Origin: an uncultured Candidatus Saccharibacteria bacterium
GTDB taxonomy: Bacteria > Patescibacteriota > Saccharimonadia > Saccharimonadales > 2-12-FULL-41-12
NCBI GenBank assembly: GCA_964648105.1
Contig: CAZYMH010000001.1
Coordinates: forward strand, 79,999-143,998
DNA length: 64,000 bases
Direction: 5' to 3'
The translations under genes were made by a program, and so were the position numbers. This document shows, piece by piece, positions 1 to 64,000 of this stretch; positions within the stretch are counted from its first letter, which is position 1; each line of letters starts with the position of its first letter. The notes under the pieces are model-generated. The model was not told the origin of the DNA. It saw only the letters and a list, made by a program, of their open reading frames with translations, and did no database searches.

Positions 1-121
1 CAAATATTTGACCACCGATTTTAGATTCATGTCTCAGCAAATTTCGATATAATTTTGCTTCTTTGGTCTGATCAGAATCACTATCAGGCAAACCCAAGAT
101 TTTTTTGAATATGGAAGCCAT
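1..121 (-). CDS. hypothetical protein, N-terminal part only (runs off window start)
   Basis: ATG at 121-119 (minus) lies 2 nt after the stop of ORF 123-518. The frame stays open to position 1 (MASIFKKILGLPDSDSDQTKEAKLYRNLL...). It is absent from the ORF track because it is truncated. Confidence 0.35.
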   Translation of the reverse strand, partial: MASIFKKILGLPDSDSDQTKEAKLYRNLLRHESKIGGQIF

Positions 122-122
122 T

Positions 123-518
123 TTAGGCTCCTAGTGCTAAACGAGGATCGTTTTCGCCAGTTTCAATCTCGTTTGTAACCGCGGCTACTCGCTGCCTGGC
201 AATCTCGACAGGAGTTAACTCTGGTTTGACTTCGTTTGTTGGACTATCATTAACTACTGTTGACTCTTCTGGCTGGTTGACAACTGTTTTGACTGCATCA
301 TGAGACATTTCTTGACTAAATTTTGGTAGGTTTTCGGTTGATTGTTGAGCAGATTCTACATACTCAGCATGAGCTGACATATTCGCGGTAGCTTGATCGA
401 CAATATTCATTCTGCGGTAAGCAATTGACACAACTGGATTTTGCTCAAAGCTAATAAACCTACGAGTTTCACCTGCAGTTTCTGGGTTAAAAAACGAGAA
501 AATTCCCTTTGGATTCAT
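123..518 (-). CDS. hypothetical protein
   Basis: 131-aa ORF with an ATG start, in an operon-like series with its neighbours. No recognisable motif. Confidence 0.5.
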   Translation of the reverse strand: MNPKGIFSFFNPETAGETRRFISFEQNPVVSIAYRRMNIVDQATANMSAHAEYVESAQQSTENLPKFSQEMSHDAVKTVVNQPEESTVVNDSPTNEVKPELTPVEIARQRVAAVTNEIETGENDPRLALGA

Positions 519-543
519 AAATTTTAATTATACCTTTGATTAT

Positions 544-1335
544 CTATATGTCAAATAATTTTTTGCAGTTTTCGGTAGTTTGCTTAGCCAATTCTGCTAA
601 ATCTTCACCCCTTAACTCACTCAAAAATTCTGCCGTCAGCCTCACGTGCTTCGGTTCACATATTGTACCACGAAATGGTTTCGGAGTCAAGTATGGAGCA
701 TCTGTTTCAAGTACTAATTTATCGAGTGGGACCTTTTTTGCCATTTCGAGCTGAGATTCATCTTTTGTGAAGGTTAATATGCCATTTAGAGCCACATACA
801 GGCCCCTAGATAAGACTTGATCTAAAACTAATGTATTCGACGTAAAACAATGTACAACGCCTTTTATGGGCTGTTTAGCAGCATAACGGTCATAGATTGG
901 CCAAAATTCATCAAATGCCTCCCTGATATGAAACATGGCTGGCAAATTATATTTAGTGACTAATGCTAGCTGAAGTTCAAGTAGCTTTATCTGTTCACTC
1001 TTTGGCGAGTGCTTATAAAAATAATCTAAACCGAATTCGCCGACCGCTATTATTTTGTCTTTTTTGTGATTATTGAGCAAATTTTCTAACTCATTCAAAT
1101 TTGATTGCTTTTCTAAAAATTTGTTGGCTTCGTGTGGATGTACACCCACAATTGCATAAACGTCTGATTTATGTCTAGCAAACTCAACTGCTCTTTTACT
1201 AGATTCTAGGTCGCAGCCGACAACAAATATTTTATCGACACCAGCGTGTTTTGCCTCTTGCCAAACTGTCTCAGCATCTAATTTATAATCATCAAATTGT
1301 ATATGACAATGTGTATCAACCAATTTTATATTCAT
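544..1335 (-). CDS. tatD: TatD-family metal-dependent hydrolase/DNase
   Basis: N-terminal DTHCH metal motif, internal GEFGLDY, C-terminal LETDAPYL. Length 263 aa is typical of TatD/YabD. Confidence 0.9.
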   Translation of the reverse strand: MNIKLVDTHCHIQFDDYKLDAETVWQEAKHAGVDKIFVVGCDLESSKRAVEFARHKSDVYAIVGVHPHEANKFLEKQSNLNELENLLNNHKKDKIIAVGEFGLDYFYKHSPKSEQIKLLELQLALVTKYNLPAMFHIREAFDEFWPIYDRYAAKQPIKGVVHCFTSNTLVLDQVLSRGLYVALNGILTFTKDESQLEMAKKVPLDKLVLETDAPYLTPKPFRGTICEPKHVRLTAEFLSELRGEDLAELAKQTTENCKKLFDI

Positions 1336-1371
1336 AACTGGGCATATTATGTCATACTTTATCTAAATAAT

Positions 1372-2202
1372 ATGAACTACCAAACTAACTGGCAAAAAGC
1401 CACCAAAAGTCACCCTAATTTCGAAATTAGCGAACTCGGTTGGGAGCAACATGTTCTGATTGATCACAGCAAGAATCTGGTTTATCGCTATCCTAAACAC
1501 CTTAAAGCTCAACAGAAGTTAGAAGATGAAGTAAGCGTCCTAAAAACATTAAAATCAGTTAAATTTAACGTTCAAATTCCGATTATTGTTGACCACACGG
1601 CTAACTACTCTATATACAAATACATTCCTGGCCAAGTACTTACCGACGAAGTTCTAAATTCACTTGATAAAACGCATATTGAGGAAATTGGCCAAGAATT
1701 AGGAAAATTTTTTGCGATCCTACATTCGTTGCCAATTTCAATAATTGACCAAAAAATCCACAAACAAAAACTAAGTTTGAATGACTATTACAGAGATAGA
1801 TTATATAATTCCGAAATTTTGCGACAAAATCGCAAAATAGATAAATATTTGCAAGAAATATCGAAAAGCGATATAAATGTAGTCGTTCATGGCGATTTAC
1901 ATGGCAAAAACATTGTTATTAACCCACTCGACAAAAAACTAGTAGGTATTATCGATTTTAGTGAGCTAGAAATTGGTGACCCCCACCAAGATTTTCGTAA
2001 AATTTTTATGACCGACAGTCGATTGCTCGAGCCAGCTGTCCGACAATACAGCAAATTGACTGATTTAGAGTTATCAAGAAGCAAAATCAAAGCATGGGCC
2101 TATATAAACGAATTTGCTAACTTAGCTTACTTCAATGACAAACCACATAATTTGACCTATATAAGAGCCTATCAAAATCTTAAAAAATGGGATCTAATTT
2201 AG
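1372..2202 (+). CDS. aminoglycoside-phosphotransferase-fold (APH/choline kinase family) kinase
   Basis: Catalytic HGDLHGKNIV and IIDFSELEIGDPHQDF motifs. I chose the ATG at 1372 (MNYQTNW) rather than the track start 1297, which overlaps tatD. Confidence 0.75.
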   Translation: MNYQTNWQKATKSHPNFEISELGWEQHVLIDHSKNLVYRYPKHLKAQQKLEDEVSVLKTLKSVKFNVQIPIIVDHTANYSIYKYIPGQVLTDEVLNSLDKTHIEEIGQELGKFFAILHSLPISIIDQKIHKQKLSLNDYYRDRLYNSEILRQNRKIDKYLQEISKSDINVVVHGDLHGKNIVINPLDKKLVGIIDFSELEIGDPHQDFRKIFMTDSRLLEPAVRQYSKLTDLELSRSKIKAWAYINEFANLAYFNDKPHNLTYIRAYQNLKKWDLI

Positions 2203-2206
2203 TATG

Positions 2207-3676
2207 TTATTTACTAACAGGAGCTGGGCTATCATCTAACCGTGGGAAAAGCGTCCCTTCAATCGGTTGAAGCATACCCTTTTCGAAGATAAACTTAATT
2301 TTTTGAGACGTTACAGGCATAAATGGCTCGAGCATGCTGGAAATTTCTATCAAACAACTGACTATGTAAGCCAGAACTTCTCGTAAATGATCAACATCAT
2401 TGTTTTTAGCTAATGTCCATGGTTTTTCTTCATCTATATACTGATTAAGCCCTCGAACTTGCTGCCAAACTTCTTCTAACGCTCTATCGAAACGGAAATT
2501 AGCCATCGCCTCAATATATTCGGCTATATCATGCTCAGGTTCGGGCGTATCGCCAATTAAATTATTTTGGTATTTTTGTATCATCGCTATTGTGCGATTT
2601 ACAACATTACCTAACTCATTAGCTAGTTCATTGTTGTATACTTCGTCCATTCTTTTCCACGAGAAATCACCATCGTCATACGATGGAACATGTCGCATTA
2701 GATAATACCTCAAAGCATCAACTCCATATTTATCGACAACTTCTTTGGGGTGGATAACATTGCCTAGTGATTTGGAGATTTTTTTACCATCGATATTTAC
2801 AAAACCATGAACATACAAATTTTTGGGCAATTCCAGGCCTAAGCCTAGCAAGATTCCAGGCCAAATTGCGGCATGGAAGCGTGATATATCTTTGCCAACT
2901 ACCTGAACATTTGCAGGCCAAAAATCTTTAAAATCTTGATGTTCAGGGTAACCTAACACCGTAATATAATTCATCAGTGCTTCGAACCAAACATACATAA
3001 CTTGTTTGGAGTCATCTGGCACTGGAATCCCCCAAGCTATTTTATCTTTTGGCCGCGATATACTTATATCGTCTAACCCCTCGTTCATGAACTGCATAAC
3101 CTCGTGCTTGCGACTATCTGGAATTATCTTAAAATCACCGCTTGTGATTGCTTGGCCAATTTTATTTGTAAATGCCGATAACTTGAAAAAGTAATTTTCC
3201 TCGCTCAAAAGTTCATAAGGTTTTTTGTGCAACGGGCAAACATTGTTATTAGCTTTCATCACCGCCTCAGTCACGAACGCTTCACAGCCCATGCAGTAGT
3301 AACCTTGATATTTGTTTTTGTAAATAAAAGGCTTTAATTTCTGCCATATCATGGCCGCACGTTGTTCATGTCCTGGATCGGTCGTCCGAATAAATCTATC
3401 AGCACTAATATTGAGAATCGGACCGATTTCTCGCCATTTATCGCTCATTTCTTTAGCGTACTGGGCAACAGGCTTACCTAGCTCTTTGGCTTTTTCTTCG
3501 ACTTTACCACCATGTTCATCGGTACCTGTACTAAAAATCACTCGCTCGTATTGTTTGCGAGCATATCTGGCAATTACATCAGCCGCTACCATTTCATATG
3601 TGTGACCTAGGTGTGGTTCGCCGTTTATGTAAGGTATCGAAGTAGTTACAAAAAATGTTTTATTTTTTCCATTCAT
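2207..3676 (-). CDS. metG: methionine--tRNA ligase
   Basis: Class I HIGH-type motif PHLGH, KMSKS-type motif KISKSLGN, and a Cys cluster CMGCEAF...CPLH. 489 aa. Confidence 0.95.
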   Translation of the reverse strand: MNGKNKTFFVTTSIPYINGEPHLGHTYEMVAADVIARYARKQYERVIFSTGTDEHGGKVEEKAKELGKPVAQYAKEMSDKWREIGPILNISADRFIRTTDPGHEQRAAMIWQKLKPFIYKNKYQGYYCMGCEAFVTEAVMKANNNVCPLHKKPYELLSEENYFFKLSAFTNKIGQAITSGDFKIIPDSRKHEVMQFMNEGLDDISISRPKDKIAWGIPVPDDSKQVMYVWFEALMNYITVLGYPEHQDFKDFWPANVQVVGKDISRFHAAIWPGILLGLGLELPKNLYVHGFVNIDGKKISKSLGNVIHPKEVVDKYGVDALRYYLMRHVPSYDDGDFSWKRMDEVYNNELANELGNVVNRTIAMIQKYQNNLIGDTPEPEHDIAEYIEAMANFRFDRALEEVWQQVRGLNQYIDEEKPWTLAKNNDVDHLREVLAYIVSCLIEISSMLEPFMPVTSQKIKFIFEKGMLQPIEGTLFPRLDDSPAPVSK

Positions 3677-3738
3677 CTTATATATACTAACAGATTGAGA
3701 AGTTTTGCTAAAGTTTTAGTTCCCTCTAAAACAACTGC

Positions 3739-3906
3739 TTAATATTTGGTAGCCAAATGCCAAACTTTACAATTTTGGCATTTATAAGCTTTGAGTATAG
3801 AACCACGTTGATGTTTTATAGCCACGGCCGAGGCTTCAGCAGCCTTTTTTGAATCAAATTTTAGCTTGTCGTGACATTTTGGCAGGCTGTCTGAGTTGCC
3901 ACTCAA
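3739..3906 (-). CDS. possible small zinc-ribbon protein (55 aa)
   Basis: Below the ORF-track size cutoff. A TTG start overlaps the TGA stop of the upstream gene (gcTTGA). Translation: SGNSDSLPKCHDKLKFDSKKAAEASAVAIKHQRGSILKAYKCQNCKVWHLATKY, with one Cys early in the peptide (KCHD) and a CxxC near the end. Confidence 0.3.
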   Translation of the reverse strand: MSGNSDSLPKCHDKLKFDSKKAAEASAVAIKHQRGSILKAYKCQNCKVWHLATKY

Positions 3907-4940
3907 GCTTTGGACCTCTTGAGTTCGATGTATGATTGCACAATCGCTGTAATCACAAACAGCATACCAACTAGCCCTGTCACGACTTCTGGGATATGAA
4001 CTTTTAGCGACACAAATAATAGCACAGCCAGTACTCCAATGGCATAATGAGCTCCATGCTCTAAATATTTATACTGGTCCAAGACACCATGTTTAAGCAT
4101 GTGAATCGTAATCACTCGCACGTACCAAGCACCAATCCCTAGACCGACGGCGATTATCAAAATCTGGTTAGTTATAGCAAATGCTCCAATTACACCGTCC
4201 AAACTAAAGCTGGCATCGACAATCATCAAGTATATAAATCCAATCAAGCCAGCTCTAAAGGCATGTTTACCACCTTTATTCAAGTTATTTTCAACTCCAG
4301 ATTTATGCAAAATCGTATCAAACGAGACAATTAATAAATAGGTGATTAAACCAAAAAATCCTGCTGTCATGACATCTAAGTGTTCTTCTGTCGGCAAAAA
4401 ACTACTAAAACTTAGCAGAGTAATAGTTGCTAAAATAATGCTCATATTTTGCAGTTTGCCAACACTAGCCAACGCTTTTTCGATTGGTTTGAGCCACTTA
4501 ATTTTGCGTTCTTTGAAGAAGAAATCTAGGAATATCATCATCAAAAACATCCCACCAAAGGCAGCAATAATAGGATGAGCTTCTTCTAACTTATGACCAT
4601 ATTCGGTTGGATTATTTAGAGCTAGATCTAACACTTCTTTTATACCAATTCCTGCTAAGCCCGATACGATTGCTAGCGGCAAAATAACTCTAACACCAAC
4701 TACAGCAACTAAAATTCCAATTGTCAAAAAAGCTTTTTGCCAACCTGCCGACATTTTCTCGAGGATCCGTGCATTGACAACCGCATTATCAACACTAAAG
4801 GTGATTTCTAGAGCGACTAACACTAAAGTAAGGAACAGAGCCGACAGTCCTAATTTCCAGCCGACCAAAAATATCAAAAATACCGACACGATTGTCGACA
4901 ATGCATACAATTTTAACAATGAACCTTTTCCTTTAGACAT
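3903..4940 (-). CDS. integral membrane protein, DUF475/TerC-like
   Basis: About 9 hydrophobic segments. The EITFSVDNAVVNA and DASFSLDGVIGAFA motifs are typical of the DUF475/TerC superfamily. Confidence 0.7.
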   Translation of the reverse strand: MSKGKGSLLKLYALSTIVSVFLIFLVGWKLGLSALFLTLVLVALEITFSVDNAVVNARILEKMSAGWQKAFLTIGILVAVVGVRVILPLAIVSGLAGIGIKEVLDLALNNPTEYGHKLEEAHPIIAAFGGMFLMMIFLDFFFKERKIKWLKPIEKALASVGKLQNMSIILATITLLSFSSFLPTEEHLDVMTAGFFGLITYLLIVSFDTILHKSGVENNLNKGGKHAFRAGLIGFIYLMIVDASFSLDGVIGAFAITNQILIIAVGLGIGAWYVRVITIHMLKHGVLDQYKYLEHGAHYAIGVLAVLLFVSLKVHIPEVVTGLVGMLFVITAIVQSYIELKRSKA

Positions 4941-4972
4941 CTCGGTTAATTATAACAGATCGATTTGCCAAC

Positions 4973-5365
4973 TTACAGCGATTTCCGCAGTAAATAGTTA
5001 GCTATTTCCGTCTCACGTTTAATTCTTTGGTTTCGGATAAAGTTTGCCATGTTTAAGGCAGTGATCGAATAGTTAGTATCGTCTTCGTAAGAATACCTAT
5101 ATAATCGATTTTGAAAAATCTCGAGTGTTGGTATTTCTATAATTCCTGTCACAAAAGCATTGTCTTCCGCTATTTCTATAGCCTTTTCGATTGATGGAAA
5201 TAAACTATCTGCACCGACTCGCTCCAAAAAACCATAATTTTCAAGACCCTCACTTTGAATTTCGGCCATAACGACAATATCGTCATTAACAAATTCGACT
5301 GTTGCAAAACTTTCTCTCATTTTCGAACCAAGTTCTACCCTTCCAAAAACCTGAAAATTTCTCAT
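4973..5365 (-). CDS. hypothetical protein
   Basis: 130-aa ORF with an ATG start. No recognised motif. Confidence 0.5.
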   Translation of the reverse strand: MRNFQVFGRVELGSKMRESFATVEFVNDDIVVMAEIQSEGLENYGFLERVGADSLFPSIEKAIEIAEDNAFVTGIIEIPTLEIFQNRLYRYSYEDDTNYSITALNMANFIRNQRIKRETEIANYLLRKSL

Positions 5366-5413
5366 AGTTTTTAATTATCTATCATCTATGTAGTTTATTG
5401 AACCATTAGCATA

Positions 5414-5442
5414 TTGAAAAATGTTGTAGAATTTGATATAAT
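5414..5442 (+). promoter_or_regulatory. sigma-70-like promoter for tmRNA
   Basis: TTGAAA (5414-5419), 17-nt spacer, TATAAT (5437-5442). This is about 10 nt upstream of the tmRNA 5' end. Confidence 0.45.
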
Positions 5443-5452
5443 ATGTTTACCA

Positions 5453-5839
5453 GGGGCTGAATTTTAAGCTCGACATTGGACTTTTACAACCTAGTTTGCA
5501 TACCGCTTATCAGCGTTATAGATAAAACCTTTTAAATGCAAGTTTGAAAGACCGCATTGCTAGCTTCTTCCAAGTTCCTAGCTTTGCACCAGCTGTAGCT
5601 TAATTTGCTTCAGCCGTAGCTAGCTCATACGCCAATAAGAGCTAACTACGCTATATCTTTGGCTCGATAATTTAGTGTCATCTCTGCACTTTAATATTTA
5701 AATTTTAGGAGATGCTTTTTTGAGTTTTTTGTTTGTTTATATAACTCAAAAACTAAGACCCCTAAAAACAAACTATGTATGTAGACGGCTAGGCACAGTA
5801 AACCGATGGACGTGGGGGCAGTACCCACCAGCTCCACCA
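5453..5839 (+). ncRNA. ssrA: transfer-messenger RNA (tmRNA)
   Basis: The 5' end GGGGCTGA...CTCGAC and the 3' end GGACGTGGGGGCAGTACCCACCAGCTCCACCA form the tRNA-Ala-like acceptor/T-arm. An internal candidate tag ORF ends ...SFAPAVA with TAA at 5601-5603. Length 387 nt. Confidence 0.85.
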
Positions 5840-5842
5840 CAA

Positions 5843-5872
5843 GAGACTTATTATTTTGATAGGTCTTTTTTG
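5843..5872 (+). terminator. Rho-independent terminator after tmRNA
   Basis: AGAGACTTA / TAGGTCT hairpin with one G-U pair, followed by TTTTTT. Confidence 0.5.
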
Positions 5873-5880
5873 TTGGCTAA

Positions 5881-6078
5881 TTAGCAAACGCCACCTTCGC
5901 AGCATTTAGTTTTGTAGTGGCAAGCAGGGCAAATAAAGTGAGCATGCTCAGCTTTGATCGGGAAAAATCCACAATTATCACATACCAAACCTTCTTCGTT
6001 TTCTGACTTAGCTTGAGGATTTGAGTTATCTAAATTATTAGTCATTAAAGCTATTATAATCCAACATTTTACTTGCAT
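5881..6078 (-). CDS. small Cys-rich (zinc-ribbon-like) protein
   Basis: CDNCG...CPACHYKTKCCEGGVC Cys cluster. The start is uncertain (the internal Met at MTNNLDN is also possible). Confidence 0.5.
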   Translation of the reverse strand: MQVKCWIIIALMTNNLDNSNPQAKSENEEGLVCDNCGFFPIKAEHAHFICPACHYKTKCCEGGVC

Positions 6079-6109
6079 AAAGTCAGATTATTATCAAAAA
6101 TAGCTCCTA

Positions 6110-7663
6110 GTGAGCGAAAAAATACTTAAATCTGAACAAGAAAATATTGAGTTATTGAATGATGCTTACGGCCCGAGACCCCTTGCTGTTGCACATCTAG
6201 ATGCTCAAAAACTTGCAGCTCAAGATTTTTACGAAGCTGACAGCCAAATTCATCATGTACCACCATCAGCTATTAGTGGTCATTACCCCCATAATTGGCT
6301 GTGGGACGGAGCCAAGAATGCCGAAGTTTATGCTCGATACGGTTATTTTATGTCAGCTAGTAATCAGGTTAAGTCAATTTTAGCTTCACAACATCCAAAT
6401 GGATTTATCCCAAATATGACTTTTGCAAACGATGGCCGAAAACTAGATATTGAACGACGAACATTTACTAACCCCCATAAATCGAGTGATTATTCACAGC
6501 CTGCAATAATTGCCGAAGCTGTCCGTGAAATCTATGAAGGCTGTAAAGCAAATGGACAAGAACTGGAAGGTAAGGACTTTTTAAGAGAAGTTTATCCTAG
6601 CCTAAAAATGTTCTATCAATATTTTTTACGAGAACGTCAAGTTAGTCCAGAAAACTACTTAATATTCAACATTCACCCTTGTGAAACAGGCCGTGACAGT
6701 GACCCAACTTTCAATTTTATTCAGTACAAAAAACCGTTTTGCAGCAGCGGCGAAGATACTCCAACTTATAAAATCGCGATTAATTCAGCTGCCGACTACA
6801 TTGGTAATGTCGCTTTGGGATTTCGCAACAAAAAACACGGTTGGCAAGCCGACCAAGCTCATCAAACCTTCAAATTTTGCGATGTTATGTTTAATTGTTT
6901 ATTTGCCAAAAATTTACGTGACTTGGCCTTAATTGCTGAAGAAAATAATGAGTTTAGTGATGCTATCGAATTCCATAATCATGCCGAAAAATTATCTCAT
7001 CAAATTCAGCAGAAAATGTATATATTTAACCCAGATGATGAAAAATTTGGGTTTTACGGCATAAACTTAACTGGATTTTCTGAATATGATATAGAAGTCT
7101 ACCAAAATAATAATTTAGAGCCTGGCGATCCAGTTTTTTTCAAATCAATTAGTAATTTATTCCCGCTAGTGCTTGACGGTTTAGAGACTACCAAACTGGC
7201 TCAAATTATTGATTTGATAGAAAAAGAATTTACCGATAATTTTATGATACCGACTGTCTCGACCAAAAGCCCCGATTACGACCCTAACTATCGTGGCAGA
7301 AACATGTGGCAAGGGCCAATTTGGTTGTGGATGAATGATTTTGTGATATCAGGAATCGCCGACCAATTATCTAGGCCAGACGTAAGTAATAATCGTGATT
7401 TAGTCCGTAAACTTTCTAATTTGCACACTAAATTAATGACTTCGTCTAAAGAGTTAGTGACATACAAAAATAACTCGCTACATGATCGTAGTTTTATAAT
7501 CAAAGCAGTTAACAAATTTATACCTCATGCACTGCGTTCGCAATCAAATTACGATGGACCATACCAAAATTTTGCCGAATTTTTCAGCCCCCAAACTGGT
7601 GTTGGCTATCGAACTAGACCATTTGCTGGATCATCAATTGCTTGTCGAAAGAGACAATATTAA
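6110..7663 (+). CDS. (alpha/alpha)6-barrel glycoside hydrolase, GH63/GH37-like (glucosidase / debranching-type)
   Basis: GTG start. Motifs WLWDGAKNA, QHPNGFIPN, ETGRDSDPTF and WQGPIWLWMNDF resemble the GH63/trehalase-like fold. Confidence 0.65.
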   Translation: MSEKILKSEQENIELLNDAYGPRPLAVAHLDAQKLAAQDFYEADSQIHHVPPSAISGHYPHNWLWDGAKNAEVYARYGYFMSASNQVKSILASQHPNGFIPNMTFANDGRKLDIERRTFTNPHKSSDYSQPAIIAEAVREIYEGCKANGQELEGKDFLREVYPSLKMFYQYFLRERQVSPENYLIFNIHPCETGRDSDPTFNFIQYKKPFCSSGEDTPTYKIAINSAADYIGNVALGFRNKKHGWQADQAHQTFKFCDVMFNCLFAKNLRDLALIAEENNEFSDAIEFHNHAEKLSHQIQQKMYIFNPDDEKFGFYGINLTGFSEYDIEVYQNNNLEPGDPVFFKSISNLFPLVLDGLETTKLAQIIDLIEKEFTDNFMIPTVSTKSPDYDPNYRGRNMWQGPIWLWMNDFVISGIADQLSRPDVSNNRDLVRKLSNLHTKLMTSSKELVTYKNNSLHDRSFIIKAVNKFIPHALRSQSNYDGPYQNFAEFFSPQTGVGYRTRPFAGSSIACRKRQY

Positions 7664-8076
7664 AAGCTAGAATGAAGTTTTTGTAATAATGTTTTTAGAT
7701 GCTCAATATCTCTATTCGACAAATTATCAAACTCCGATAAATAAAAGCCATCCAGAGCATTGCTGGCTTTGATAAACATTTCTTGGCCCTTGCGAGTAAT
7801 ATAAATCAGGTGTTTACGATTGTCGCGAGCCTGCCCAATCTCTACCAAGTTTTTGTCAACCAAAATCCCAATTTGACGACTTATACTAGCTTCAGTCTGG
7901 GCCAAATTAGCTGCAATTTCCTTTTGCTGGATACCTGGTTGCTCGTTTAGAACCATCAGCAACCGATATTGAGCCATACTTATGCCATAGCGTTCAAGTA
8001 AAATTTGATCTGATTTATTAGCAAAGTAAATAGCTAGTCGATCGATCAGGTAAGGCACATTTTGTTTATACCCCAT
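7660..8076 (-). CDS. MarR-family transcriptional regulator
   Basis: 138 aa with a winged-HTH pattern (MAQYRLLMVL...QKEIAANLAQTEASISRQIGILVDKNLV...DNRKHLIYITRKG). Confidence 0.85.
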   Translation of the reverse strand: MGYKQNVPYLIDRLAIYFANKSDQILLERYGISMAQYRLLMVLNEQPGIQQKEIAANLAQTEASISRQIGILVDKNLVEIGQARDNRKHLIYITRKGQEMFIKASNALDGFYLSEFDNLSNRDIEHLKTLLQKLHSSF

Positions 8077-8120
8077 AAGCTTACTATATCACAGCCGCTT
8101 TTTTTATTTATAAGAGGGAA

Positions 8121-8138
8121 TACTTAACACGTTAAGTA
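8121..8138 (+). repeat. 18-nt near-palindrome TACTTAACACGTTAAGTA, copy 1
   Basis: Exact 18-mer. It sits 2 nt downstream of the rsmA stop and upstream of marR. See findings. Confidence 0.95.
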
Positions 8139-8139
8139 T

Positions 8140-8934
8140 TTAGTCGAATTTAGTTTCTAGCTCCAGCCACTGGTGGATTGATAACTCCTGCGGCCGTGCA
8201 TTTGGATTAATACTTAACGTGTTAAGTATTTCGGTGATTTCGGCTTTTGACATACTCATACCCGAACTTAGTGAGTTAACCAGCGTTTTACGTTTATTCA
8301 TAAAACTACATTTTAAAATGCGATTAAGATTTTTTTGATTACTGTTCTCATCTAATGAATGCTCTAGCCTATTCATAATCACTACCCTTGAATCAACTTT
8401 AGGCGGCGGCGAAAATTTATCGGCCTTTACAACTATTCCTAGCTGGCAGTCAAAATTCATCTGGCTATACACACTCAAAAGCGACATCTGCCCTGGGCTA
8501 GCACAAATCCGCTCAGCTACTTCTTTTTGAATTAATAGCACAATTACTTTAGGTCGGTTTTCTAAATCTCCTAAAATCCTAATTAATTTAGAAGTTAAAT
8601 AATATGGTATATTAGCCACAACCTTATAATCTTGTTTAACTTGCGAGAAATTAAATTTCAATATATCTTGGTTAACTAACTCTAACTTATCAGCATCTTG
8701 ACCAAATAATTTTTGGCGGGTTTTGTGTAAGTTTTCGTGAAGTTTTGAGTCAAATTCTACTGCTACGACTTTACGAGCTTTTTTGAGTAATTCGCCAGTT
8801 AGAGTACCTAGCCCAGGGCCAACTTCGATAACTAAATCATGATCATTTATCTGAGCGTAGTCGGCAATTTGCTCAAGTATATCTCGATCGGTGAGCCAAT
8901 GTTGACCCAGTGATTTATCAGGTTTATGGTCCAT
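8140..8934 (-). CDS. rsmA: 16S rRNA (adenine1518/1519-N6)-dimethyltransferase
   Basis: SLGQHWL, VIEVGPGLGTLT (SAM site) and NIPYY motifs. I preferred the ATG at 8934, 2 nt after the upstream stop. The track start at 8961 is a TTG. Confidence 0.9.
   Translation of the reverse strand: MDHKPDKSLGQHWLTDRDILEQIADYAQINDHDLVIEVGPGLGTLTGELLKKARKVVAVEFDSKLHENLHKTRQKLFGQDADKLELVNQDILKFNFSQVKQDYKVVANIPYYLTSKLIRILGDLENRPKVIVLLIQKEVAERICASPGQMSLLSVYSQMNFDCQLGIVVKADKFSPPPKVDSRVVIMNRLEHSLDENSNQKNLNRILKCSFMNKRKTLVNSLSSGMSMSKAEITEILNTLSINPNARPQELSIHQWLELETKFD
8211..8228 (-). repeat. 18-nt near-palindrome, copy 2 (inside rsmA, encodes ILNTLS)
   Basis: The plus strand reads TACTTAACGTGTTAAGTA. The sense strand of rsmA reads ATA CTT AAC ACG TTA AGT. 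Confidence 0.95.
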
Positions 8935-8936
8935 TT

Positions 8937-10310
8937 TTACCACCAATGATGTGAAATCCAAAAACTATAAGCACCTTGCCAACCACCATAAGTTCGCTTG
9001 GCATACGAGTTGCACCAGCTTAGTTGAGTAACTGGATTAGTCAAATAATCTCCGCCAGCGGAAGCCATTTTACTAGCAGGTAAAGCCTGGCAAAGTCCAT
9101 AGGCTCCACTGCTGGCATTGCCTGCTCCTGGTCGCCAACCTGATTCGCGACCGACTATATAATCAACCGCTGTGTAGTCACCAGGTGAAATCCCCGCAGC
9201 AGCCATAATACTTGCTTTGTCAGATGAGACATTGACATTCGATGGAACGGTTGGGGCTTTTTTACCGCGAGCAATAACTTTATTGACTGGTTGAGCCAAA
9301 ACAACTTCGTGCAAAATTTTCTTTTGTCCATCTGGCAAAACTTCATAAATTATTGCCCTAATACCATCACTGCCTTCATTTTTCGTGGTAGTTTTACCCA
9401 AATCCGTATTTGGGTCATCGACAGTATCGATTCCTCTTTTGATTAATTCCTGCGAAGAAGCTAGTTGTTTACCTGGTTCGGTTACAAAAACGATTTGGTT
9501 AGTTTGGATTTTGGTTGACGGGTCTGGCAAGATGGACATATTACTAAATGAAATATTACGCTCCTTAGCCAAGTCGGCCACTGTGTCGGCTCTTGTGCGA
9601 ATATCATATGTGGTGCCATAAAGATTTAGTTTAACAGGTAGCGAACGATCAAGCTTAATTTGCGTCCCTAAAATACCGTCTTTGATTGATTCATTTGGAC
9701 TAATAACGTCCAGCTTATCCTCTGGGTAAACCGTGTAGCCAGCTTTTTTGGCGATAACTACTGGCAATGTATCGGCTGTTTTTAGGACTGTTTTTTTGCC
9801 TGTATCATCGATCAAGGTCGTCAATTTTGCTTTGTAGACATTTATACTGAATTTCTCGCTGACAATCTGAGTATCAAGACTTGGCTCGACTAAATCACCG
9901 TCATTAATTTTTACATCTGTGCGGTCTAGAAACTCTTTTACTGTCGTTGCTCGGGTTGGCACAAACTGACTTTTGCCGTCGATAGAATATTGAATAATCC
10001 GCGAATCGGTTGGCTTAACCGATTGACCACCAAAGGCCAAAAAACCAACAATCGACGCCAAAAACAAAAAAATAATTGTTACTAACGGCACTACAAAAGG
10101 ATGCCGATCATTAAACGACTTTTTTATGTTACTTATTTTGACTGGTGGCAAATTTTTTAGGACTGGTCGAAGTTTATTGTTTGTCGATATTACACTAGTC
10201 GGCCTAATCACCAAACCTCTCTTCGGTTTTTTGGTAGAAATAATATCGAGCGTTTTGCCCGAAACTATAGAAGACACGGATTTAGAGTTTTTTGCAGATT
10301 TTTTGGCCAA
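8937..10310 (-). CDS. secreted cell-wall hydrolase, YabE/RpfB-like (DUF348 repeats, G5, lysozyme-like Apf-type C-terminal domain)
   Basis: TTG start preceded by GAGGTAAGG. An N-terminal TM anchor is followed by repeated beta-rich modules. The C-terminus reads GRESGW...SSGAYGLCQ...YGGWQGAYSFWISHHWW. Position next to rsmA matches the Firmicute yabE-ksgA synteny. Confidence 0.7.
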   Translation of the reverse strand: MAKKSAKNSKSVSSIVSGKTLDIISTKKPKRGLVIRPTSVISTNNKLRPVLKNLPPVKISNIKKSFNDRHPFVVPLVTIIFLFLASIVGFLAFGGQSVKPTDSRIIQYSIDGKSQFVPTRATTVKEFLDRTDVKINDGDLVEPSLDTQIVSEKFSINVYKAKLTTLIDDTGKKTVLKTADTLPVVIAKKAGYTVYPEDKLDVISPNESIKDGILGTQIKLDRSLPVKLNLYGTTYDIRTRADTVADLAKERNISFSNMSILPDPSTKIQTNQIVFVTEPGKQLASSQELIKRGIDTVDDPNTDLGKTTTKNEGSDGIRAIIYEVLPDGQKKILHEVVLAQPVNKVIARGKKAPTVPSNVNVSSDKASIMAAAGISPGDYTAVDYIVGRESGWRPGAGNASSGAYGLCQALPASKMASAGGDYLTNPVTQLSWCNSYAKRTYGGWQGAYSFWISHHWW

Positions 10311-10384
10311 ACCTTACCTCAATAATTTAGTTAATACGTTCGTACATTGTAGCATTTTACAGATTAGATGTATAGGCCAGTTGC

Positions 10385-12511
10385 TTAAATTTTACTAATC
10401 GGAGCAATTGATAAACTAAGCTTTTTTAGTCCAATTTTTGGAAAATAAATGGCTGCTAAATCACCATTAACTTCCATTACCGTTCCTTCACCAAAAGTTT
10501 GATGCTTTATTCTGTCGCCCTCAAAAAATTCTTCAATATATTTTACTTCGGATGAACTTTGGTAAGTAGCGTAATCTTGATTGAAATAATTATTCAAAGG
10601 TTGAGTCTCACCATCAATTTCAGATATAAACCTTGAAGGTGGATTGTGTTGCATACCACCATAAAGCAGTCTAGACGAACAATGTAACATGTGTAGTTCC
10701 TCTTTGGCTCGGGTCATGCCTACATAACACAGTCGTCGTTCTTCTTCCATTTCATGTTGGTCATACAAGGCCCTTGAATGCGGGAAAATCGACTCTTCCA
10801 TACCAACCATAAAAACTATTGGGAATTCCAAACCTTTGGCCGAGTGGACAGTCATCAGCGTGATTGCTTGTCCATTATTATGGCTAGCATCGGCTCCAGC
10901 AATCAAAGCAACCTCTTCCAGAAATCCATCTAACCCGCTTTCACGGTATTCTTGGGCCACACTTAGTAATTCTTTTACGTTTTCTTTGCGAGCTTCGCCT
11001 TGAGGAGTTTTATCGTCTAAATAGTCGTAATAATCTAGTCTTTTTATTAGTGAATTGATTAATTCTTCAGGCTGTAGATTGTCTAAATTTTGTCGAAAAT
11101 CAAATATTATACTAGCTAGTTCACTTAAACCTTTTCTAGCACGAGGCGTTAAATCATTGATTTCATCAATTCGAGTTAGAGCCTCAGACAAAAAAACCGA
11201 ATTAGTGTCTTGCCAACTAAAAAATGTTTGCATACTTTTGCTACCTAATCCGCGAGTCGGAACATTGGCAATTCTCTCAAAACTTATTCGGTCATCGGGC
11301 TGATAAATCAACCTGACATAGGCCAAAATATCTTTAATTTCTTTGCGATCATAAAACCGCACGCCACCGACAATTCGATAAGCAAGCCCATATCGAATAA
11401 AAACTTCTTCTAAGCTTCGGCTTTGAGCATTTGTTCGGTACAAAACTGCAAAGTCATTTAATTGTCGGCTACCCGAATCAACTTGATACTTTACACGTTT
11501 AACAATCGTTTCGCCTTCGGCTCGATCGTTCAATAATGGATAAATTTGGACAGCCATGCCATCATTTTTGGTTGTCCATAATTTTTTGTCTGAACGATTT
11601 TGATTTTTGGCGATTACTTTGTGAGCAGCGTCCAAAATTGGTTTTGTGCTTCGATAATTTTGTTCGAGCTTGATGACAGTTACATTTTTATAATCAGTCT
11701 CGAACCGCAAAATATTACGGAAATCTGCTCCACGCCAACCGTAGATTGATTGCCAATCATCACCGATCGCGGCAATATTTTGGCGTTCACCTAAAAGTAA
11801 TTTCAATAAATTGTACTGAGCAGCATTGGTGTCTTGGTACTCATCAATCATAATGTATTTAAATTGGCTTTGATATTTGCCCCGAACTTCTGCTGAGCTT
11901 TTTAATAATTCGACAGTTTGCCAAATTAAATCATCAAAATCCAATGCCCCAGTTTCTCTTAATAATTTTTGATAAGCAGCATAAATCTCTGCAACAATTT
12001 CAGCCATAGGGCCTCTAGCGGTCGCAAGATATTCACTTGGGCCAATCAACTCGTTTTTTGCACTACTAATCATGCTGGCGATTTGTCGGGCAGGAAACTG
12101 CTTTTCGTCAATGTGCTTAGCTTTAGCAATTTGCTTGACAGCAGCTAGCCTATCAGCCTCATCAAAAATTACAAAATTACTTGGTATACCAATGTTGCTA
12201 CCATCCCGCCGAAGTATCCGAACACATATGCTATGAAATGTCCCCATAAATGGCATGAACGATAAATTTTGATCGTATCCCAACAAACTTGCTAGTCGCT
12301 GACGCATTTCTTTGGCGGCTTTGTTAGTGAAAGTTACTGCCAAAATTTGTCCAGGAAAAGCTAAATTAGTCATCAGTATATACGCTATCCGATGAGTCAA
12401 AGTTTTAGTTTTGCCACTACCAGCCCCAGCCTGAATCAGCAAAGGACCTTCGGTAGTTTTGACCGCCTTAATTTGGTCAGGATTTAAACCATCAAAAATA
12501 ATATCAACCAC
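10385..12511 (-). CDS. pcrA: ATP-dependent DNA helicase PcrA/UvrD
   Basis: GTG start. SF1 motifs AGAGSGKTKTLT, MIDEYQDTN, GDDWQSIYGWRGA, YRS, TVHSAKGLEF, YVGMTRA. 708 aa. Confidence 0.93.
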   Translation of the reverse strand: MVDIIFDGLNPDQIKAVKTTEGPLLIQAGAGSGKTKTLTHRIAYILMTNLAFPGQILAVTFTNKAAKEMRQRLASLLGYDQNLSFMPFMGTFHSICVRILRRDGSNIGIPSNFVIFDEADRLAAVKQIAKAKHIDEKQFPARQIASMISSAKNELIGPSEYLATARGPMAEIVAEIYAAYQKLLRETGALDFDDLIWQTVELLKSSAEVRGKYQSQFKYIMIDEYQDTNAAQYNLLKLLLGERQNIAAIGDDWQSIYGWRGADFRNILRFETDYKNVTVIKLEQNYRSTKPILDAAHKVIAKNQNRSDKKLWTTKNDGMAVQIYPLLNDRAEGETIVKRVKYQVDSGSRQLNDFAVLYRTNAQSRSLEEVFIRYGLAYRIVGGVRFYDRKEIKDILAYVRLIYQPDDRISFERIANVPTRGLGSKSMQTFFSWQDTNSVFLSEALTRIDEINDLTPRARKGLSELASIIFDFRQNLDNLQPEELINSLIKRLDYYDYLDDKTPQGEARKENVKELLSVAQEYRESGLDGFLEEVALIAGADASHNNGQAITLMTVHSAKGLEFPIVFMVGMEESIFPHSRALYDQHEMEEERRLCYVGMTRAKEELHMLHCSSRLLYGGMQHNPPSRFISEIDGETQPLNNYFNQDYATYQSSSEVKYIEEFFEGDRIKHQTFGEGTVMEVNGDLAAIYFPKIGLKKLSLSIAPISKI

Positions 12512-12531
12512 TATAATCTATTTTAACAAAA

Positions 12532-13860
12532 CTATTTCTCTTTTAATGAAGTAGTTAGTATTTTTTTGAGTTCAGCTAAATTTTTGCCCTGTTTATAATT
12601 TTCTAATTTCATTGATACACCATTTTCTTGTGCAAGAGCAATATCTCTTTGAGCAGTACCGTTTTTGAGTAAATATGCATCGCTATAGACATACTCAGCG
12701 TAAATTACATATGTGTTTTTCTTTGTAGACAGTTGGATTTTGTCGTTTGAATTAAACAGAGTTCCAGATTTTTGGCAAACATCACTAGCTAACGCTGTTC
12801 GGGTAACATAAGGGTCAGGTTGAGCAAAACTGAGATAAATAAATTGCAAAGGAGTGTTAGTGATAATAATATCTTCGCTGGAGCAGTTTTTCATATTTAT
12901 TAGCTCGTTCTTGTATTTTTTGGTATCGGTAGTATTCTCCTGATAAATTTTTGCTCTCAAAAATACTTCTGCATCTACAGGCGACGGACTAGTAGCAGTC
13001 GATACATTTAGGTTTTCGACTGGACTAATTAATGTAATCAGATTTTTTTCAGGAAATTTAGTGTCTGGGGCAGAAGTAACTTTCCAGGTGTCTAAATAGC
13101 TAAAATTAAGATTAGATTTGGTTTCGTTAAAATCTTTATATATTGGTTGTTTTGGAGTTGGGTTTGCTTGGGTATTAGATGCGGCAACTGGAGCGGTGGC
13201 TTGAGGAGTCGGAGTAGTGGTTTTTTTCGGCAAATTAATCATGCCCTTGCCTGGCCCAACCAAAAAATACCACAATGCAGCCGCCAAAATTAAGATACCA
13301 ACCAAAAAAACTAACCATCTAAAATTCGAGACACTATCGGGCGACTTAGTTTTGACATAATATTTTTTAGAATTTATCATTTTCTGAATTTGCTCACTGG
13401 CCTGCATTTCGGCCATTTCTTTATCTTGGCGGTCTTTACTGAGCGTGACATTGCCAGCAATTTCGTCAATTACAGCTGAACTTTCAGTGTCGGCTTCGTT
13501 TGTATCATTATCACTAGACTGTTCAGCGTTTTCAGCAGGAGCAACTTCTTCTTCGACTTCAGTTTCGGCTTGCTTGCTCGGTTCCTCAGCCACTTCATTA
13601 GTAGCTGCCTGAGGTTGTTCTTCGGCTTTTGGTGCCTCAACTTCAGGTTCTTGGCTAACTGATGTCTCAGGAGCCTCGGTTTGGATTTCAATTTTATCGG
13701 AATCGGAATTTGATAATATCGGATCAGCATTTATGGTGTTTGTATGGCCAACTATTACAGGTTTTGAGGTAGCCGAAGGCACAGGTTTACCAGGGGTCGT
13801 GATATCCATTACACGCGTACCTTTTTTGATTACTTTAGGGGTTGGTTTTTCTTCAGCCAT
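12532..13860 (-). CDS. hypothetical membrane-anchored protein with acidic N-terminal region
   Basis: 442 aa: an E/A/P-rich acidic stretch, one TM segment (WLVFLVGILILAAALWYFLV), then an extracytoplasmic domain. The start overlaps the tpiA stop by 8 nt. Confidence 0.6.
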   Translation of the reverse strand: MAEEKPTPKVIKKGTRVMDITTPGKPVPSATSKPVIVGHTNTINADPILSNSDSDKIEIQTEAPETSVSQEPEVEAPKAEEQPQAATNEVAEEPSKQAETEVEEEVAPAENAEQSSDNDTNEADTESSAVIDEIAGNVTLSKDRQDKEMAEMQASEQIQKMINSKKYYVKTKSPDSVSNFRWLVFLVGILILAAALWYFLVGPGKGMINLPKKTTTPTPQATAPVAASNTQANPTPKQPIYKDFNETKSNLNFSYLDTWKVTSAPDTKFPEKNLITLISPVENLNVSTATSPSPVDAEVFLRAKIYQENTTDTKKYKNELINMKNCSSEDIIITNTPLQFIYLSFAQPDPYVTRTALASDVCQKSGTLFNSNDKIQLSTKKNTYVIYAEYVYSDAYLLKNGTAQRDIALAQENGVSMKLENYKQGKNLAELKKILTTSLKEK

Positions 13861-14650
13861 TACTTTTTTCCCGATTTAGTTTATAAGCTTGCTCAACAAT
13901 GCTACTAAACTTATGGGCATTCAGGCTTGCACTACCAACTAGCACCCCGTCACAGCCGTCAATCGCCAAAAAGCCACTGACATTATGATTATCTACACTA
14001 CCACCATATAACACCCTGACTGACCTAGCAACTCGTTCGCCAAAAAAATCATGAATTTGCCCACGAATATAGTTGATTATTTTGGCGATATCGTCGGGGT
14101 AAGCAATTTTACCACCCAAATTAGAGATCGCCCAAACTGGCTCATAAGCAATCACAACATCTTCAATTTCATCTGGTGTAAGATTACTTAGGGCTACCGA
14201 CATTTGATCATGAATTACCCGTTTGGTTTGTCCATCACTTTTTTCTGAGGCAGTTTCACCGACACAAATCACTGGAATAATCCGATTCCTTACAGCTGCC
14301 GCTACTTTGTCACGAACTAGCTCGTTTGTCTCGCCGAAATATATTCGTCGCTCGGAGTGTCCGATAATTCCATAGTCAACCAGACCTCTTAACATTGCAA
14401 AAGATGTTTCGCCAGTGAAGCCACCTTGGTCTTTGTGATAAGCGTTTTGGCTAGCTAAGCGGAACCGTCGCCGATCAACCTCAAGTGACAATGGCTGAAT
14501 TGATAAGTTATTCGGTGCCAAAACTACTTCGACATCATGATGACCTCTGATATTTTTGTGCAAATTGGCCGATAAATGACTAGCTTGGGCAACCGTTAGG
14601 TGCATTTTCCAGTTGCCGATGACTAAGTTTTTTCTGTTTAAAATATTCAT
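13853..14650 (-). CDS. tpiA: triosephosphate isomerase
   Basis: NWKMH, IIGHSERR, AYEPVWAI and YGGSV motifs. Confidence 0.95.
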   Translation of the reverse strand: MNILNRKNLVIGNWKMHLTVAQASHLSANLHKNIRGHHDVEVVLAPNNLSIQPLSLEVDRRRFRLASQNAYHKDQGGFTGETSFAMLRGLVDYGIIGHSERRIYFGETNELVRDKVAAAVRNRIIPVICVGETASEKSDGQTKRVIHDQMSVALSNLTPDEIEDVVIAYEPVWAISNLGGKIAYPDDIAKIINYIRGQIHDFFGERVARSVRVLYGGSVDNHNVSGFLAIDGCDGVLVGSASLNAHKFSSIVEQAYKLNREKSNG

Positions 14651-15945
14651 GATTTATCTACTAAAGCCTCCACGCCTGGTAATTTTTTGCCACTCATCAG
14701 ATCCATACTCGCTCCGCCACCAGTCGATACATGATCAAAACAATCAACTAATTTACGGTCTTCAATGTAGCCCACGGTATCGCCGCCGCCAACCACTGTT
14801 TTAGGCTTGTGACCAAACTGTCCCATCATGGCTTCAACAATTAGCTCTGTCCCATGCGAAAATGGCCCTACGGCGTGACGCAAACCTTCTACTTCAGTTA
14901 CACCCATTGCTCCATTCCAAACCACGGTGTTAGCAAGCTGCATACTGCCAGCAATAAATGCCCCTGAAAATGGACCAATATCGAGTATCATTTCGTCTTC
15001 TGCGACCTCACTGTCCAACTTTGTAGGTAATTTGGGATAATTCTCAATTTCGGCGATTGAATGAGTACCCCAGTCGACTATTCGAGTTTTGACACCCTCT
15101 TTCATCTCTTTGGTTACCACGCCATCTTGCGGAACATAAAATACAAACCGACTATTTTTGGCCTTGTCTCGAGCTTTATCAATAATTTCTCTGGCCAAAG
15201 GAACATCGTCGTGATCAACTAAGCTTTTGCCGATTTTGTGACCACTGGCTAACAAAAACGTATTGGCCATCGCTCCTCCCACAACCACAATATCTGCCAT
15301 ATCAATAAATCTTCTCAGCAAGTCTATTTTGTCGCTAATTTTGGCACCACCGACAATTGCCATCAAGGGCTTGTCAGGGTTGTCCATTACTTGGGTAATA
15401 GATGACACTTCATTTTCAACTAGCAAGCCTGCTACTGAATGAATATGACGAGTGATTGCTTCAGTCGAAGCATGTCCGCGGTGGACTACTCCGAAGCCAT
15501 CCTGGACAAAATAATCACAGCCTTCGGCTAATCTTTTAGCAAAATCATCATTATTTTCTTCTTCTTGTTTATAAAAACGGAGGTTTTCAAGCAACAAGAT
15601 TTGGCCCTCATGCAAATTGTCGATTTTTTGTTTGGCAGAATCACTAATACAATCTGTATCAAACTGCACATCACTATGTAGCATCTCGCCCAAACGCTTG
15701 GCACAAACTGCTAAGGAGCAGCTTTTATCTTCTGGCCCGCTTGGTCGACCTAAGTGCGAAATTAAAACAATTTTACAGTTTTTACTACGTAAATATTCAA
15801 TCGTCGGCAAAGACTTTTTGATTCGATAATCATCTGTTATTACACCATTTTTTAATGGCACATTATAGTCGACCCGTACCAAAACTGTTTTGTTATCCAA
15901 ATTTACATCTTTGATTGTTTGTTTATTAAACACCTGTTGATCCAC
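14647..15945 (-). CDS. pgk: phosphoglycerate kinase
   Basis: GTG start. RVDYNVP, SHLGRP, VGGAKISDKI and STGGGAS motifs. 4-nt overlap with tpiA. Confidence 0.95.
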   Translation of the reverse strand: MDQQVFNKQTIKDVNLDNKTVLVRVDYNVPLKNGVITDDYRIKKSLPTIEYLRSKNCKIVLISHLGRPSGPEDKSCSLAVCAKRLGEMLHSDVQFDTDCISDSAKQKIDNLHEGQILLLENLRFYKQEEENNDDFAKRLAEGCDYFVQDGFGVVHRGHASTEAITRHIHSVAGLLVENEVSSITQVMDNPDKPLMAIVGGAKISDKIDLLRRFIDMADIVVVGGAMANTFLLASGHKIGKSLVDHDDVPLAREIIDKARDKAKNSRFVFYVPQDGVVTKEMKEGVKTRIVDWGTHSIAEIENYPKLPTKLDSEVAEDEMILDIGPFSGAFIAGSMQLANTVVWNGAMGVTEVEGLRHAVGPFSHGTELIVEAMMGQFGHKPKTVVGGGDTVGYIEDRKLVDCFDHVSTGGGASMDLMSGKKLPGVEALVDKS

Positions 15946-15996
15946 CTTTTATAACCAAATTTTAGCATAAGCAACACATTTTAAGCAAAATATATG

Positions 15997-17424
15997 CTAT
16001 ATGACACGAACTTTGATTGTATCTGTAGAGCCAACCACACCTGGATATTGACCAGAGGCAGTTACAATCGTATCGCCTTTGTTTAAAACTTTGTTCTTTT
16101 GCAGCCAGTTAGATAATTTGGTAGCCTGAAACTTTTCGTCTGGTCGCACATAAGATTTGATTCCATAAACGAGAGCAAGTTGTTGAGCAGTTTGCTTCGA
16201 TGAAGTCACCGCCAAGATCGGCATATCAGGCCGAGCAGCCGCTATATACAATGCAGTTGCCCCAGACCTAGTTTCGGCGACAATAGCAATTGCTTTCATT
16301 TGTTTAGCTAGTTCAATAACAGCTAGTGAAATTGCCCGAGATTTAGAATCTTTGATTTCCATATTGGTTACTGACAATGGATGGAGAGCATGGCTTTGAG
16401 TATAGTTGATTACTCGTTTCATAACAGCTACCGATTCAATCGGATATTGGCCATTGGCTGTTTCGTCGCTTAGCATAATTGCATCGGCACCCAAAAGTAC
16501 GGCTGTTGCCACATCTGAAACTTCAGCTCGCGTTGGCTCAGGTGATTCAGTCATGGTGGCTAACATTTGGGTAGCTACAATTGTTGGTTTAGCGTATTTC
16601 ATACCCAGCTCGATAATCTGCCGTTGCACAATTGGCACCGATTCTGGCGATACTTCTGTTGCCATATCACCTCTAGCCACCATTACACCATCAGATACTT
16701 TAATAATTTCTTCTAAATTCTCGATAGCTTTTTTGGTCTCTATTTTGGCCACAATTTTGGCACTCGATCCCAAATTAGTTAGTAAGCGTCGAAGTTTTTT
16801 GATATCATCAGGGGTTTGAACAAAACTTAAAGCCACATAATCAATGTCTTTATCTGACCCATAGGCGATGTCCTTTTTATCTTTAGCCGTAATAATATCT
16901 CCGCCAAAATCAGTGTCAGGCACATTAATCCCTTTTCGTTTGATCAATATTCCGGCATTCTCGGCTTTTACATGGACCAAGCCATTTGCTACCGATGTAA
17001 CGGTAGTTTTTATCTTGCCATCAAATAGCGACATTTGCTCGCCACGCTTAACTTTTTTACTCAAATCGTACTGAGTAGGAATATAACCTGTTTTTTCATA
17101 ATCCGTTTTGTAGCCAAAAGTTAAACTTTGACCTTTTGATACATTAATTATTCCCTCAAAATCACCCAAACGTATTTTTGGACCCTGCAAATCTTGCAGA
17201 ATAGCCACAGGTTTGCCACATTCTTTTGATGCTTTGCGTATCTCAGGGATTTGTCTGTCGCGTTCCTCGTGCGACCCGTGACTAAAATTCAAACGAATGC
17301 CATTAGCACCGCTCTCAATCATCTTTTTTATGCCGTCGTAAGTATCAGTTGATGGACCCAAAGTTGCCAAAATTTTGGTTTTTTTGAACTGTCTGATCGG
17401 TAATTTTGGCAAAGTATTTGTCAC
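15997..17424 (-). CDS. pyk: pyruvate kinase
   Basis: GTG start preceded by AAGGAGA. KILATLGP, NFSHG, MVARGDM and ATQMLATM motifs. Confidence 0.95.
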   Translation of the reverse strand: MTNTLPKLPIRQFKKTKILATLGPSTDTYDGIKKMIESGANGIRLNFSHGSHEERDRQIPEIRKASKECGKPVAILQDLQGPKIRLGDFEGIINVSKGQSLTFGYKTDYEKTGYIPTQYDLSKKVKRGEQMSLFDGKIKTTVTSVANGLVHVKAENAGILIKRKGINVPDTDFGGDIITAKDKKDIAYGSDKDIDYVALSFVQTPDDIKKLRRLLTNLGSSAKIVAKIETKKAIENLEEIIKVSDGVMVARGDMATEVSPESVPIVQRQIIELGMKYAKPTIVATQMLATMTESPEPTRAEVSDVATAVLLGADAIMLSDETANGQYPIESVAVMKRVINYTQSHALHPLSVTNMEIKDSKSRAISLAVIELAKQMKAIAIVAETRSGATALYIAAARPDMPILAVTSSKQTAQQLALVYGIKSYVRPDEKFQATKLSNWLQKNKVLNKGDTIVTASGQYPGVVGSTDTIKVRVI

Positions 17425-17617
17425 GTTTTTCTCCTTATGCTTACATTTTACAACAATACAAAACTAAATAAATAATAAATCTGTAGAAGTTGTGATGTGT
17501 ATAATTTTTATTTAATAATCTGCAAAGCTTCGGCAATAAATGCCATTACAAAGTCTAAGTATACTCCCAAATCAAATAAACATGCAACTATAAAGATGAT
17601 AAAAATGCTCTCAGAAA

Positions 17618-17643
17618 ATGAAAAAAGTCCCAAAAATGGGACT
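17618..17643 (-). terminator. Rho-independent (bidirectional-looking) terminator
   Basis: AGTCCC-aaaaat-GGGACT hairpin followed on the minus strand by a T run. It lies downstream of the 17741-18400 gene. Confidence 0.5.
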
Positions 17644-17740
17644 CTTTTCATGGTGAAAGGAATCTCGATAGACTGGAATCAGTTGAAAAGTGAGCTTATT
17701 GCATTTGGTGAGCTTTATAAACGTGCTGTCACATCTGGGG

Positions 17741-18400
17741 CTAGCCCTTCATTAAATTGAGAACACCTAGGAAGAATATGCTGGCTAGGATATAGCCAAC
17801 TACGAACAGGAGGAGCCCAACGAGCCTAGCAGCCTTACTTAGTCTGTCATAAAGAGATTCTTTCTTCTTGGTTCTCTTAGTTGCATCCTGAGTGAGCTTA
17901 TACTGACGTTCGCCATCTTTTACAATCTTCACGAGTTCTTGGTCGGTGAAATTCTCTAATGTGTCCGCAGAAACGATATTTGGGTAGTTTTTATATAGCT
18001 CTATTTCAGCCTTTGTCTTTCGTTCTAATGCACCCAAGTAGTGAACATGGACACTGTGCGAAAGATATGTCGCCTCATACCATCTTGATAGCAGCAAGAG
18101 GATAATCGAAATTAACCACGAAGTTATGGCAACAACCACAAAATAGTAGTGTAGATGCGTTACGTCACGTGTGCTATTAAATAGGATTCCAACAAAAGTT
18201 AACAAGAGGGAGATTGAACCCGCTGACAGGAGTATAATCTTCTCGTCAATTGATTTCACCGTAGACCTATAAAGCTCACTGAAGGTGTTGTGATTCTTCA
18301 TTTCTTCTTGAACCTGTTTGCTAGCAGAATCGACTGTATCAGCCAGGTTTTTCATCATCAGTGGATCAGGTATTCTAGGACTCATATTAAAATTGTACAA
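17741..18400 (-). CDS. hypothetical 3-TM membrane protein downstream of the helicase gene
   Basis: Three hydrophobic helices (ILLSAGSISLLLTFVGILF, FVVVAITSWLISIILLLL, LVGLLLFVVGYILASIFFLGV). The track start 18400 is a TTG; the ATG at 18385 (MSPRIPD) is an alternative. Confidence 0.55.
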   Translation of the reverse strand: MYNFNMSPRIPDPLMMKNLADTVDSASKQVQEEMKNHNTFSELYRSTVKSIDEKIILLSAGSISLLLTFVGILFNSTRDVTHLHYYFVVVAITSWLISIILLLLSRWYEATYLSHSVHVHYLGALERKTKAEIELYKNYPNIVSADTLENFTDQELVKIVKDGERQYKLTQDATKRTKKKESLYDRLSKAARLVGLLLFVVGYILASIFFLGVLNLMKG

Positions 18401-18533
18401 CTGTCATGCATATTTAAACAGCTAACAGGGGTGATAGTGCTCAACACTTGCTGTGTCTCTACACGAGTGAAAGCATACCCCCACCTTCTCTTTGTATTAT
18501 TCATTCTCTGTACTCGATGCTCGTATAAAATTT

Positions 18534-20753
18534 TTACTTTCTAGGTTCGTGCACAATACTGACTTGCATAGGGACTCCAAATACTTTGTCAGCAGCAACT
18601 TTTATAATTTGCTCATGTGCTGTGGTGCCAAATCTCTTTTTATGAAACATGAATTTGAAACTCACTAAAAGCGTCCCACCCTCTATCCTTGCCGTACTCA
18701 TACGAAGAATGTTACCTAACATTCGATCTACAGAGCCAACACTTTCCCATACAGGCTTCCATTCATCTAGACTCAGTGCTCTGTCGCTAACTGTTTCTGC
18801 AATCTGTACGCTTATTTGTCTCTGCGAGCCCGAAAGCAAGGTTTGCCATTTTTGATCATCTGAGGCAACTGCTATCCATAAGCTCTGGGCAGCTCGAGAC
18901 ATTGCAACATACTGAATCCTCTTACTTTCACATTCAAGCATGTCGTGCCCAGCGATCTTCAGGTTTAAATTTGTCGAATTTTTAGGACACCCGCAAGCAA
19001 GTGTCTTTTCTCGAAATGCGTAAAGGACACCATCATATGTTTCACCTTTAACACCGTGAATAGTTGAGAATACCAATCTGACGTTTTTATGAACTGGATG
19101 ATAGTCAACTGGTTTTTCGTTTTGAACTACAAGCATATTGGCGATAGGTTGATCGTTAGTTGCGGCAACAGTGTAATCATTCTTGATATCGATCGTGACG
19201 TCACTTGAGAGTGCCTTAAGTTGCCATTGATCTATTTTAGAAAGTTGAGAAATTGTTGGCTCCTCGCCAGACAATTGAGCCTCAATTATCTGTAAGTCGG
19301 TATAAAGAACTTTTCTATAGCTATAGGCGTAGCTCTCATCAAGACCGAGCTTACTGAGTAGCTCCGTTTTCATAGCTTCAAGGGTCTGTGCATCGCTGAG
19401 TTTGTACAACATCCTCTCATACGCCTTAAAGGCATTGTATTTATCTCCAGTTGTAACAAAATAAGCAACTTTTAATATTCCCCTTGAATGAGGATGGTCA
19501 AACTCGACTGGCTCAACTTTTAGATTGGGGCTCTCTATACAAAAGGCTCGATATTGAGCCGCGTCTTCTTTGCTTCTTGCTAATACGGCTAAACGTAGTT
19601 CATCGTAATTGTGCGGGTCTTTGGTTGAAATATGTTGAGCGAAGCCATCCACAATTGCCTTGAATTGTAAGCCTGCATCATCGTCTTTAATACTCCAGTT
19701 TATAATCCCAACATCATCGGTGTAATTTAAGCTCTTAGACCCCTCAGCGGGCTTGATATTACCAGTTATCGTATGAGAGTTGAGTGCTTTGCAGATATTT
19801 TGACTATTCCTGAAAGTTCCTGCAATTTCATGATCTAACCAATTATCGTCAGCAACCTTTTGCGTAAAAAGTTCTGGACGAGCAGTATTCCATTCATAAA
19901 TTGCTTGCTGCTCATCTCCAATCATCACGACATTCTCGAGACCGTTATCTATCAAATGATCAAGAATTGCATGCTGTACCTCGGTCATGTCCTGAGCCTC
20001 GTCAATAATGAACACGGGGTAACGTTTGATGATGCTTTTAGTAAGATGGTCGGAGCTGGTCAATGCTTTATACGCAAAATAGTTAGCGTCTGCTTGCGAG
20101 ACCAAGCCTTCCTTATGCTTTGTTTCCTTATAAGCTCTGAGTGCCTGCACGTACTTTGACTCAGTGCCACCATTATTGAACCAAGGGATACTGGCAGCTT
20201 TATCGCCCTTGCGAATAGCTACCGTCATCTTGCCATTATCGCCATGCTTCACATGCCCAAAGTTTGGATATATCCTGCCGTCAATTCCATAATATGTTTT
20301 GTCAAAAATGAATCCGTAATCTAAGTTACTCACACCGCCAAACTGATTGATAACAGTACTGTCTTTTGCCTTAAAAGTACTGAAGGGTTCCCCGACAAGT
20401 TTTGGCCGACCCTCAGGGAATCCCATGTAGACTCCGCCATGCAACAAGAAAAGTTTTTTATTTAAGAATGAGTCTATAGTTTCAATAGAATGAGGGTGGT
20501 TAACTAAGCTAGTGTTACCTCGTGATTTTTGTAGCTTAGTTTTTATTTCGTCTTTAGCAACATTTGTATAAGAGACCATCGCCATTCCTTGCCATGGCTT
20601 GAATGTGGCCTGCCACTTGTCTGCAATACTAATGCAGTATTCGGTGATAAGCGTTGTTTTACCAGTTCCTGCTCTTGCCGATATTATCTGCAACCCAAAG
20701 CGAGGTAATCCGGAACTCCAAAGACTATCAGTCTGTTCTGTCGTTAGCTTCAT
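18534..20753 (-). CDS. UvrD/Rep-type SF1 helicase, GajB-like, with C-terminal extension
   Basis: Walker A ARAGTGKTT, Walker B FIIDEAQDM, GDEQQAIYEW, FRNSQNI, TIHGVKGETYDGV, YVAMSRAAQSLWI. ATG at 20753 (the track start 20756 is a TTG). It overlaps the upstream OLD gene by 26 nt. Confidence 0.8.
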   Translation of the reverse strand: MKLTTEQTDSLWSSGLPRFGLQIISARAGTGKTTLITEYCISIADKWQATFKPWQGMAMVSYTNVAKDEIKTKLQKSRGNTSLVNHPHSIETIDSFLNKKLFLLHGGVYMGFPEGRPKLVGEPFSTFKAKDSTVINQFGGVSNLDYGFIFDKTYYGIDGRIYPNFGHVKHGDNGKMTVAIRKGDKAASIPWFNNGGTESKYVQALRAYKETKHKEGLVSQADANYFAYKALTSSDHLTKSIIKRYPVFIIDEAQDMTEVQHAILDHLIDNGLENVVMIGDEQQAIYEWNTARPELFTQKVADDNWLDHEIAGTFRNSQNICKALNSHTITGNIKPAEGSKSLNYTDDVGIINWSIKDDDAGLQFKAIVDGFAQHISTKDPHNYDELRLAVLARSKEDAAQYRAFCIESPNLKVEPVEFDHPHSRGILKVAYFVTTGDKYNAFKAYERMLYKLSDAQTLEAMKTELLSKLGLDESYAYSYRKVLYTDLQIIEAQLSGEEPTISQLSKIDQWQLKALSSDVTIDIKNDYTVAATNDQPIANMLVVQNEKPVDYHPVHKNVRLVFSTIHGVKGETYDGVLYAFREKTLACGCPKNSTNLNLKIAGHDMLECESKRIQYVAMSRAAQSLWIAVASDDQKWQTLLSGSQRQISVQIAETVSDRALSLDEWKPVWESVGSVDRMLGNILRMSTARIEGGTLLVSFKFMFHKKRFGTTAHEQIIKVAADKVFGVPMQVSIVHEPRK

Positions 20754-22710
20754 CAACTGTACCTGCCTCTGGTTCTGGATCTGGTGTTATCACAAACTCT
20801 ATTGCATCCCGTATGTACTTGGGAACTGTAAATTCAGTTTGGTCAGTCTTGGATAGCAATGCTTCGTGTAGATAGTATGCGTAGTCAGATTTTGAAGTTA
20901 AAAACGCACTATTTGTTCTTGAGCCACCAGACCATTCGGCATCATTAACTAAAAGTGACTTTCCAGCTGGTGCAGTAGCAAATTTTTGTTTCATTTTTTT
21001 GTAGCTGAGTAGTGGGTTTGAAAAATCTAAGTAATCACTGACGAAATCGCTATTAACCTGAGTCTCACTTGAATTTCGAGCCTTGCTCAGGCTGTCAGTT
21101 AATATGGTTTGCATATTTGTATTACCGACTGCACTCAGTAAGAGTTCAAACTCAAATGTACCAAGTCCCTTAAAAGTTTTCAGTGTGTTTGTACCTGTGA
21201 TGCTGGTAACTTCAGTCTTCTTGATGAGATCATCTGCAGTCGCAGGCATAGTATCTGGTTTGGCGTCATCGTCCGTAATGAAGGCACAACGTAAAGGCAG
21301 TCCACCTTCACCAAACAAAGCCTCGAAATGGCTAAAACCGCCTTTAGCACCCAATATCACAATCTCAACACCATTTTCTCTCAAGCCACATCCGATCATC
21401 TCGGAAAAACGCTCAAGTAGAAGGGCTTCGGTTACGCCTTCAACAAAAATGACAGAATTAGCAAAGAGTAATTGGGATCGAGTCACATCTAAGAACTTAT
21501 GCAAATACCTCTTATCATCGTCTTCGATTATCTCAGATAGATGAGAGGGCTGGCCTCCAACATCTTGCTGGGGGTGGCTCATAACAATAATTTTCTCCAC
21601 GTCACTCTTTGCGGTAATTGTTGGCGAGTGTGATGTTACGAATATCTGGTGAGAAGTGATCTTGTTTAACTCTTGGAAGAAGGAATCCTGCAGCTGGGGG
21701 TGTAGGTGGGCTTCGGGCTCTTCGATCAAAAAGAAGCGGTGAACGTGAGCGGTTTCTTCACTTGTGCGAGATAAAACGATACTTGAGTATATGAGATTGT
21801 TAATCCCTAACCCATTACTTGAGAGATTGAGCTTTGAAGCACCGTGGATCCCATGCTCTAAAACGGCTTCTAGCGATCTTAGTAATTCGTCGTTCAAGTT
21901 TGTGGGTGCGAAGTGCAATACATTGTCTGGGAATTTATAGGCACTTGCATACTTGGCAAAATTCTTCCCAGCAGCATCCTCGTGTTTATTACCATCGGTG
22001 GCTTTCTCAAGTAATTCTCTTGCTTTCTCTTTTAGCTCGGGCGGAATCTCTTTTAACTTTTTATGGTCACCATGTCCATAGAGTAATCGCTCTATCTCAA
22101 GACCAATCCGTCTTCGATCAGTACTAAGATCACGTAAAGGTTCAAGGTATATCGATTTCATATAGTCCAATGACTCAGGACTAACGGGATGAGAGAAATC
22201 TTTACCTCCACTAATATCTCGCGACTTATAGCTAAATCTTTTCTTTACGTCATCAAAACCGAAGTTAACTTGATACCTAAGCTTGAATACACCATATTCT
22301 TCGTCATCCTCAGAATCCTCATTGGTATCGATGTCATAGAACATCCCAGGGACGTCGGTATTTTTTCGGCCATGAAAAGTGGCGTCAAACGATACGGTAG
22401 CTGTATCCACATCGCCAAGAAGTCTAGATACATCCTTGTGCTGGATTCGTATTAGGTCTTCTTTTTCTTCATATGTTCCGATGCTGAAAATCAATCGTAG
22501 TGCGTCGACTAACGCACTCTTACCACCATTATTTGGGCCGACAATAACATTTAGGCTTGGGTTAAAGTTGAACGTAGCATCCTTTAAAACGCGGAATCCT
22601 TTTACAGTAAGCTGGCTTAAATAGAAATCAGGCTTAGTGCGTAATACTGCCTCTTCAGCCCCGTCTGGTACGTTTAATTCTTCCGCATTTGGTGTTTCAA
22701 TGTCAGCCAT
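20728..22710 (-). CDS. OLD-family ATP-dependent endonuclease (ABC-type ATPase + TOPRIM), GajA-like
   Basis: Walker A GPNNGGKSALVDAL, Walker B/D-loop FFLIEEPEAHLHPQLQ, TOPRIM Glu VIFVEGVTEALLL and acidic FITDDD. 660 aa. Confidence 0.8.
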   Translation of the reverse strand: MADIETPNAEELNVPDGAEEAVLRTKPDFYLSQLTVKGFRVLKDATFNFNPSLNVIVGPNNGGKSALVDALRLIFSIGTYEEKEDLIRIQHKDVSRLLGDVDTATVSFDATFHGRKNTDVPGMFYDIDTNEDSEDDEEYGVFKLRYQVNFGFDDVKKRFSYKSRDISGGKDFSHPVSPESLDYMKSIYLEPLRDLSTDRRRIGLEIERLLYGHGDHKKLKEIPPELKEKARELLEKATDGNKHEDAAGKNFAKYASAYKFPDNVLHFAPTNLNDELLRSLEAVLEHGIHGASKLNLSSNGLGINNLIYSSIVLSRTSEETAHVHRFFLIEEPEAHLHPQLQDSFFQELNKITSHQIFVTSHSPTITAKSDVEKIIVMSHPQQDVGGQPSHLSEIIEDDDKRYLHKFLDVTRSQLLFANSVIFVEGVTEALLLERFSEMIGCGLRENGVEIVILGAKGGFSHFEALFGEGGLPLRCAFITDDDAKPDTMPATADDLIKKTEVTSITGTNTLKTFKGLGTFEFELLLSAVGNTNMQTILTDSLSKARNSSETQVNSDFVSDYLDFSNPLLSYKKMKQKFATAPAGKSLLVNDAEWSGGSRTNSAFLTSKSDYAYYLHEALLSKTDQTEFTVPKYIRDAIEFVITPDPEPEAGTVDEANDRTD

Positions 22711-22886
22711 GTTTGATTAATTCCTATCACCATTGCGAAAGACGTCTTGCATAGTAATCATAGAAGTTATTATAACATCGTATGAGCATCATTTTACTTC
22801 TTGGGATTCGAGCTGAGCTTCTATTTCCGCTAGAAGCTCAAAATACTCGCAAAGTATCTTTAAAGATTCCTCGTCAAGCTTGGGCA

Positions 22887-23444
22887 TCAGAGATTCTGCT
22901 GAACATAAATTTCGTAATCACTCGCAGTATAAAGCATCTTTGCTTGGGTGTTCGTAGGGTACTGAAGCGATTTTGGTTCGTACTCTTGATAAAGGCTAAA
23001 TATTGGACTGGGTCGAGATGCAACTTCGGCTTTTTTGCCCATTATTTTATCTAGTTTCGACAGTCGATATTCGGCGGCTTCTTTCCTATGTTGGACGTAT
23101 AAATTATAACGATCCTCATACGTCTTAAGTACAGCAGTACACTCCTTTTCGTACTTAACCTTGAATTGTGACTCAATTAACTCTAGTTTTTCTTTGGACA
23201 CGCCTTGGTTGTAGAGACGATTCGTGACCGTAGCGACACTAAAGTCACTATTTGATTTAACTGTATGATAGCAGTCGGCATATTTTTCTTCGTTTGAGGA
23301 CAAATAGCTTACGTCCTCACTAACAGTCGATTCGGCCTTATTAGCAAAAGAAGGTGTCGCACTCAGATAATAGTAACCACCTATTGCCACAATCAAGAGG
23401 CTGACCCCTACCGCTGGAAACAAATAATCAAAGACTTTATCCAT
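22887..23444 (-). CDS. hypothetical N-terminally anchored protein
   Basis: 185 aa with a single N-terminal TM (LFPAVGVSLLIVAIGGYYYL). Divergent from the XRE gene. Confidence 0.5.
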   Translation of the reverse strand: MDKVFDYLFPAVGVSLLIVAIGGYYYLSATPSFANKAESTVSEDVSYLSSNEEKYADCYHTVKSNSDFSVATVTNRLYNQGVSKEKLELIESQFKVKYEKECTAVLKTYEDRYNLYVQHRKEAAEYRLSKLDKIMGKKAEVASRPSPIFSLYQEYEPKSLQYPTNTQAKMLYTASDYEIYVQQNL

Positions 23445-23514
23445 ATAGTAATATTATCACAAACTCTATGTTTACTCTGTAGATGTTAACTCTGCAATTC
23501 TTTGTAATGGGTGT

Positions 23515-23769
23515 ATGGCTCATAAAGTTATATCCATCAAAGAAAAAGCAGACAAAGAACGCTTTGCAAAATCATTTGGCAAGATTCTCAGTGATGCTCG
23601 GAAAAAAGCAGGATTAACCCAAGAACAACTCGCAGACAAAGCAGATTTCCATCGAACCTATATTGGATTCATGGAACAAGGAGTCTATTCACCCAATCTT
23701 TACTCTCTGACAAAAATTGCCAAAGCTCTAAATATGAAGCTCTCAGACTTGGTAAAGAAATTAGATTAG
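23515..23769 (+). CDS. XRE-family HTH transcriptional regulator
   Basis: 84 aa with the classic Cro/C1 HTH (ARKKAGLTQEQLADKADFHRTYIGFMEQG). Confidence 0.85.
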   Translation: MAHKVISIKEKADKERFAKSFGKILSDARKKAGLTQEQLADKADFHRTYIGFMEQGVYSPNLYSLTKIAKALNMKLSDLVKKLD

Positions 23770-23779
23770 AGCATTAAAC

Positions 23780-24538
23780 ATGCTCAGCCCAGACGCTTAC
23801 GAAAAATCTTACGGTGACCAAAAATATCTAGAGGCTAGAGATCACACGGATCTAATTACTGCACTTGCTGAAGAGCTAGAAGATATCGAAGCCGAATATG
23901 CTTACCGAAAGTACGACAAACGCAAAAGATCTTTTGATAAAAACGATGCAGATCAGTCTACTCTGCACGCTACTGCTTTACCGCTTGAGTACCAGCTTGA
24001 TGCTGCAGTAAAAAGCGTGCAAAGCATATCTCCCGCACCCAGGGAAAAAAGTCTGATTGATAAAACTTACAAGAAACACCTAAAAGTGGGCTGGAGCAAT
24101 ACTGCAGCGAACCGACTAGAACTAAAGATTAGAAATACACGACGAATAATTCTATGGTTTAAGAATAGTTACTCAATAGAATTACGTAAGCGATACTGGT
24201 ATGAGGATAGTTCGATTTATATCGGATACGGTAAATATGCAGACCTACCAGAGAATACTTTCACCTCGTCGTTGGCTAAGCTACTTTTTAATGATCCCCG
24301 TAAAATCTGGCTTATGAGTGACCTAATTGATGAGCTCGCCAAAGATAAAAACATCACATTCGAAACTAGAGAATACGATGACATAGATTACCTGTTGATT
24401 AAACGATGTTGTCAGTCAATAAACGACAAAGTCAGTGCAGTAAAAGGCTCAAAGATAAAGCTTGTCGATTGCACTATTAGTCGGGTTAAACTCAACACCA
24501 AATTATTCCACGTACTCGATCGAATCACGGTAGAATAG
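23780..24538 (+). CDS. hypothetical protein (element-borne)
   Basis: 252-aa ORF, 10 nt after the XRE gene. No recognised motif. Confidence 0.5.
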   Translation: MLSPDAYEKSYGDQKYLEARDHTDLITALAEELEDIEAEYAYRKYDKRKRSFDKNDADQSTLHATALPLEYQLDAAVKSVQSISPAPREKSLIDKTYKKHLKVGWSNTAANRLELKIRNTRRIILWFKNSYSIELRKRYWYEDSSIYIGYGKYADLPENTFTSSLAKLLFNDPRKIWLMSDLIDELAKDKNITFETREYDDIDYLLIKRCCQSINDKVSAVKGSKIKLVDCTISRVKLNTKLFHVLDRITVE

Positions 24539-24572
24539 TTTTTTCTACAGATACAAGCTCAGGTGCTTTCAG

Positions 24573-25130
24573 GTGCCGAGGGCTTTATATGATGTAGCTA
24601 TGGAAGAAATGCGACGAGGTAAATCAGCCCGACAGAAGAGCTTAATCAAACTCTTCTGCGGGAAGCCTCCAACTTTATATCAGGCGGGCTTAGTTAGAGT
24701 CTTTGGCTTCCAGCTCGGTCTATTACTATCGAAGCTCGCATATTGGGAGGGTAAGCAGTCCAGTAGTGGAGGCTGGATATATAAAACTGCAAAGGATTTA
24801 GAAGACGAGACTGGCTTAACCGCGGCTAATCAAAAACATGCTATCCGTATTGGTAAAAAACTTGGTGTCATCGAAATGACATACCGCCAAGTCCCTCGTA
24901 AACGACATTACAAAGTTCTGTGGAAAAAAGTCGCTGAAATAGTGGAATTTGAAGCACCAAAGCACGGACTGAAAGTATCAAAATCACTCATGGAGTTGGG
25001 CGACAATAACCCGACTATTACAAAGACTACACAAAACACTACTACAAAGAACAGCCTATCGAAGAATTCAGTTGGAAATATCTTAAAGAATAGCTACACA
25101 CAATTACTCAGACATCGAGGTAGAAAATGA
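24573..25130 (+). CDS. hypothetical protein, possible winged-helix replication/organiser-like protein
   Basis: 185 aa with a GTG start (ATG alternative at 24600). The pattern KTAKDLEDETGLTAANQKHAIRIGKKLGVIE suggests a wHTH. The functional call is weak. Confidence 0.4.
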   Translation: MPRALYDVAMEEMRRGKSARQKSLIKLFCGKPPTLYQAGLVRVFGFQLGLLLSKLAYWEGKQSSSGGWIYKTAKDLEDETGLTAANQKHAIRIGKKLGVIEMTYRQVPRKRHYKVLWKKVAEIVEFEAPKHGLKVSKSLMELGDNNPTITKTTQNTTTKNSLSKNSVGNILKNSYTQLLRHRGRK

Positions 25131-25327
25131 GTCTTGAACTCGATAATGAGATCATGACTGTCAATGAGGCCAGGGAGATCATGCATGAGTCAACTACTGG
25201 CATGTCTGAGTATGAGGTTGAGGATCTTATCAATAACATGCACCTACTGGCACGAGCCTTTATAGAAACGGTTCAAAAAGATGAAGAATTCAGAGTAAAC
25301 ATAGCGTATAATAGAGGTGATAAGTAG
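25127..25327 (+). CDS. hypothetical small protein
   Basis: 66 aa, 4-nt overlap with the upstream ORF, immediately upstream of the recombinase. Confidence 0.45.
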   Translation: MSLELDNEIMTVNEAREIMHESTTGMSEYEVEDLINNMHLLARAFIETVQKDEEFRVNIAYNRGDK

Positions 25328-25342
25328 GAGAAATGGTTCTAA

Positions 25343-26887
25343 ATGTTTTCGATTGCATATATTCGAGTGTCTACAGAAGAGCAAGTATTTGGCACTAGCC
25401 TAGAGAGCCAGGAACAAGCGTGTATTGAGTATGCAAAGAAAAATGGCCTACGATTGAGCAAGGAACATATATTTCGAGAAGAAGGCGAATCAGCAAAGCT
25501 ATTAGACAGAACACAACTCCAAAACATGCTGACTTTTGTAAAGAATAACCGTGGCAAGATAGAGGGCTGTATAGTCTGGAAAGTTGATCGACTTGCCCGC
25601 AAGAGCGAATATCACCATGCGATCAAGGGCGTTCTACTCAAATATGGAGTAAAGCTTAAGTCAGTGACAGAGCCGATTGACGACAGCCCTATGGGCTCAT
25701 TAATGGAAGGTGTCTTAGCCGCATTTGCTCAATTTGATAACGATATTCGCACCACTCGTACAGTCACAGGTATGCGTGCCCGAACCATGCAAGGCGGGTG
25801 GCCTCACAGGGCAACATATGGTTACAGGAATAGTAAAACAGTTACGGGTATTAGTACGATCGAACCAGACGAAAACGCTGAAATCGCTAAAAAGTTTCTT
25901 GAGACTTTCTCTACTGGTGCGTACAACTTAAATCAAGCAATATTGCTAGCTAAAAAGCTAGGGATGATCTCAAAGTTAACTGGAAAACCTTATGGCTGGC
26001 AAGGTGTTAAGCATATTTTAAAAAACCCATTGTACGCAGGTTTCATAAGTTCAAGCTTCACAGACGGGTCTTATCTTAAGGGTGTCCATAAGCCTTTGAT
26101 TAAACCAGATATGCATTACAAGATATTGGCGATCATCGATAAACGATTCGAGAAAAACAGTAAACACGCAAAAGAAGACTGGCCACTAAGGGGAGGATTT
26201 TTGAAATGCTTTTACTGTAAACACCCTTTGACAGGTGGTGTACCTAAGGGTCGTGATAAGCACTATCCTCGATATAGCTGCATGAGATGCAGAAAGGTTG
26301 ACGGAGTCAAAGCTAATAGTATGAGTAGAGACAAAACGCACGAAGACTTTATGTCTCTCTTGGCTCAAATTACGCCACGAGAAGACGTTGCCCAAGGTTT
26401 TCGAGAGATAGTACTCCGAACATGGAATAACGACTACAAAGACGCCATAGGTCATCTAAAACGAATTGATTCACAGATCTCTACACTACAGCAGAAGAGA
26501 TCCAGGATTATTGATTTGTTTATTGAAGATAAGCTTTCAGATGAGATGAAGAATCAAAAGCTAAATGAGATCCAAGACAACCTAGCTGATCTTGAGTTCC
26601 AACGCTCAGAGTCTGGTAATGACGTAGCCGACAAGGAGCAAGTAATAGACAGTGCGGTCATGCTCCTAACTCAAGCTGATAAGTTTTGGAATCTGGGAAA
26701 CCTAGAGGTTAGGAAGCAGATCCAAGACATGGTATTTCCTGAAGGTCTGTACTATAGCTTTACTGACGGTTTTGGAACCGTAACTTTAAGCAAATCACAT
26801 CAGTTAATCGAAAAAGTCACCACGAATGGTGACTTAAATCCTAATTTGGTGATCTCACGGGGAATCGAACCCCGATTGCCAGGATGA
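25343..26887 (+). CDS. large serine recombinase (resolvase/invertase N-domain + recombinase + zinc-ribbon domains)
   Basis: N-terminal IAYIRVSTEEQ catalytic-Ser motif, VWKVDRLAR, a recombinase-domain region, a CFYCKH...CMRC zinc ribbon and a coiled-coil. The last 41 nt run antisense through tRNA-Glu. Confidence 0.85.
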   Translation: MFSIAYIRVSTEEQVFGTSLESQEQACIEYAKKNGLRLSKEHIFREEGESAKLLDRTQLQNMLTFVKNNRGKIEGCIVWKVDRLARKSEYHHAIKGVLLKYGVKLKSVTEPIDDSPMGSLMEGVLAAFAQFDNDIRTTRTVTGMRARTMQGGWPHRATYGYRNSKTVTGISTIEPDENAEIAKKFLETFSTGAYNLNQAILLAKKLGMISKLTGKPYGWQGVKHILKNPLYAGFISSSFTDGSYLKGVHKPLIKPDMHYKILAIIDKRFEKNSKHAKEDWPLRGGFLKCFYCKHPLTGGVPKGRDKHYPRYSCMRCRKVDGVKANSMSRDKTHEDFMSLLAQITPREDVAQGFREIVLRTWNNDYKDAIGHLKRIDSQISTLQQKRSRIIDLFIEDKLSDEMKNQKLNEIQDNLADLEFQRSESGNDVADKEQVIDSAVMLLTQADKFWNLGNLEVRKQIQDMVFPEGLYYSFTDGFGTVTLSKSHQLIEKVTTNGDLNPNLVISRGIEPRLPG

Positions 26888-26921
26888 AAACCTGGTGTCC
26901 TAACCGTTAGACGATGAGACC
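26847..26921 (-). tRNA. tRNA-Glu(UUC)
   Basis: Cloverleaf: GGTCTCA/TGAGATC acceptor, anticodon loop TTTTCAT, T-arm CGGGG-TTCGATT-CCCCG, encoded CCA. 75 nt. Confidence 0.9.
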
Positions 26922-27044
26922 TCTTTATGGTTATTTTAAACTAAAATGTACACTATTGACCAGTTTTCATCTTGAATAATGTGACTACAACCACTATTTT
27001 AAAATTACCTCTGTTATTTTAACATAAAATCATTAATTTGAAAA

Positions 27045-27233
27045 TTAAAGTCCTAATTCTTTTGAATCTATACCAGCCTGGCGTGCAATACCACGTAGAG
27101 TACCTTTCTTTAATTCTTTATGAACAGGAATAACTGTAATTATCTTTTCCGTTTTAGCAATCTTCTTCATGACAACATGTGAACCTTTTTGTCTAGCAAA
27201 TTCGAAGCCGTGACTTTGCAAAATTTTCATCAC
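27045..27233 (-). CDS. hicA: type II toxin HicA (mRNA interferase)
   Basis: 62 aa. ILQSHGFEFARQKGSHVVMKK is the HicA/YcfA signature. Confidence 0.85.
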   Translation of the reverse strand: MMKILQSHGFEFARQKGSHVVMKKIAKTEKIITVIPVHKELKKGTLRGIARQAGIDSKELGL

Positions 27234-27253
27234 TTCTTTGCCACTCAGTAGAA

Positions 27254-27469
27254 TTAAAGACTCACAGTGGTAAGAAAAGATTGATGCGACAAATTGTCCT
27301 CTTGAGACTTATCATCCAATTCCTCAAAATATAGCTTTAAGGCTTCTCTTAAATTATCCACAGCCTCGTTAATATCACTTCCCTGACTAACAATTCCAGT
27401 ATCTGGATTGAGTGATACGAACATACCGTCTTCTTCGGTTAAAACTGCGTTAAAATATCGTTTTTGCAT
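27254..27469 (-). CDS. hicB: HicB-like antitoxin (UPF0150 fold)
   Basis: 71 aa. The pattern YFNAVLTEEDGMFVSLNPDTGIVSQGSDINEAVDNLREAL matches HicB. It lies 20 nt upstream of hicA. Confidence 0.75.
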   Translation of the reverse strand: MQKRYFNAVLTEEDGMFVSLNPDTGIVSQGSDINEAVDNLREALKLYFEELDDKSQEDNLSHQSFLTTVSL

Positions 27470-27694
27470 ATATTTATTATAACGAATATGTACCTATTGA
27501 CAAATTAAAACCGTTAGACGCATTACAATCTAATACGAGCTTTTATACTAGTGTCTAATTTGAGTATATTTGTTTTGTTGTTGCGAGCGATCAGTCATTG
27601 CTCTTTCGTGTTTTTACCATAGCACAAACAAAGCATTTTGACTAGTGTTTATCCACAACAAAATCGAGAATAACGTAATTAACAGGTGCTAGAT

Positions 27695-29134
27695 CTACAC
27701 GTAAACAGTCGCTACACCACCATTAGCCATAACAACATGACCTGCTGGTGTTTTGCTTACTTGTACGCGGCGTAGATTATTAAGACACGGCGAGCCGCTA
27801 GCATCAGTGCCACCGCCTACTTTAAGAAGTATGTCTTGTCCAGACGCAAAGCTAATCTTAAATACTCGCAAATTATCAAAATACTGCACTTTTTCGGTGA
27901 TATTTTTGCCATCATGTATACCTGTATTTGCAAAATTACCACTTACTCTTTGCATACTATACGTTGTTGAGTTGTCTTGAATATGCCGCGTCAAATAATT
28001 TATCAGCCATTTGTGAGAATGTTTGCTCGGGGTGTTAGTCGGTAAGCCAATTGCATCGTTATAACTCGCCAGTGCAACCTCACGACTATTCAATATTCCC
28101 AAGGCATGAGCTTCGGCGATATCTTCAATCGAAATTGTATCAGGCTTAACACCTTCCAGTGAATTTACTTTATTTTTAGCATGCGACACACTTAACTCAT
28201 CATGTTTATCTCTGTTATTCAATATATTTGTATATGCTTGTCTAACAGAAGAACTGTCTATATTTTTGATTGCTTTTACGATATCACCACCACGATTTGA
28301 GTTTAAGTCTGGTATATTGATTCCAGATTGTCTTGGTCGGATATTTTGTGTACTAGGAGGTGTCCCATCGGGAGTTTTAGCCGTAGTTACTGTACTCATA
28401 TTATCTTTTACGACTTTAGCATCGTCTGGCAAGGTATTCTTATCGTTAAATATTTCTGCTACGTTACGTTTTACTTCTTTTAAATTGTCGTTATCACAAC
28501 TACTTAAAGCCCATAAACCAAGTGCAGCTGCACCAATTAACCCGAGTATTACCAATCCTTTTTTGTTCTTCTCTTTTTCTTGCTTAGTCTCTTCTAGCAC
28601 TGCAGTTTGATTACTTTTTTGGTCTTTTCCGACGTATTGTCTTAAAATTGTGTTATCTGGCTGAACCTCATCGACAGTATATTGAGGGTAAACAACTGCC
28701 TGCCACCCCGAATATTGCTTAGCACTTTTTTTGATTTTTTTATCTTTTTTCGATTTAACAGATGGGTCATTTTGGTTTGAAGGCCTATCTTCCACAACCT
28801 CCTCAGGCATTTTTTCATTTTTTACAGTATTGTCAGAATCATCTTTATTTGCTCTTTTTTCTTTTAGTCTGCTAAATATCCCGATAAATTTCCCACCTTC
28901 TTGTTTCTTGGGTGGTTCAGTTGACATTGAGTTATCATCTTCGCCAGTTCCATTATTCTTTTCAATCGGATTATCTGTTACAGAAAAATCACCTTCTTCG
29001 TCTTCGACCATATCTATACCTTCGACTACTGTCGTTTCATCTGGTTCTACATCAATTATTTCAGTTTCATCAGGGTAGTGTATTCTTTCGTCTTCTGGAA
29101 GCTTGGCGTTTAATTTATTAATAATATCGCCCAT
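27695..29134 (-). CDS. hypothetical single-pass membrane protein (acidic N-terminal region, extracytoplasmic C-domain)
   Basis: 479 aa: D/E/K-rich N-terminal half, TM GLVILGLIGAAALGLWAL, then a C-terminal domain. Confidence 0.6.
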   Translation of the reverse strand: MGDIINKLNAKLPEDERIHYPDETEIIDVEPDETTVVEGIDMVEDEEGDFSVTDNPIEKNNGTGEDDNSMSTEPPKKQEGGKFIGIFSRLKEKRANKDDSDNTVKNEKMPEEVVEDRPSNQNDPSVKSKKDKKIKKSAKQYSGWQAVVYPQYTVDEVQPDNTILRQYVGKDQKSNQTAVLEETKQEKEKNKKGLVILGLIGAAALGLWALSSCDNDNLKEVKRNVAEIFNDKNTLPDDAKVVKDNMSTVTTAKTPDGTPPSTQNIRPRQSGINIPDLNSNRGGDIVKAIKNIDSSSVRQAYTNILNNRDKHDELSVSHAKNKVNSLEGVKPDTISIEDIAEAHALGILNSREVALASYNDAIGLPTNTPSKHSHKWLINYLTRHIQDNSTTYSMQRVSGNFANTGIHDGKNITEKVQYFDNLRVFKISFASGQDILLKVGGGTDASGSPCLNNLRRVQVSKTPAGHVVMANGGVATVYV

Positions 29135-29151
29135 TTCACGGTTTTCTTTGC

Positions 29152-29277
29152 CTAGTCGATTTGATCTTTGGCACTATATAATTCTTGTTCTAAAGCACTC
29201 ATACGTGCTTCCATGTCGTTAATTTGCTTCTGCAAACTCTCATCTTTTTTTCTAAAAAATCCAAGCTCTGGTGACAT
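29152..29277 (-). CDS. possible small coiled-coil protein (41 aa)
   Basis: Below the track cutoff. ATG at 29277; sequence MSPELGFFRKKDESLQKQINDMEARMSALEQELYSAKDQID. The stop lies 17 nt upstream of the next start. Confidence 0.35.
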   Translation of the reverse strand: MSPELGFFRKKDESLQKQINDMEARMSALEQELYSAKDQID

Positions 29278-29381
29278 ATAACTCTCCTCTTACTTAGCTA
29301 CATTATATAATTTAACTACATCATACAACCATTATTATACTTAGTCAATTTTATTAAGAAGCATAAGTTTAATAATTTTTT

Positions 29382-29419
29382 ACAAAACAAAAACCCCCCT
29401 ACCTACTTCGGTAGAGGGG
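29382..29419 (-). terminator. Rho-independent terminator
   Basis: On the minus strand, a CCCCTCTACC-gaag-TAGGTAGGGGGG hairpin followed by TTTTTGTTTTG. It lies downstream of gene 29503-30459. Confidence 0.7.
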
Positions 29420-29502
29420 TAATTATTTAGAGCGGTCAGTTTTTAGGATCCTATACCGTTCTTACACTCGGACTGTCCATTTATCGACAAAATTCAGTGG
29501 GT

Positions 29503-30459
29503 TTAAGCACGAATACGTCGAGAAAGAACGTTGTAACCTAGTGCAGCTACACTACTAACTACTATAAAGATAGCAACGACGCTACCTGCACCAGTTTCTG
29601 GCATTGCAGTTGGAGTAGTTGTTGTAGTTGTAGTTGGAGGAGTAACTACTGGTGGAGTAGTTGACTCAAACTTCACATTCTTAGCACATGCATCAGCAGT
29701 CTTCCACTCTGAATTACCATCAGCGTATTTTACCAATACGCTTGCAACAATTCGGTAAGAACCATCTTTTGCATATGTATGACTTGCAGTTTGGCTGTTT
29801 ACAACAGTACCGTCACCAAAGTCGATTTTGTAGTCAACAATAGTTGCATTGTTAACTGAACCACTTACAGTTACTTCAACCTTACGAGTTTTGTCGTAAG
29901 TTTTTACATCGGCTGCTTTACAAACACCAGTAGAAACTGGAGGTTGCTCTTGGCAAGTTACTTTAACTTTGAAGTTCACAAACTCTGTTGTAGAACCAGT
30001 TAATGTACCGATATTTACACCATTTACAATTGTATCTGGCAAAGTTTTAATAGCAGTTGCATTACCATCATAAAGAACAGTAGTACCGTTTATTAAACTT
30101 TGTGTTGCACCGTTAGGCAAACTAACACTTGCCGTGTCGCTTGTACCAGATGCACCGCCTAAATCAGTGGTAGCTGTAGCAGTACTAACACCGCCATTTG
30201 TTGGCAAAGTAGCCTTCAAAATAACGTTATTTAGTCCACCAAATTGGGTGTTGCTTAGTTGCATGCTGTATTTTAGTTCATCACCACAGCTTGCAGATAC
30301 GCTGTTAGAGTATGAACCACCTTTAGTTACATTTTTAACTAGGTAGTTATCACCACCAGCTAATTGGCCTGGGCTACCAGCCAAGGCAGCACCAGAAAAT
30401 GCTAAAACCACAGTATTAAGTACAGCACTGGTCATAGCTAAAGTTTTTAGATTTTTCAT
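29503..30459 (-). CDS. sortase-anchored surface protein with PKD domain (MPETG sorting signal)
   Basis: Signal peptide, PKD motif IDFGDGT...HTYAKDGSY, T/P linker, then a C-terminal MPETG + hydrophobic helix + RRIRA tail. SD AAGGAGA. Confidence 0.8.
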   Translation of the reverse strand: MKNLKTLAMTSAVLNTVVLAFSGAALAGSPGQLAGGDNYLVKNVTKGGSYSNSVSASCGDELKYSMQLSNTQFGGLNNVILKATLPTNGGVSTATATTDLGGASGTSDTASVSLPNGATQSLINGTTVLYDGNATAIKTLPDTIVNGVNIGTLTGSTTEFVNFKVKVTCQEQPPVSTGVCKAADVKTYDKTRKVEVTVSGSVNNATIVDYKIDFGDGTVVNSQTASHTYAKDGSYRIVASVLVKYADGNSEWKTADACAKNVKFESTTPPVVTPPTTTTTTTPTAMPETGAGSVVAIFIVVSSVAALGYNVLSRRIRA

Positions 30460-30568
30460 AACTTATCTCCTTATATAAAATTTAGATATTATTTAGTCTA
30501 GTTTTAGTTATTAAATTATTTATTACTTAACAAACTAGATAGTTACTGGCTTTCAATTTATTTCAGTT

Positions 30569-30688
30569 GGGGGTTGTTACGACTAGCTGATTTTGTTCGA
30601 GAGCGGATGCTCAAGATTAAAATCAGCTAGTCGCCGAGGGGAGTTGGGAGCGTGTCTTGGGTTTAACCAAGCTTGCGTCGACCAACTC
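30569..30688. repeat. structured hairpin module A (homologous to 36593-36739)
   Basis: GGGGGT, then a perfect 15-nt inverted repeat CGACTAGCTGATTTT (30580-30594) / AAAATCAGCTAGTCG (30619-30633), then a nested hairpin GAGTTGG...CCAACTC (30641-30688). Confidence 0.7.
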
Positions 30689-30834
30689 GCCTCACAACCG
30701 ACTATTACTTCAATGGAATCACTTCCTTTCTTTGCTCACAATGTGTGGGCGAAAATGGAATATTGTAGAGTCATAAAGACTCTGCTAGTCCAATGGAACC
30801 ACCCTACCTTTCAAAATCGATTTTTGAAATTACC

Positions 30835-32025
30835 TCACTCGGGACGAGTGGGGTATGTGATCGCGAACGTCTGCGACTTGATGTCGCTGGCGTTGCCGAG
30901 CGAGGCGGTCATGGTGACCATCATGCTGGTGGGCCGAAGCGGGTCCGAGGGTGCGTAAAAGATCACGCAGTGGTCAGAGTTCCCGGCCGGAAGGCTGGAA
31001 AAGGTGACCTCAGCGGTCGGCACGTTGCTATCGCAACGGCTAACCGCTCCGATACCCGGGTCGATCGTGAGTGACCCGTTGGGGTCGCTCGCGTTCACCT
31101 TGATAGTGAAAGGCCCACTCGACTTCCCCGAAGGGATGTCGTTAAGAGTCGTGGAAGCCACGATCTTGATCGACTTCGCCGAAGGGGGCGGATTGACTGG
31201 CGGGGTCGTGGTCGTCTGCGTCGAGCAGATGTTGACAACGTTTCCGTTGTTCTCCTTGTAGACCACCTTCACCGTGCCATCTGCCATGGTCATGGTGACC
31301 ATCGAACAGTTGGCATTGACTTGGACAGTGGTCTGGTTGATGACCGTCGTGTTGTTGTTGACGATCGTGCAGACCGAGCTGTTGTTCCAGGTCCCACCCT
31401 TGGCCTCACAGTCCTGACGAGCGGTCTGTGTCGTGTCGACACTGGCCGTCTGAGAGGACTGGTTACCCTGACAGGCTGCTCCGCTGTTAGCGGGATTGAC
31501 CTGTCCGTTCACGCACGAAGATGCGGGCGTGGGCGTGGGTTGCGGAGTCGGAACGACTCGCGGCTTAGGCTTGGGCCGCTTCGGGACGCGAACGGGAATT
31601 CGTCCGGTCCGAAGGTTACCACAGGTGGTCGCATAGGACATCTTGACGATGCCGTCGGCGGTGTCGGAAGCGTAGGCCCAGATGACCTCACCTTTGCGGT
31701 AAGTGGTCATCCCGACAGGCACAAAACGTCCACCCTTGCAGGTAAAGTTCTGAACTCGGGTTGTCCGAGCCACGGTCACCTTAACAAGGTGCTTTCGCAC
31801 CAGGTCACTGGCAGACCCGTCGAGACGGACCTTGTTGTGGGTCGGCTTCACAACGTCATCCATAACGCCGTGATTCGTCCATCCCTGGACGACTGCCTTG
31901 ACAGTGTTGCCACCGCCACACGCACCGGCCGCCGAGGCGGTTGAGCTGTTCACGAGCCCGAAGGCCATGAACGAACTTGCGATCGCCCCAGAGGCGATCA
32001 GAAAGTGCTTCATATTACGAGCCAT
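30835..32025 (-). CDS. G+C-rich secreted hypothetical protein (foreign composition)
   Basis: 396 aa with AAGGAGG 5 nt upstream of the ATG. Signal peptide MKHFLIASGAIASSFMAFGLV..ASA, Pro-rich linkers (KRPKPKPRVVPTPQPTPTP, TTTTPPVNPPP) and Cys pairs. Shadow ORFs in several frames are typical of high-GC DNA. Confidence 0.75.
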   Translation of the reverse strand: MARNMKHFLIASGAIASSFMAFGLVNSSTASAAGACGGGNTVKAVVQGWTNHGVMDDVVKPTHNKVRLDGSASDLVRKHLVKVTVARTTRVQNFTCKGGRFVPVGMTTYRKGEVIWAYASDTADGIVKMSYATTCGNLRTGRIPVRVPKRPKPKPRVVPTPQPTPTPASSCVNGQVNPANSGAACQGNQSSQTASVDTTQTARQDCEAKGGTWNNSSVCTIVNNNTTVINQTTVQVNANCSMVTMTMADGTVKVVYKENNGNVVNICSTQTTTTPPVNPPPSAKSIKIVASTTLNDIPSGKSSGPFTIKVNASDPNGSLTIDPGIGAVSRCDSNVPTAEVTFSSLPAGNSDHCVIFYAPSDPLRPTSMMVTMTASLGNASDIKSQTFAITYPTRPE

Positions 32026-32334
32026 GACTACCTCCTTTTAGGAGAGATTGGCCATATACGTGGTCATGACGTCACGTACAGACACATTACCCTGATTGGG
32101 CGATGCACACTACTAGCAGTCTAATACTAGCAAAGTGCATCGTCCAAGATGTATTGTCTAAACGTGCTTAGTCATGTTTTGTGATTCATTAAAAATAGTC
32201 GATTGTTATATTAAGGCTTTCTATCGACGAACGAGCTACTAACTACTAGTGTAACTAGAGTAAAAGCTCAAGTTCGGATCAAAAACCCATAACTATCTAG
32301 TTTAAGTACACCATCCCAACTCTCCCAAAAAATC

Positions 32335-32363
32335 CTGTTTCCAAGGACCGTCCTTGGAAACAG
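32335..32363 (+). repeat. REP-like perfect palindrome, copy 1
   Basis: CTGTTTCCAAGGAC-C-GTCCTTGGAAACAG (14-nt arms). Confidence 0.9.
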
Positions 32364-32577
32364 CTAGTGAAAAAGCTATGTAATGGTGTGTTTTTGCCTA
32401 ATTGTTAAGCTGCTACCACCCACCTCGTTTGACAGATCCACCTCTGTTGCCACTATTCGAGCGATACTGTTGATATATTAGCACAAGCGTGCGTTTTTGT
32501 CAATAGTATTATACTAAACTTCCCCTCTCTCAAAAAACATGTTCTTAAACCCCCCACACTCCCCTCAATCCTTTGCT

Positions 32578-32596
32578 TCCAAGGACCGTCCTTGGA
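32578..32596 (+). repeat. REP-like palindrome, copy 2 (shorter arms)
   Basis: TCCAAGGAC-C-GTCCTTGGA, 31 nt upstream of the RAYT start. The flanking C-rich leader resembles that of copy 1. Confidence 0.85.
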
Positions 32597-32626
32597 TACA
32601 AGTTCCACACATGATATTATTCAACT

Positions 32627-33271
32627 ATGCCAAGTCGTAACCGAATAAAAGCTTATTCATCAGACAGCTACTACCACATTTATAATAGAGGTGTAAATAA
32701 ACAAAAAATCTTCATAGATGATGAGGATCATCGAGTTTTCCTAAATTTATTCAAACGTTATCTAAGTAAAGCCCCAGTAAAAGACAATAAGGGTAGAGAG
32801 TACGATTGGCTCTATGAACAACTAAAGCTGCTAAGTTATTGCATCATGCCAAACCACTTCCATTTGTTTATTTTTCAGAACGAATCAACAGCCATGGAGC
32901 GGCTTACCCGTCGTGTATTTACATCTTACACTCAATATTTTAATAAAAAATATCATCGAGTCGGGCCACTTTTCCAGAGCCGATATAAAGCATCATTGAT
33001 CCTATCTGAATCATATCTACTCCATATCTCACGCTACATTCATCGAAATCCAAAAGATTATAGCAACTACAAATATTCTAGCTATAAATATTTTTTAGGT
33101 GTCCATGATTGTCCAGAGTGGCTAAATGCCCAAGCATTACTCGATATGTTCGATAACGATACCTCCCACTATCAAGCTTTTGTAGAGGACTATAAGAATT
33201 ATAAAGAAACATTAAACGAAATCTTGCCAGAACTAGCCAACACACATAACCTACAATCTACAAATCCTTAA
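32627..33271 (+). CDS. IS200-like Y1 HUH transposase, REP-associated tyrosine transposase (RAYT) type
   Basis: YHIYNRG, HUH motif MPNHFHLFI and catalytic-Tyr region SRYIHRNP. 214 aa, bracketed by REP-like palindromes. Confidence 0.8.
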   Translation: MPSRNRIKAYSSDSYYHIYNRGVNKQKIFIDDEDHRVFLNLFKRYLSKAPVKDNKGREYDWLYEQLKLLSYCIMPNHFHLFIFQNESTAMERLTRRVFTSYTQYFNKKYHRVGPLFQSRYKASLILSESYLLHISRYIHRNPKDYSNYKYSSYKYFLGVHDCPEWLNAQALLDMFDNDTSHYQAFVEDYKNYKETLNEILPELANTHNLQSTNP

Positions 33272-33318
33272 ATATATAATACTCCTGCAACTACACTCCT
33301 AAACTACGGGCTTTGTAC

Positions 33319-33343
33319 GTTTCCAAGGACGGTCCTTGGAAAC
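33319..33343 (-). repeat. REP-like palindrome, copy 3 (inverted relative to copies 1-2)
   Basis: GTTTCCAAGGAC-G-GTCCTTGGAAAC. The central G (versus C in copies 1-2) gives the opposite orientation. It lies 48 nt downstream of the RAYT stop. Confidence 0.9.
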
Positions 33344-33442
33344 TATTTCTATTGTCGGGTACAAGAAACAAAAAGAATCCTAAATAAATGAGTATTTAGG
33401 ATTCTTAATTAATATTTATTTTATGTTGACTATTGCTGGACT

Positions 33443-35125
33443 TTAGTAATATCGCCTTGAGGCAAAGACATAGTATCCTACGCCGCTGGCTACGCTAACA
33501 ATCACGAAGACTGCTGCCATGCTACCAGGGCCTGTGTCTGGCATTACACCACTACTAACTACCTGTGTAGTCGGTGTGTAGGTATTAGTCGAGTTGTAGT
33601 AAGTAACTTTTTCGGTGATGACTGTTTTGCAGTCAGGGCTGTCAATTGGCAAGTTTTCTTTACCTGCAACTGGGCAATAAATGACCGATTTTTCGAATTT
33701 GATGGTTTTTTTGCAATCATCTGAGGTTTTGTCGACCTCTGTACCGTTCGCAAGCTTAACCCTGACCGTCCCAACAATCATATAACTGCCGTCTTTGCTA
33801 TAGGCATGAGTGGCCGTTTGATCTGTAGATTTGGCTCCGTCACCCCAGTCGATCTGATAACCAACAATCTGAGCGTTATCGACACTTCCAGTTAGCACTG
33901 CCCTAACTTCTCGTTTGTTCGAATCTACCCCTGTTAAGTTCAATAGGCTACATTTGCCATCAGATACAGGTGGTGGTGGCGTTTCGTAAACTACTGTTTT
34001 GGTGCAAGCCTCGGAAGCATGAGACACTTCTTGACCATTTGCTAGTGTAAAGAAAGCAGTAGCTTTAACTACATATGTGCCGTCTGCTTGGTATTCATGA
34101 GTTTGGCCGACAGGAGTAGCGGTAGTGGTATTGGCTGAGCCATCACCCCAGTTAATGACAGCATTTTTGAAGGTTGCTCCGTTGGCTGTAGTTGTCTCAA
34201 ATTTAGTTACTTTTAGTACTCGACCAGTTTGCTTGGTCACTTCGAGCAAAGTACACTTGTAGTCGGCTGGTGGCGGTGGTGGCGTCTCTATTACAATCGT
34301 TTTTTTGCAAACTTCGCTCGATTTGTCGACCACCGTTCCGTTAGCTAATTTTACCTTGACTGTAGCCGTTACAGTATAAGTACCTGCCTGAGCATAGGTG
34401 TGGTTAGCAGTTTGAGTAGCTGAAGTTGTGCCATCACCCCAGTTTATTACATAGCCGACGATTTCGGCATTAGTTACCGAACCAGATACAGTTGCCGTAA
34501 CTTGCCTACCTTGTTGGCTTACAACTTGTACAGCTAAGCCAGTGCAAGCTCCATCGGACACTGGTGGTGGCGGTGTATCACAGTCTACTTTTGCCTGAAA
34601 GACCACAAACCGAATTTCGTTCAACGATACTCCTACACTACCGATATTAACTCCTGAGCCAATTACTCCATCAGGTAAGCTAGATATCACACCACTATTG
34701 GTATTAAGCAGCTCGGTTGAGCCAGCAATATAATTAAGCTTTTTGGCACTAGATAGGTTAAGTGTAGCCTGTGCAGTTGTGGTGGCTGGTTGCATGTTAG
34801 AACCACTGATAGTCGCTGTAGAGGTGTGAGTCGCACTAACAGTACTTGGCAAGCTAGCCCGAACATTAACATTACCTACTACTCCTGGGCCAGGGTTATG
34901 CAAGCGAATCTTATACTGAACTGTTTCACATGGGTCGGCGGTTTGGACACTGGCGAAACCACTGTTTTTTGTGACATTTTTTATTCGGTATATATCACCG
35001 CCTTCAATTTGGCCTTCGCCGATGGCAAACACTAGTCCGCTTGATAAGCCTGTTAACATACCTACGACTAGGCCGAAAATTGACGCCGTCCGCACCGTTT
35101 TTGCAATTTGTAGTCTTAATCTCAT
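33443..35125 (-). CDS. sortase-anchored surface protein with three PKD-like repeats (MPDTG sorting signal)
   Basis: Signal peptide and an N-domain paralogous to 29503-30459. Three repeats with (I)NWGDG...H.Y...G.Y motifs. C-terminal MPDTG + TM + SRRYY. Confidence 0.8.
   Translation of the reverse strand: MRLRLQIAKTVRTASIFGLVVGMLTGLSSGLVFAIGEGQIEGGDIYRIKNVTKNSGFASVQTADPCETVQYKIRLHNPGPGVVGNVNVRASLPSTVSATHTSTATISGSNMQPATTTAQATLNLSSAKKLNYIAGSTELLNTNSGVISSLPDGVIGSGVNIGSVGVSLNEIRFVVFQAKVDCDTPPPPVSDGACTGLAVQVVSQQGRQVTATVSGSVTNAEIVGYVINWGDGTTSATQTANHTYAQAGTYTVTATVKVKLANGTVVDKSSEVCKKTIVIETPPPPPADYKCTLLEVTKQTGRVLKVTKFETTTANGATFKNAVINWGDGSANTTTATPVGQTHEYQADGTYVVKATAFFTLANGQEVSHASEACTKTVVYETPPPPVSDGKCSLLNLTGVDSNKREVRAVLTGSVDNAQIVGYQIDWGDGAKSTDQTATHAYSKDGSYMIVGTVRVKLANGTEVDKTSDDCKKTIKFEKSVIYCPVAGKENLPIDSPDCKTVITEKVTYYNSTNTYTPTTQVVSSGVMPDTGPGSMAAVFVIVSVASGVGYYVFASRRYY
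33686..34576 (-). repeat. three tandem ~300-nt coding repeats (PKD modules)
   Basis: Each unit starts with PPPP(V/A)(S/D)(D/Y)(G/K)xC and ends with CxKT(I/V)... Boundaries are derived from protein repeat positions and are approximate. Confidence 0.6.
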
Positions 35126-35145
35126 TATTTTCTCCTTAAATTCCC

Positions 35146-36354
35146 TTAAAATGCCCCTGGATTGCCTGGATTATCAGATACAACTGGCCAGTTTATTGTG
35201 TCTTGAGCTTGATTACCCGCTTTGTCGGTAACTACACCAGTTGCAGTTGCCTCTCCGACGACTGTGCCAGCTTTGGCATCTTTGCAATATTCGCCTGTTT
35301 CATCGCCAGCGTAGACATCTGAGACGGCATTTATATCACCACTAAAAGTTATGGTTGGCATGCCTTTTATGTCACCTAGTCCATCTGGATCACTAACATA
35401 TCCACAGATCTGTAAAATACCATTAACTAACATATGCTGAGGTTTAACCATGTCAATTACTGGTGGAGCATTTTTGGGTGGAGTTGGTGGTTTAGGATTC
35501 TCTGGTGGAGTTGGCGGTGGTGGCGAAGGTGGCAGTGGCTTATCAACACACGTTACTTTGGCATATGCTGATGAACTCATTTTGTCTCTGAGGCTAATTA
35601 GTACGGAATTTTTGGTGTCAACATTGACATTCCCCATAAAAGCTCGGTATTCAGCAACGTTTTTTAGGACATTCTTGAGCGAAACTGATTGGTCACCAAC
35701 ACCGCGTGCCGCAGCTTCTGACGAACCAGCGTTACTAACGCAGTTTACTCGGGCAGTAGCCTCACTATGAAGCGTGAATGAGGTGTTAAAAGATGAAACT
35801 TCGACTACTCTACCCTTAATAATTGGAGCTTTGATTACTCGCCTAGCAGGCTTTTTATTAATCATTGGGATGACTACATTATGGCAATCTCTACCAGAGA
35901 AACCACCGCCTCTTTTAACATAACCGGTTGGTGAGTCTTTGTCTTTGCAGGCATAGACATTGCTGTCCATGCGTCGGACTTTTTGACCATATTCGTTTAC
36001 GTAGTAGTTCCAAGCTTTTTTATACCACCTGCAAGCTTTGGCTTCATGGCCAGGCTGATTAGTTTCGTTAATCCGAGTGTCGGCTACAACTGTCGCTTTA
36101 CCATATAATATCTCATCTAAATCAATGTTTTTACTAACCGTGTTTTGGGCTTCGGCAGTCATTGCTACCTCTGTTGGTCCGCTTAAACTAACGGACTTCT
36201 CCGTAGCCGTCGCTACGTTAGGACCAACAAGTGTTGCGGCGACACAAACTGCACCAATTAATCTGGCTTTTGATGAGCCAATCGCCTCGAATATCTGATG
36301 TGATAATTGTTCGTTTGGTTGTGTTTGTATTGGCATTTCTGGTGTTTTTGTCAT
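35146..36354 (-). CDS. secreted hypothetical protein with Pro-rich linker and C-terminal Ig-like domain
   Basis: 402 aa. SD AAGGAGGGG. Signal/anchor ARLIGAVCVAATLVGPNVATA, linker PLPPSPPPPTPPENPKPPTPP, and a C-domain with SDPDG. Confidence 0.65.
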   Translation of the reverse strand: MTKTPEMPIQTQPNEQLSHQIFEAIGSSKARLIGAVCVAATLVGPNVATATEKSVSLSGPTEVAMTAEAQNTVSKNIDLDEILYGKATVVADTRINETNQPGHEAKACRWYKKAWNYYVNEYGQKVRRMDSNVYACKDKDSPTGYVKRGGGFSGRDCHNVVIPMINKKPARRVIKAPIIKGRVVEVSSFNTSFTLHSEATARVNCVSNAGSSEAAARGVGDQSVSLKNVLKNVAEYRAFMGNVNVDTKNSVLISLRDKMSSSAYAKVTCVDKPLPPSPPPPTPPENPKPPTPPKNAPPVIDMVKPQHMLVNGILQICGYVSDPDGLGDIKGMPTITFSGDINAVSDVYAGDETGEYCKDAKAGTVVGEATATGVVTDKAGNQAQDTINWPVVSDNPGNPGAF

Positions 36355-36592
36355 TGTACCCCTCCTTAGTTAAATTATTAGATGGTCTAATATATTCGTT
36401 AAAGTTTAATAACACCTAACCCAGTACTCTTTGCCTCACCCCAGCTAGTCTAAATATATGTACAATACTTATTGTACTCCTATGCAAATTTAATACAAAT
36501 TGTATAAATTGTATAATATACTACATTTTCACGCTACTTTATGCTTATGCTTATGGTTTTTTGTAGCTAAATAGTCACAAATTTTAAATTAT

Positions 36593-36739
36593 GGGGGTAC
36601 GACGGCTGATTCAAATAATAGGAGCTAAAAAGCTCAGGGGACTATTAAAGTGAATCAGCCGATCGATGGGGCGAAATAGCGGGCAAATGAGGAGTATTAC
36701 CAAGAAGGTAATTAGTCTCATTGAGCCATATTACGCCCC
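36593..36739. repeat. structured hairpin module B (homologous to 30569-30688)
   Basis: GGGGGT, then CGACGGCTGATTCA (36600-36613) / TGAATCAGCCGATCG (36651-36665) with one bulge, then a nested hairpin GGGGCG...AATGAG...CTCATT...CGCCCC (36668-36739). Confidence 0.7.
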
Positions 36740-36759
36740 AGCAATCGACCTACTCTAGG

Positions 36760-37668
36760 TCAGCCAGCCACGGGTGTGGGCTGGATGACCTTGGTGGGTA
36801 CCCGCACAACGACGCAAGCGTCGTCGCGTCGGGTGAGGCCCACCCCTGCGACGGCCACCACGTTGCAGAGCTTGCCGCTCCGCACCGTGGTGGTCTGATA
36901 GACGAACCGCTTGCTTGCCCCAGGGGCAAGCGAGACGTTCGCAGTCAAACGGCCGTTCTTGAGCGAGGTCCCCGAAGGGAGCTTGCCCGATAGGACCATG
37001 CCCGAGGGCATGACGTCGCTCAAGCGAAGCTTGAGCGTCACGCCACCAGTGTTCTTCACCACAACGGTGAAGATCACCTTGCCACCCTTGCGAGTAGACT
37101 TCTTGTTCGCGTCCTTGCGAACGACGAAGTTGGCCACAGCGGGCTGCTCCACCGTTACGGTGGGCGGCGGGTTCATGACAACCGTCGGTGGTGGCACCAC
37201 CGGGGTGGCCGGGGTGGCCGTGACGGTCGGCACGGTCGTGGGAGGCTTCGTCTTGTCGACGCAGCCACTCGGCACCGCAGGGACCGACACCATTTTGGTG
37301 TCGACACCCGATCGGCCGTCGGCCCAACGGAGGACGAACTTGGCAGTTCCTCCCCTGTAGGTTGACGATACCGAAACCATCCACATGGCATCCTTGCCAC
37401 CTACGGCCGCAAGGCGGCTGCCTTGCGACTTGCCGTCGAGGAGAGCCTCGACGGTCATGTTGTGCGTGGGACCGTAGGCAGGCTGCTTTTCGCGGTTACC
37501 CGCGGAAAGCGTGACCTGGCCACTGGCCTTGCCATTTGCGTCGTAGACGCAAATGGTCTTGGCTGACTGGACCGTGGTCCAGGCAGCGGCTGGCGATGCC
37601 ACAATAGCACCACCAACGAGAGATGTGGCCACTGACGTGGCTAGGGCGATGTTCCTCAGTCGAGGCAC
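36760..37668 (-). CDS. G+C-rich secreted protein with DUF11/CARDB-like repeat domain (foreign composition)
   Basis: GTG start with AAAGGAGA upstream. Signal peptide ALATSVATSLVGGAIVASPAAA. C-terminal pattern GGKVIFTVVVKNTGGVTLKLRLSDVMPSGM...LAPGASKRFVY...NVVAV is typical of DUF11. Multiple shadow ORFs. Confidence 0.75.
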   Translation of the reverse strand: MPRLRNIALATSVATSLVGGAIVASPAAAWTTVQSAKTICVYDANGKASGQVTLSAGNREKQPAYGPTHNMTVEALLDGKSQGSRLAAVGGKDAMWMVSVSSTYRGGTAKFVLRWADGRSGVDTKMVSVPAVPSGCVDKTKPPTTVPTVTATPATPVVPPPTVVMNPPPTVTVEQPAVANFVVRKDANKKSTRKGGKVIFTVVVKNTGGVTLKLRLSDVMPSGMVLSGKLPSGTSLKNGRLTANVSLAPGASKRFVYQTTTVRSGKLCNVVAVAGVGLTRRDDACVVVRVPTKVIQPTPVAG

Positions 37669-38057
37669 TTCATCTCCTTTACTGGAGTTGACGAATAAGT
37701 ACTATGAATACTACTGGTACTGCAAACTTCTGACTAATTACATAATCAAAACTTTGCAATACCTTAGTACAAAATCACTTAAACTTATGCCTTCACTAAA
37801 CCTACCGAATTTAAAAAGATCGATTGCTATATCTAGGTAATAAAACGAAACAAAACTAATTGTCTCTAGTATTAAAACCTATGACTATTTAGTTAATTAC
37901 ATGTAAAAGTTCAACTTACTACTCAAATAATCTGAGACAAAAATAGAGCAGTAATTACAGATATAATTTTATCACACATAGGCATATTTGTCAATACGCT
38001 TATGTAGTGGCTTTACTGACCTGCAATTACTGCTCATAAAGTGATATAATATAGCAA

Positions 38058-40856
38058 ATGATATTCAAAAATACCGACGTAAACCCACCCGATAAAGGTG
38101 CTGTTCTGCTCTTGCAAGTACCACGTAATAACGAGAAAAAAGAGCTAGCTACTGAGCAAGTTTTGGCGGCCATACATGGGCTACTTACCAAGGCCGAAAC
38201 AATGAGCTTTTTTGCTAGTACAGTTCACGAGAAGATTAGTTTCGAGATTGCTACCTTAAATGGCCGAATCTGCTTCTTTATCTGGACACCCGAACACCTC
38301 AAACAATATGTCCAAGATCAAGTTTATGCCCAATACCCTAGCGTTCACATTTCGGAGGTAGAAGATTACGCTCTGCATAACCAAAATTCGGTCAATATGG
38401 CCTGTGAGCTAAAATTAGCCGCTCCAGACCCTTTGCCTATCAAAACCTTCCCAAGCTTCGAGGTCGACCCATTGGCAGGTGTAACGGCCACTCTAGCTCA
38501 GCTAGACGAAGGCGAAAATGCATGGGTACAAGTGGTCGCTCGGCCCGCCCAGTCTGGCTGGTACAAAAAAAGCGAGCGTTACGCCCAAAATATCAGAGGT
38601 GGAGCTAAGAATAATGGTGCTTACACTGGGCTATGGGGAGCTTTATCGGCCCCACCTGAGCAAAAAAATACCACGACAACTCTTGCTGAGCATGAATCGG
38701 TCCGAGCCAGAGCCGCCGAAGAAAAAAGCCATAAACTGGCCTATCAAACCACTATTCGCATAATTTATAGCGGTAATTCGTCTGAATCTCAAGCCAGAAT
38801 GCGTTTACAATCGGTTATTGCTTCATTTAAACAGTTCAACTCAACATACCTAAACGGTTTTGTAGCTGGCAAAATGACTCAGCGGCACGAGGATATAGTT
38901 GCCTACCAAAACCGAAATTTTAGCCGCAAAACTATGATTCTGAACATCGAAGAGCTAGCGAGCGTCTACCATCTGCCACACACCAATGTTGAGACCCCTA
39001 ATATATTATGGGCCAATGCCACGACCGCCGAGCCACCAGCCAATTTACCAATCAAACTAACCGAAGAAGTTAGCCCAATCGCGGTGACTAATTTTCGGGG
39101 CCATAATACACTATTTGGCTTAACCAGAAACGATCGCGGTAGGCATGTGTATATTATTGGTCAAACTGGCACTGGTAAATCGGGTTTACTCGAGCTTCTT
39201 ACTATCTGTGACATCGATACCAACCATGGATTTGCGGTTATCGACCCGCACGGTGATTATGCTTTGAGTGTGCTACAAAGTATCCCAGAAAGTCGTATGA
39301 ACGACGTAATTTACTTCAACCCCGCCGATAGTCAATTTCCGATCCCCTTTAACCCTTTGGAAGTATCCGACCCTAAGCTCAAAAGTCATACTTGCTCAGA
39401 GCTAATTGGCGTCTTAAAACGAATGTTTGATTCTTGGGGTCCACGGCTAGAATATATCTTAAGGTACAGTATTTTGGCGTTGCTTGATTACCCCGAAGCT
39501 ACCATGCTCGACATCACCAAAATTTTAACCGACAAAAAGTTTCGTAACGATGTCTTGCAGTACGTCAATGACCCAGTTGTCAAGCAGTTTTGGACGGTCG
39601 AATTTGCTAGCTGGAACGATAAATTTGCTGCCGAAGCTGTCGCCCCAGTACTCAATAAAATCGGAGCCTTTACGGCTAACCCTTTGGTACGTAACATTGT
39701 CGGCCAGCCACACGGAAGTTTTAATATCCGCCAAATCATGGACGAAGGCAAAATCTTAATTGTCAATTTGTCGCGAGGTTTGATTGGCGAGGACAACGCC
39801 GCCCTTCTTGGCTCGCTGATGGTTACTAAAATCCAGATGGCCGCCATGTCGCGGGCCGATATCCCCAAAGAAGCTCGTAAGCCATTTTACCTATATGTTG
39901 ACGAATTCCAGAACTTCGCCACCGATAGTTTTGCAACGATTTTGTCAGAAGCACGTAAATATTCGCTTAATTTGACTGTTGCCAACCAATATACCGCCCA
40001 AATGATGCAAAGTGTTCGCGATGCGGTATTTGGCAACGTTGGGACGATCGTTAGCTTCCGTACAAGTGCCGACGATGCCCGTAGTATGCTCAAATATTTC
40101 GAGCCAAAATTTACCGATTACGACTTAGTTCACATGCATAATCGCCATTTTGTGGTTAGCATGACTATCGAGGGCGAAAAAGTTCAAGCCTTTTCGGCCG
40201 TTACCAAAGATTTAACTCCTGTAAACTTTGATAACACTGCAGAGATTATCGCCAAAAGTCGTGAACTTTATGCCACCGATATCGAATCAGTCGAAAAATA
40301 CATTGATAGTCGTTATCACCTCAAACCAACTGTTGGCCAAAAACCTAGTTTTTCTAGCAAAAGACCTTCTAGGCCTAAACCACCTGCCCCTATCGAAGCC
40401 GTAGAGCCTAGCCTTGAACAAACTCCGCCCCCACCTAGCTCCCCAGAAACTAATTTTGAGAAATCTCCCGAAAAATCTTTCGAAACTCTCGATGACAAAC
40501 ACGAAATTACCAAATCAAGCTCCAAACAATCTGTTATTTCGGCTCTAGCTAAACTCGCCGAAAATGCCACCACCAAACCTAGGCGTAAACGCAAACGAAC
40601 CCGAAAAAACAAAAATAAAGTAACATCTGTCGACTCATCACAGCAGCCTCAAAATATCAGTCCTCCCAAATCTGATCTGCCAAAAGCCAAGCCAACTATC
40701 AAAAGTGAGCCTAAAATTGAAGCCTCGAAGCCTCAAAAACAATCACTAGCAGAACCAAAATCTCAAACACCTAAACCAGTTGCCAATAAATCACCTAAAA
40801 AAGACGATATGGTAGACTTCAGCGGCAACGACGAAATCGTAATCAAACTCCGCTAA
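38058..40856 (+). CDS. type IV secretion coupling protein-like (TraD/VirD4/HerA-FtsK superfamily) ATPase with long K/P/S-rich tail
   Basis: Walker A IIGQTGTGKSGL, Walker B FYLYVDEFQNF, and a ~330-aa N-terminal domain of unknown function. The last ~190 aa are low-complexity basic/proline-rich. Confidence 0.65.
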   Translation: MIFKNTDVNPPDKGAVLLLQVPRNNEKKELATEQVLAAIHGLLTKAETMSFFASTVHEKISFEIATLNGRICFFIWTPEHLKQYVQDQVYAQYPSVHISEVEDYALHNQNSVNMACELKLAAPDPLPIKTFPSFEVDPLAGVTATLAQLDEGENAWVQVVARPAQSGWYKKSERYAQNIRGGAKNNGAYTGLWGALSAPPEQKNTTTTLAEHESVRARAAEEKSHKLAYQTTIRIIYSGNSSESQARMRLQSVIASFKQFNSTYLNGFVAGKMTQRHEDIVAYQNRNFSRKTMILNIEELASVYHLPHTNVETPNILWANATTAEPPANLPIKLTEEVSPIAVTNFRGHNTLFGLTRNDRGRHVYIIGQTGTGKSGLLELLTICDIDTNHGFAVIDPHGDYALSVLQSIPESRMNDVIYFNPADSQFPIPFNPLEVSDPKLKSHTCSELIGVLKRMFDSWGPRLEYILRYSILALLDYPEATMLDITKILTDKKFRNDVLQYVNDPVVKQFWTVEFASWNDKFAAEAVAPVLNKIGAFTANPLVRNIVGQPHGSFNIRQIMDEGKILIVNLSRGLIGEDNAALLGSLMVTKIQMAAMSRADIPKEARKPFYLYVDEFQNFATDSFATILSEARKYSLNLTVANQYTAQMMQSVRDAVFGNVGTIVSFRTSADDARSMLKYFEPKFTDYDLVHMHNRHFVVSMTIEGEKVQAFSAVTKDLTPVNFDNTAEIIAKSRELYATDIESVEKYIDSRYHLKPTVGQKPSFSSKRPSRPKPPAPIEAVEPSLEQTPPPPSSPETNFEKSPEKSFETLDDKHEITKSSSKQSVISALAKLAENATTKPRRKRKRTRKNKNKVTSVDSSQQPQNISPPKSDLPKAKPTIKSEPKIEASKPQKQSLAEPKSQTPKPVANKSPKKDDMVDFSGNDEIVIKLR

Positions 40857-40893
40857 AAAATCTCCTAAAGACTCTAAAGACAAAAGATTAGCC

Positions 40894-40922
40894 CTGTTTC
40901 CAAGGACTGTCCTTGGAAACAG
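40894..40922. repeat. REP-like perfect palindrome, copy 4 (between convergent genes)
   Basis: CTGTTTCCAAGGAC-T-GTCCTTGGAAACAG. It could double as a bidirectional terminator hairpin. Confidence 0.9.
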
Positions 40923-40956
40923 TCATAGTCATCGAAGCAAGATTGTAAGGGGAATT

Positions 40957-43119
40957 TTATTTGATTTCGACGGCGTGAGATTTTTTGTCGAATGAAAAGC
41001 CGAATGTGCTGCCCTTGTTCTCTTTGCTATCGAATAAGATATTGCCGCCTTGGGTTTCAACCACCTTTTTGGCCATAAATAGCCCTAGCCCAGTGCCATC
41101 TGGCCGAGCTTCGCGGGCATTCCTAGCACGATAAAATTTCGTAAACATATGCTTTTTCTCGTCATCTGGTACACCAATTCCGTTATCTTTGACCATGAAG
41201 TAAACATTGGTTTTATCATCGCGTAGTTCAACTTCTATTCGCCCGCCACGTGGCGTATAGTACAGGGCATTGTCTGTAAAGTTCATAATAACTTGTCGAA
41301 CTTTATTTTCATCGAGCATCAGATCTATAAAATCTTTTGGTTTATCATAATTTATCTTGATATCTTTTAGGCTAGCTTGTTCGGCTAACTGAGCAATTTC
41401 GCCTTCTACCATGTCGGCCAGATTACACTTTTTATTTTCAATGATAAATTTGCCATATTTTAGCCGAGACACGTTCAAAAGGTCACTTATCAGATAGACC
41501 ATCCGCTGCGAGCTAACAAACGACTGCTCAAGTAGCTTACGCTGAGCATCATTTATTTCGCCAGCATCACCATCAAGCACCATGCTCATATAACCTTTTA
41601 CACTAGTCAAAGGCGTACGAAGCTGATGCGATGCCATGCTGATAAACTCATCTTTTGTAGCATCCATAGCCTTAAGTTTTTCATTGGTCCGTTTCAGCTT
41701 AGTAGTGGCATTATTCACCTTATCTTGCAAAGTAATATTGAATTCCTGTATCTCCTCAAACCTCAATGCATTTTGTATGGCAATTACCAATTCATCAGCA
41801 ATAATTTCGATAATCTTTATATCAGCTTTGCTATATACATTACCCGAACGCTTGTTACCAAAAATCATATAAGCAATAGTTTGTGTTTGTTGATAAGAAG
41901 TTACAGATAAATGTACAAGTGCAGCAATATTATATTTTAGATAGATTTTTTGCAGTTCTTCGTCTGTCGATTCTAAATCTTCGCTAGTAATTATTTTGCT
42001 CCCTAAGCCCACTAGTCGTCCTCGCATGTAACGCGATTCATGCTGCGTATACTCAATGTCTTCGGTGCCGATTACACGATCTTTTTTGCCATCTTCGCTT
42101 GGTATACCGACTTCAACAAAACTAGATTTCATATTCTCTTGAATAACAGTTGTAACTCGTCTAAGCAAAATCCCCACCTCAATATTACTTACAATTGCCT
42201 TGTTAAGTTGGTCTAAAAACTCTTGCGGATCATAAGCATCTCTAAAGAAAATTTTATTTGTAATCTTATCAAAATACCGTTTAATTGGTGGATAGCTAAG
42301 AATGGCTGCCACGAAAATTACAATATTTACAATAATTGGTATATAACCTTTTACACCACTTTGATATATATATCTTGTTAACAATGAAGATGCTATAGCG
42401 AAGAAAATAACTAGAGTGCCAATACTAAAAATATATCCAGCGGCTCGAAAGGCAACTGTTCTAATATCTAAAAGTTTATGCTTAATAATTGCGAATGTCA
42501 TAAATAATGATAAAAATATAACTGATGCAGGACCATAAGCAGCATATTCCCCATATTTAAAGGCAGGTAAAATTGCATTAAATAACAAAGACGGAGTTAA
42601 AGTTAATATAATTCCATAGTAGAAATATTGAATTTGAGTTTTTTCGTAAGAAGATGATGAGCTATGATAGCTCTTAAGACGATATACACTATAAGAAAAA
42701 TAAATTATCAGAACAAAAATTAATATCGGATATATTATTCCCGATTCAAAATTTTTTGAATCAGCATTTTTGACATTCAAGTTCGTAAAAGTAGTAGAGA
42801 TAATCGCAATTACAGGAATGGCAAATATAACCACCTCTTTATTTTTAATTTTCTTTTCAACAAATGAAAGAGAAAATAATAAAAAAAAGAATGGTAATAA
42901 TGCAGCTCCAATTAAAGATAATCTTGCAAATAAAAGTGCATTAGACGGATTATGGTATGAAAAATTAGTCAATATATTAAATAAAAGCCATAAAAATCCA
43001 GACAGTAAGAATAATGATAAGAATATATTTACTACCTTACGCGGATTGCTTACTAATACAACCATAAGAAGAGCAAAAATAATAGTTGAACAGAGTATAA
43101 GTATTATATTTATTAGCAT
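40957..43119 (-). CDS. multi-pass membrane sensor histidine kinase
   Basis: Multiple N-terminal TM helices (about 7-8 by eye), HisKA H-box FISMASHQLRTPLTS, and HATPase N/G boxes (NFTDNALYYTP, DNGIGVP, GTGLGL). Confidence 0.85.
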   Translation of the reverse strand: MLINIILILCSTIIFALLMVVLVSNPRKVVNIFLSLFLLSGFLWLLFNILTNFSYHNPSNALLFARLSLIGAALLPFFFLLFSLSFVEKKIKNKEVVIFAIPVIAIISTTFTNLNVKNADSKNFESGIIYPILIFVLIIYFSYSVYRLKSYHSSSSSYEKTQIQYFYYGIILTLTPSLLFNAILPAFKYGEYAAYGPASVIFLSLFMTFAIIKHKLLDIRTVAFRAAGYIFSIGTLVIFFAIASSLLTRYIYQSGVKGYIPIIVNIVIFVAAILSYPPIKRYFDKITNKIFFRDAYDPQEFLDQLNKAIVSNIEVGILLRRVTTVIQENMKSSFVEVGIPSEDGKKDRVIGTEDIEYTQHESRYMRGRLVGLGSKIITSEDLESTDEELQKIYLKYNIAALVHLSVTSYQQTQTIAYMIFGNKRSGNVYSKADIKIIEIIADELVIAIQNALRFEEIQEFNITLQDKVNNATTKLKRTNEKLKAMDATKDEFISMASHQLRTPLTSVKGYMSMVLDGDAGEINDAQRKLLEQSFVSSQRMVYLISDLLNVSRLKYGKFIIENKKCNLADMVEGEIAQLAEQASLKDIKINYDKPKDFIDLMLDENKVRQVIMNFTDNALYYTPRGGRIEVELRDDKTNVYFMVKDNGIGVPDDEKKHMFTKFYRARNAREARPDGTGLGLFMAKKVVETQGGNILFDSKENKGSTFGFSFDKKSHAVEIK

Positions 43120-43161
43120 CTTTAGTTACTATAATACTTGTTCAAAGAAAAGAATAAAAGC

Positions 43162-44520
43162 TTATGGCTTTAAGGGCTCATTTATAAACCATTTAAGAAG
43201 TTTTGAATTATCTCTTTCCATTGCTTGAACTGCATAATCCAAGTCCATTATATGAGGGGCACACATTCCACCTTGATATTCTACTTCAGGCCCTTTTTGG
43301 AAGAAGTAAAAATTATAAAACCTATTCAATGCCTTTACGCGTTTTGGCTCCATAATAATTCCCCAATTTTTAACACCACGAGTCATGGCATCTCTTCCCG
43401 CTAGCCTCCATAAATTATTTACGATTGCACGATGTTTAGTATCATTCTTTGAGGCACTGGTAGCTAGCTCCTCAGTGATTCCATTTCTATTTTGTTCCGT
43501 AAAAGTTTTCATGTCATCTTCACTATAAAACGACATTGCCGATAGAAGTGGCGGCAACTCCTTACCCTTAGAAAATACTCTTACAGTAGCGACACATTCA
43601 TCACCTTCAAATGCTGCAAAAAAGCGAGTTTGATTTAAATATTTATCATTATATTCTTCAAGGCTACCGTAGCCTTTTTCATTCCATATATCTTGTTCAA
43701 ATCTTAAAACATCTTTAAAACAATCTGATTTTTTATCACTTATGAAATAGTAACCTGTGCCATCTTTATCTGTATCTAATAATATATCTTCTGATGGAAT
43801 ATCTTCTTTTGATGAATTGCTGTTATGTAGTTTCTTTATTAGTGCAATACTTCCCATTCCTGCAACTAAGGCGGTGTATGTTTTCCAATCTCCTGCGACA
43901 TCAATACTTCTTCTTACTACACCCTCATATTTAGTCCCATCTGCTACTGTAAGTAATTTCGATGCACCATAACCTATTCCAGTACTTGCAACAGAAATAC
44001 CTAATGAAGCCTTAAGAGCTGTTATATTATCGTCTTTGCTAGTGCGATTTTCTTCATAAAAATGTCTTCTTGCTACAACTGCTGCTGAACCCACTGTTAA
44101 AGCAAATGCAGTATCTTTAAAAAAACTTTTGCCTGAATATTCAGGCTGAGGATTTACTGGAGAAAAAAACCTTGAAGCAATTTTATCTCTATATTCTCTT
44201 AATTTATTACTGTACCTACGTAAAGCATACGCTGAAGCAACTCCACCTGTAGTTTCTATAAACATAGTAGCAGCACCAACTGCAGCAGCAGAAAGAACAG
44301 GATTGCCTGTTGCTTCTAATGTAGTGACAGCAGCATAGACACGGGTTAGCTCATTGATTGGGCTTTGCTGAAAGGCTAGGCTTGAGACTGCAGCTCCAAT
44401 TGCTAATTTATTACCAACATTTGAAGTAGTGAGTGGAGTTTCATCTTTATTATCATATTTAAGACAATCCAAATGTTTACTAAAAAAGTCTTGATTTTTT
44501 GCTACGGCAACACTACTCAT
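43162..44520 (-). CDS. two-domain protein: hydrophobic N-terminal half + GNAT-fold N-acyltransferase-like (FeeM/LuxI-like) C-terminal half
   Basis: 452 aa. The C-terminal pattern FAAFEGDECVATVRVF...EELATSA...IMEPKRVKALNRFYNFYFFQKGPEVEYQGGMCAPHIMDL resembles N-acyl amino acid synthases. The call is pattern-based only. Confidence 0.45.
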   Translation of the reverse strand: MSSVAVAKNQDFFSKHLDCLKYDNKDETPLTTSNVGNKLAIGAAVSSLAFQQSPINELTRVYAAVTTLEATGNPVLSAAAVGAATMFIETTGGVASAYALRRYSNKLREYRDKIASRFFSPVNPQPEYSGKSFFKDTAFALTVGSAAVVARRHFYEENRTSKDDNITALKASLGISVASTGIGYGASKLLTVADGTKYEGVVRRSIDVAGDWKTYTALVAGMGSIALIKKLHNSNSSKEDIPSEDILLDTDKDGTGYYFISDKKSDCFKDVLRFEQDIWNEKGYGSLEEYNDKYLNQTRFFAAFEGDECVATVRVFSKGKELPPLLSAMSFYSEDDMKTFTEQNRNGITEELATSASKNDTKHRAIVNNLWRLAGRDAMTRGVKNWGIIMEPKRVKALNRFYNFYFFQKGPEVEYQGGMCAPHIMDLDYAVQAMERDNSKLLKWFINEPLKP

Positions 44521-44529
44521 ATATATTTT

Positions 44530-45018
44530 TTATTTTGCTGTTTGCCAAGAAGAAGATTCGTAAACAGCAACCACCATAGCACAAACTGGCATATGAGTAC
44601 ATGTTGTACCAACTACTTCCATGTTAATCGGACCGTAGTCAATATTTCTTGTTGCCATTAAAGCAATTAAACTATCTTTAATATCTCTACGAACTGCTTT
44701 CTCACTATTACCTTCATGCTCAACAAATAAACCTTGGCCAGTTTCAGTGTCTTGAATCCAACCAATACCAGCCCATGCTTCAACATTTGGTGTATCCGCT
44801 CTCATCTCAGCCATAACTACATATAACCTATCCCCCCATTCGCCTTTTGGAGAAACTTTTTGTTTATCACCTAAACTAATAATTTTTGACTTTGGAGGGA
44901 TAACTGAACTAAGCCTTAATAAATTAAAATTGGCTACGCCCGCATTATATAAAGCAGAGTCAAAAGCAGAAAGCTTAGTTGTACCTATACCTAATCCAGT
45001 CGAAAGTTGTATATCCAT
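44530..45018 (-). CDS. pdaD: pyruvoyl-dependent arginine decarboxylase
   Basis: 162 aa. SAFDSALYNAGVANFNLLRLSSVIPP contains the self-cleavage Ser-Ser region. Size and layout are typical of PvlArgDC. Confidence 0.85.
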   Translation of the reverse strand: MDIQLSTGLGIGTTKLSAFDSALYNAGVANFNLLRLSSVIPPKSKIISLGDKQKVSPKGEWGDRLYVVMAEMRADTPNVEAWAGIGWIQDTETGQGLFVEHEGNSEKAVRRDIKDSLIALMATRNIDYGPINMEVVGTTCTHMPVCAMVVAVYESSSWQTAK

Positions 45019-45096
45019 GATCGTTATTTATAAAATTATTATGCTTATATAATACATTAATATTGGTTTTTTGTCAATGTTATTTTTATTTGTTAT

Positions 45097-45130
45097 ATAA
45101 AAAACTCATACGGAGTTTTGCCGTATGAGT
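45097..45130 (-). terminator. Rho-independent terminator
   Basis: ACTCATACGG / CCGTATGAGT hairpin followed by TTTTT on the minus strand. Downstream of the LysM gene. Confidence 0.65.
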
Positions 45131-45220
45131 TTGATCTTATAAATTGCTATCTGCTAAAAAGTAAAATTTACTTTAGCTTGTACTTAAAAAATACCACAAA
45201 AACTAAAACTAGTAAACTTT

Positions 45221-45655
45221 TTAGCCGTTTGAGTTGGTGTTGAAGTTTACGAATTGGACGTAGTAGTTCCAGGCTTGTTTGTCGCTGTCGCTGAGTTTTT
45301 GGGCTTTTTCGATCCACGCTTTGACTGTAGCCTCAGGAATAGACACTTTTTGCCCGACGTTTAGGATAGGTGAGTTAGCTTCTTGGGTTAGGCCTGTTTC
45401 GGCAAATACTATTTGGCTGGTACTTAGGTTAACTTTGTTGACAATACCGTAAGTTTGGATGGCCTTACGAGCTAGAACAGTATAAGAATCGTTTGGTTTA
45501 GCAGTGTAGTCGTATTTATTGGCTTGCGTTTGAGTGTTAGCGGTTGGTTTATTTTGAGTATCTGTGTTGCCTTGAACGGCGGCAGAAGTATTGCCACTGA
45601 GCATTACGCAAACTAGACCCGACAATACTAGTACCAAAGTTAGTATTTTTTTCAT
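45221..45655 (-). CDS. secreted LysM-like domain protein
   Basis: Signal peptide MKKILTLVLVLSGLVCVML, then YTAKPNDSYTVLARKA...LNVGQKVSIP, a LysM-like pattern. Confidence 0.6.
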   Translation of the reverse strand: MKKILTLVLVLSGLVCVMLSGNTSAAVQGNTDTQNKPTANTQTQANKYDYTAKPNDSYTVLARKAIQTYGIVNKVNLSTSQIVFAETGLTQEANSPILNVGQKVSIPEATVKAWIEKAQKLSDSDKQAWNYYVQFVNFNTNSNG

Positions 45656-45777
45656 TTTACCCTCGTTTCACCCACCTTATGTGATTAACATAACTATTTT
45701 AGCATATTGTGGGCATGATGTTCAAAATATGCTATCAATTGACTGATTGCCTACAAGTAATTATGCTAATAAACATA

Positions 45778-46158
45778 ATGCCTGAAAAAGTTAAGCCAAA
45801 AATTTTGATAGTCGAGGACGAGCTTAGTATCCGTGAGATGTACGCATATAAGTTGAGAAGTGCTGGATATCAAATTTTTACAGCTCACGATGGCCAAACG
45901 GGTTTAAATATGGCCAAAAAACATACACCAGATATTATTTTGCTGGATTTGCGGATGCCACACATGTCGGGCGACAAAATGCTCGAAAAATTACGGGAAC
46001 ATGACTGGGGTGCCAATATGCGAGTCGTGGTCATGACAAATATCAGTAAAGAGGAAGCTCCAAGCATACTGAGGTTTTTGAGCGTTGATAGATATGTCGT
46101 TAAGGCCCACACTACGCCAGCCGAAGTCGTAAAAATCGTCCAAGAAATTCTAGGATAA
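45778..46158 (+). CDS. single-domain response regulator (receiver only)
   Basis: KILIVEDE, phospho-acceptor ILLDLRMP, and the T/K region VVMTNIS...VVKA. The start is uncertain (45709/45763/45778 are all in frame). Confidence 0.8.
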   Translation: MPEKVKPKILIVEDELSIREMYAYKLRSAGYQIFTAHDGQTGLNMAKKHTPDIILLDLRMPHMSGDKMLEKLREHDWGANMRVVVMTNISKEEAPSILRFLSVDRYVVKAHTTPAEVVKIVQEILG

Positions 46159-46182
46159 GCCAGAATCTGGTATAGTATAGCT

Positions 46183-46545
46183 ATGGCAAAAGTCGCGATT
46201 ATCGAAGATGATTCTGCAATAAGTCAGATGTACCGCATCAAGTTTGAGGCGGAAGGCTATGATGTCGAAACCGCCGAAAATGGCAAACTTGGACTAGCTT
46301 TAATCGAAAACATGAAACCAGATATTGTCCTATTGGACTTGATGATGCCCGAGATGAACGGCCAAGATATGCTGGAGAAGCTGCGTGAGACCGAAGATGG
46401 CCAAAATATGAAAGTAATTATTCTGACTAATGCTGGCGAGCAAGAAATACCTGAAAAAGTTCGGCAATTTAACCCTGTGGCGGTAATTTTGAAAGCCGAT
46501 ATGACTCCTCGGCAAGTAGCAGATTTAGTAAAATCTCATCTATAA
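46183..46545 (+). CDS. single-domain response regulator (receiver only)
   Basis: VAIIEDD, VLLDLMMPEMNG, ILTNAG, ILKA. 120 aa. Confidence 0.85.
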   Translation: MAKVAIIEDDSAISQMYRIKFEAEGYDVETAENGKLGLALIENMKPDIVLLDLMMPEMNGQDMLEKLRETEDGQNMKVIILTNAGEQEIPEKVRQFNPVAVILKADMTPRQVADLVKSHL

Positions 46546-46547
46546 AT

Positions 46548-47849
46548 ATGAAGATTGCAATTGTCGGCTACGCCACTGAAGGACGAGTGAGTTATGAATT
46601 TTTTAATACTCGTGGGCATGATGTAACAATTTGCGATAAACGTACGGTGCAAGACGCTCCAAAAGGTGCGAAAACTATTTGCGGCGATGATTGGAACAAA
46701 AATTTAAGCCAATATGATGTGATTGTACGTTCGGCTGGTATTAATCCGTCTCTGTTAATCCAGGATAACCCTGATATTGAACACAAAATTACTACGGCGA
46801 TAAATGAATTCTTAAAAGTCTGCCCTACTAAAAATATAATTGGCGTGACTGGCACCAAAGGCAAAGGCACCACCTCTACCCTGATTGCAAAAATGCTCGA
46901 GCAGGCGAACAAAAAAGTTTGGTTAGCTGGTAATATCGGCCGATCACCACTCGAGTTTGTCGACCAAATAACAGATGATGATTATGTTGTCTTAGAACTG
47001 AGCAGTTTTCAGCTATGTGACATAAAATACGCACCACATGTGATGGTCTGTTTGATGGTTGTCCCAGAACATTTGGATTGGCACGAAAATATTGAAGATT
47101 ATTATAATGCCAAAGCCAATGTTTTTGCTCATCAAAAACGCGACGATATCGCAATTTATTTGGCTGAAAATAATAATTCTTATGAAATTGCCAGCAAAAG
47201 CTTGGGTCAAAAAATAGTATATTATGCTCAACCAGGAGCATATATTGAAGATGATCAGATAAAAATTGATAATCAAGTAATATGTAACGTTGCTGACGTA
47301 AAATTATTAGGCGATCATAACCTCCAAAATATATGTGCAGCAATAACAGCAGTCTGGCAAACAAATAATTGCGATATTGTCGCAATAAAAAACGTAATTG
47401 CAAATTTTAGTGGCTTGCCGTATCGCCTTGAGAAAGTTCGAGAGCTACAAGGAGTCAGTTATTATAATGATTCATTCGGCACCACTCCAGAAACCGCTCA
47501 AGTAGCTATAGAGTCGTTTACGCAGCCACTTGTTTTGATTGTCGGAGGTTCAGATAAGGGTGTCTCATTCGATGAACTCGCTCAGACTATAGCTAGCTCA
47601 ACCGTACATACACTAATTACGATAGGTGTAACTGGGCCATGGATTGCCGAAAAAGTTAAGCGATTAAACCCGAATATAAAAATCACCGAAAACCTCAGTA
47701 AAATGCCTGAAATAGTCAAAAAAGCTCAAGAATCATCTACAGAGGGTGACGTTGTTCTGCTATCGTGTGGTTCGGCGAGTTTTGGCTTGTTCGAAAATTA
47801 CAAAGACAGAGGCGATCAGTTTAATCGAGCTGTCCAAGAACTTGTTTAA
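46548..47849 (+). CDS. murD: UDP-N-acetylmuramoylalanine--D-glutamate ligase
   Basis: GVTGTKGKGTTS P-loop and Mur ligase middle/C-domains (GDHNLQN, VGGSDKG). Confidence 0.9.
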   Translation: MKIAIVGYATEGRVSYEFFNTRGHDVTICDKRTVQDAPKGAKTICGDDWNKNLSQYDVIVRSAGINPSLLIQDNPDIEHKITTAINEFLKVCPTKNIIGVTGTKGKGTTSTLIAKMLEQANKKVWLAGNIGRSPLEFVDQITDDDYVVLELSSFQLCDIKYAPHVMVCLMVVPEHLDWHENIEDYYNAKANVFAHQKRDDIAIYLAENNNSYEIASKSLGQKIVYYAQPGAYIEDDQIKIDNQVICNVADVKLLGDHNLQNICAAITAVWQTNNCDIVAIKNVIANFSGLPYRLEKVRELQGVSYYNDSFGTTPETAQVAIESFTQPLVLIVGGSDKGVSFDELAQTIASSTVHTLITIGVTGPWIAEKVKRLNPNIKITENLSKMPEIVKKAQESSTEGDVVLLSCGSASFGLFENYKDRGDQFNRAVQELV

Positions 47850-48492
47850 GTCGATTTACAATCGCGTCTTCTGGTTGAAGGATAGCTATGTTTTCAGACC
47901 CAAGCGTGCGGATATCTTTTTCAATCCAATGATAATGTGTACAACCTAGAACAATTACATCGGCATTTGATTTTTTGATAAATTCGACTGTTTTGGCGAT
48001 TTTGGCGTGACTTATTTGGTTATTTTCTATCATGGCCGCCCACTGACTACAATCTGGCTCAATTATTGTAATGCCTTTTGCATATAAATCTTTAAGCTCC
48101 TGATAGCGTTTACTTTTTAGGGTCGATGGAGTGGCACAAACCGCAATAACTTTGGATTTGGTAAGCAAAGAAGCAGGCTTAATCATTGGTTCGAGTCCAA
48201 TAATCGGCACAGTTATAAACTCCCTTAGATCTTGAATTATGTTAGTGGTAACGGTGTTACAAGCCACAACAATTACGTCACAAGATTTACTTAACGTGTT
48301 AAGTATTGGTAGAACAATCTTCAGTAACTCATCTGGGGATTTATTGCCGTATGGTAAATTTTGAGCGTCTCTCTCGAAAATAACATCTAGGCCTGGAAAA
48401 TTATCAGATATAGCTTTGGCTACCGACTTCCCGCCTACGCCAGAGTCAAATACGCCAACAGTTAGTTTTTTAGGCATTGGTTTTGGCAGCAT
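47821..48492 (-). CDS. murI: glutamate racemase
   Basis: VFDSGVGG, VVACNT and LGCTHY catalytic Cys motifs. Confidence 0.9.
   Translation of the reverse strand: MLPKPMPKKLTVGVFDSGVGGKSVAKAISDNFPGLDVIFERDAQNLPYGNKSPDELLKIVLPILNTLSKSCDVIVVACNTVTTNIIQDLREFITVPIIGLEPMIKPASLLTKSKVIAVCATPSTLKSKRYQELKDLYAKGITIIEPDCSQWAAMIENNQISHAKIAKTVEFIKKSNADVIVLGCTHYHWIEKDIRTLGSENIAILQPEDAIVNRLKQVLGQLD
48288..48305 (-). repeat. 18-nt near-palindrome, copy 3 (inside murI, encodes ILNTLS)
   Basis: The plus strand reads TACTTAACGTGTTAAGTA. The murI sense strand reads ATA CTT AAC ACG TTA AGT. Confidence 0.95.
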
Positions 48493-49273
48493 TTATAACA
48501 TTTTCGAACAAGGCACAAACTGTTAGTGGTCCGACACCGCCTTTTTGAGGAGTAATCGTAATATCAGGCAACTCATACATACTAGAGTGAACATCACCCA
48601 CGGTCTTGCCGTCTTCGCTAGCTACCCCAGCATCGACAATTACTGCCTCTGACTTGACCATATCAGGATATAAAATTGCCGGTGAGCCAGTCGCGGTGAT
48701 AATAACATCAGCTCTTGTAGTGCATTCGGCTAAATTTTGAGTGGCTCTATCGGCTACTTCAACGTTATAACCCGATGATTTCAGAATTTTCTCAAGTGGT
48801 TGACCAACTAATTTACCTCTCCCTATTAATAAAATCTGCTTGCCTACTAGATCTACGTTGTAGCCTGCCAACAGCCACAAAATTGCCATCGGTGTAGCTG
48901 GCTGCATTGTTGAACCAACTCCTAAAGCATCGACGTCTTTGGAAGGTAAAACTTGGTTGCATAACTCATCAGTTTGAGTTGGATCGCTGATAGGTAGTTG
49001 CAAAATAATCCCATGAATATTTTTGTCATTATTAAGTCGTTTAATAACTTCAGACGTATCGACCTGCTCAATCAATAAATGCTCCACTTCTACACCGATA
49101 TCTACGCCGTACTTTTTCTTGAGCCGAACGTATGTGTCAATCACTGGGTCAGGCTTGGTCTGAATAATCGCTAGTTTAGGTGTAATTTTACTGTTAACTA
49201 CCAAGCTTCTGACTTGCTTGGCTTGACGTTCTTTGATAAATCCTGCTAGTTCTAGACCATTCAATAGTTTCAT
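48470..49273 (-). CDS. folD: bifunctional methylenetetrahydrofolate dehydrogenase/cyclohydrolase
   Basis: LAIIQTKPDPVIDTYVRLKKK, GIILQLP, PATP, GRGKLVG, GGVGP. Confidence 0.9.
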   Translation of the reverse strand: MKLLNGLELAGFIKERQAKQVRSLVVNSKITPKLAIIQTKPDPVIDTYVRLKKKYGVDIGVEVEHLLIEQVDTSEVIKRLNNDKNIHGIILQLPISDPTQTDELCNQVLPSKDVDALGVGSTMQPATPMAILWLLAGYNVDLVGKQILLIGRGKLVGQPLEKILKSSGYNVEVADRATQNLAECTTRADVIITATGSPAILYPDMVKSEAVIVDAGVASEDGKTVGDVHSSMYELPDITITPQKGGVGPLTVCALFENVINAAKTNA

Positions 49274-49333
49274 ATCTATCCATTTTACCTCAATAAAATT
49301 AAAGATTCGACTATTTTATGTTAAATTTAAAAT

Positions 49334-49960
49334 ATGAAAATTGCCGTTATTGCCGCCAATGGACGAACGGGCGTAGAATTTGTACAGATGGCTCTCGAGG
49401 CAAATCATGTGGTAAAAGCGGGTATTAGGGGGAAAAATAATCTACCTAAACATCCAAGCCTAGAAGTAGTTAACTGCGATGCAACCGATAAATACGAGGT
49501 ACTTGGGCTAATTTCTGGCGTAGATGCAGTAGCGAGTTTTATTGGTCATACCAAAAATTCGATAGATGACCTACAGACAACAACTATCAAAAACGTTATC
49601 TCAGCCTGCGAAAAAAACCAAGTGAAAAGACTGGTGAGTTTAACAGGCACAGGCGTAAGACAACAAGATGATAAAATCACTTTTTTAGACAAACTGCTCA
49701 ATTTTGGAGTTTTGCTAGTCGATCGAAAGCGAGTTGTCGATGGCAGAGATCATGTCCGTGAACTCGAAAAAAGTGAACTTGATTATACAGTTCTAAGAGT
49801 ACTGAAGCTAACAAATGGCGAATTTAAAGACTATAAATTATCCAAAAATGGCCCAGCTATGAGCTTTGTACCACGTAAAACAGCGGCCAATGCGGCCATG
49901 CGAGTTATAGAAAAGTCACTATATATAAGAGACTTACCGATAATCACCGATAAAAACTAG
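49334..49960 (+). CDS. NAD(P)H-binding Rossmann protein (NmrA/atypical SDR-like)
   Basis: N-terminal MKIAVIAANGRTG glycine-rich loop. 208 aa. Confidence 0.65.
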   Translation: MKIAVIAANGRTGVEFVQMALEANHVVKAGIRGKNNLPKHPSLEVVNCDATDKYEVLGLISGVDAVASFIGHTKNSIDDLQTTTIKNVISACEKNQVKRLVSLTGTGVRQQDDKITFLDKLLNFGVLLVDRKRVVDGRDHVRELEKSELDYTVLRVLKLTNGEFKDYKLSKNGPAMSFVPRKTAANAAMRVIEKSLYIRDLPIITDKN

Positions 49961-50001
49961 ATTTCTATAACCATATGTATAAAAATTAAAGTATTATTTT
50001 T

Positions 50002-50604
50002 TTAAATTTTATTGAGATACAATTTATTAGTCAGAGCATACTTTAAAACATCTGTAGGTAATAAATCTTTATTAATATCATCAAGAATATTTGATCGGAC
50101 AAAACTTGATGAGGCTAAATTTAAAAATTTATTTGGAGAAATTTTCGAAACATATATATTATTCAAAAATGCATTATTTACTTTTTTCTTATTAAAAACT
50201 TGTGTCTGACGAGGGAATATATAAAATTCGGTTAGTTTGGCAAATTTTTCTGCGTCTTTCCATTTTGGAAAGTTAGCAAATGTATCGGACCCCATAATCA
50301 TCATATAGTGATTCTGAGGATATAGTTCTATTAATTCTTTTAGTGCTGAAATATCATAATTTTTGCCATGCTTTTGCATGTCTAATTTATCAACAATCAT
50401 AAAATCATATTTTTTAGTTGCTAATTTTAGCATATTTAGGCGATGACTATAATCGGTCACATTATGTTTAAATTTAGGAGTTAGTTCTGGCAAAAACCAT
50501 ATTTCGTCTAAATTTAGCTCTTTATAAGCAGTCTTAGCAATGAGTATATGCCCATTGTGGACAGGGTCAAAAGTTCCCCCAAATAAACCGATTTTTTTGC
50601 TCAT
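50002..50604 (-). CDS. nadD: nicotinate-nucleotide adenylyltransferase
   Basis: GLFGGTFDPVHNGH nucleotidyltransferase motif and a C-terminal SSSFVR region. Confidence 0.88.
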   Translation of the reverse strand: MSKKIGLFGGTFDPVHNGHILIAKTAYKELNLDEIWFLPELTPKFKHNVTDYSHRLNMLKLATKKYDFMIVDKLDMQKHGKNYDISALKELIELYPQNHYMMIMGSDTFANFPKWKDAEKFAKLTEFYIFPRQTQVFNKKKVNNAFLNNIYVSKISPNKFLNLASSSFVRSNILDDINKDLLPTDVLKYALTNKLYLNKI

Positions 50605-50661
50605 TAGGCTTTATTATATAAAAAAACACCACTTTTTGTGTAAAAGTGATGAAAATAATAT

Positions 50662-50738
50662 TGGTACCCTGGGAGGGACTCGAACCCCCGGCACGCGGGA
50701 TAGAAGCCCGCTGCTCTAATCCACTGAGCTACCAGGGC
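50662..50738 (-). tRNA. tRNA-Arg(UCU)
   Basis: Cloverleaf: D-arm GCTC-AGTGGATTA-GAGC, anticodon loop CTTCTAT, T-arm GGGGG-TTCGAGT-CCCTC, encoded CCA. 77 nt. Confidence 0.88.
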
Positions 50739-50878
50739 ATGCTTGTAAATATTTTAACATAAAACCGGGTGTTCGAGTCGCTGACTCGACTCACGTTTCA
50801 CGCGAGCCCTTCGCCACATCTTTGCAAAATCAGTTTGCAAGAGTGGACTCCCTTGCGATATGCCACAGGCATATCTCA

Positions 50879-50937
50879 CCCCGGCACGCGGGATAGAAGC
50901 CCGCTGCTCTAATCCGTCTCGAGCTACCAGGGCATGC
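50879..50937 (-). pseudogene. truncated second copy of tRNA-Arg(UCU) (5' two-thirds plus 4 nt of upstream flank)
   Basis: Matches the 50662-50738 gene from the 5' flank GCAT through acceptor, D-arm (D-loop diverged: GAGACGGATTA), anticodon arm and variable loop up to CCGGGG. No matching 3' acceptor strand follows. Confidence 0.6.
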
Positions 50938-50952
50938 CGATAATAATTATTG

Positions 50953-51027
50953 TGGTGCGGGTGGCGGGAGTCTAACCCGCGTCGCCTGCTTGGAAGGCAG
51001 GAATAATAAACGTTATACCACACCCGC
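50953..51027 (-). tRNA. tRNA-Gly(UCC), atypical D- and T-loops
   Basis: GCGGGTG/CACCCGC acceptor, anticodon arm CCTGC-CTTCCAA-GCAGG, T-arm GCGGG-TTAGACT-CCCGC, encoded CCA. The D-region TGGTATAACGTTTATTATT lacks the GG dinucleotide. Confidence 0.75.
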
Positions 51028-51078
51028 ATAGGTAATGGGATTTTTCAATTGTAACACAATTACCTCTGTAAATAAAAA

Positions 51079-52101
51079 TTAATATCCACCGATTAGTGCA
51101 ATTAGTATGCCTAAATACGCACAAAATAAGCCAAGTACCCAAAACCGCATGGTGACTTTAGTCTTTGGCCAGCCAAGAGCCTCTAAATGATGATGGATTG
51201 GTGCCGCGATAAAAACTTTTCGGCCTCGATACTTCTTGGATAAAATCTGAATTAAACTTGTACCAGCTTCCATAACAAATACAAAACCGATGATTGGCAG
51301 TAAAAATATTGTATCTGTTAGCATGGCTACAACTCCCAAAGATGTTCCCAGTGCAAATGACCCTACATCGCCCATAAAGAAGCGAGCTGGCGGGATGTTA
51401 AACCAAACATACGACATCAATGCACCAGTGACAGTTAAACAATATGCAGCAATGCCTATATTGCCTTGTAAAGCCGCAATAATCCCAAAAGCAGTGTAGG
51501 AAATCATTAATAATCCACCAGCAAGCCCATCGAGGCCGTCGCTGATATTTACAGCGTTAGAAGTACTAACTACTGCTAAAACGAATAGAGGCATAATCAA
51601 CCAACCTAATCCAAAATCGCCTACATAAGGCAAGTGAATCGAGTCATAACCTAGTTTATAGAAGAAAAACCAAGCTCCCAAAATGCCAACAATCGTTATC
51701 AGACCAAATTTTAATTTAGAATGCAAACCAGCTACACCAGTACCGTCACTTCTTACGTTAATAATATCGTCTAAAAGTCCAACAAATCCGCCGCCAATAA
51801 GTGCAGCTAGTGGTAGCCAAGTTTGCTCACGAGACGAATTAAAAATCAAAGTCAATAATGCAACCGATATAACTACAATTAACCCCGCCATATTTGGCAC
51901 ATTGTTTCTACCCAAACTTTGCTTAGCGATGACAGTTAGCTTCTCGCCAGTTACAGCGGTTGTGCGACCCTTTTTCCACCACTTATATTTAAATGCAAAC
52001 ATAGTATAAAGTGGTGTAATCGTCATGGAAATAAGAAAGCCTAGCGTACCTAAAATCAAGGCTTTGACTAAGCCATCTGTCAAAATACTATTATCAATCA
52101 T
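51079..52101 (-). CDS. mraY: phospho-N-acetylmuramoyl-pentapeptide transferase
   Basis: Ten-TM-like profile. Motifs NAVNISDGLDGLA, FMGDVGS and APIHHH. Confidence 0.92.
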   Translation of the reverse strand: MIDNSILTDGLVKALILGTLGFLISMTITPLYTMFAFKYKWWKKGRTTAVTGEKLTVIAKQSLGRNNVPNMAGLIVVISVALLTLIFNSSREQTWLPLAALIGGGFVGLLDDIINVRSDGTGVAGLHSKLKFGLITIVGILGAWFFFYKLGYDSIHLPYVGDFGLGWLIMPLFVLAVVSTSNAVNISDGLDGLAGGLLMISYTAFGIIAALQGNIGIAAYCLTVTGALMSYVWFNIPPARFFMGDVGSFALGTSLGVVAMLTDTIFLLPIIGFVFVMEAGTSLIQILSKKYRGRKVFIAAPIHHHLEALGWPKTKVTMRFWVLGLFCAYLGILIALIGGY

Positions 52102-52176
52102 TTATTATGTTCATTATTCGATTACTAAAACTCATTTTTTTATTCTAGCATAAGCTAATAAAATCGTTGCTAACAA

Positions 52177-53700
52177 TTATATCCCAGTCATTATGTCGAT
52201 TTTTGCACCCAAACTATTCAGTCGTTTGGCAATATCTTCATAACCTCTGTTGATCACATAAACATTCCTGAGCATCGAGACACCATCAGCACACAACATG
52301 CCGATTAATAGCAAGCTAGCAGGACGTAACGCTGGTGGGCAAATAACATCGGCGTTAAGCCATTTGGTTGGACCATTGATATAAATCCTATGCCGATCAG
52401 CTAATTCAACATTCATACCAACTTTCGACATTTCGGTATAGTAAATTGCTCGGTTTTCAAACATCCAGTCATGAATCAATACTCGGCCCTTCGACGTACC
52501 GCAAATTGGAACAAAATATGGGATATTATCTGGGTTGATACCTGGCCATAAATTAGGATGAAGTTTCTCGGCAGGTGACTTAAGTTTATGATTGTGTTTC
52601 AAAATTTTAATATCAGCTAATTCAGTTGAGCCATTATCAGACATATAGGTGTTTAAAATTTTGTATTCTAAGCCCATTTTTTTAAGTTTTAAAAGCTCCA
52701 AACCAATCCAGCGGTGCGGTGTCTTTTTGATAGTAATCGATGAATTTGTAGCGATCGCTGCCGAGATAAAAAACATAGCTTCGATTGGATCTTCGGTGTG
52801 AGAAAAATCAACATTTCGCTTAATATTTTTTTTGCCAGTAATTTTGAGGACTGGCGTACCAATACCCTCAATCTTGACACCTAAAGCCACTAAGAAATGA
52901 CATAAATCTTGGACCATATAGTCAGCACTAGCTCCCTGTATAGTGGTAGTTGCTTCGCAACCCGCGGCAGCGATAAGAGCATTGTTAGTCACGGTATTGC
53001 CAGCTTCGTATAAAACAATATAGCCTGGATTTTTGAGTTTTTTGACATGAGCATGATAAAAATCGTTTTTTGTATCTACCTCTAAACCAAACTCTTCGAG
53101 AGCATACAGATGAGGCCGAACAGTTCGATCGCCTAATTTACAACCACCAGCGTATGGCAATTTGAAATCTTTGTACTGTTGCATGAGCGGCCCAAGCAAC
53201 ATAATTATACTTCGAGTTTTTTTAGCCGATTCGATATTGATATTTTCTAGATTTAGTTTTTGTGGCCGCCGAAGTTCAAGATCAGAATCATTCCATTTGA
53301 CTGTAATCCCAATACTCTCTAAAACTTCCAAAATCCGATAAACTTCCTCAATTTTAGGCACTGATCTAAGTTTAGTTGTACCGAAGTTTAGTAAGCTAGC
53401 ACACAAAATCGCTACAGCCGAATTTTTACTCTTTTTTAATTCAACGCTACCGCTTAGCTCAGTTTTACCAGTTATTCTCAAGCTGACCGAACCACTACGA
53501 TTTATGCTTATCAATTGCTTATTCAAAACATCGCTAATTCGGCCTAAAGTTTCTAGACTTAGATTTTGCTGACCTTTTTCGATCCGATTTATAGCTGACT
53601 GACTTGTTCCCAGTCGTCTAGCAAATTCTGCTTGTGTCAAACCACGTTCTTGTCTTATTTGATAAATTAATTGGCCAATTTTTTCATTTGAGTAGTTCAT
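52177..53700 (-). CDS. murA: XRE-type HTH domain fused to UDP-N-acetylglucosamine 1-carboxyvinyltransferase
   Basis: Residues 1-65 form a Cro/C1 HTH (RQERGLTQAEFARRLGTSQSAINRIEKGQQN). The rest is MurA (KSKNSAVAILCASLL, active-site loop YAGGCKLGDRTVRPH with Cys retained). 507 aa. Confidence 0.85.
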   Translation of the reverse strand: MNYSNEKIGQLIYQIRQERGLTQAEFARRLGTSQSAINRIEKGQQNLSLETLGRISDVLNKQLISINRSGSVSLRITGKTELSGSVELKKSKNSAVAILCASLLNFGTTKLRSVPKIEEVYRILEVLESIGITVKWNDSDLELRRPQKLNLENINIESAKKTRSIIMLLGPLMQQYKDFKLPYAGGCKLGDRTVRPHLYALEEFGLEVDTKNDFYHAHVKKLKNPGYIVLYEAGNTVTNNALIAAAGCEATTTIQGASADYMVQDLCHFLVALGVKIEGIGTPVLKITGKKNIKRNVDFSHTEDPIEAMFFISAAIATNSSITIKKTPHRWIGLELLKLKKMGLEYKILNTYMSDNGSTELADIKILKHNHKLKSPAEKLHPNLWPGINPDNIPYFVPICGTSKGRVLIHDWMFENRAIYYTEMSKVGMNVELADRHRIYINGPTKWLNADVICPPALRPASLLLIGMLCADGVSMLRNVYVINRGYEDIAKRLNSLGAKIDIMTGI

Positions 53701-53844
53701 ATAGTGCTTATTATATCATTTATGGTCAAGCTAACCATCTTTACTTACGTTGTATTTGTCTATTATTTTAAGCTATAATATTAGCTATTATGGTATAACT
53801 AGAAAATCAAATTTATAGAAACTTACCAAACAAAGGAGACAACC

Positions 53845-55122
53845 ATGACTGATAAACAAGTTGCAGATTTGATTATAAAAGAACAAAAACGCCAAAACGA
53901 AGGTTTAGAATTAATTCCTAGCGAAAATTATGTCAGTAGTGATGTGTTGGAAGCGATGGGCAGTATTTTCACTAACAAATATTCGGAAGGTTACCCAAAT
54001 AAACGCTACTATGGCGGCCAAGAAAATACTGATGCCCTAGAACAATTAGCGATTGATCGAGCCAAAAAACTTTTTGGAGCCGACCATGCTAACGTGCAGC
54101 CCCACTCAGGAGCTCAAGCCAATGAGGCTGTCTATCATGCTTGGCTAGAACCGGGCGATAATGTTTTGGCCATGGATTTAAGCCACGGCGGACACCTAAC
54201 CCACGGAAGTCCTGTAACGGTTTTGGCTCGAACCTATAACTTTATACGATACAAAATGAAGGACCCTGCCACTGGCGAAATTGATTATGAAGAGTTACGC
54301 CGACTGGCCAAAAAGCATAAACCTAAAATTATTCTGGCAGGTTTTAGTGCATACCCTCGGGAGCTCGATTATCAAAAATTTGCCGAAATTGGCAATGAAG
54401 TAGGAGCCTTGCTGGTGGCCGATATGGCTCATGTTGCTGGTTTGATTGCTGGTGGCGTCGCCAAAAACCCGTTTGACTGTGGCTTTCATGTTATCACCGC
54501 AACAACCCATAAAACTCTGCGAGGGCCTAGAGGTGGATTGATTTTGTCGAAAGGCACCGTGTCTAATCCACTAAAAAAACCAGAGAAAACCATCGATAAT
54601 ATTCCAACTTTGATCGACCGCACGGTATTTCCGGGCGTTCAAGGTGGACCTCACATGCATATTATTGCAGCGAAGGCAGTAGCTTTTGGCGAGGCACTAC
54701 AGCCAGAATTTAAGGCGTATGCGGAGCAAACTGTAAAGAATGCCTATGTTTTGGCTGAGGAGCTAAAAAAGCGTGGCTTCAAATTAATTACTGGTGGCAC
54801 GTCTAATCACTTAATTTTGTGTGATATTTATTCTAGTTTTGGGATTGATGGTGATGTAGCCGAAAAAGCACTCGATAAAATCGGTTTAACGCTCAATAAA
54901 AACACTATTGCCGATGACCCTTTGCCGCCATTTAGACCTAGTGGTATTAGGCTAGGAACACCTGCTATAACTACTCGCGGTATGACCGATAAAGACATGA
55001 TTAAAATTGCCGAATGGATGGAAACTGCTATCAAAAATCGCGATAATGAAAAAATACTTAACACGTTAAGTAAAAATGTAAAAGAATTTGCCACGCAATT
55101 TCCTTTGCCAAATACCAAATAA
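53845..55122 (+). CDS. glyA: serine hydroxymethyltransferase
   Basis: LIPSENY, YYGG, SHGGHLTHG, TTHKTLRGPRGG (PLP Lys). SD AAAGGAGA. Confidence 0.95.
   Translation: MTDKQVADLIIKEQKRQNEGLELIPSENYVSSDVLEAMGSIFTNKYSEGYPNKRYYGGQENTDALEQLAIDRAKKLFGADHANVQPHSGAQANEAVYHAWLEPGDNVLAMDLSHGGHLTHGSPVTVLARTYNFIRYKMKDPATGEIDYEELRRLAKKHKPKIILAGFSAYPRELDYQKFAEIGNEVGALLVADMAHVAGLIAGGVAKNPFDCGFHVITATTHKTLRGPRGGLILSKGTVSNPLKKPEKTIDNIPTLIDRTVFPGVQGGPHMHIIAAKAVAFGEALQPEFKAYAEQTVKNAYVLAEELKKRGFKLITGGTSNHLILCDIYSSFGIDGDVAEKALDKIGLTLNKNTIADDPLPPFRPSGIRLGTPAITTRGMTDKDMIKIAEWMETAIKNRDNEKILNTLSKNVKEFATQFPLPNTK
55055..55072 (+). repeat. 18-nt near-palindrome, copy 4 (inside glyA, encodes ILNTLS)
   Basis: Exact TACTTAACACGTTAAGTA, read in frame as ATA CTT AAC ACG TTA AGT. 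Confidence 0.95.
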
Positions 55123-55123
55123 T

Positions 55124-56158
55124 CTAAACTAGTTCTGGCTCTTGAACTAAATCGATATTGAACTTTTCTTTTACCGATTTTACGACGGCATCACGAAATG
55201 CCAATAGTTGTGCCGTCTGTGTGGCCTTTTCGTTAATAAAGACTAATGCTTGTTTATCCCATACAGCCATTCCTGTGTTGGGTTCGTGGTAGCCTTTAAG
55301 TCCAAGTTGTTCAAGTAACCACCCAGCAGCTACCTTCGCTTCATCTTCGCCGACTGGCCAATACACAACACTCGGATATTTTTCGCGGATTGGCTCAAGA
55401 TCCATCATGCTAATAATCGGGTTATGGAAAAACGATCCACAATTTGGAATTTGGCTGGGGTCTGGCAATTTTTCTTGGCGAATATCGACAACTGCTTGCC
55501 GCAAAATTTGTGATGTAACTTGCCCATGAGGGATTTTTCGCTCGTCTAAATAGGCCGTCACCGAATTATAAAATGGTGGCATTGGTTTATTTTTAGTTAG
55601 CGACAGAGTAATTGAGGTTATTAAGAAACGATCTTTGTCGTCGGTTTTGAATCGGCTTGTTCGATAGCCAAAGCCACAATTAGATTTCGGTATAACCACC
55701 ATTTGTTTATTTTCTAAATCGTATGCCTGTACGCATACTAATACATCAGCAATTTCTCGGCCGTAAGCTCCGACATTTTGGACTGGTGTAGCTCCAGCAG
55801 TACCTGGAATCAGAGATAATTGTTCAATGCCTGACATGCCTGCTTCGACCGATCTAGCGACTACTGAGTCCCAATTTTCGCCTGCTCCAACCACTATAAA
55901 TTGTTGCTCGCCTTGATCTTGTACATCGTAGCCAGGGATTTTGTTGACAATTACTACTCCTGGGTAGCCAGCATCCGACCAAATAATATTACTGCCTGAA
56001 CCAATCATTTTTATCGGTAGATTATTGGCTTTAGCGAACTCAGCAATTGTTGCAATGTCATGATAATCCTGTACTTCGCACAAATACCTAGCATTACCAC
56101 CAAGTCGCATAGTTGAGTAATTTTTGAGTGAAACGTTTTGTTTAAGTCCTTCGAGCAT
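55124..56158 (-). CDS. murB: UDP-N-acetylenolpyruvoylglucosamine reductase
   Basis: LKNYSTMRLGGNARY, GSGSN, IPGTAGATPVQNVGAYG and GYRTSRFK motifs. Confidence 0.92.
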   Translation of the reverse strand: MLEGLKQNVSLKNYSTMRLGGNARYLCEVQDYHDIATIAEFAKANNLPIKMIGSGSNIIWSDAGYPGVVIVNKIPGYDVQDQGEQQFIVVGAGENWDSVVARSVEAGMSGIEQLSLIPGTAGATPVQNVGAYGREIADVLVCVQAYDLENKQMVVIPKSNCGFGYRTSRFKTDDKDRFLITSITLSLTKNKPMPPFYNSVTAYLDERKIPHGQVTSQILRQAVVDIRQEKLPDPSQIPNCGSFFHNPIISMMDLEPIREKYPSVVYWPVGEDEAKVAAGWLLEQLGLKGYHEPNTGMAVWDKQALVFINEKATQTAQLLAFRDAVVKSVKEKFNIDLVQEPELV

Positions 56159-56212
56159 AAGTACTATTATATATGACTTTAATTAGACAAAAAAGCGAGT
56201 ATAATATATCTA

Positions 56213-56752
56213 ATGAGTGAGAATAATCAACCCTACAAAAATTTTGGAGATCGAATAAAGTTTTTGCGTGAGCAATGGCAACAATCGATTGAGGAAATGT
56301 CGTATGCCCTTGAGATTAGTGAAAGCTCACTAATTGCTATAGAAGATGGGCTAGAGCTACCAGAACCAGAAACATTTGAAATGATGGTCAATCACTTTTT
56401 GCTAACCGATGATCAAGCCGAAGATTTACGTTCACTGGCTTACTTTGACCAACCCAAAAACTCTAGCAAGCTACCACCCTTACTTGATGAATCAGTAATT
56501 AAACAATTACTGGTCATGACCACTACCGAAAACCGCATCGCCTACACCGACGGAATGCACGCCAATGTCAATGATCATGGTGTAATCCTGCATTTTACTC
56601 AAAATAATCCTGGGGTAAAGAACCTTGTGACTGTTAGCAAAATTGGCATGAGTCATCAACATGCCAAAAAAATCATCGAAGTACTCGAAAAAACAATTGC
56701 CGAATACGAAAAAAATAAATCTCCTAAACAACTGCCCGACGAAAAAAACTAA
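56213..56752 (+). CDS. HTH domain protein with DUF3467-like C-terminal domain
   Basis: N-terminal FGDRIKFLREQWQQSIEEMSYALEISESSLIAIEDG (HTH-like). The C-terminal ANVNDHGVILHFTQ pattern is DUF3467-like. Confidence 0.55.
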   Translation: MSENNQPYKNFGDRIKFLREQWQQSIEEMSYALEISESSLIAIEDGLELPEPETFEMMVNHFLLTDDQAEDLRSLAYFDQPKNSSKLPPLLDESVIKQLLVMTTTENRIAYTDGMHANVNDHGVILHFTQNNPGVKNLVTVSKIGMSHQHAKKIIEVLEKTIAEYEKNKSPKQLPDEKN

Positions 56753-56761
56753 ACTTATTGC

Positions 56762-57061
56762 TTAAATTTTTTCGACTACTTTATTAGCGATTTTTTCTGG
56801 TAGTTTTTTGGTGAGAACTTCGGCTTTTTCTGACTCTTCGAGTTGTTTTACTTCCACCCTAGCAGCTTGCCAAGCCGACCAATGCCCCGACACTAATGCC
56901 CATAGCGATAGAGCTGATACATATGTTACGCTATCAAGCCAATGTAATTTATAAGAAACAGGAATCATGACTATCCAAAAAACTGTAAACCAACCATTTA
57001 CCCGTCTCATAAATACTGGATCACCTTGCACCGACGCCCATAATGATTTTACTAATTGCAT
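56762..57061 (-). CDS. small membrane protein
   Basis: 99 aa with two hydrophobic helices. Confidence 0.5.
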   Translation of the reverse strand: MQLVKSLWASVQGDPVFMRRVNGWFTVFWIVMIPVSYKLHWLDSVTYVSALSLWALVSGHWSAWQAARVEVKQLEESEKAEVLTKKLPEKIANKVVEKI

Positions 57062-57186
57062 AAACTAACTCGCTTTCTTTTCGTATATAATATCATCATT
57101 CGTTGACATCTGAATATCATATAAATGCACCCTAAATTCCAATACTAGCATAAATGAAAAAACCGCCAGAGTGGGCGGTGCTTTCA

Positions 57187-57263
57187 TGGAGGGCCATCTG
57201 GGACTCGAACCCAGGACACGCGGCTTAAGAGGCCGCTGCTCTAACCAGCTGAGCTAATGGCCC
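57187..57263 (-). tRNA. tRNA-Lys(CUU)
   Basis: GGGCCAT/ATGGCCC acceptor, anticodon loop CTCTTAA, T-arm CTGGG-TTCGAGT-CCCAG, encoded CCA. 77 nt. Confidence 0.9.
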
Positions 57264-57285
57264 ATAAAATTTATGGTCGATGTAC

Positions 57286-57975
57286 CTAGATTTTAATATA
57301 ATTACCCCTGTTTGTAAATAATTTGTCTTTGTTGGCGTCTTGTTCTACGTGTTGAAATATTCCAGGTGCATTGCTATAAACTAATGCTTTATGTGCATTT
57401 AAGGCTTTTGTAATCGTGGGAATTAATTTTATATCAAAATTAGATTTTCGACCTTTGGTGCGTCGCCAAATTAAACCTGACACTACTTCCATATCATCAT
57501 AGTTTGGTAAGCTAGATTCGAAGCGTTGTATTAATTTGATAATTTTCATTGAGTAGCCTTTGACAGGATAAGCTAATAATCTTTTTTCGCAACTCCCAAT
57601 AGTTTGGCCAAAATCATCAACCAAATTCGGATATCGATTTACGATATAGCCGTCTAACATCAAATCTGTTCCAATCTCGTTTACTACTCTAGCCGTATTA
57701 TCATCAATAGCTGGATATTCTGCCTGAACATTTTGTCTGAAGGTTTGCTTTAATTGACTAACTTTTGCTAAGCCATTCATCGCTGCGTCACAGGCAAGAT
57801 GATAATCCACTCCCTTTTGGACATCACGGTGAGAAGCATCTAAACAATCACGATTTGCAGGAGAAATACGATGTAAACGCTGGCCAACCATGCCCACAAA
57901 ATCTGGTGCCATGCTACCAAGTTTAAATTCTGGCGAAGCATCACCTGCTAAATATAAGTGTCCCAAAAAATTCAT
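57286..57975 (-). CDS. acyl carrier protein phosphodiesterase (AcpH)-like protein
   Basis: The N-terminal MNFLGHLYLAG...MAPDF motif is characteristic of the AcpH family. 229 aa. Confidence 0.55.
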   Translation of the reverse strand: MNFLGHLYLAGDASPEFKLGSMAPDFVGMVGQRLHRISPANRDCLDASHRDVQKGVDYHLACDAAMNGLAKVSQLKQTFRQNVQAEYPAIDDNTARVVNEIGTDLMLDGYIVNRYPNLVDDFGQTIGSCEKRLLAYPVKGYSMKIIKLIQRFESSLPNYDDMEVVSGLIWRRTKGRKSNFDIKLIPTITKALNAHKALVYSNAPGIFQHVEQDANKDKLFTNRGNYIKI

Positions 57976-58046
57976 TGTGTAACTAATTATCTAACACTTG
58001 TTTGTTTGCTGCAAACTATAATAAATGTTAAAATCGACTGATATAA

Positions 58047-58123
58047 GCGCGTGTAGCTCAGTGGATTAGAGCATCGGTCTTCGGAACCGAGTGTCGTAGG
58101 TTCGAGTCCTACCACGCGTACCA
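58047..58123 (+). tRNA. tRNA-Arg(UCG)
   Basis: GCGCGTG/CACGCGT acceptor, anticodon loop CTTCGGA, T-arm GTAGG-TTCGAGT-CCTAC, encoded CCA. 77 nt. Confidence 0.9.
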
Positions 58124-58162
58124 TCGATCTATACTTTATATGCTAAGCAATTAGCATATTTT

Positions 58163-58684
58163 TTATTTTAAATTATCGAGTAAAAACATGGCTTTTTTGC
58201 GGACAGATTTAGATTTGTGGTTAGTCTGTATCTCAAACAAAGCCATAAGTTCGTCTACATGAATTTGATGTTGCTCATAAAAATGTTGCATCGCTTTCAT
58301 TACGTTAACTGAAACTATCCAATCAACATTAAGTGAAGAAACTTTAGATTTTAGCCAAGCAACTGCTTTATCTGACTGTGGTTTGGTGAGCTTTATTTCA
58401 ATAAATAATTGAGCTAAATGCCACTGGATTGAAGCTTGATTACTTTTTGTCAGATCATTTATGAGTTCATTAACATACGGTTGTGCCAATCTAGGTTCGT
58501 CACGCACTAATTTTTCGAAGCTATCAATTGCTCGCATTCTCACCCAAGCATCTAGCGAGTAAATACATTTAAATAATTCATCGAGCTTAGTTGGGTCAGA
58601 CTTAACAATTTGGAGGACTTCGTTAGCTCGCCCGAGCGAATTGGTATGACCACCAACAGACAAAATTTCTTCAAATGATTCCAC
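58163..58684 (-). CDS. hypothetical all-helical (HEAT-like) protein
   Basis: 173 aa with a GTG start and helical repeat character. No firm motif. Confidence 0.45.
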   Translation of the reverse strand: MESFEEILSVGGHTNSLGRANEVLQIVKSDPTKLDELFKCIYSLDAWVRMRAIDSFEKLVRDEPRLAQPYVNELINDLTKSNQASIQWHLAQLFIEIKLTKPQSDKAVAWLKSKVSSLNVDWIVSVNVMKAMQHFYEQHQIHVDELMALFEIQTNHKSKSVRKKAMFLLDNLK

Positions 58685-58735
58685 AAGATTAGTATAACAC
58701 TGATGTGATCAGCTCAATTTATTCAAAGTACTAGC

Positions 58736-59359
<624 letters not shown>

Positions 59360-59615
59360 TCACCTTCCTTACCCCATAAAACTAAAAATTTAATTAATAT
59401 TTAAGAAATTTATTTTCTAAATAGTTATTATGGATTCCCTGCAAATTACCTCCACGTAAATTGCATGAAACTTCAGAATAATAAGAACTTTGATTTGCGT
59501 CAACATGTTGTTGAATTAGTTGTATTTAATTCAAAAGTGTTTTTAACTATAAATTTTTAGGCGTTGTAAAATTTATTGGTTATGTTTTTTGCTTGCTAAC
59601 CATTGTCTCCAAATC

Positions 59616-59644
59616 TTGCTAAAAACTCCCCCGCAATCTATAAT
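59616..59644 (+). promoter_or_regulatory. sigma-70-like promoter for tRNA-His/proB
   Basis: TTGCTA (59616-59621), 17-nt spacer, TATAAT (59639-59644), 18 nt before the tRNA. Confidence 0.5.
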
Positions 59645-59662
59645 AAATTTAGTCAATATTTG

Positions 59663-59740
59663 GTGGCTGTAGCTCAGTCGGTTAGAGCGTCTGATTGTGG
59701 TCCAGAAGGTCGCCGGTTCAATTCCGGTCAGCCACCCCAA
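59663..59740 (+). tRNA. tRNA-His(GUG) with encoded G-1
   Basis: An extra 5' G (59663) opposite discriminator C. Acceptor GTGGCTG/CAGCCAC, anticodon loop TTGTGGT, T-arm GCCGG-TTCAATT-CCGGT, encoded CCA. Confidence 0.88.
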
Positions 59741-59777
59741 TTTTAATGATTTGAAATTATTACAGAAGCATGGACAA

Positions 59778-60587
59778 ATGAACAGACAAGAATTGGTATC
59801 TCCAGAATTAGATACATACATAATAAAATTAGGAACGTCGGCAATCGCCGATGTATTTGTTGATGGCACTGAGCAAATCAACCCTACAGCGATACACAGT
59901 ATTGGTAAACAAGTTGTAAAATTATCTGAAAACGAGGACAAAAATGTTATTATCGTTTCTTCAGGAGCAATCGCTGCTGCAATTGGTGCCTCGCGTCCAA
60001 GCTGCACCAGACCAACCGATCTTAAGCATCTACAGTCTTTATCGAGTATCGGCAATCGACTTTTACTTAATGCATGGGAAATGGCTCTGCCAAGTCACTT
60101 GATTGCTCAAAACTTAATAACAAATAATGAGCTGAAATCCGATAAAGAAAAAGACAATATTTTGGGAGTCTTAAAATTTCAATTATTTTCGTCGAACAAA
60201 AAAATAATTCCAATTATTAACGAAAACGATGTGGTCGCAACCGAAGATTTAACATTCGGCGACAATGATATTTTGGCTAGTCAGTTAGCCGTGTGCATGC
60301 AACAATCAAAATCTTTTGGCAAAATCGGTTTATTTTTGTTAACTAATGTCGACGGTGTACTCAATGAAAAAAATGAATTGATAAAAGTTATCAAAAACCC
60401 AAGCGATTATAAATTTTTGGACAGCCACAAAAGTTCATGCGGCAAAGGCGGAATGGTTAGTAAAATGCAAGCTGCTAGTACATGTAAATCGAACGACATT
60501 CCAATGTGGATAGCTCACGGCAGAACACCAAACTGTATCGAGTTAGCTCATGCGGGCCAAGTCGGAACATACATTCCGATTTATTAG
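59778..60587 (+). CDS. proB: glutamate 5-kinase (amino-acid kinase family)
   Basis: IIKLGTSAIAD, VSSGAIAAA, FGDNDILASQLA, LLTNVDGVL. I chose the ATG at 59778 because the longer track ORF (59697) starts inside tRNA-His. Confidence 0.8.
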   Translation: MNRQELVSPELDTYIIKLGTSAIADVFVDGTEQINPTAIHSIGKQVVKLSENEDKNVIIVSSGAIAAAIGASRPSCTRPTDLKHLQSLSSIGNRLLLNAWEMALPSHLIAQNLITNNELKSDKEKDNILGVLKFQLFSSNKKIIPIINENDVVATEDLTFGDNDILASQLAVCMQQSKSFGKIGLFLLTNVDGVLNEKNELIKVIKNPSDYKFLDSHKSSCGKGGMVSKMQAASTCKSNDIPMWIAHGRTPNCIELAHAGQVGTYIPIY

Positions 60588-60603
60588 CTTGTATAATTAG
60601 ATA

Positions 60604-61137
60604 ATGAATTTGCTATATGTAACAGGCAACAAAAATAAAGCCAAATTTATAAGACAGAATTTTGATTTTGATTTCGAAGTTTATGACTTGTCTTTGGACG
60701 AAATTCAATCGCTTAATCCTGATGATATTATCAAACATAAAGTTATCCAAGCCTACAAGCATATCAAGCAGCCTGTGTTTGTCGAAGACACTTGTTTGTT
60801 TATAAATGAACTCGGTAATTTACCAGGGCCATTTATCAAATTCTTTATAAATGAGTTAGGCCTAAACAAAATTTGTGACATGATAAATAACGATCGTAGT
60901 GCAAAAGCAGTAAGCACAATCGGTTATTATGATGGCAAAAATCTACATATTTTTCAGCGAGAATTAGCAGGCCAAATTAGCTTATCGCCAAAAGGCCAAA
61001 ATGGATTTGGTTGGGACAAAATTTTTATTATTAACGGCCAAAAACAAACTAATGCTCAATTAACAGATAGAAATTATCTTAATTTCTATAAATCACTCAA
61101 ACCATTTGACGAACTAAAAAATTACTTAACACGTTAA
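60604..61137 (+). CDS. rdgB: non-canonical purine NTP pyrophosphatase (HAM1/RdgB family)
   Basis: LLYVTGNKNK, VEDTCL and GFGWDKIF motifs. 177 aa. Confidence 0.8.
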   Translation: MNLLYVTGNKNKAKFIRQNFDFDFEVYDLSLDEIQSLNPDDIIKHKVIQAYKHIKQPVFVEDTCLFINELGNLPGPFIKFFINELGLNKICDMINNDRSAKAVSTIGYYDGKNLHIFQRELAGQISLSPKGQNGFGWDKIFIINGQKQTNAQLTDRNYLNFYKSLKPFDELKNYLTR

Positions 61138-61140
61138 GTA
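61123..61140 (+). repeat. 18-nt near-palindrome, copy 5 (spans rdgB stop, abuts convergent gene stop)
   Basis: Exact TACTTAACACGTTAAGTA. Here it is read as TAC TTA ACA CGT TAA, so the motif supplies the stop codon. Confidence 0.95.
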
Positions 61141-61770
61141 TTATATTGTTAGTAAATACAAACAAGCGATTGGGATCAAAAAATTGTCTATGCCATACCA
61201 CGACAAACTTTCGATTATCGTTAGCACTATTGGCACCAAAATCACCAAATACCAAAAGCTATATTCGTTGCGATGAGTCACATACGCACTAAGCATAATC
61301 AAAACTGAAGTTACAAAAAAAGCTAAATTGCCGTGCAGTGATTTTTTGTTGCCCAGGATTGAATAGCTGGTAAGTTTGCCCCACTTTACCCCGACAAGTG
61401 CAGCCGCCGAATCAGCTACCGCCAGGTGCAAAATCGAGATTGTAAATATCCAAACTTTTGGCTCGAGTAAAGCCAACAGAACGATTGCCAACGCAAACAA
61501 AATTTCTCCGATTGTTACTCGCTCGACTGCGTGAATTGAACGAAAAATACCGACTTTTTTGCTAATCAAAATTACCAGCACAAAAGCAATTCCTAAAATT
61601 TGAATTTCTAACCAACTAGCAAAAAATGGCATAAAAGCAACGATTATACCTGACAAAACATGAACTAACTTTCGGCTAAGTTCGGTACTGGCTAATTTTT
61701 TGTGATGCAAAAATTCTGAGAAAATCAGTACACCAAATATGGCAACACAAACAATTAGCAAATTAATCAT
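61141..61770 (-). CDS. polytopic membrane protein, dolichol/phytol kinase-CdsA superfamily-like
   Basis: 209 aa, 6-7 TM. SRKLVHVLSG and DSAAALVG motifs resemble the CTP-dependent polyprenol kinase family. Confidence 0.5.
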   Translation of the reverse strand: MINLLIVCVAIFGVLIFSEFLHHKKLASTELSRKLVHVLSGIIVAFMPFFASWLEIQILGIAFVLVILISKKVGIFRSIHAVERVTIGEILFALAIVLLALLEPKVWIFTISILHLAVADSAAALVGVKWGKLTSYSILGNKKSLHGNLAFFVTSVLIMLSAYVTHRNEYSFWYLVILVPIVLTIIESLSWYGIDNFLIPIACLYLLTI

Positions 61771-61818
61771 TAACCTATACTATAGACCTAATATTTTCCC
61801 GAGACAATCTTGATGTAA

Positions 61819-63645
61819 TTAATATAAACTTTTCTTGGACAAACCGCCCCATTCGACAACTGTAAAGCCATTTCGCTGTGGAGCGTTGAATGTTTGGGGC
61901 TGTAATTTTATCGGATTATCCAGCCCATCAAAATCTAAGAATACTCGTATCATAGTTTGTGGTTTGGGAGTTATTTTGAGCGGGGCGAGTTGATTCATTT
62001 GTTCGGTATTGAGCCACGAAAGACGAGTGTATGGCTTGGTTGGTAAATTTGGTTGCCAATAGTCTACGAAGTCATTTATTTCTTGAGTATTTAAGCCTTG
62101 TTGAGCGAGTTGGGACTTAATAGTTGCTACTGCTTCTCGTGTTGGCACAACAACACCTTTATCGACGAATGGATACTGGCCATAGCCAGGCCCTTCCCAA
62201 AATAATGATCTATATGTTTTGCCTTGGTAGCTAAGAAGTCCACTCGGGCTAGCAAGCACGTTTTGCCAGCCCGAAGCTGGATCATATAATGGCTCAGAAA
62301 CTTTTACATCGGCACCAACTTTTAGGTTAATTAGTTGCTCGGTCTCGGGATATAAATAAACTACTGGTTTAGCACAACCAATCGCAGGACGAAATTCGTC
62401 TTGGACATAAGCTAATATCTTACCATCGACGTCTTTATATATAATTATGGCATGATTTTTGGCAAAATCATCTTGCGTCATGCTGGCTTTGTATTTTTGC
62501 TCGGTATCGGTTTTATAAAAATCGATAAATTCTTGGTAGGCTTTCACAAAAAGTTCGTGTTTAGTACTTGTTAAGGCATAGATTTTCTTACCTGAAGTTG
62601 ATTGGCCAGCCTCTTCGAGGTCGCTACTTGCAACGTTATTGGCTTCGGTGACCGCTGGCGTTAAACTACCGCAGCCTTTAGTAATTGGTGAGATTTTGCC
62701 ATTTGTAGATGATAAGCCAATCTTCCATTTATAACCCGAAATATCGGTTTCTATCGGTTCATAAACTAGACCAACTTTATTATTAATTGGAGTGTTTATT
62801 TCGTAGCTAACAGAGCTTAGCTTGGTTTCATTTGATGTATAAGCTGTTTTTGTTAGTGTGCTTTGGCCGAGTTTTTTTAGTTCAGTTATTATCGGTTTAG
62901 CCGAATTTGGGTTTTGCTCTTCTTTTGGCTGGCCTAAAATGCTAAATTGTGGACGTTTAGCAACCATATTATTGCCAAGGTCAATCTTGTCGGGAATTGT
63001 TAGTGAATCATAAGACACTTTGTCATCAAAAGTAACTTTCGAAGCAATTGAGTCACGTTGGGAATTTAGTTCGTCGTTATTAATAACCATTTTGGCATCG
63101 GGCTTAACAATGTAGACGGTCTTACCTGCCTGATCTTGCTCGAAAATATCCGTCATAGGAGTTATTATAAAGTAAGTAGATTTTATTATTTTTTTGCCAG
63201 CCCGCGAACCAACTTCATAATATTTTGCCTCTATGTCGCTTGGGTAAAGTTTGAGATCGGGCAGAGCTTTCGGTTGGCTAAGCCATGTTTCGCCAGTAGT
63301 TGGATTGATAAACTTTTCTAGCTCTGGATTTAACGGCTTTTTATCGGTATTAATCGATTTATTTTGGTCTGGTTGCGATACTTGTGGAGATGAATTTGTG
63401 TTAGTTTTTTTATTTTGAGTCAGAAAGTACCATACCCCGACAGCCAAAACTATCACCAGAATCGTTGCCAAAATTAATAATAATTTCTTCTTGGATTTTT
63501 TGGGGTGTTCGTCGATATAATCGCCAATTGTGTGTCTATTTAAATCACTTGAGGGAGTGCTAGGCGGGGTATCTTGCTGGATTGGCTGCTCAGTTATCGG
63601 TTCGCTTGATTCATTATTATTTAAATCATTTTGTTCTTGCTGCAT
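61819..63645 (-). CDS. hypothetical N-terminally anchored extracytoplasmic protein
   Basis: 608 aa with TM LLLILATILVIVLAVGVWYFL after a polar N-terminal region. No recognised catalytic motif. Confidence 0.6.
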   Translation of the reverse strand: MQQEQNDLNNNESSEPITEQPIQQDTPPSTPSSDLNRHTIGDYIDEHPKKSKKKLLLILATILVIVLAVGVWYFLTQNKKTNTNSSPQVSQPDQNKSINTDKKPLNPELEKFINPTTGETWLSQPKALPDLKLYPSDIEAKYYEVGSRAGKKIIKSTYFIITPMTDIFEQDQAGKTVYIVKPDAKMVINNDELNSQRDSIASKVTFDDKVSYDSLTIPDKIDLGNNMVAKRPQFSILGQPKEEQNPNSAKPIITELKKLGQSTLTKTAYTSNETKLSSVSYEINTPINNKVGLVYEPIETDISGYKWKIGLSSTNGKISPITKGCGSLTPAVTEANNVASSDLEEAGQSTSGKKIYALTSTKHELFVKAYQEFIDFYKTDTEQKYKASMTQDDFAKNHAIIIYKDVDGKILAYVQDEFRPAIGCAKPVVYLYPETEQLINLKVGADVKVSEPLYDPASGWQNVLASPSGLLSYQGKTYRSLFWEGPGYGQYPFVDKGVVVPTREAVATIKSQLAQQGLNTQEINDFVDYWQPNLPTKPYTRLSWLNTEQMNQLAPLKITPKPQTMIRVFLDFDGLDNPIKLQPQTFNAPQRNGFTVVEWGGLSKKSLY

Positions 63646-63667
63646 TTGCCCCTCCGTTTTACATTTA

Positions 63668-64000
63668 CTAAATTAGTGTTTGCCAATAATACCAAAATCG
63701 ATACAAAATAAAGCCAATTATTAGCAAAATAATACCTACATATACATCAGCATGATGTTTCTGAGCAAAATTGACAATTTTTTGATATTTTTTGGGTACA
63801 TCTAAGTATTTTTCGGTAAGCATATAAAGTGTGGTATACCAAAATAGTAAGATGGTTGTCGCCCAAACGCTCATACAATATGGACATAAACTTTTAATGA
63901 CAAAAAAGCTTTGATACATAAGATATAAGACAAAAAATAATCCAAATATTGTGCCTGCCCAGACTAAACGCCAAAACCACCGCTTAAAGCTTGCCCCCGC
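63668..64000 (-). CDS. vitamin K epoxide reductase (VKOR)-family membrane protein, C-terminal part (gene continues beyond window end)
   Basis: CPYCMSVW redox CxxC at a TM boundary. The reading frame stays open upstream of the track Met through position 64000. Confidence 0.6.
   Translation of the reverse strand, partial: AGASFKRWFWRLVWAGTIFGLFFVLYLMYQSFFVIKSLCPYCMSVWATTILLFWYTTLYMLTEKYLDVPKKYQKIVNFAQKHHADVYVGIILLIIGFILYRFWYYWQTLI

Follow-up and report, generated by a model that had tools for sequence, protein, structure and literature searches.

A G+C-rich adhesin-like gene of Saccharibacteria, probably native and enclosed by a predicted mRNA panhandle

In AT-rich genomes, a GC island made of one gene is routinely attributed to horizontal transfer. 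The 64,000-nucleotide stretch of Candidatus Saccharibacteria DNA analysed here (the window) contains such an island on its minus strand, and an earlier note on this DNA had taken it, together with a similar gene nearby, for foreign genes acquired by a specific capture or insertion process. The question here is whether these genes were imported or belong to the lineage in which they are found. ORF 36760-37668 has 63.6% GC, with 0.60, 0.54 and 0.76 at the first, second and third codon positions, and its third-position value (GC3) lies about 8 sd above the background set by the remaining 45 ORFs with 150 aa or more (mean GC 0.392; mean GC3 0.334, sd 0.053). In 300-nt windows the GC content changed from 0.31 (36350-36649) to 0.59-0.64 (36650-37699) and then to 0.28 (37700-37999). 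The 5′ leader (30% GC) and the 3′ trailer (42%) are poorer, and the enrichment ends at the coding region. The earlier description of an island confined to one ORF is therefore confirmed (GC3 0.76 versus 0.33±0.05), as is that of a GTG start (37668-37666) with an upstream signal (AAAGGAGA at 37680-37673). Overlapping shadow ORFs are also present, although they number five (at least 60 aa each) and not four as reported. There was no marked GC skew across the segment.

Besides this gene (island 2), only one other ORF stands out. Island 1 (ORF 30835-32025, minus strand) has a GC3 of 0.743, and none of the other ORFs in the 64 kb exceeded the window median GC3 by more than 0.2. The two islands make near-identical codon choices: adenine occupies 0.07-0.09 of their third positions against 0.31 in the background, and AAG accounts for 95% of their lysine codons against 23%. 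The shift, +0.4 in GC3, extends across all codon families, including AAG, CAG and NNG codons. The PK, PGK and TIM genes in the window have GC3 at the background level, and as glycolytic genes they lend no support to the idea that GC3 in the window rises with high expression.

The two genes, 4.7 kb apart, have a common flanking module, as the earlier note had recognized from the hairpin that follows each of them (36604-36660 and 30580-30633). The features of island 2 and of its sister unit are as follows.

37966..37994, minus strand: sigma-70-type promoter (TTGACA, 17 nt, TAAAAT, extended -10 TG; 11/12 matches)
37872..37895, minus strand: 5′ box, sense TAACTAAATAGTCATAGGTTTTAA, complementary to the 3′ box
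37669..37871, minus strand: AT-rich 5′ leader (30% GC) carrying the Shine-Dalgarno sequence AAAGGAGA at 37673-37680
37820-37828 and 37732-37741, minus strand: candidate inner-helix arms in the leader (sequence and predicted fold)
36760..37668, minus strand: GC3-rich ORF of 302 aa with GTG start; product predicted to be a secreted two-domain beta-sandwich protein
36740..36748, minus strand: candidate 3′ arm of the inner helix just past the stop codon, pairing with 37820-37828
36604..36660, minus strand: long trailer hairpin with stems GGCTGATTCA / TGAATCAGCC, the "hairpin module" of the earlier note
36622-36635: apical mini-hairpin GAGCTTTTTAGCTC of the trailer hairpin
36564..36587, minus strand: 3′ box, TAGCTAAATAGTCACAAATTTTAA on the plus strand, whose sense-strand complement pairs with the 5′ box
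30532..32303, minus strand: sister boxed unit of island 1 (ORF 30835-32025, 396 aa, GC3 0.74)
32282-32303, 30580-30633 and 30532-30553, minus strand: 5′ box, trailer hairpin and 3′ box of island 1

Each unit follows the same order: a strong sigma-70 promoter, a leader with the 5′ box, the GC-rich ORF, a long hairpin and a complementary 3′ box. In 11 of the 12 units the 5′ box is preceded, at a distance of 74-175 nt, by a promoter whose TTGACA is perfect; in island 2 the distance is about 74 nt. The leaders are AT-rich and 220-370 nt long; in them the 5′ box (consensus CAAACTAGATAGTCATGGGTTTTTAA) is followed by a hairpin, and a strong Shine-Dalgarno sequence precedes the ORF in each unit. The core of the box, ACTAGATAGT, comes close to a palindrome and shows very strong conservation, while upstream and downstream boxes keep a systematic difference (ATGGG versus ACTGG). 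As a search motif the box can be written as CAAACTAGATAGTYATGGGTYTTTAA, together with its inverted partner. In island-1-type units the 3′ box lies 29-73 nt from the next start codon, which implies co-transcription with the downstream gene. The stem sequence of the trailer hairpin, as read from locus comparisons, covaries between loci. No relevant Rfam 15 family matched 29000-38500, whether the gathering score or E≤1 was applied. Island 2 and its sister are the two boxed expression units of a conserved surface-protein locus, and the shared hairpin module is a piece of the conserved leader and trailer architecture, not an insertion scar.

Members of the island-1 family were found in the same slot, upstream of a sortase-anchored PKD gene, in L004, L007, L009, L011, L013, L016, L018, L022, L023, L024 and L026, counting loci that either come from Saccharibacteria or share the gene context. 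Their proteins are 34-74% identical and their GC3 ranges over 0.55-0.84, compared with medians of 0.34-0.66 for the loci; wherever neighbouring genes were called, the family member has the highest GC3 of its locus, whatever the background, with a weaker rise (0.56-0.62) in L004, L018 and L026b. Exactly one inverted box pair surrounds the island-1-family gene in all 11 contigs that span both flanks. Genes of the island-2 type, that is, DUF11 genes ending in PV[A/T]G, were GC3-rich in 3/3 Saccharibacteria contigs recovered. They include L007a (GC3 0.71) and P0100 in L026 (GC3 0.70), both with a C-terminal DUF11 domain and PV(A/T)G, and box pairs bracket such genes in two contigs besides the window. 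Across the boxed units, leaders have 30-51% GC whereas the ORFs have GC3 of 0.56-0.84. Judging from these loci, the GC-richness of synonymous sites in the ORF is conserved and is linked to the boxed architecture.

The locus is hypervariable among closely related strains. The leaders of L019 and L020 are 98% identical and the C-terminal parts of the gene 89%, whereas the intervening N-terminal coding sequence, about 1 kb long, is unalignable. Island 1 is 99.5% identical in L002, whereas the protein product of the PKD gene next to it is only 78% identical. The 302-aa product of island 2 is organized as follows.

37582..37668, minus strand: putative signal peptide, aa 1-29, likely cleaved after AAA (read by eye from the translation)
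37264..37581, minus strand: N-terminal all-beta domain, aa ~30-135 (strands predicted, low pLDDT)
37144..37263, minus strand: Pro/Thr/Val-rich linker, aa ~136-175 (translation and alignment A9)
36844..37125, minus strand: DUF11 (CLIPPER) beta-sandwich, aa 182-275 (Pfam, AlphaFold2, Foldseek)
36763..36774, minus strand: C-terminal P-V-A-G, with the stop codon right after G; PV(A/T)G is common to related DUF11 proteins

The N-terminus, MPRLRNIALATSVATSLVGGAIVASPAAA followed by W, reads by eye as a signal peptide, in keeping with the earlier proposal, and residues 1-27 were modelled by AlphaFold2 with a pLDDT below 50. The N-terminal domain has the motifs AWTTxQS and LRWADGRSGVDT, which also occur in sortase-anchored proteins of other CPR bacteria. 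Its relatives P0123, P0139 and P0153 are 38-41% identical, and the gene for P0153, from a Candidatus Woesebacteria MAG, has an ordinary GC3 of 0.38. The C-terminal domain matched Pfam DUF11 (PF01345) in a single copy at aa 182-275 (35.2 bits versus a cut-off of 24.6), and TIGR01451 fell just under its cut-off (22.0 versus 24). It was modelled by AlphaFold2 with a pLDDT of about 90 for aa 180-290, and Foldseek matched it to the CLIPPER domain 9ifr with a target-normalised TM-score of 0.60; the remaining fold-search matches were generic tandem Ig-like proteins only. Therefore, of the earlier label "DUF11/CARDB-like repeat protein", the DUF11 part stands, whereas no match to CARDB (PF07705) was found at E≤0.1 and only one stretch matched DUF11, with no tandem array. 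Giant repeat proteins align to the protein over aa ~170-290 only.

No LPXTG-type motif with a hydrophobic segment and charged tail was found in the protein, which ends in PTPVAG followed by the stop codon, while the neighbouring genes carry MPETGAG or MPDTGPG motifs and then a membrane segment. The Pfam match, the signal peptide read by eye and the sortase-anchored neighbours bear out the view of a secreted DUF11 protein in a surface-protein locus, and the product looks like a secreted, unanchored, adhesin-like protein. A sequence search of the PDB gave no match, and no close homologue was found among 5.8 billion proteins. The best domain-level matches, at about 40% identity, included proteins of Saccharibacteria or CPR bacteria as well as one from an organism with 73% GC; the latter is a DUF11 protein that ends in PAVTG and is 40% identical over about 100 aa. 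An ancient exchange of the DUF11/PAVTG module with high-GC bacteria may have occurred. A further profile search of proteins added few island-2 relatives, and a genome scan with the C-terminal domain returned one locus only.

Several observations suggest that the two boxes of a unit pair as RNA. In the box alignment, 90% of cells form pairs. Both sides have changed in 9/26 box pairs, a number matched by 0/500 shuffles, and transition mismatches read on the sense strand comprise 22 G·U versus 3 A·C (p = 1.6e-4); the loci are related, and both figures overstate independence. The energy of the box duplexes is -22 to -42 kcal/mol versus -6 to -11 for shuffled partners, and the sense-strand duplex is the more stable one in 11/12 units. 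In the window, which holds one box pair around each island, either 5′ box forms a better duplex with the 3′ box of its own unit than with that of the other one. L007a has its own variant pair, in which the outer half of the box is wholly replaced and complementarity is kept. For the 1351-nt island-2 transcript, the minimum-free-energy and centroid folds both close on the box duplex. An inner helix around the ORF is a suggestive candidate; such helices are 10-14 bp long versus scores of 8-11 for chance inverted repeats around control genes, a slight excess. RNAalifold on the leader alignment, which was poor, gave no consensus structure, and when entire leaders were folded against entire trailers with duplexfold, the long interactions predicted were spurious and did not outperform those of shuffles. 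Taken at the level of the boxes, the comparisons suggest that these probably pair in the mRNA and close the gene in a loop.

Starting from the observed composition and its conservation, the synteny, the covariation of the boxes and the position of the promoter, we consider it reasonably probable that island 2 is a native Saccharibacteria gene that encodes a hypervariable secreted adhesin-like protein, is recoded to GC at synonymous sites and lies within a conserved mRNA "panhandle". The two boxes of the transcript would form a duplex of about 21-28 bp, assuming that they meet in vivo, and would close the whole ORF into the panhandle, which a second, inner helix probably reinforces. Such a duplex could protect the mRNA from nucleases at both ends. 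Alternatively, it could be an RNase III processing site that parts the cistron from the co-transcribed downstream gene. We infer that the GC-richness most likely results from selection at the mRNA level, which may act through resistance to AU-preferring nucleases, compact folding or translation kinetics, and that the main alternative is recombination-associated GC-biased gene conversion in a hypervariable locus. More tentatively, the panhandle of co-evolving boxes and the G/C recoding may possibly be one post-transcriptional device, a dedicated and previously undescribed mRNA architecture for a small set of hypervariable secreted host-interaction proteins; the outcome would be a closed-loop message that is unusually stable or is processed by RNase III. 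The literature searched on GC-rich genes of Saccharibacteria, on their codon usage and on the box sequence contained no relevant report. In a bolder variant, the recoding may match the codon usage of a high-GC actinobacterial host, with the message or the gene acting in or on that host.

The inverted boxes might instead serve inversion or allele exchange of a hypervariable surface gene, as sites of a recombinase or of homology, with frequent recombination driving GC-biased gene conversion. Inverted repeats do flank the segment, as in invertons, and a serine recombinase gene is present at 25343-26887. The alleles are mosaic with sharp breakpoints among close strains, and L001, a contig from another sequencing run, diverges within the trailer hairpin. 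Moreover, the two boxes of a unit co-vary in each genome as concerted evolution predicts, and concerted evolution of DNA inverted repeats could produce the covariation. GC-biased conversion has also been proposed for recombining bacterial genes, and the Borrelia vls antigenic-variation locus is GC-rich. However, the orientation of the gene relative to its neighbour is identical in all loci with no sign of inversion, and the only recombinase gene lies 10 kb off, beside a tRNA gene and a Gabija island. An invertible segment was accordingly rejected, given one orientation in all loci and no adjacent invertase. The excess of G·U over A·C and the stabler sense duplex point to RNA and not to double-stranded DNA. 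Homogenising recombination would erase the difference between ATGGG and ACTGG, which persists, and the leader, although it lies within the box pair, is not GC-enriched. No silent donor cassettes exist in the 64 kb, where tblastn and blastn of both islands found only the genes themselves, and the effects of GC-biased conversion reported in bacteria are small. We therefore regard recombination as an unlikely source of the unit.

Another reading takes the boxes as operators for a DNA-looping regulator and the GC codons as ordinary translational selection in a very highly expressed, S-layer-like gene. It would account for the near-palindromic, very strongly conserved core and for the perfect -35, extended -10 and strong Shine-Dalgarno sequences of each unit, and a gene for a two-component histidine kinase lies nearby. 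Yet the two units of one genome differ in box sequence, and the differences are mirrored only in the own partner of each box. The replaced outer box half of L007a, with its complementarity kept, fits pairing and not recognition by one protein. A GC3 shift of +0.4 in all codon families is far above that of typical translational selection, and PK, PGK and TIM, which are presumed to be well expressed, are at background GC3. These points make a looping regulator rather improbable.

The earlier note had preferred capture of the two genes by a specific process; in this reading they came recently from a G+C-rich donor, such as the actinobacterium on which the epibiont lives, through a specific route of insertion or cassette uptake. 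Cultured Saccharibacteria grow on high-GC Actinobacteria (PMC10633639). The GC3 excess of about 8 sd and the actinobacterial look of the codon usage agree with such an origin, as do the lack of a close homologue of the 302-aa protein among 5.8 billion proteins, the PAVTG-ending DUF11 protein of the 73% GC organism, and an IS200/RAYT-like transposase gene with REP-like palindromes between the islands. But the slot, the flanks and the GC-richness are all kept in relatives whose proteins are 28-74% identical, island-1 homologues with recovered DNA context all lie in the same Saccharibacteria-type slot, and island 2 has an N-terminal domain of a CPR family. A search of related genomes for G+C-rich cassettes at the same positions, which had been suggested, found the slot filled by GC-rich homologues or analogues. 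The GC step falls at the start codon, leaving an AT-rich leader inside the box pair. The RAYT-like gene is specific to the strain of the window and lies outside both box pairs, and the sibling-strain contigs L002 and L003 leave it no room. The box motif had no match in viral contigs.

An acquired island would be atypical in composition, as this gene is (GC3 0.76 versus 0.33±0.05), and absent or non-syntenic in relatives, which it is not; its borders carry conserved inverted boxes, and no mobility genes, tRNA gene or direct repeats were found there. Imported base composition decays over evolutionary time (amelioration). At the divergence seen here it would have decayed, and the GC-richness must therefore be actively maintained. 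The homologues and their composition are thus native to the lineage, the outcome that the earlier note had itself set against capture, and its view that random, independent transfers explain the pair poorly is one we agree with. We consider recent capture very unlikely.

Two other kinds of element were considered and rejected. In an integron cassette, repeat arms would not flank the gene on both sides 1.3-1.7 kb apart as they do here, no attC site was found, and no integron integrase was found among the Pfam-scanned ORFs (most of those of at least 150 aa). For a diversity-generating retroelement, there was neither a reverse transcriptase among the scanned ORFs nor an adenine-specific pattern.

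The assembly was compared with Logan contigs from other sequencing runs. L001 is identical to the window over the whole ORF, about 210 nt upstream and about 110 nt downstream, L002 and L003 are 99.5% identical over island 1 and its neighbour, and the same GC-rich/AT-rich junctions recur in these contigs. The abrupt switch of composition at the gene borders could suggest a chimera of reads from a GC-rich organism joined to a Saccharibacteria contig, but the chance of this is negligible, for three independent Logan assemblies from other runs span the junctions, which excludes the misassembly considered earlier, and the same architecture occurs in at least 12 contigs from unrelated studies.

Under the preferred reading of a native gene within an mRNA panhandle, the compositional anomaly is inherited and maintained across a phylum-level lineage, and composition-based calls of horizontal transfer in CPR genomes can therefore be wrong. 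GC recoding and a co-varying leader-trailer duplex together suggest a module of post-transcriptional control in organisms with tiny genomes and few known regulators. Its targets are secreted, fast-diversifying proteins, most likely mediators of host attachment. Saccharibacteria are now genetically tractable (PMC10633639), which makes manipulation of the boxes and of synonymous codons feasible and could reveal how a local codon bias resists the mutational bias of a genome.

Compared with known systems, the segment resembles genomic islands in that its atypical composition is limited to a short stretch. However, it is syntenic and compositionally conserved in distant relatives, its enrichment ends at the ORF boundaries, and its borders are without mobility genes or direct repeats. 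With the DUF11/CLIPPER fibrillar adhesins (PF01345; PDB 9ifr), the protein shares an HMM match and the same predicted beta-sandwich, but it has a single domain in 302 aa instead of a long tandem array, and an unanchored PVAG end. S-layer genes have a strong promoter and a long stabilising leader. The very strong promoter, long structured 5′ UTR and secreted beta-rich product of the unit are alike, whereas trailer pairing and GC recoding are not features of S-layer genes. Borrelia vlsE is a GC-rich expression site for antigenic variation. Like it, the gene is surface-exposed by prediction, hypervariable and far GC-richer than its AT-rich genome, with recombination implicated; unlike it, there are no silent cassettes in the 64 kb and no marked GC skew, and the variation seen here is between strains.

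In rRNA operons, RNase III processing stems flank 16S and 23S rRNA. There, as here, inverted sequences 1-3 kb apart enclose a GC-richer, compact RNA, and the arrangement would permit excision from a polycistronic precursor, although the RNA enclosed here is a translated ORF. Base pairing between the 5′ UTR and 3′ UTR is known for the bacterial mRNAs of Staphylococcus aureus icaR and Bacillus subtilis hbs. The leader and trailer of one mRNA are complementary in these cases as in the boxed units, and in each case the duplex would be expected to govern how stable the mRNA is or whether RNase III cleaves it. In contrast to icaR and hbs, the Saccharibacteria duplex would leave the Shine-Dalgarno sequence free, lie 220-370 nt upstream of the start codon and enclose the whole ORF, and its predicted pairing is conserved with covariation across a phylum-level lineage and coupled to GC recoding.

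Taken in 300-nt windows, the G+C content rises from 0.31 to 0.59-0.64 (about 36650-37700) and then falls to 0.28. An earlier note had described an abrupt compositional island limited to one ORF, and the profile and third-position values (GC3) bear this out. The enrichment ends at ORF boundaries, the leaders having 30-51% GC. The G+C-rich ORFs are:

36760-37668, minus strand, island 2: ORF of 302 codons with a GTG start
30835-32025, minus strand, island 1: sister G+C-rich ORF, GC3 0.743

The GTG start of island 2, with AAAGGAGA four bases upstream, was confirmed in the sequence. The ORF has a GC content of 0.636 (GC1/2/3 = 0.60/0.54/0.76). The 45 other window ORFs of at least 150 aa have a mean GC3 of 0.334 (sd 0.053), so that island 2 lies about 8 sd out, and island 1 is the only further outlier in the 64 kb. 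The codon sets of the two islands are nearly alike: third-position A is at 0.07-0.09 in both (background 0.31), AAG makes up 95% of Lys codons (background 23%), and the codon count gave no ATA, TTA or AGA in either. We count five shadow ORFs (60 aa or longer) over island 2, rather than the four reported earlier; GC-rich DNA is expected to produce them.

Misassembly at the junctions, named by the earlier note as a possible refutation, is effectively excluded, since the junctions recur in three Logan contigs assembled from other sequencing runs (L001-L003). L001 matches the window without a difference over the island-2 ORF together with 210 nt of the AT-rich leader and about 110 nt of the trailer, and L002 and L003 show 99.5% identity over island 1 and its neighbour.

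Among 5.8 billion proteins searched, the 302-aa island-2 protein had no close homologue and matched only itself; an exhaustive HMMER search showed it to be modular. The N-terminal domain (aa 25-135) shares 38-41% identity with small proteins bearing sortase-like anchors, one of them from a Candidatus Woesebacteria MAG, where the gene is ordinary (GC3 0.38). The C-terminal part (aa 139-302) shares about 40% identity with small DUF11 proteins that likewise end exactly in PV(A/T)G. Of the proposed DUF11/CARDB likeness, DUF11 stands (aa 182-275, 35.2 bits, cut-off 24.6), while CARDB had no Pfam match in the protein. The structure model gave a confident beta-sandwich at aa 180-290 and an all-beta N-terminal domain of low confidence, with fold matches to tandem Ig-like adhesin or pilin modules and one CLIPPER domain. 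In our reading, the product is a two-domain, adhesin-like protein that is secreted but carries no anchor. Island-2-type genes occur in two Saccharibacteria-type contigs: L007 (1934-3274, GC3 0.71), a positional analogue lying after a histidine kinase and before DUF11/PKD genes, and L026 (160-1026, GC3 0.70), adjoining a boxed island-1-like gene and a PKD gene of GC3 0.24. Because the contig of P0181, a relative of the C-terminal part, is genuinely 73% GC, this DUF11 module may have been anciently exchanged with high-GC bacteria. The exact ending P-(x)-V-(A/T)-G, with the stop codon right after G, is seen in DUF11 proteins of the window (36763-36774) and L007 (3260-3274) and in P0100, P0113, P0154, P0177 and P0181, that is, in Saccharibacteria-type contigs and one 73% GC organism. 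It looks like a sorting motif minus the membrane anchor.

Proteins of the island-1 family vary at the N-terminus but share a conserved C-terminal domain of 115 aa, and a genome scan with this domain led to a Candidatus Saccharibacteria MAG. The gene context in the window matches: it comprises a histidine kinase, a DUF8128/TrwB-type coupling ATPase, PKD and DUF11 proteins whose sorting signals are of MPETG or MPDTG type, and PK-PGK-TIM. The gene order is repeated in contigs L004, L009, L011, L018 and L024, and the family gene always lies immediately 5' of a sortase-anchored PKD gene. In each locus with called neighbouring genes, the family gene has the top GC3.

GC3 of the island-1-family gene and median GC3 of its locus, by contig
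L004: gene 0.55, locus 0.38
L018: gene 0.62, locus 0.34
L007: gene 0.74, locus 0.39
L009: gene 0.78, locus 0.47
L011: gene 0.81, locus 0.38
L016: gene 0.81, locus 0.66
L024: gene 0.84, locus 0.54

The proteins of these loci are 34-74% identical to the window copy, a distance at which synonymous sites are saturated. Imported base composition decays toward the resident equilibrium (amelioration), which argues that the GC-richness of the family is inherited and maintained. By GC3 and synteny of this family, the homologues and their composition are native to the lineage. The downstream PKD gene has a GC3 under the locus median in every locus (window, L004, L007, L009, L011, L018, L024 and L026). 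In the window (29503-30459) its value of 0.22 is second only to that of ORF 43162-44520 (0.205) as the lowest. Two apparently co-transcribed neighbours thus stand at opposite extremes of codon bias.

The window's coupling ATPase (38058-40856, DUF87/TrwB-type, DUF8128 in relatives) has a Lys/Pro/Ser-rich C-terminal tail of about 200 aa; homologues adjoin the surface-protein locus in L004 and L011 and lie near the Woesebacteria homologue (L028). A Gabija pair (GajA 20728-22710, 306 bits; GajB 18534-20756, 311 bits) is accompanied by small unknown ORFs and a 514-aa serine recombinase (25343-26887) abutting tRNA-Glu (26847-26921). This block (18534-26921), probably an integrated defence island, and a 479-aa ORF (27695-29134) lie between the PKD gene and PK-PGK-TIM, which neighbour each other in relatives. 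A tmRNA gene lies at 5453-5839 (Rfam 73.6 bits).

Both islands are bracketed by imperfect inverted repeats with the common core ACTARATAGTYA, a 5' box in the leader and a complementary 3' box in the trailer:

36564-36587 and 37872-37895: island-2 box pair
30532-30553 and 32282-32303: island-1 box pair
37994-37966, minus strand: island-2 promoter, perfect TTGACA with extended -10

The observed box-motif count was reached in 0 of 100 shuffles of the window. In all 11 contigs spanning both flanks of an island-1-family gene, exactly one inverted pair of the consensus CAAACTAGATAGTCATGGGTTTTTAA surrounds the gene; unit L007a carries a variant of its own in both positions (ATTTATTGTTTAgTTCATAGGTTTTTAAT), and the 3' copy of L026a is degenerate. 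A hairpin lies inward of each box. The one in the trailer is long (12-15 bp), varies in stem sequence between loci with pairing retained, and bears an apical GAGC...GCTC mini-hairpin; it is the shared hairpin module that had been noticed after both genes. Elsewhere, a 37-nt imperfect inverted repeat (49282-50023, 73% complementary) around ORF 49334-49960, of ordinary composition, may be due to chance or to terminators.

Four lines of evidence lead us to favour box pairing in the sense-strand RNA. In 11 of 12 units, the 5' box is preceded at 74-175 nt by a promoter with perfect TTGACA and extended -10, and should therefore be transcribed. In covariation and asymmetry statistics that lack independence because the loci are related, 90% of cells over 11 units are standard pairs, both sides have changed in 9 of 26 pairs (matched by 0 of 500 shuffles), and transition differences read on the sense strand give 22 G·U against 3 A·C (p=1.6e-4). 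In 11 of 12 units, the sense-strand version of the duplex is the more stable one. The specific differences of the window units (G to A, T to C) each have their counterpart solely in that unit's own partner box, and cognate duplexes (-29.8 and -23.5 kcal/mol) are stronger than cross pairs (-18.2 and -13.3). For the 1351-nt island-2 transcript, minimum-free-energy and centroid folds are both predicted to close on the 21-bp box duplex and to form another helix, in which the leader around 37820 pairs with the bases just past the stop codon. Concerted evolution of DNA repeats could mimic the covariation. The candidate inner helix (10-14 bp) differs in sequence per locus and barely outscores chance inverted repeats around control genes. 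Inversion of the boxed gene is unlikely, because every locus has it in the same orientation relative to its downstream neighbour. Island-1-type units have only 29-73 nt between the 3' box and the next start codon, a spacing that implies co-transcription with the PKD gene.

Three comparisons show frequent recombination at the locus. Between two rhizosphere strains, L019 (474-1874) and L020 (486-1862), the leader is 98% and the C-terminal part 89% identical, about 1 kb of N-terminal coding sequence is unalignable, and both alleles have a GC3 of about 0.82, a pattern that points to replacement of alleles inside the boxed gene. The L002 copy of island 1 matches the window at 99.5%, but the next gene only at 78% at the protein level. 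L001 departs from the window exactly within the trailer hairpin. The boxed genes are hypervariable and often exchanged. In L026 (2096-3184), a boxed gene joins an island-1-like N-terminus to a different C-terminal part (...DPDGDN...) that by eye looks like the C-terminal end of the 402-aa protein (35146-36354) whose gene in the window is unboxed, which would mean domain shuffling among locus genes. The window also carries an IS200/Y1-type (RAYT-like) transposase ORF (32627-33271), with the palindrome TGTTTCCAAGGACCGTCCTTGGAAACA in three flanking copies at 32336, 32574 and 33318 (32336-33344); it is missing from L002 and L003, whose similarity to the window ends at 32517.

The best-supported reading, from sequence comparison, is that island 2 is a native boxed expression unit: a strong promoter, a long leader, a GC-recoded ORF and a trailer that would pair with the leader, closing the ORF in a panhandle. 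GC-richness accompanies the bracket across different protein families, while the unboxed Woesebacteria homologue is ordinary. Since the enrichment also ends at ORF boundaries, we favour mRNA-level selection as its source. GC codons might protect against nucleases preferring AU-rich RNA, fold the message compactly enough for the far-apart boxes to come together, or serve translation kinetics. The box duplex might lock the mRNA ends or, alternatively, be an RNase III site splitting the GC-rich cistron from the AT-rich downstream one. The main alternative to mRNA-level selection is GC-biased gene conversion in a recombination hot spot; ordinary translational selection and operator or looping models are weaker. 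Recent horizontal transfer, and with it the foreign capture or insertion proposed in the earlier note, is effectively excluded by the slot and high GC3 kept among relatives at 34-74% identity.

Rfam gave no relevant match in leader or trailer (29000-38500), the box motif had no match in viral contigs, and a search of the literature on Saccharibacteria with GC-rich genes, codon usage or the box sequence found nothing relevant. The putative box pairing resembles the interactions between 5' and 3' UTRs in icaR and hbs, and also the stems at which rRNA operons are processed; Borrelia vls is likewise a variable surface gene with a compositional anomaly. None of these is known to combine a whole-ORF panhandle with conserved GC recoding.
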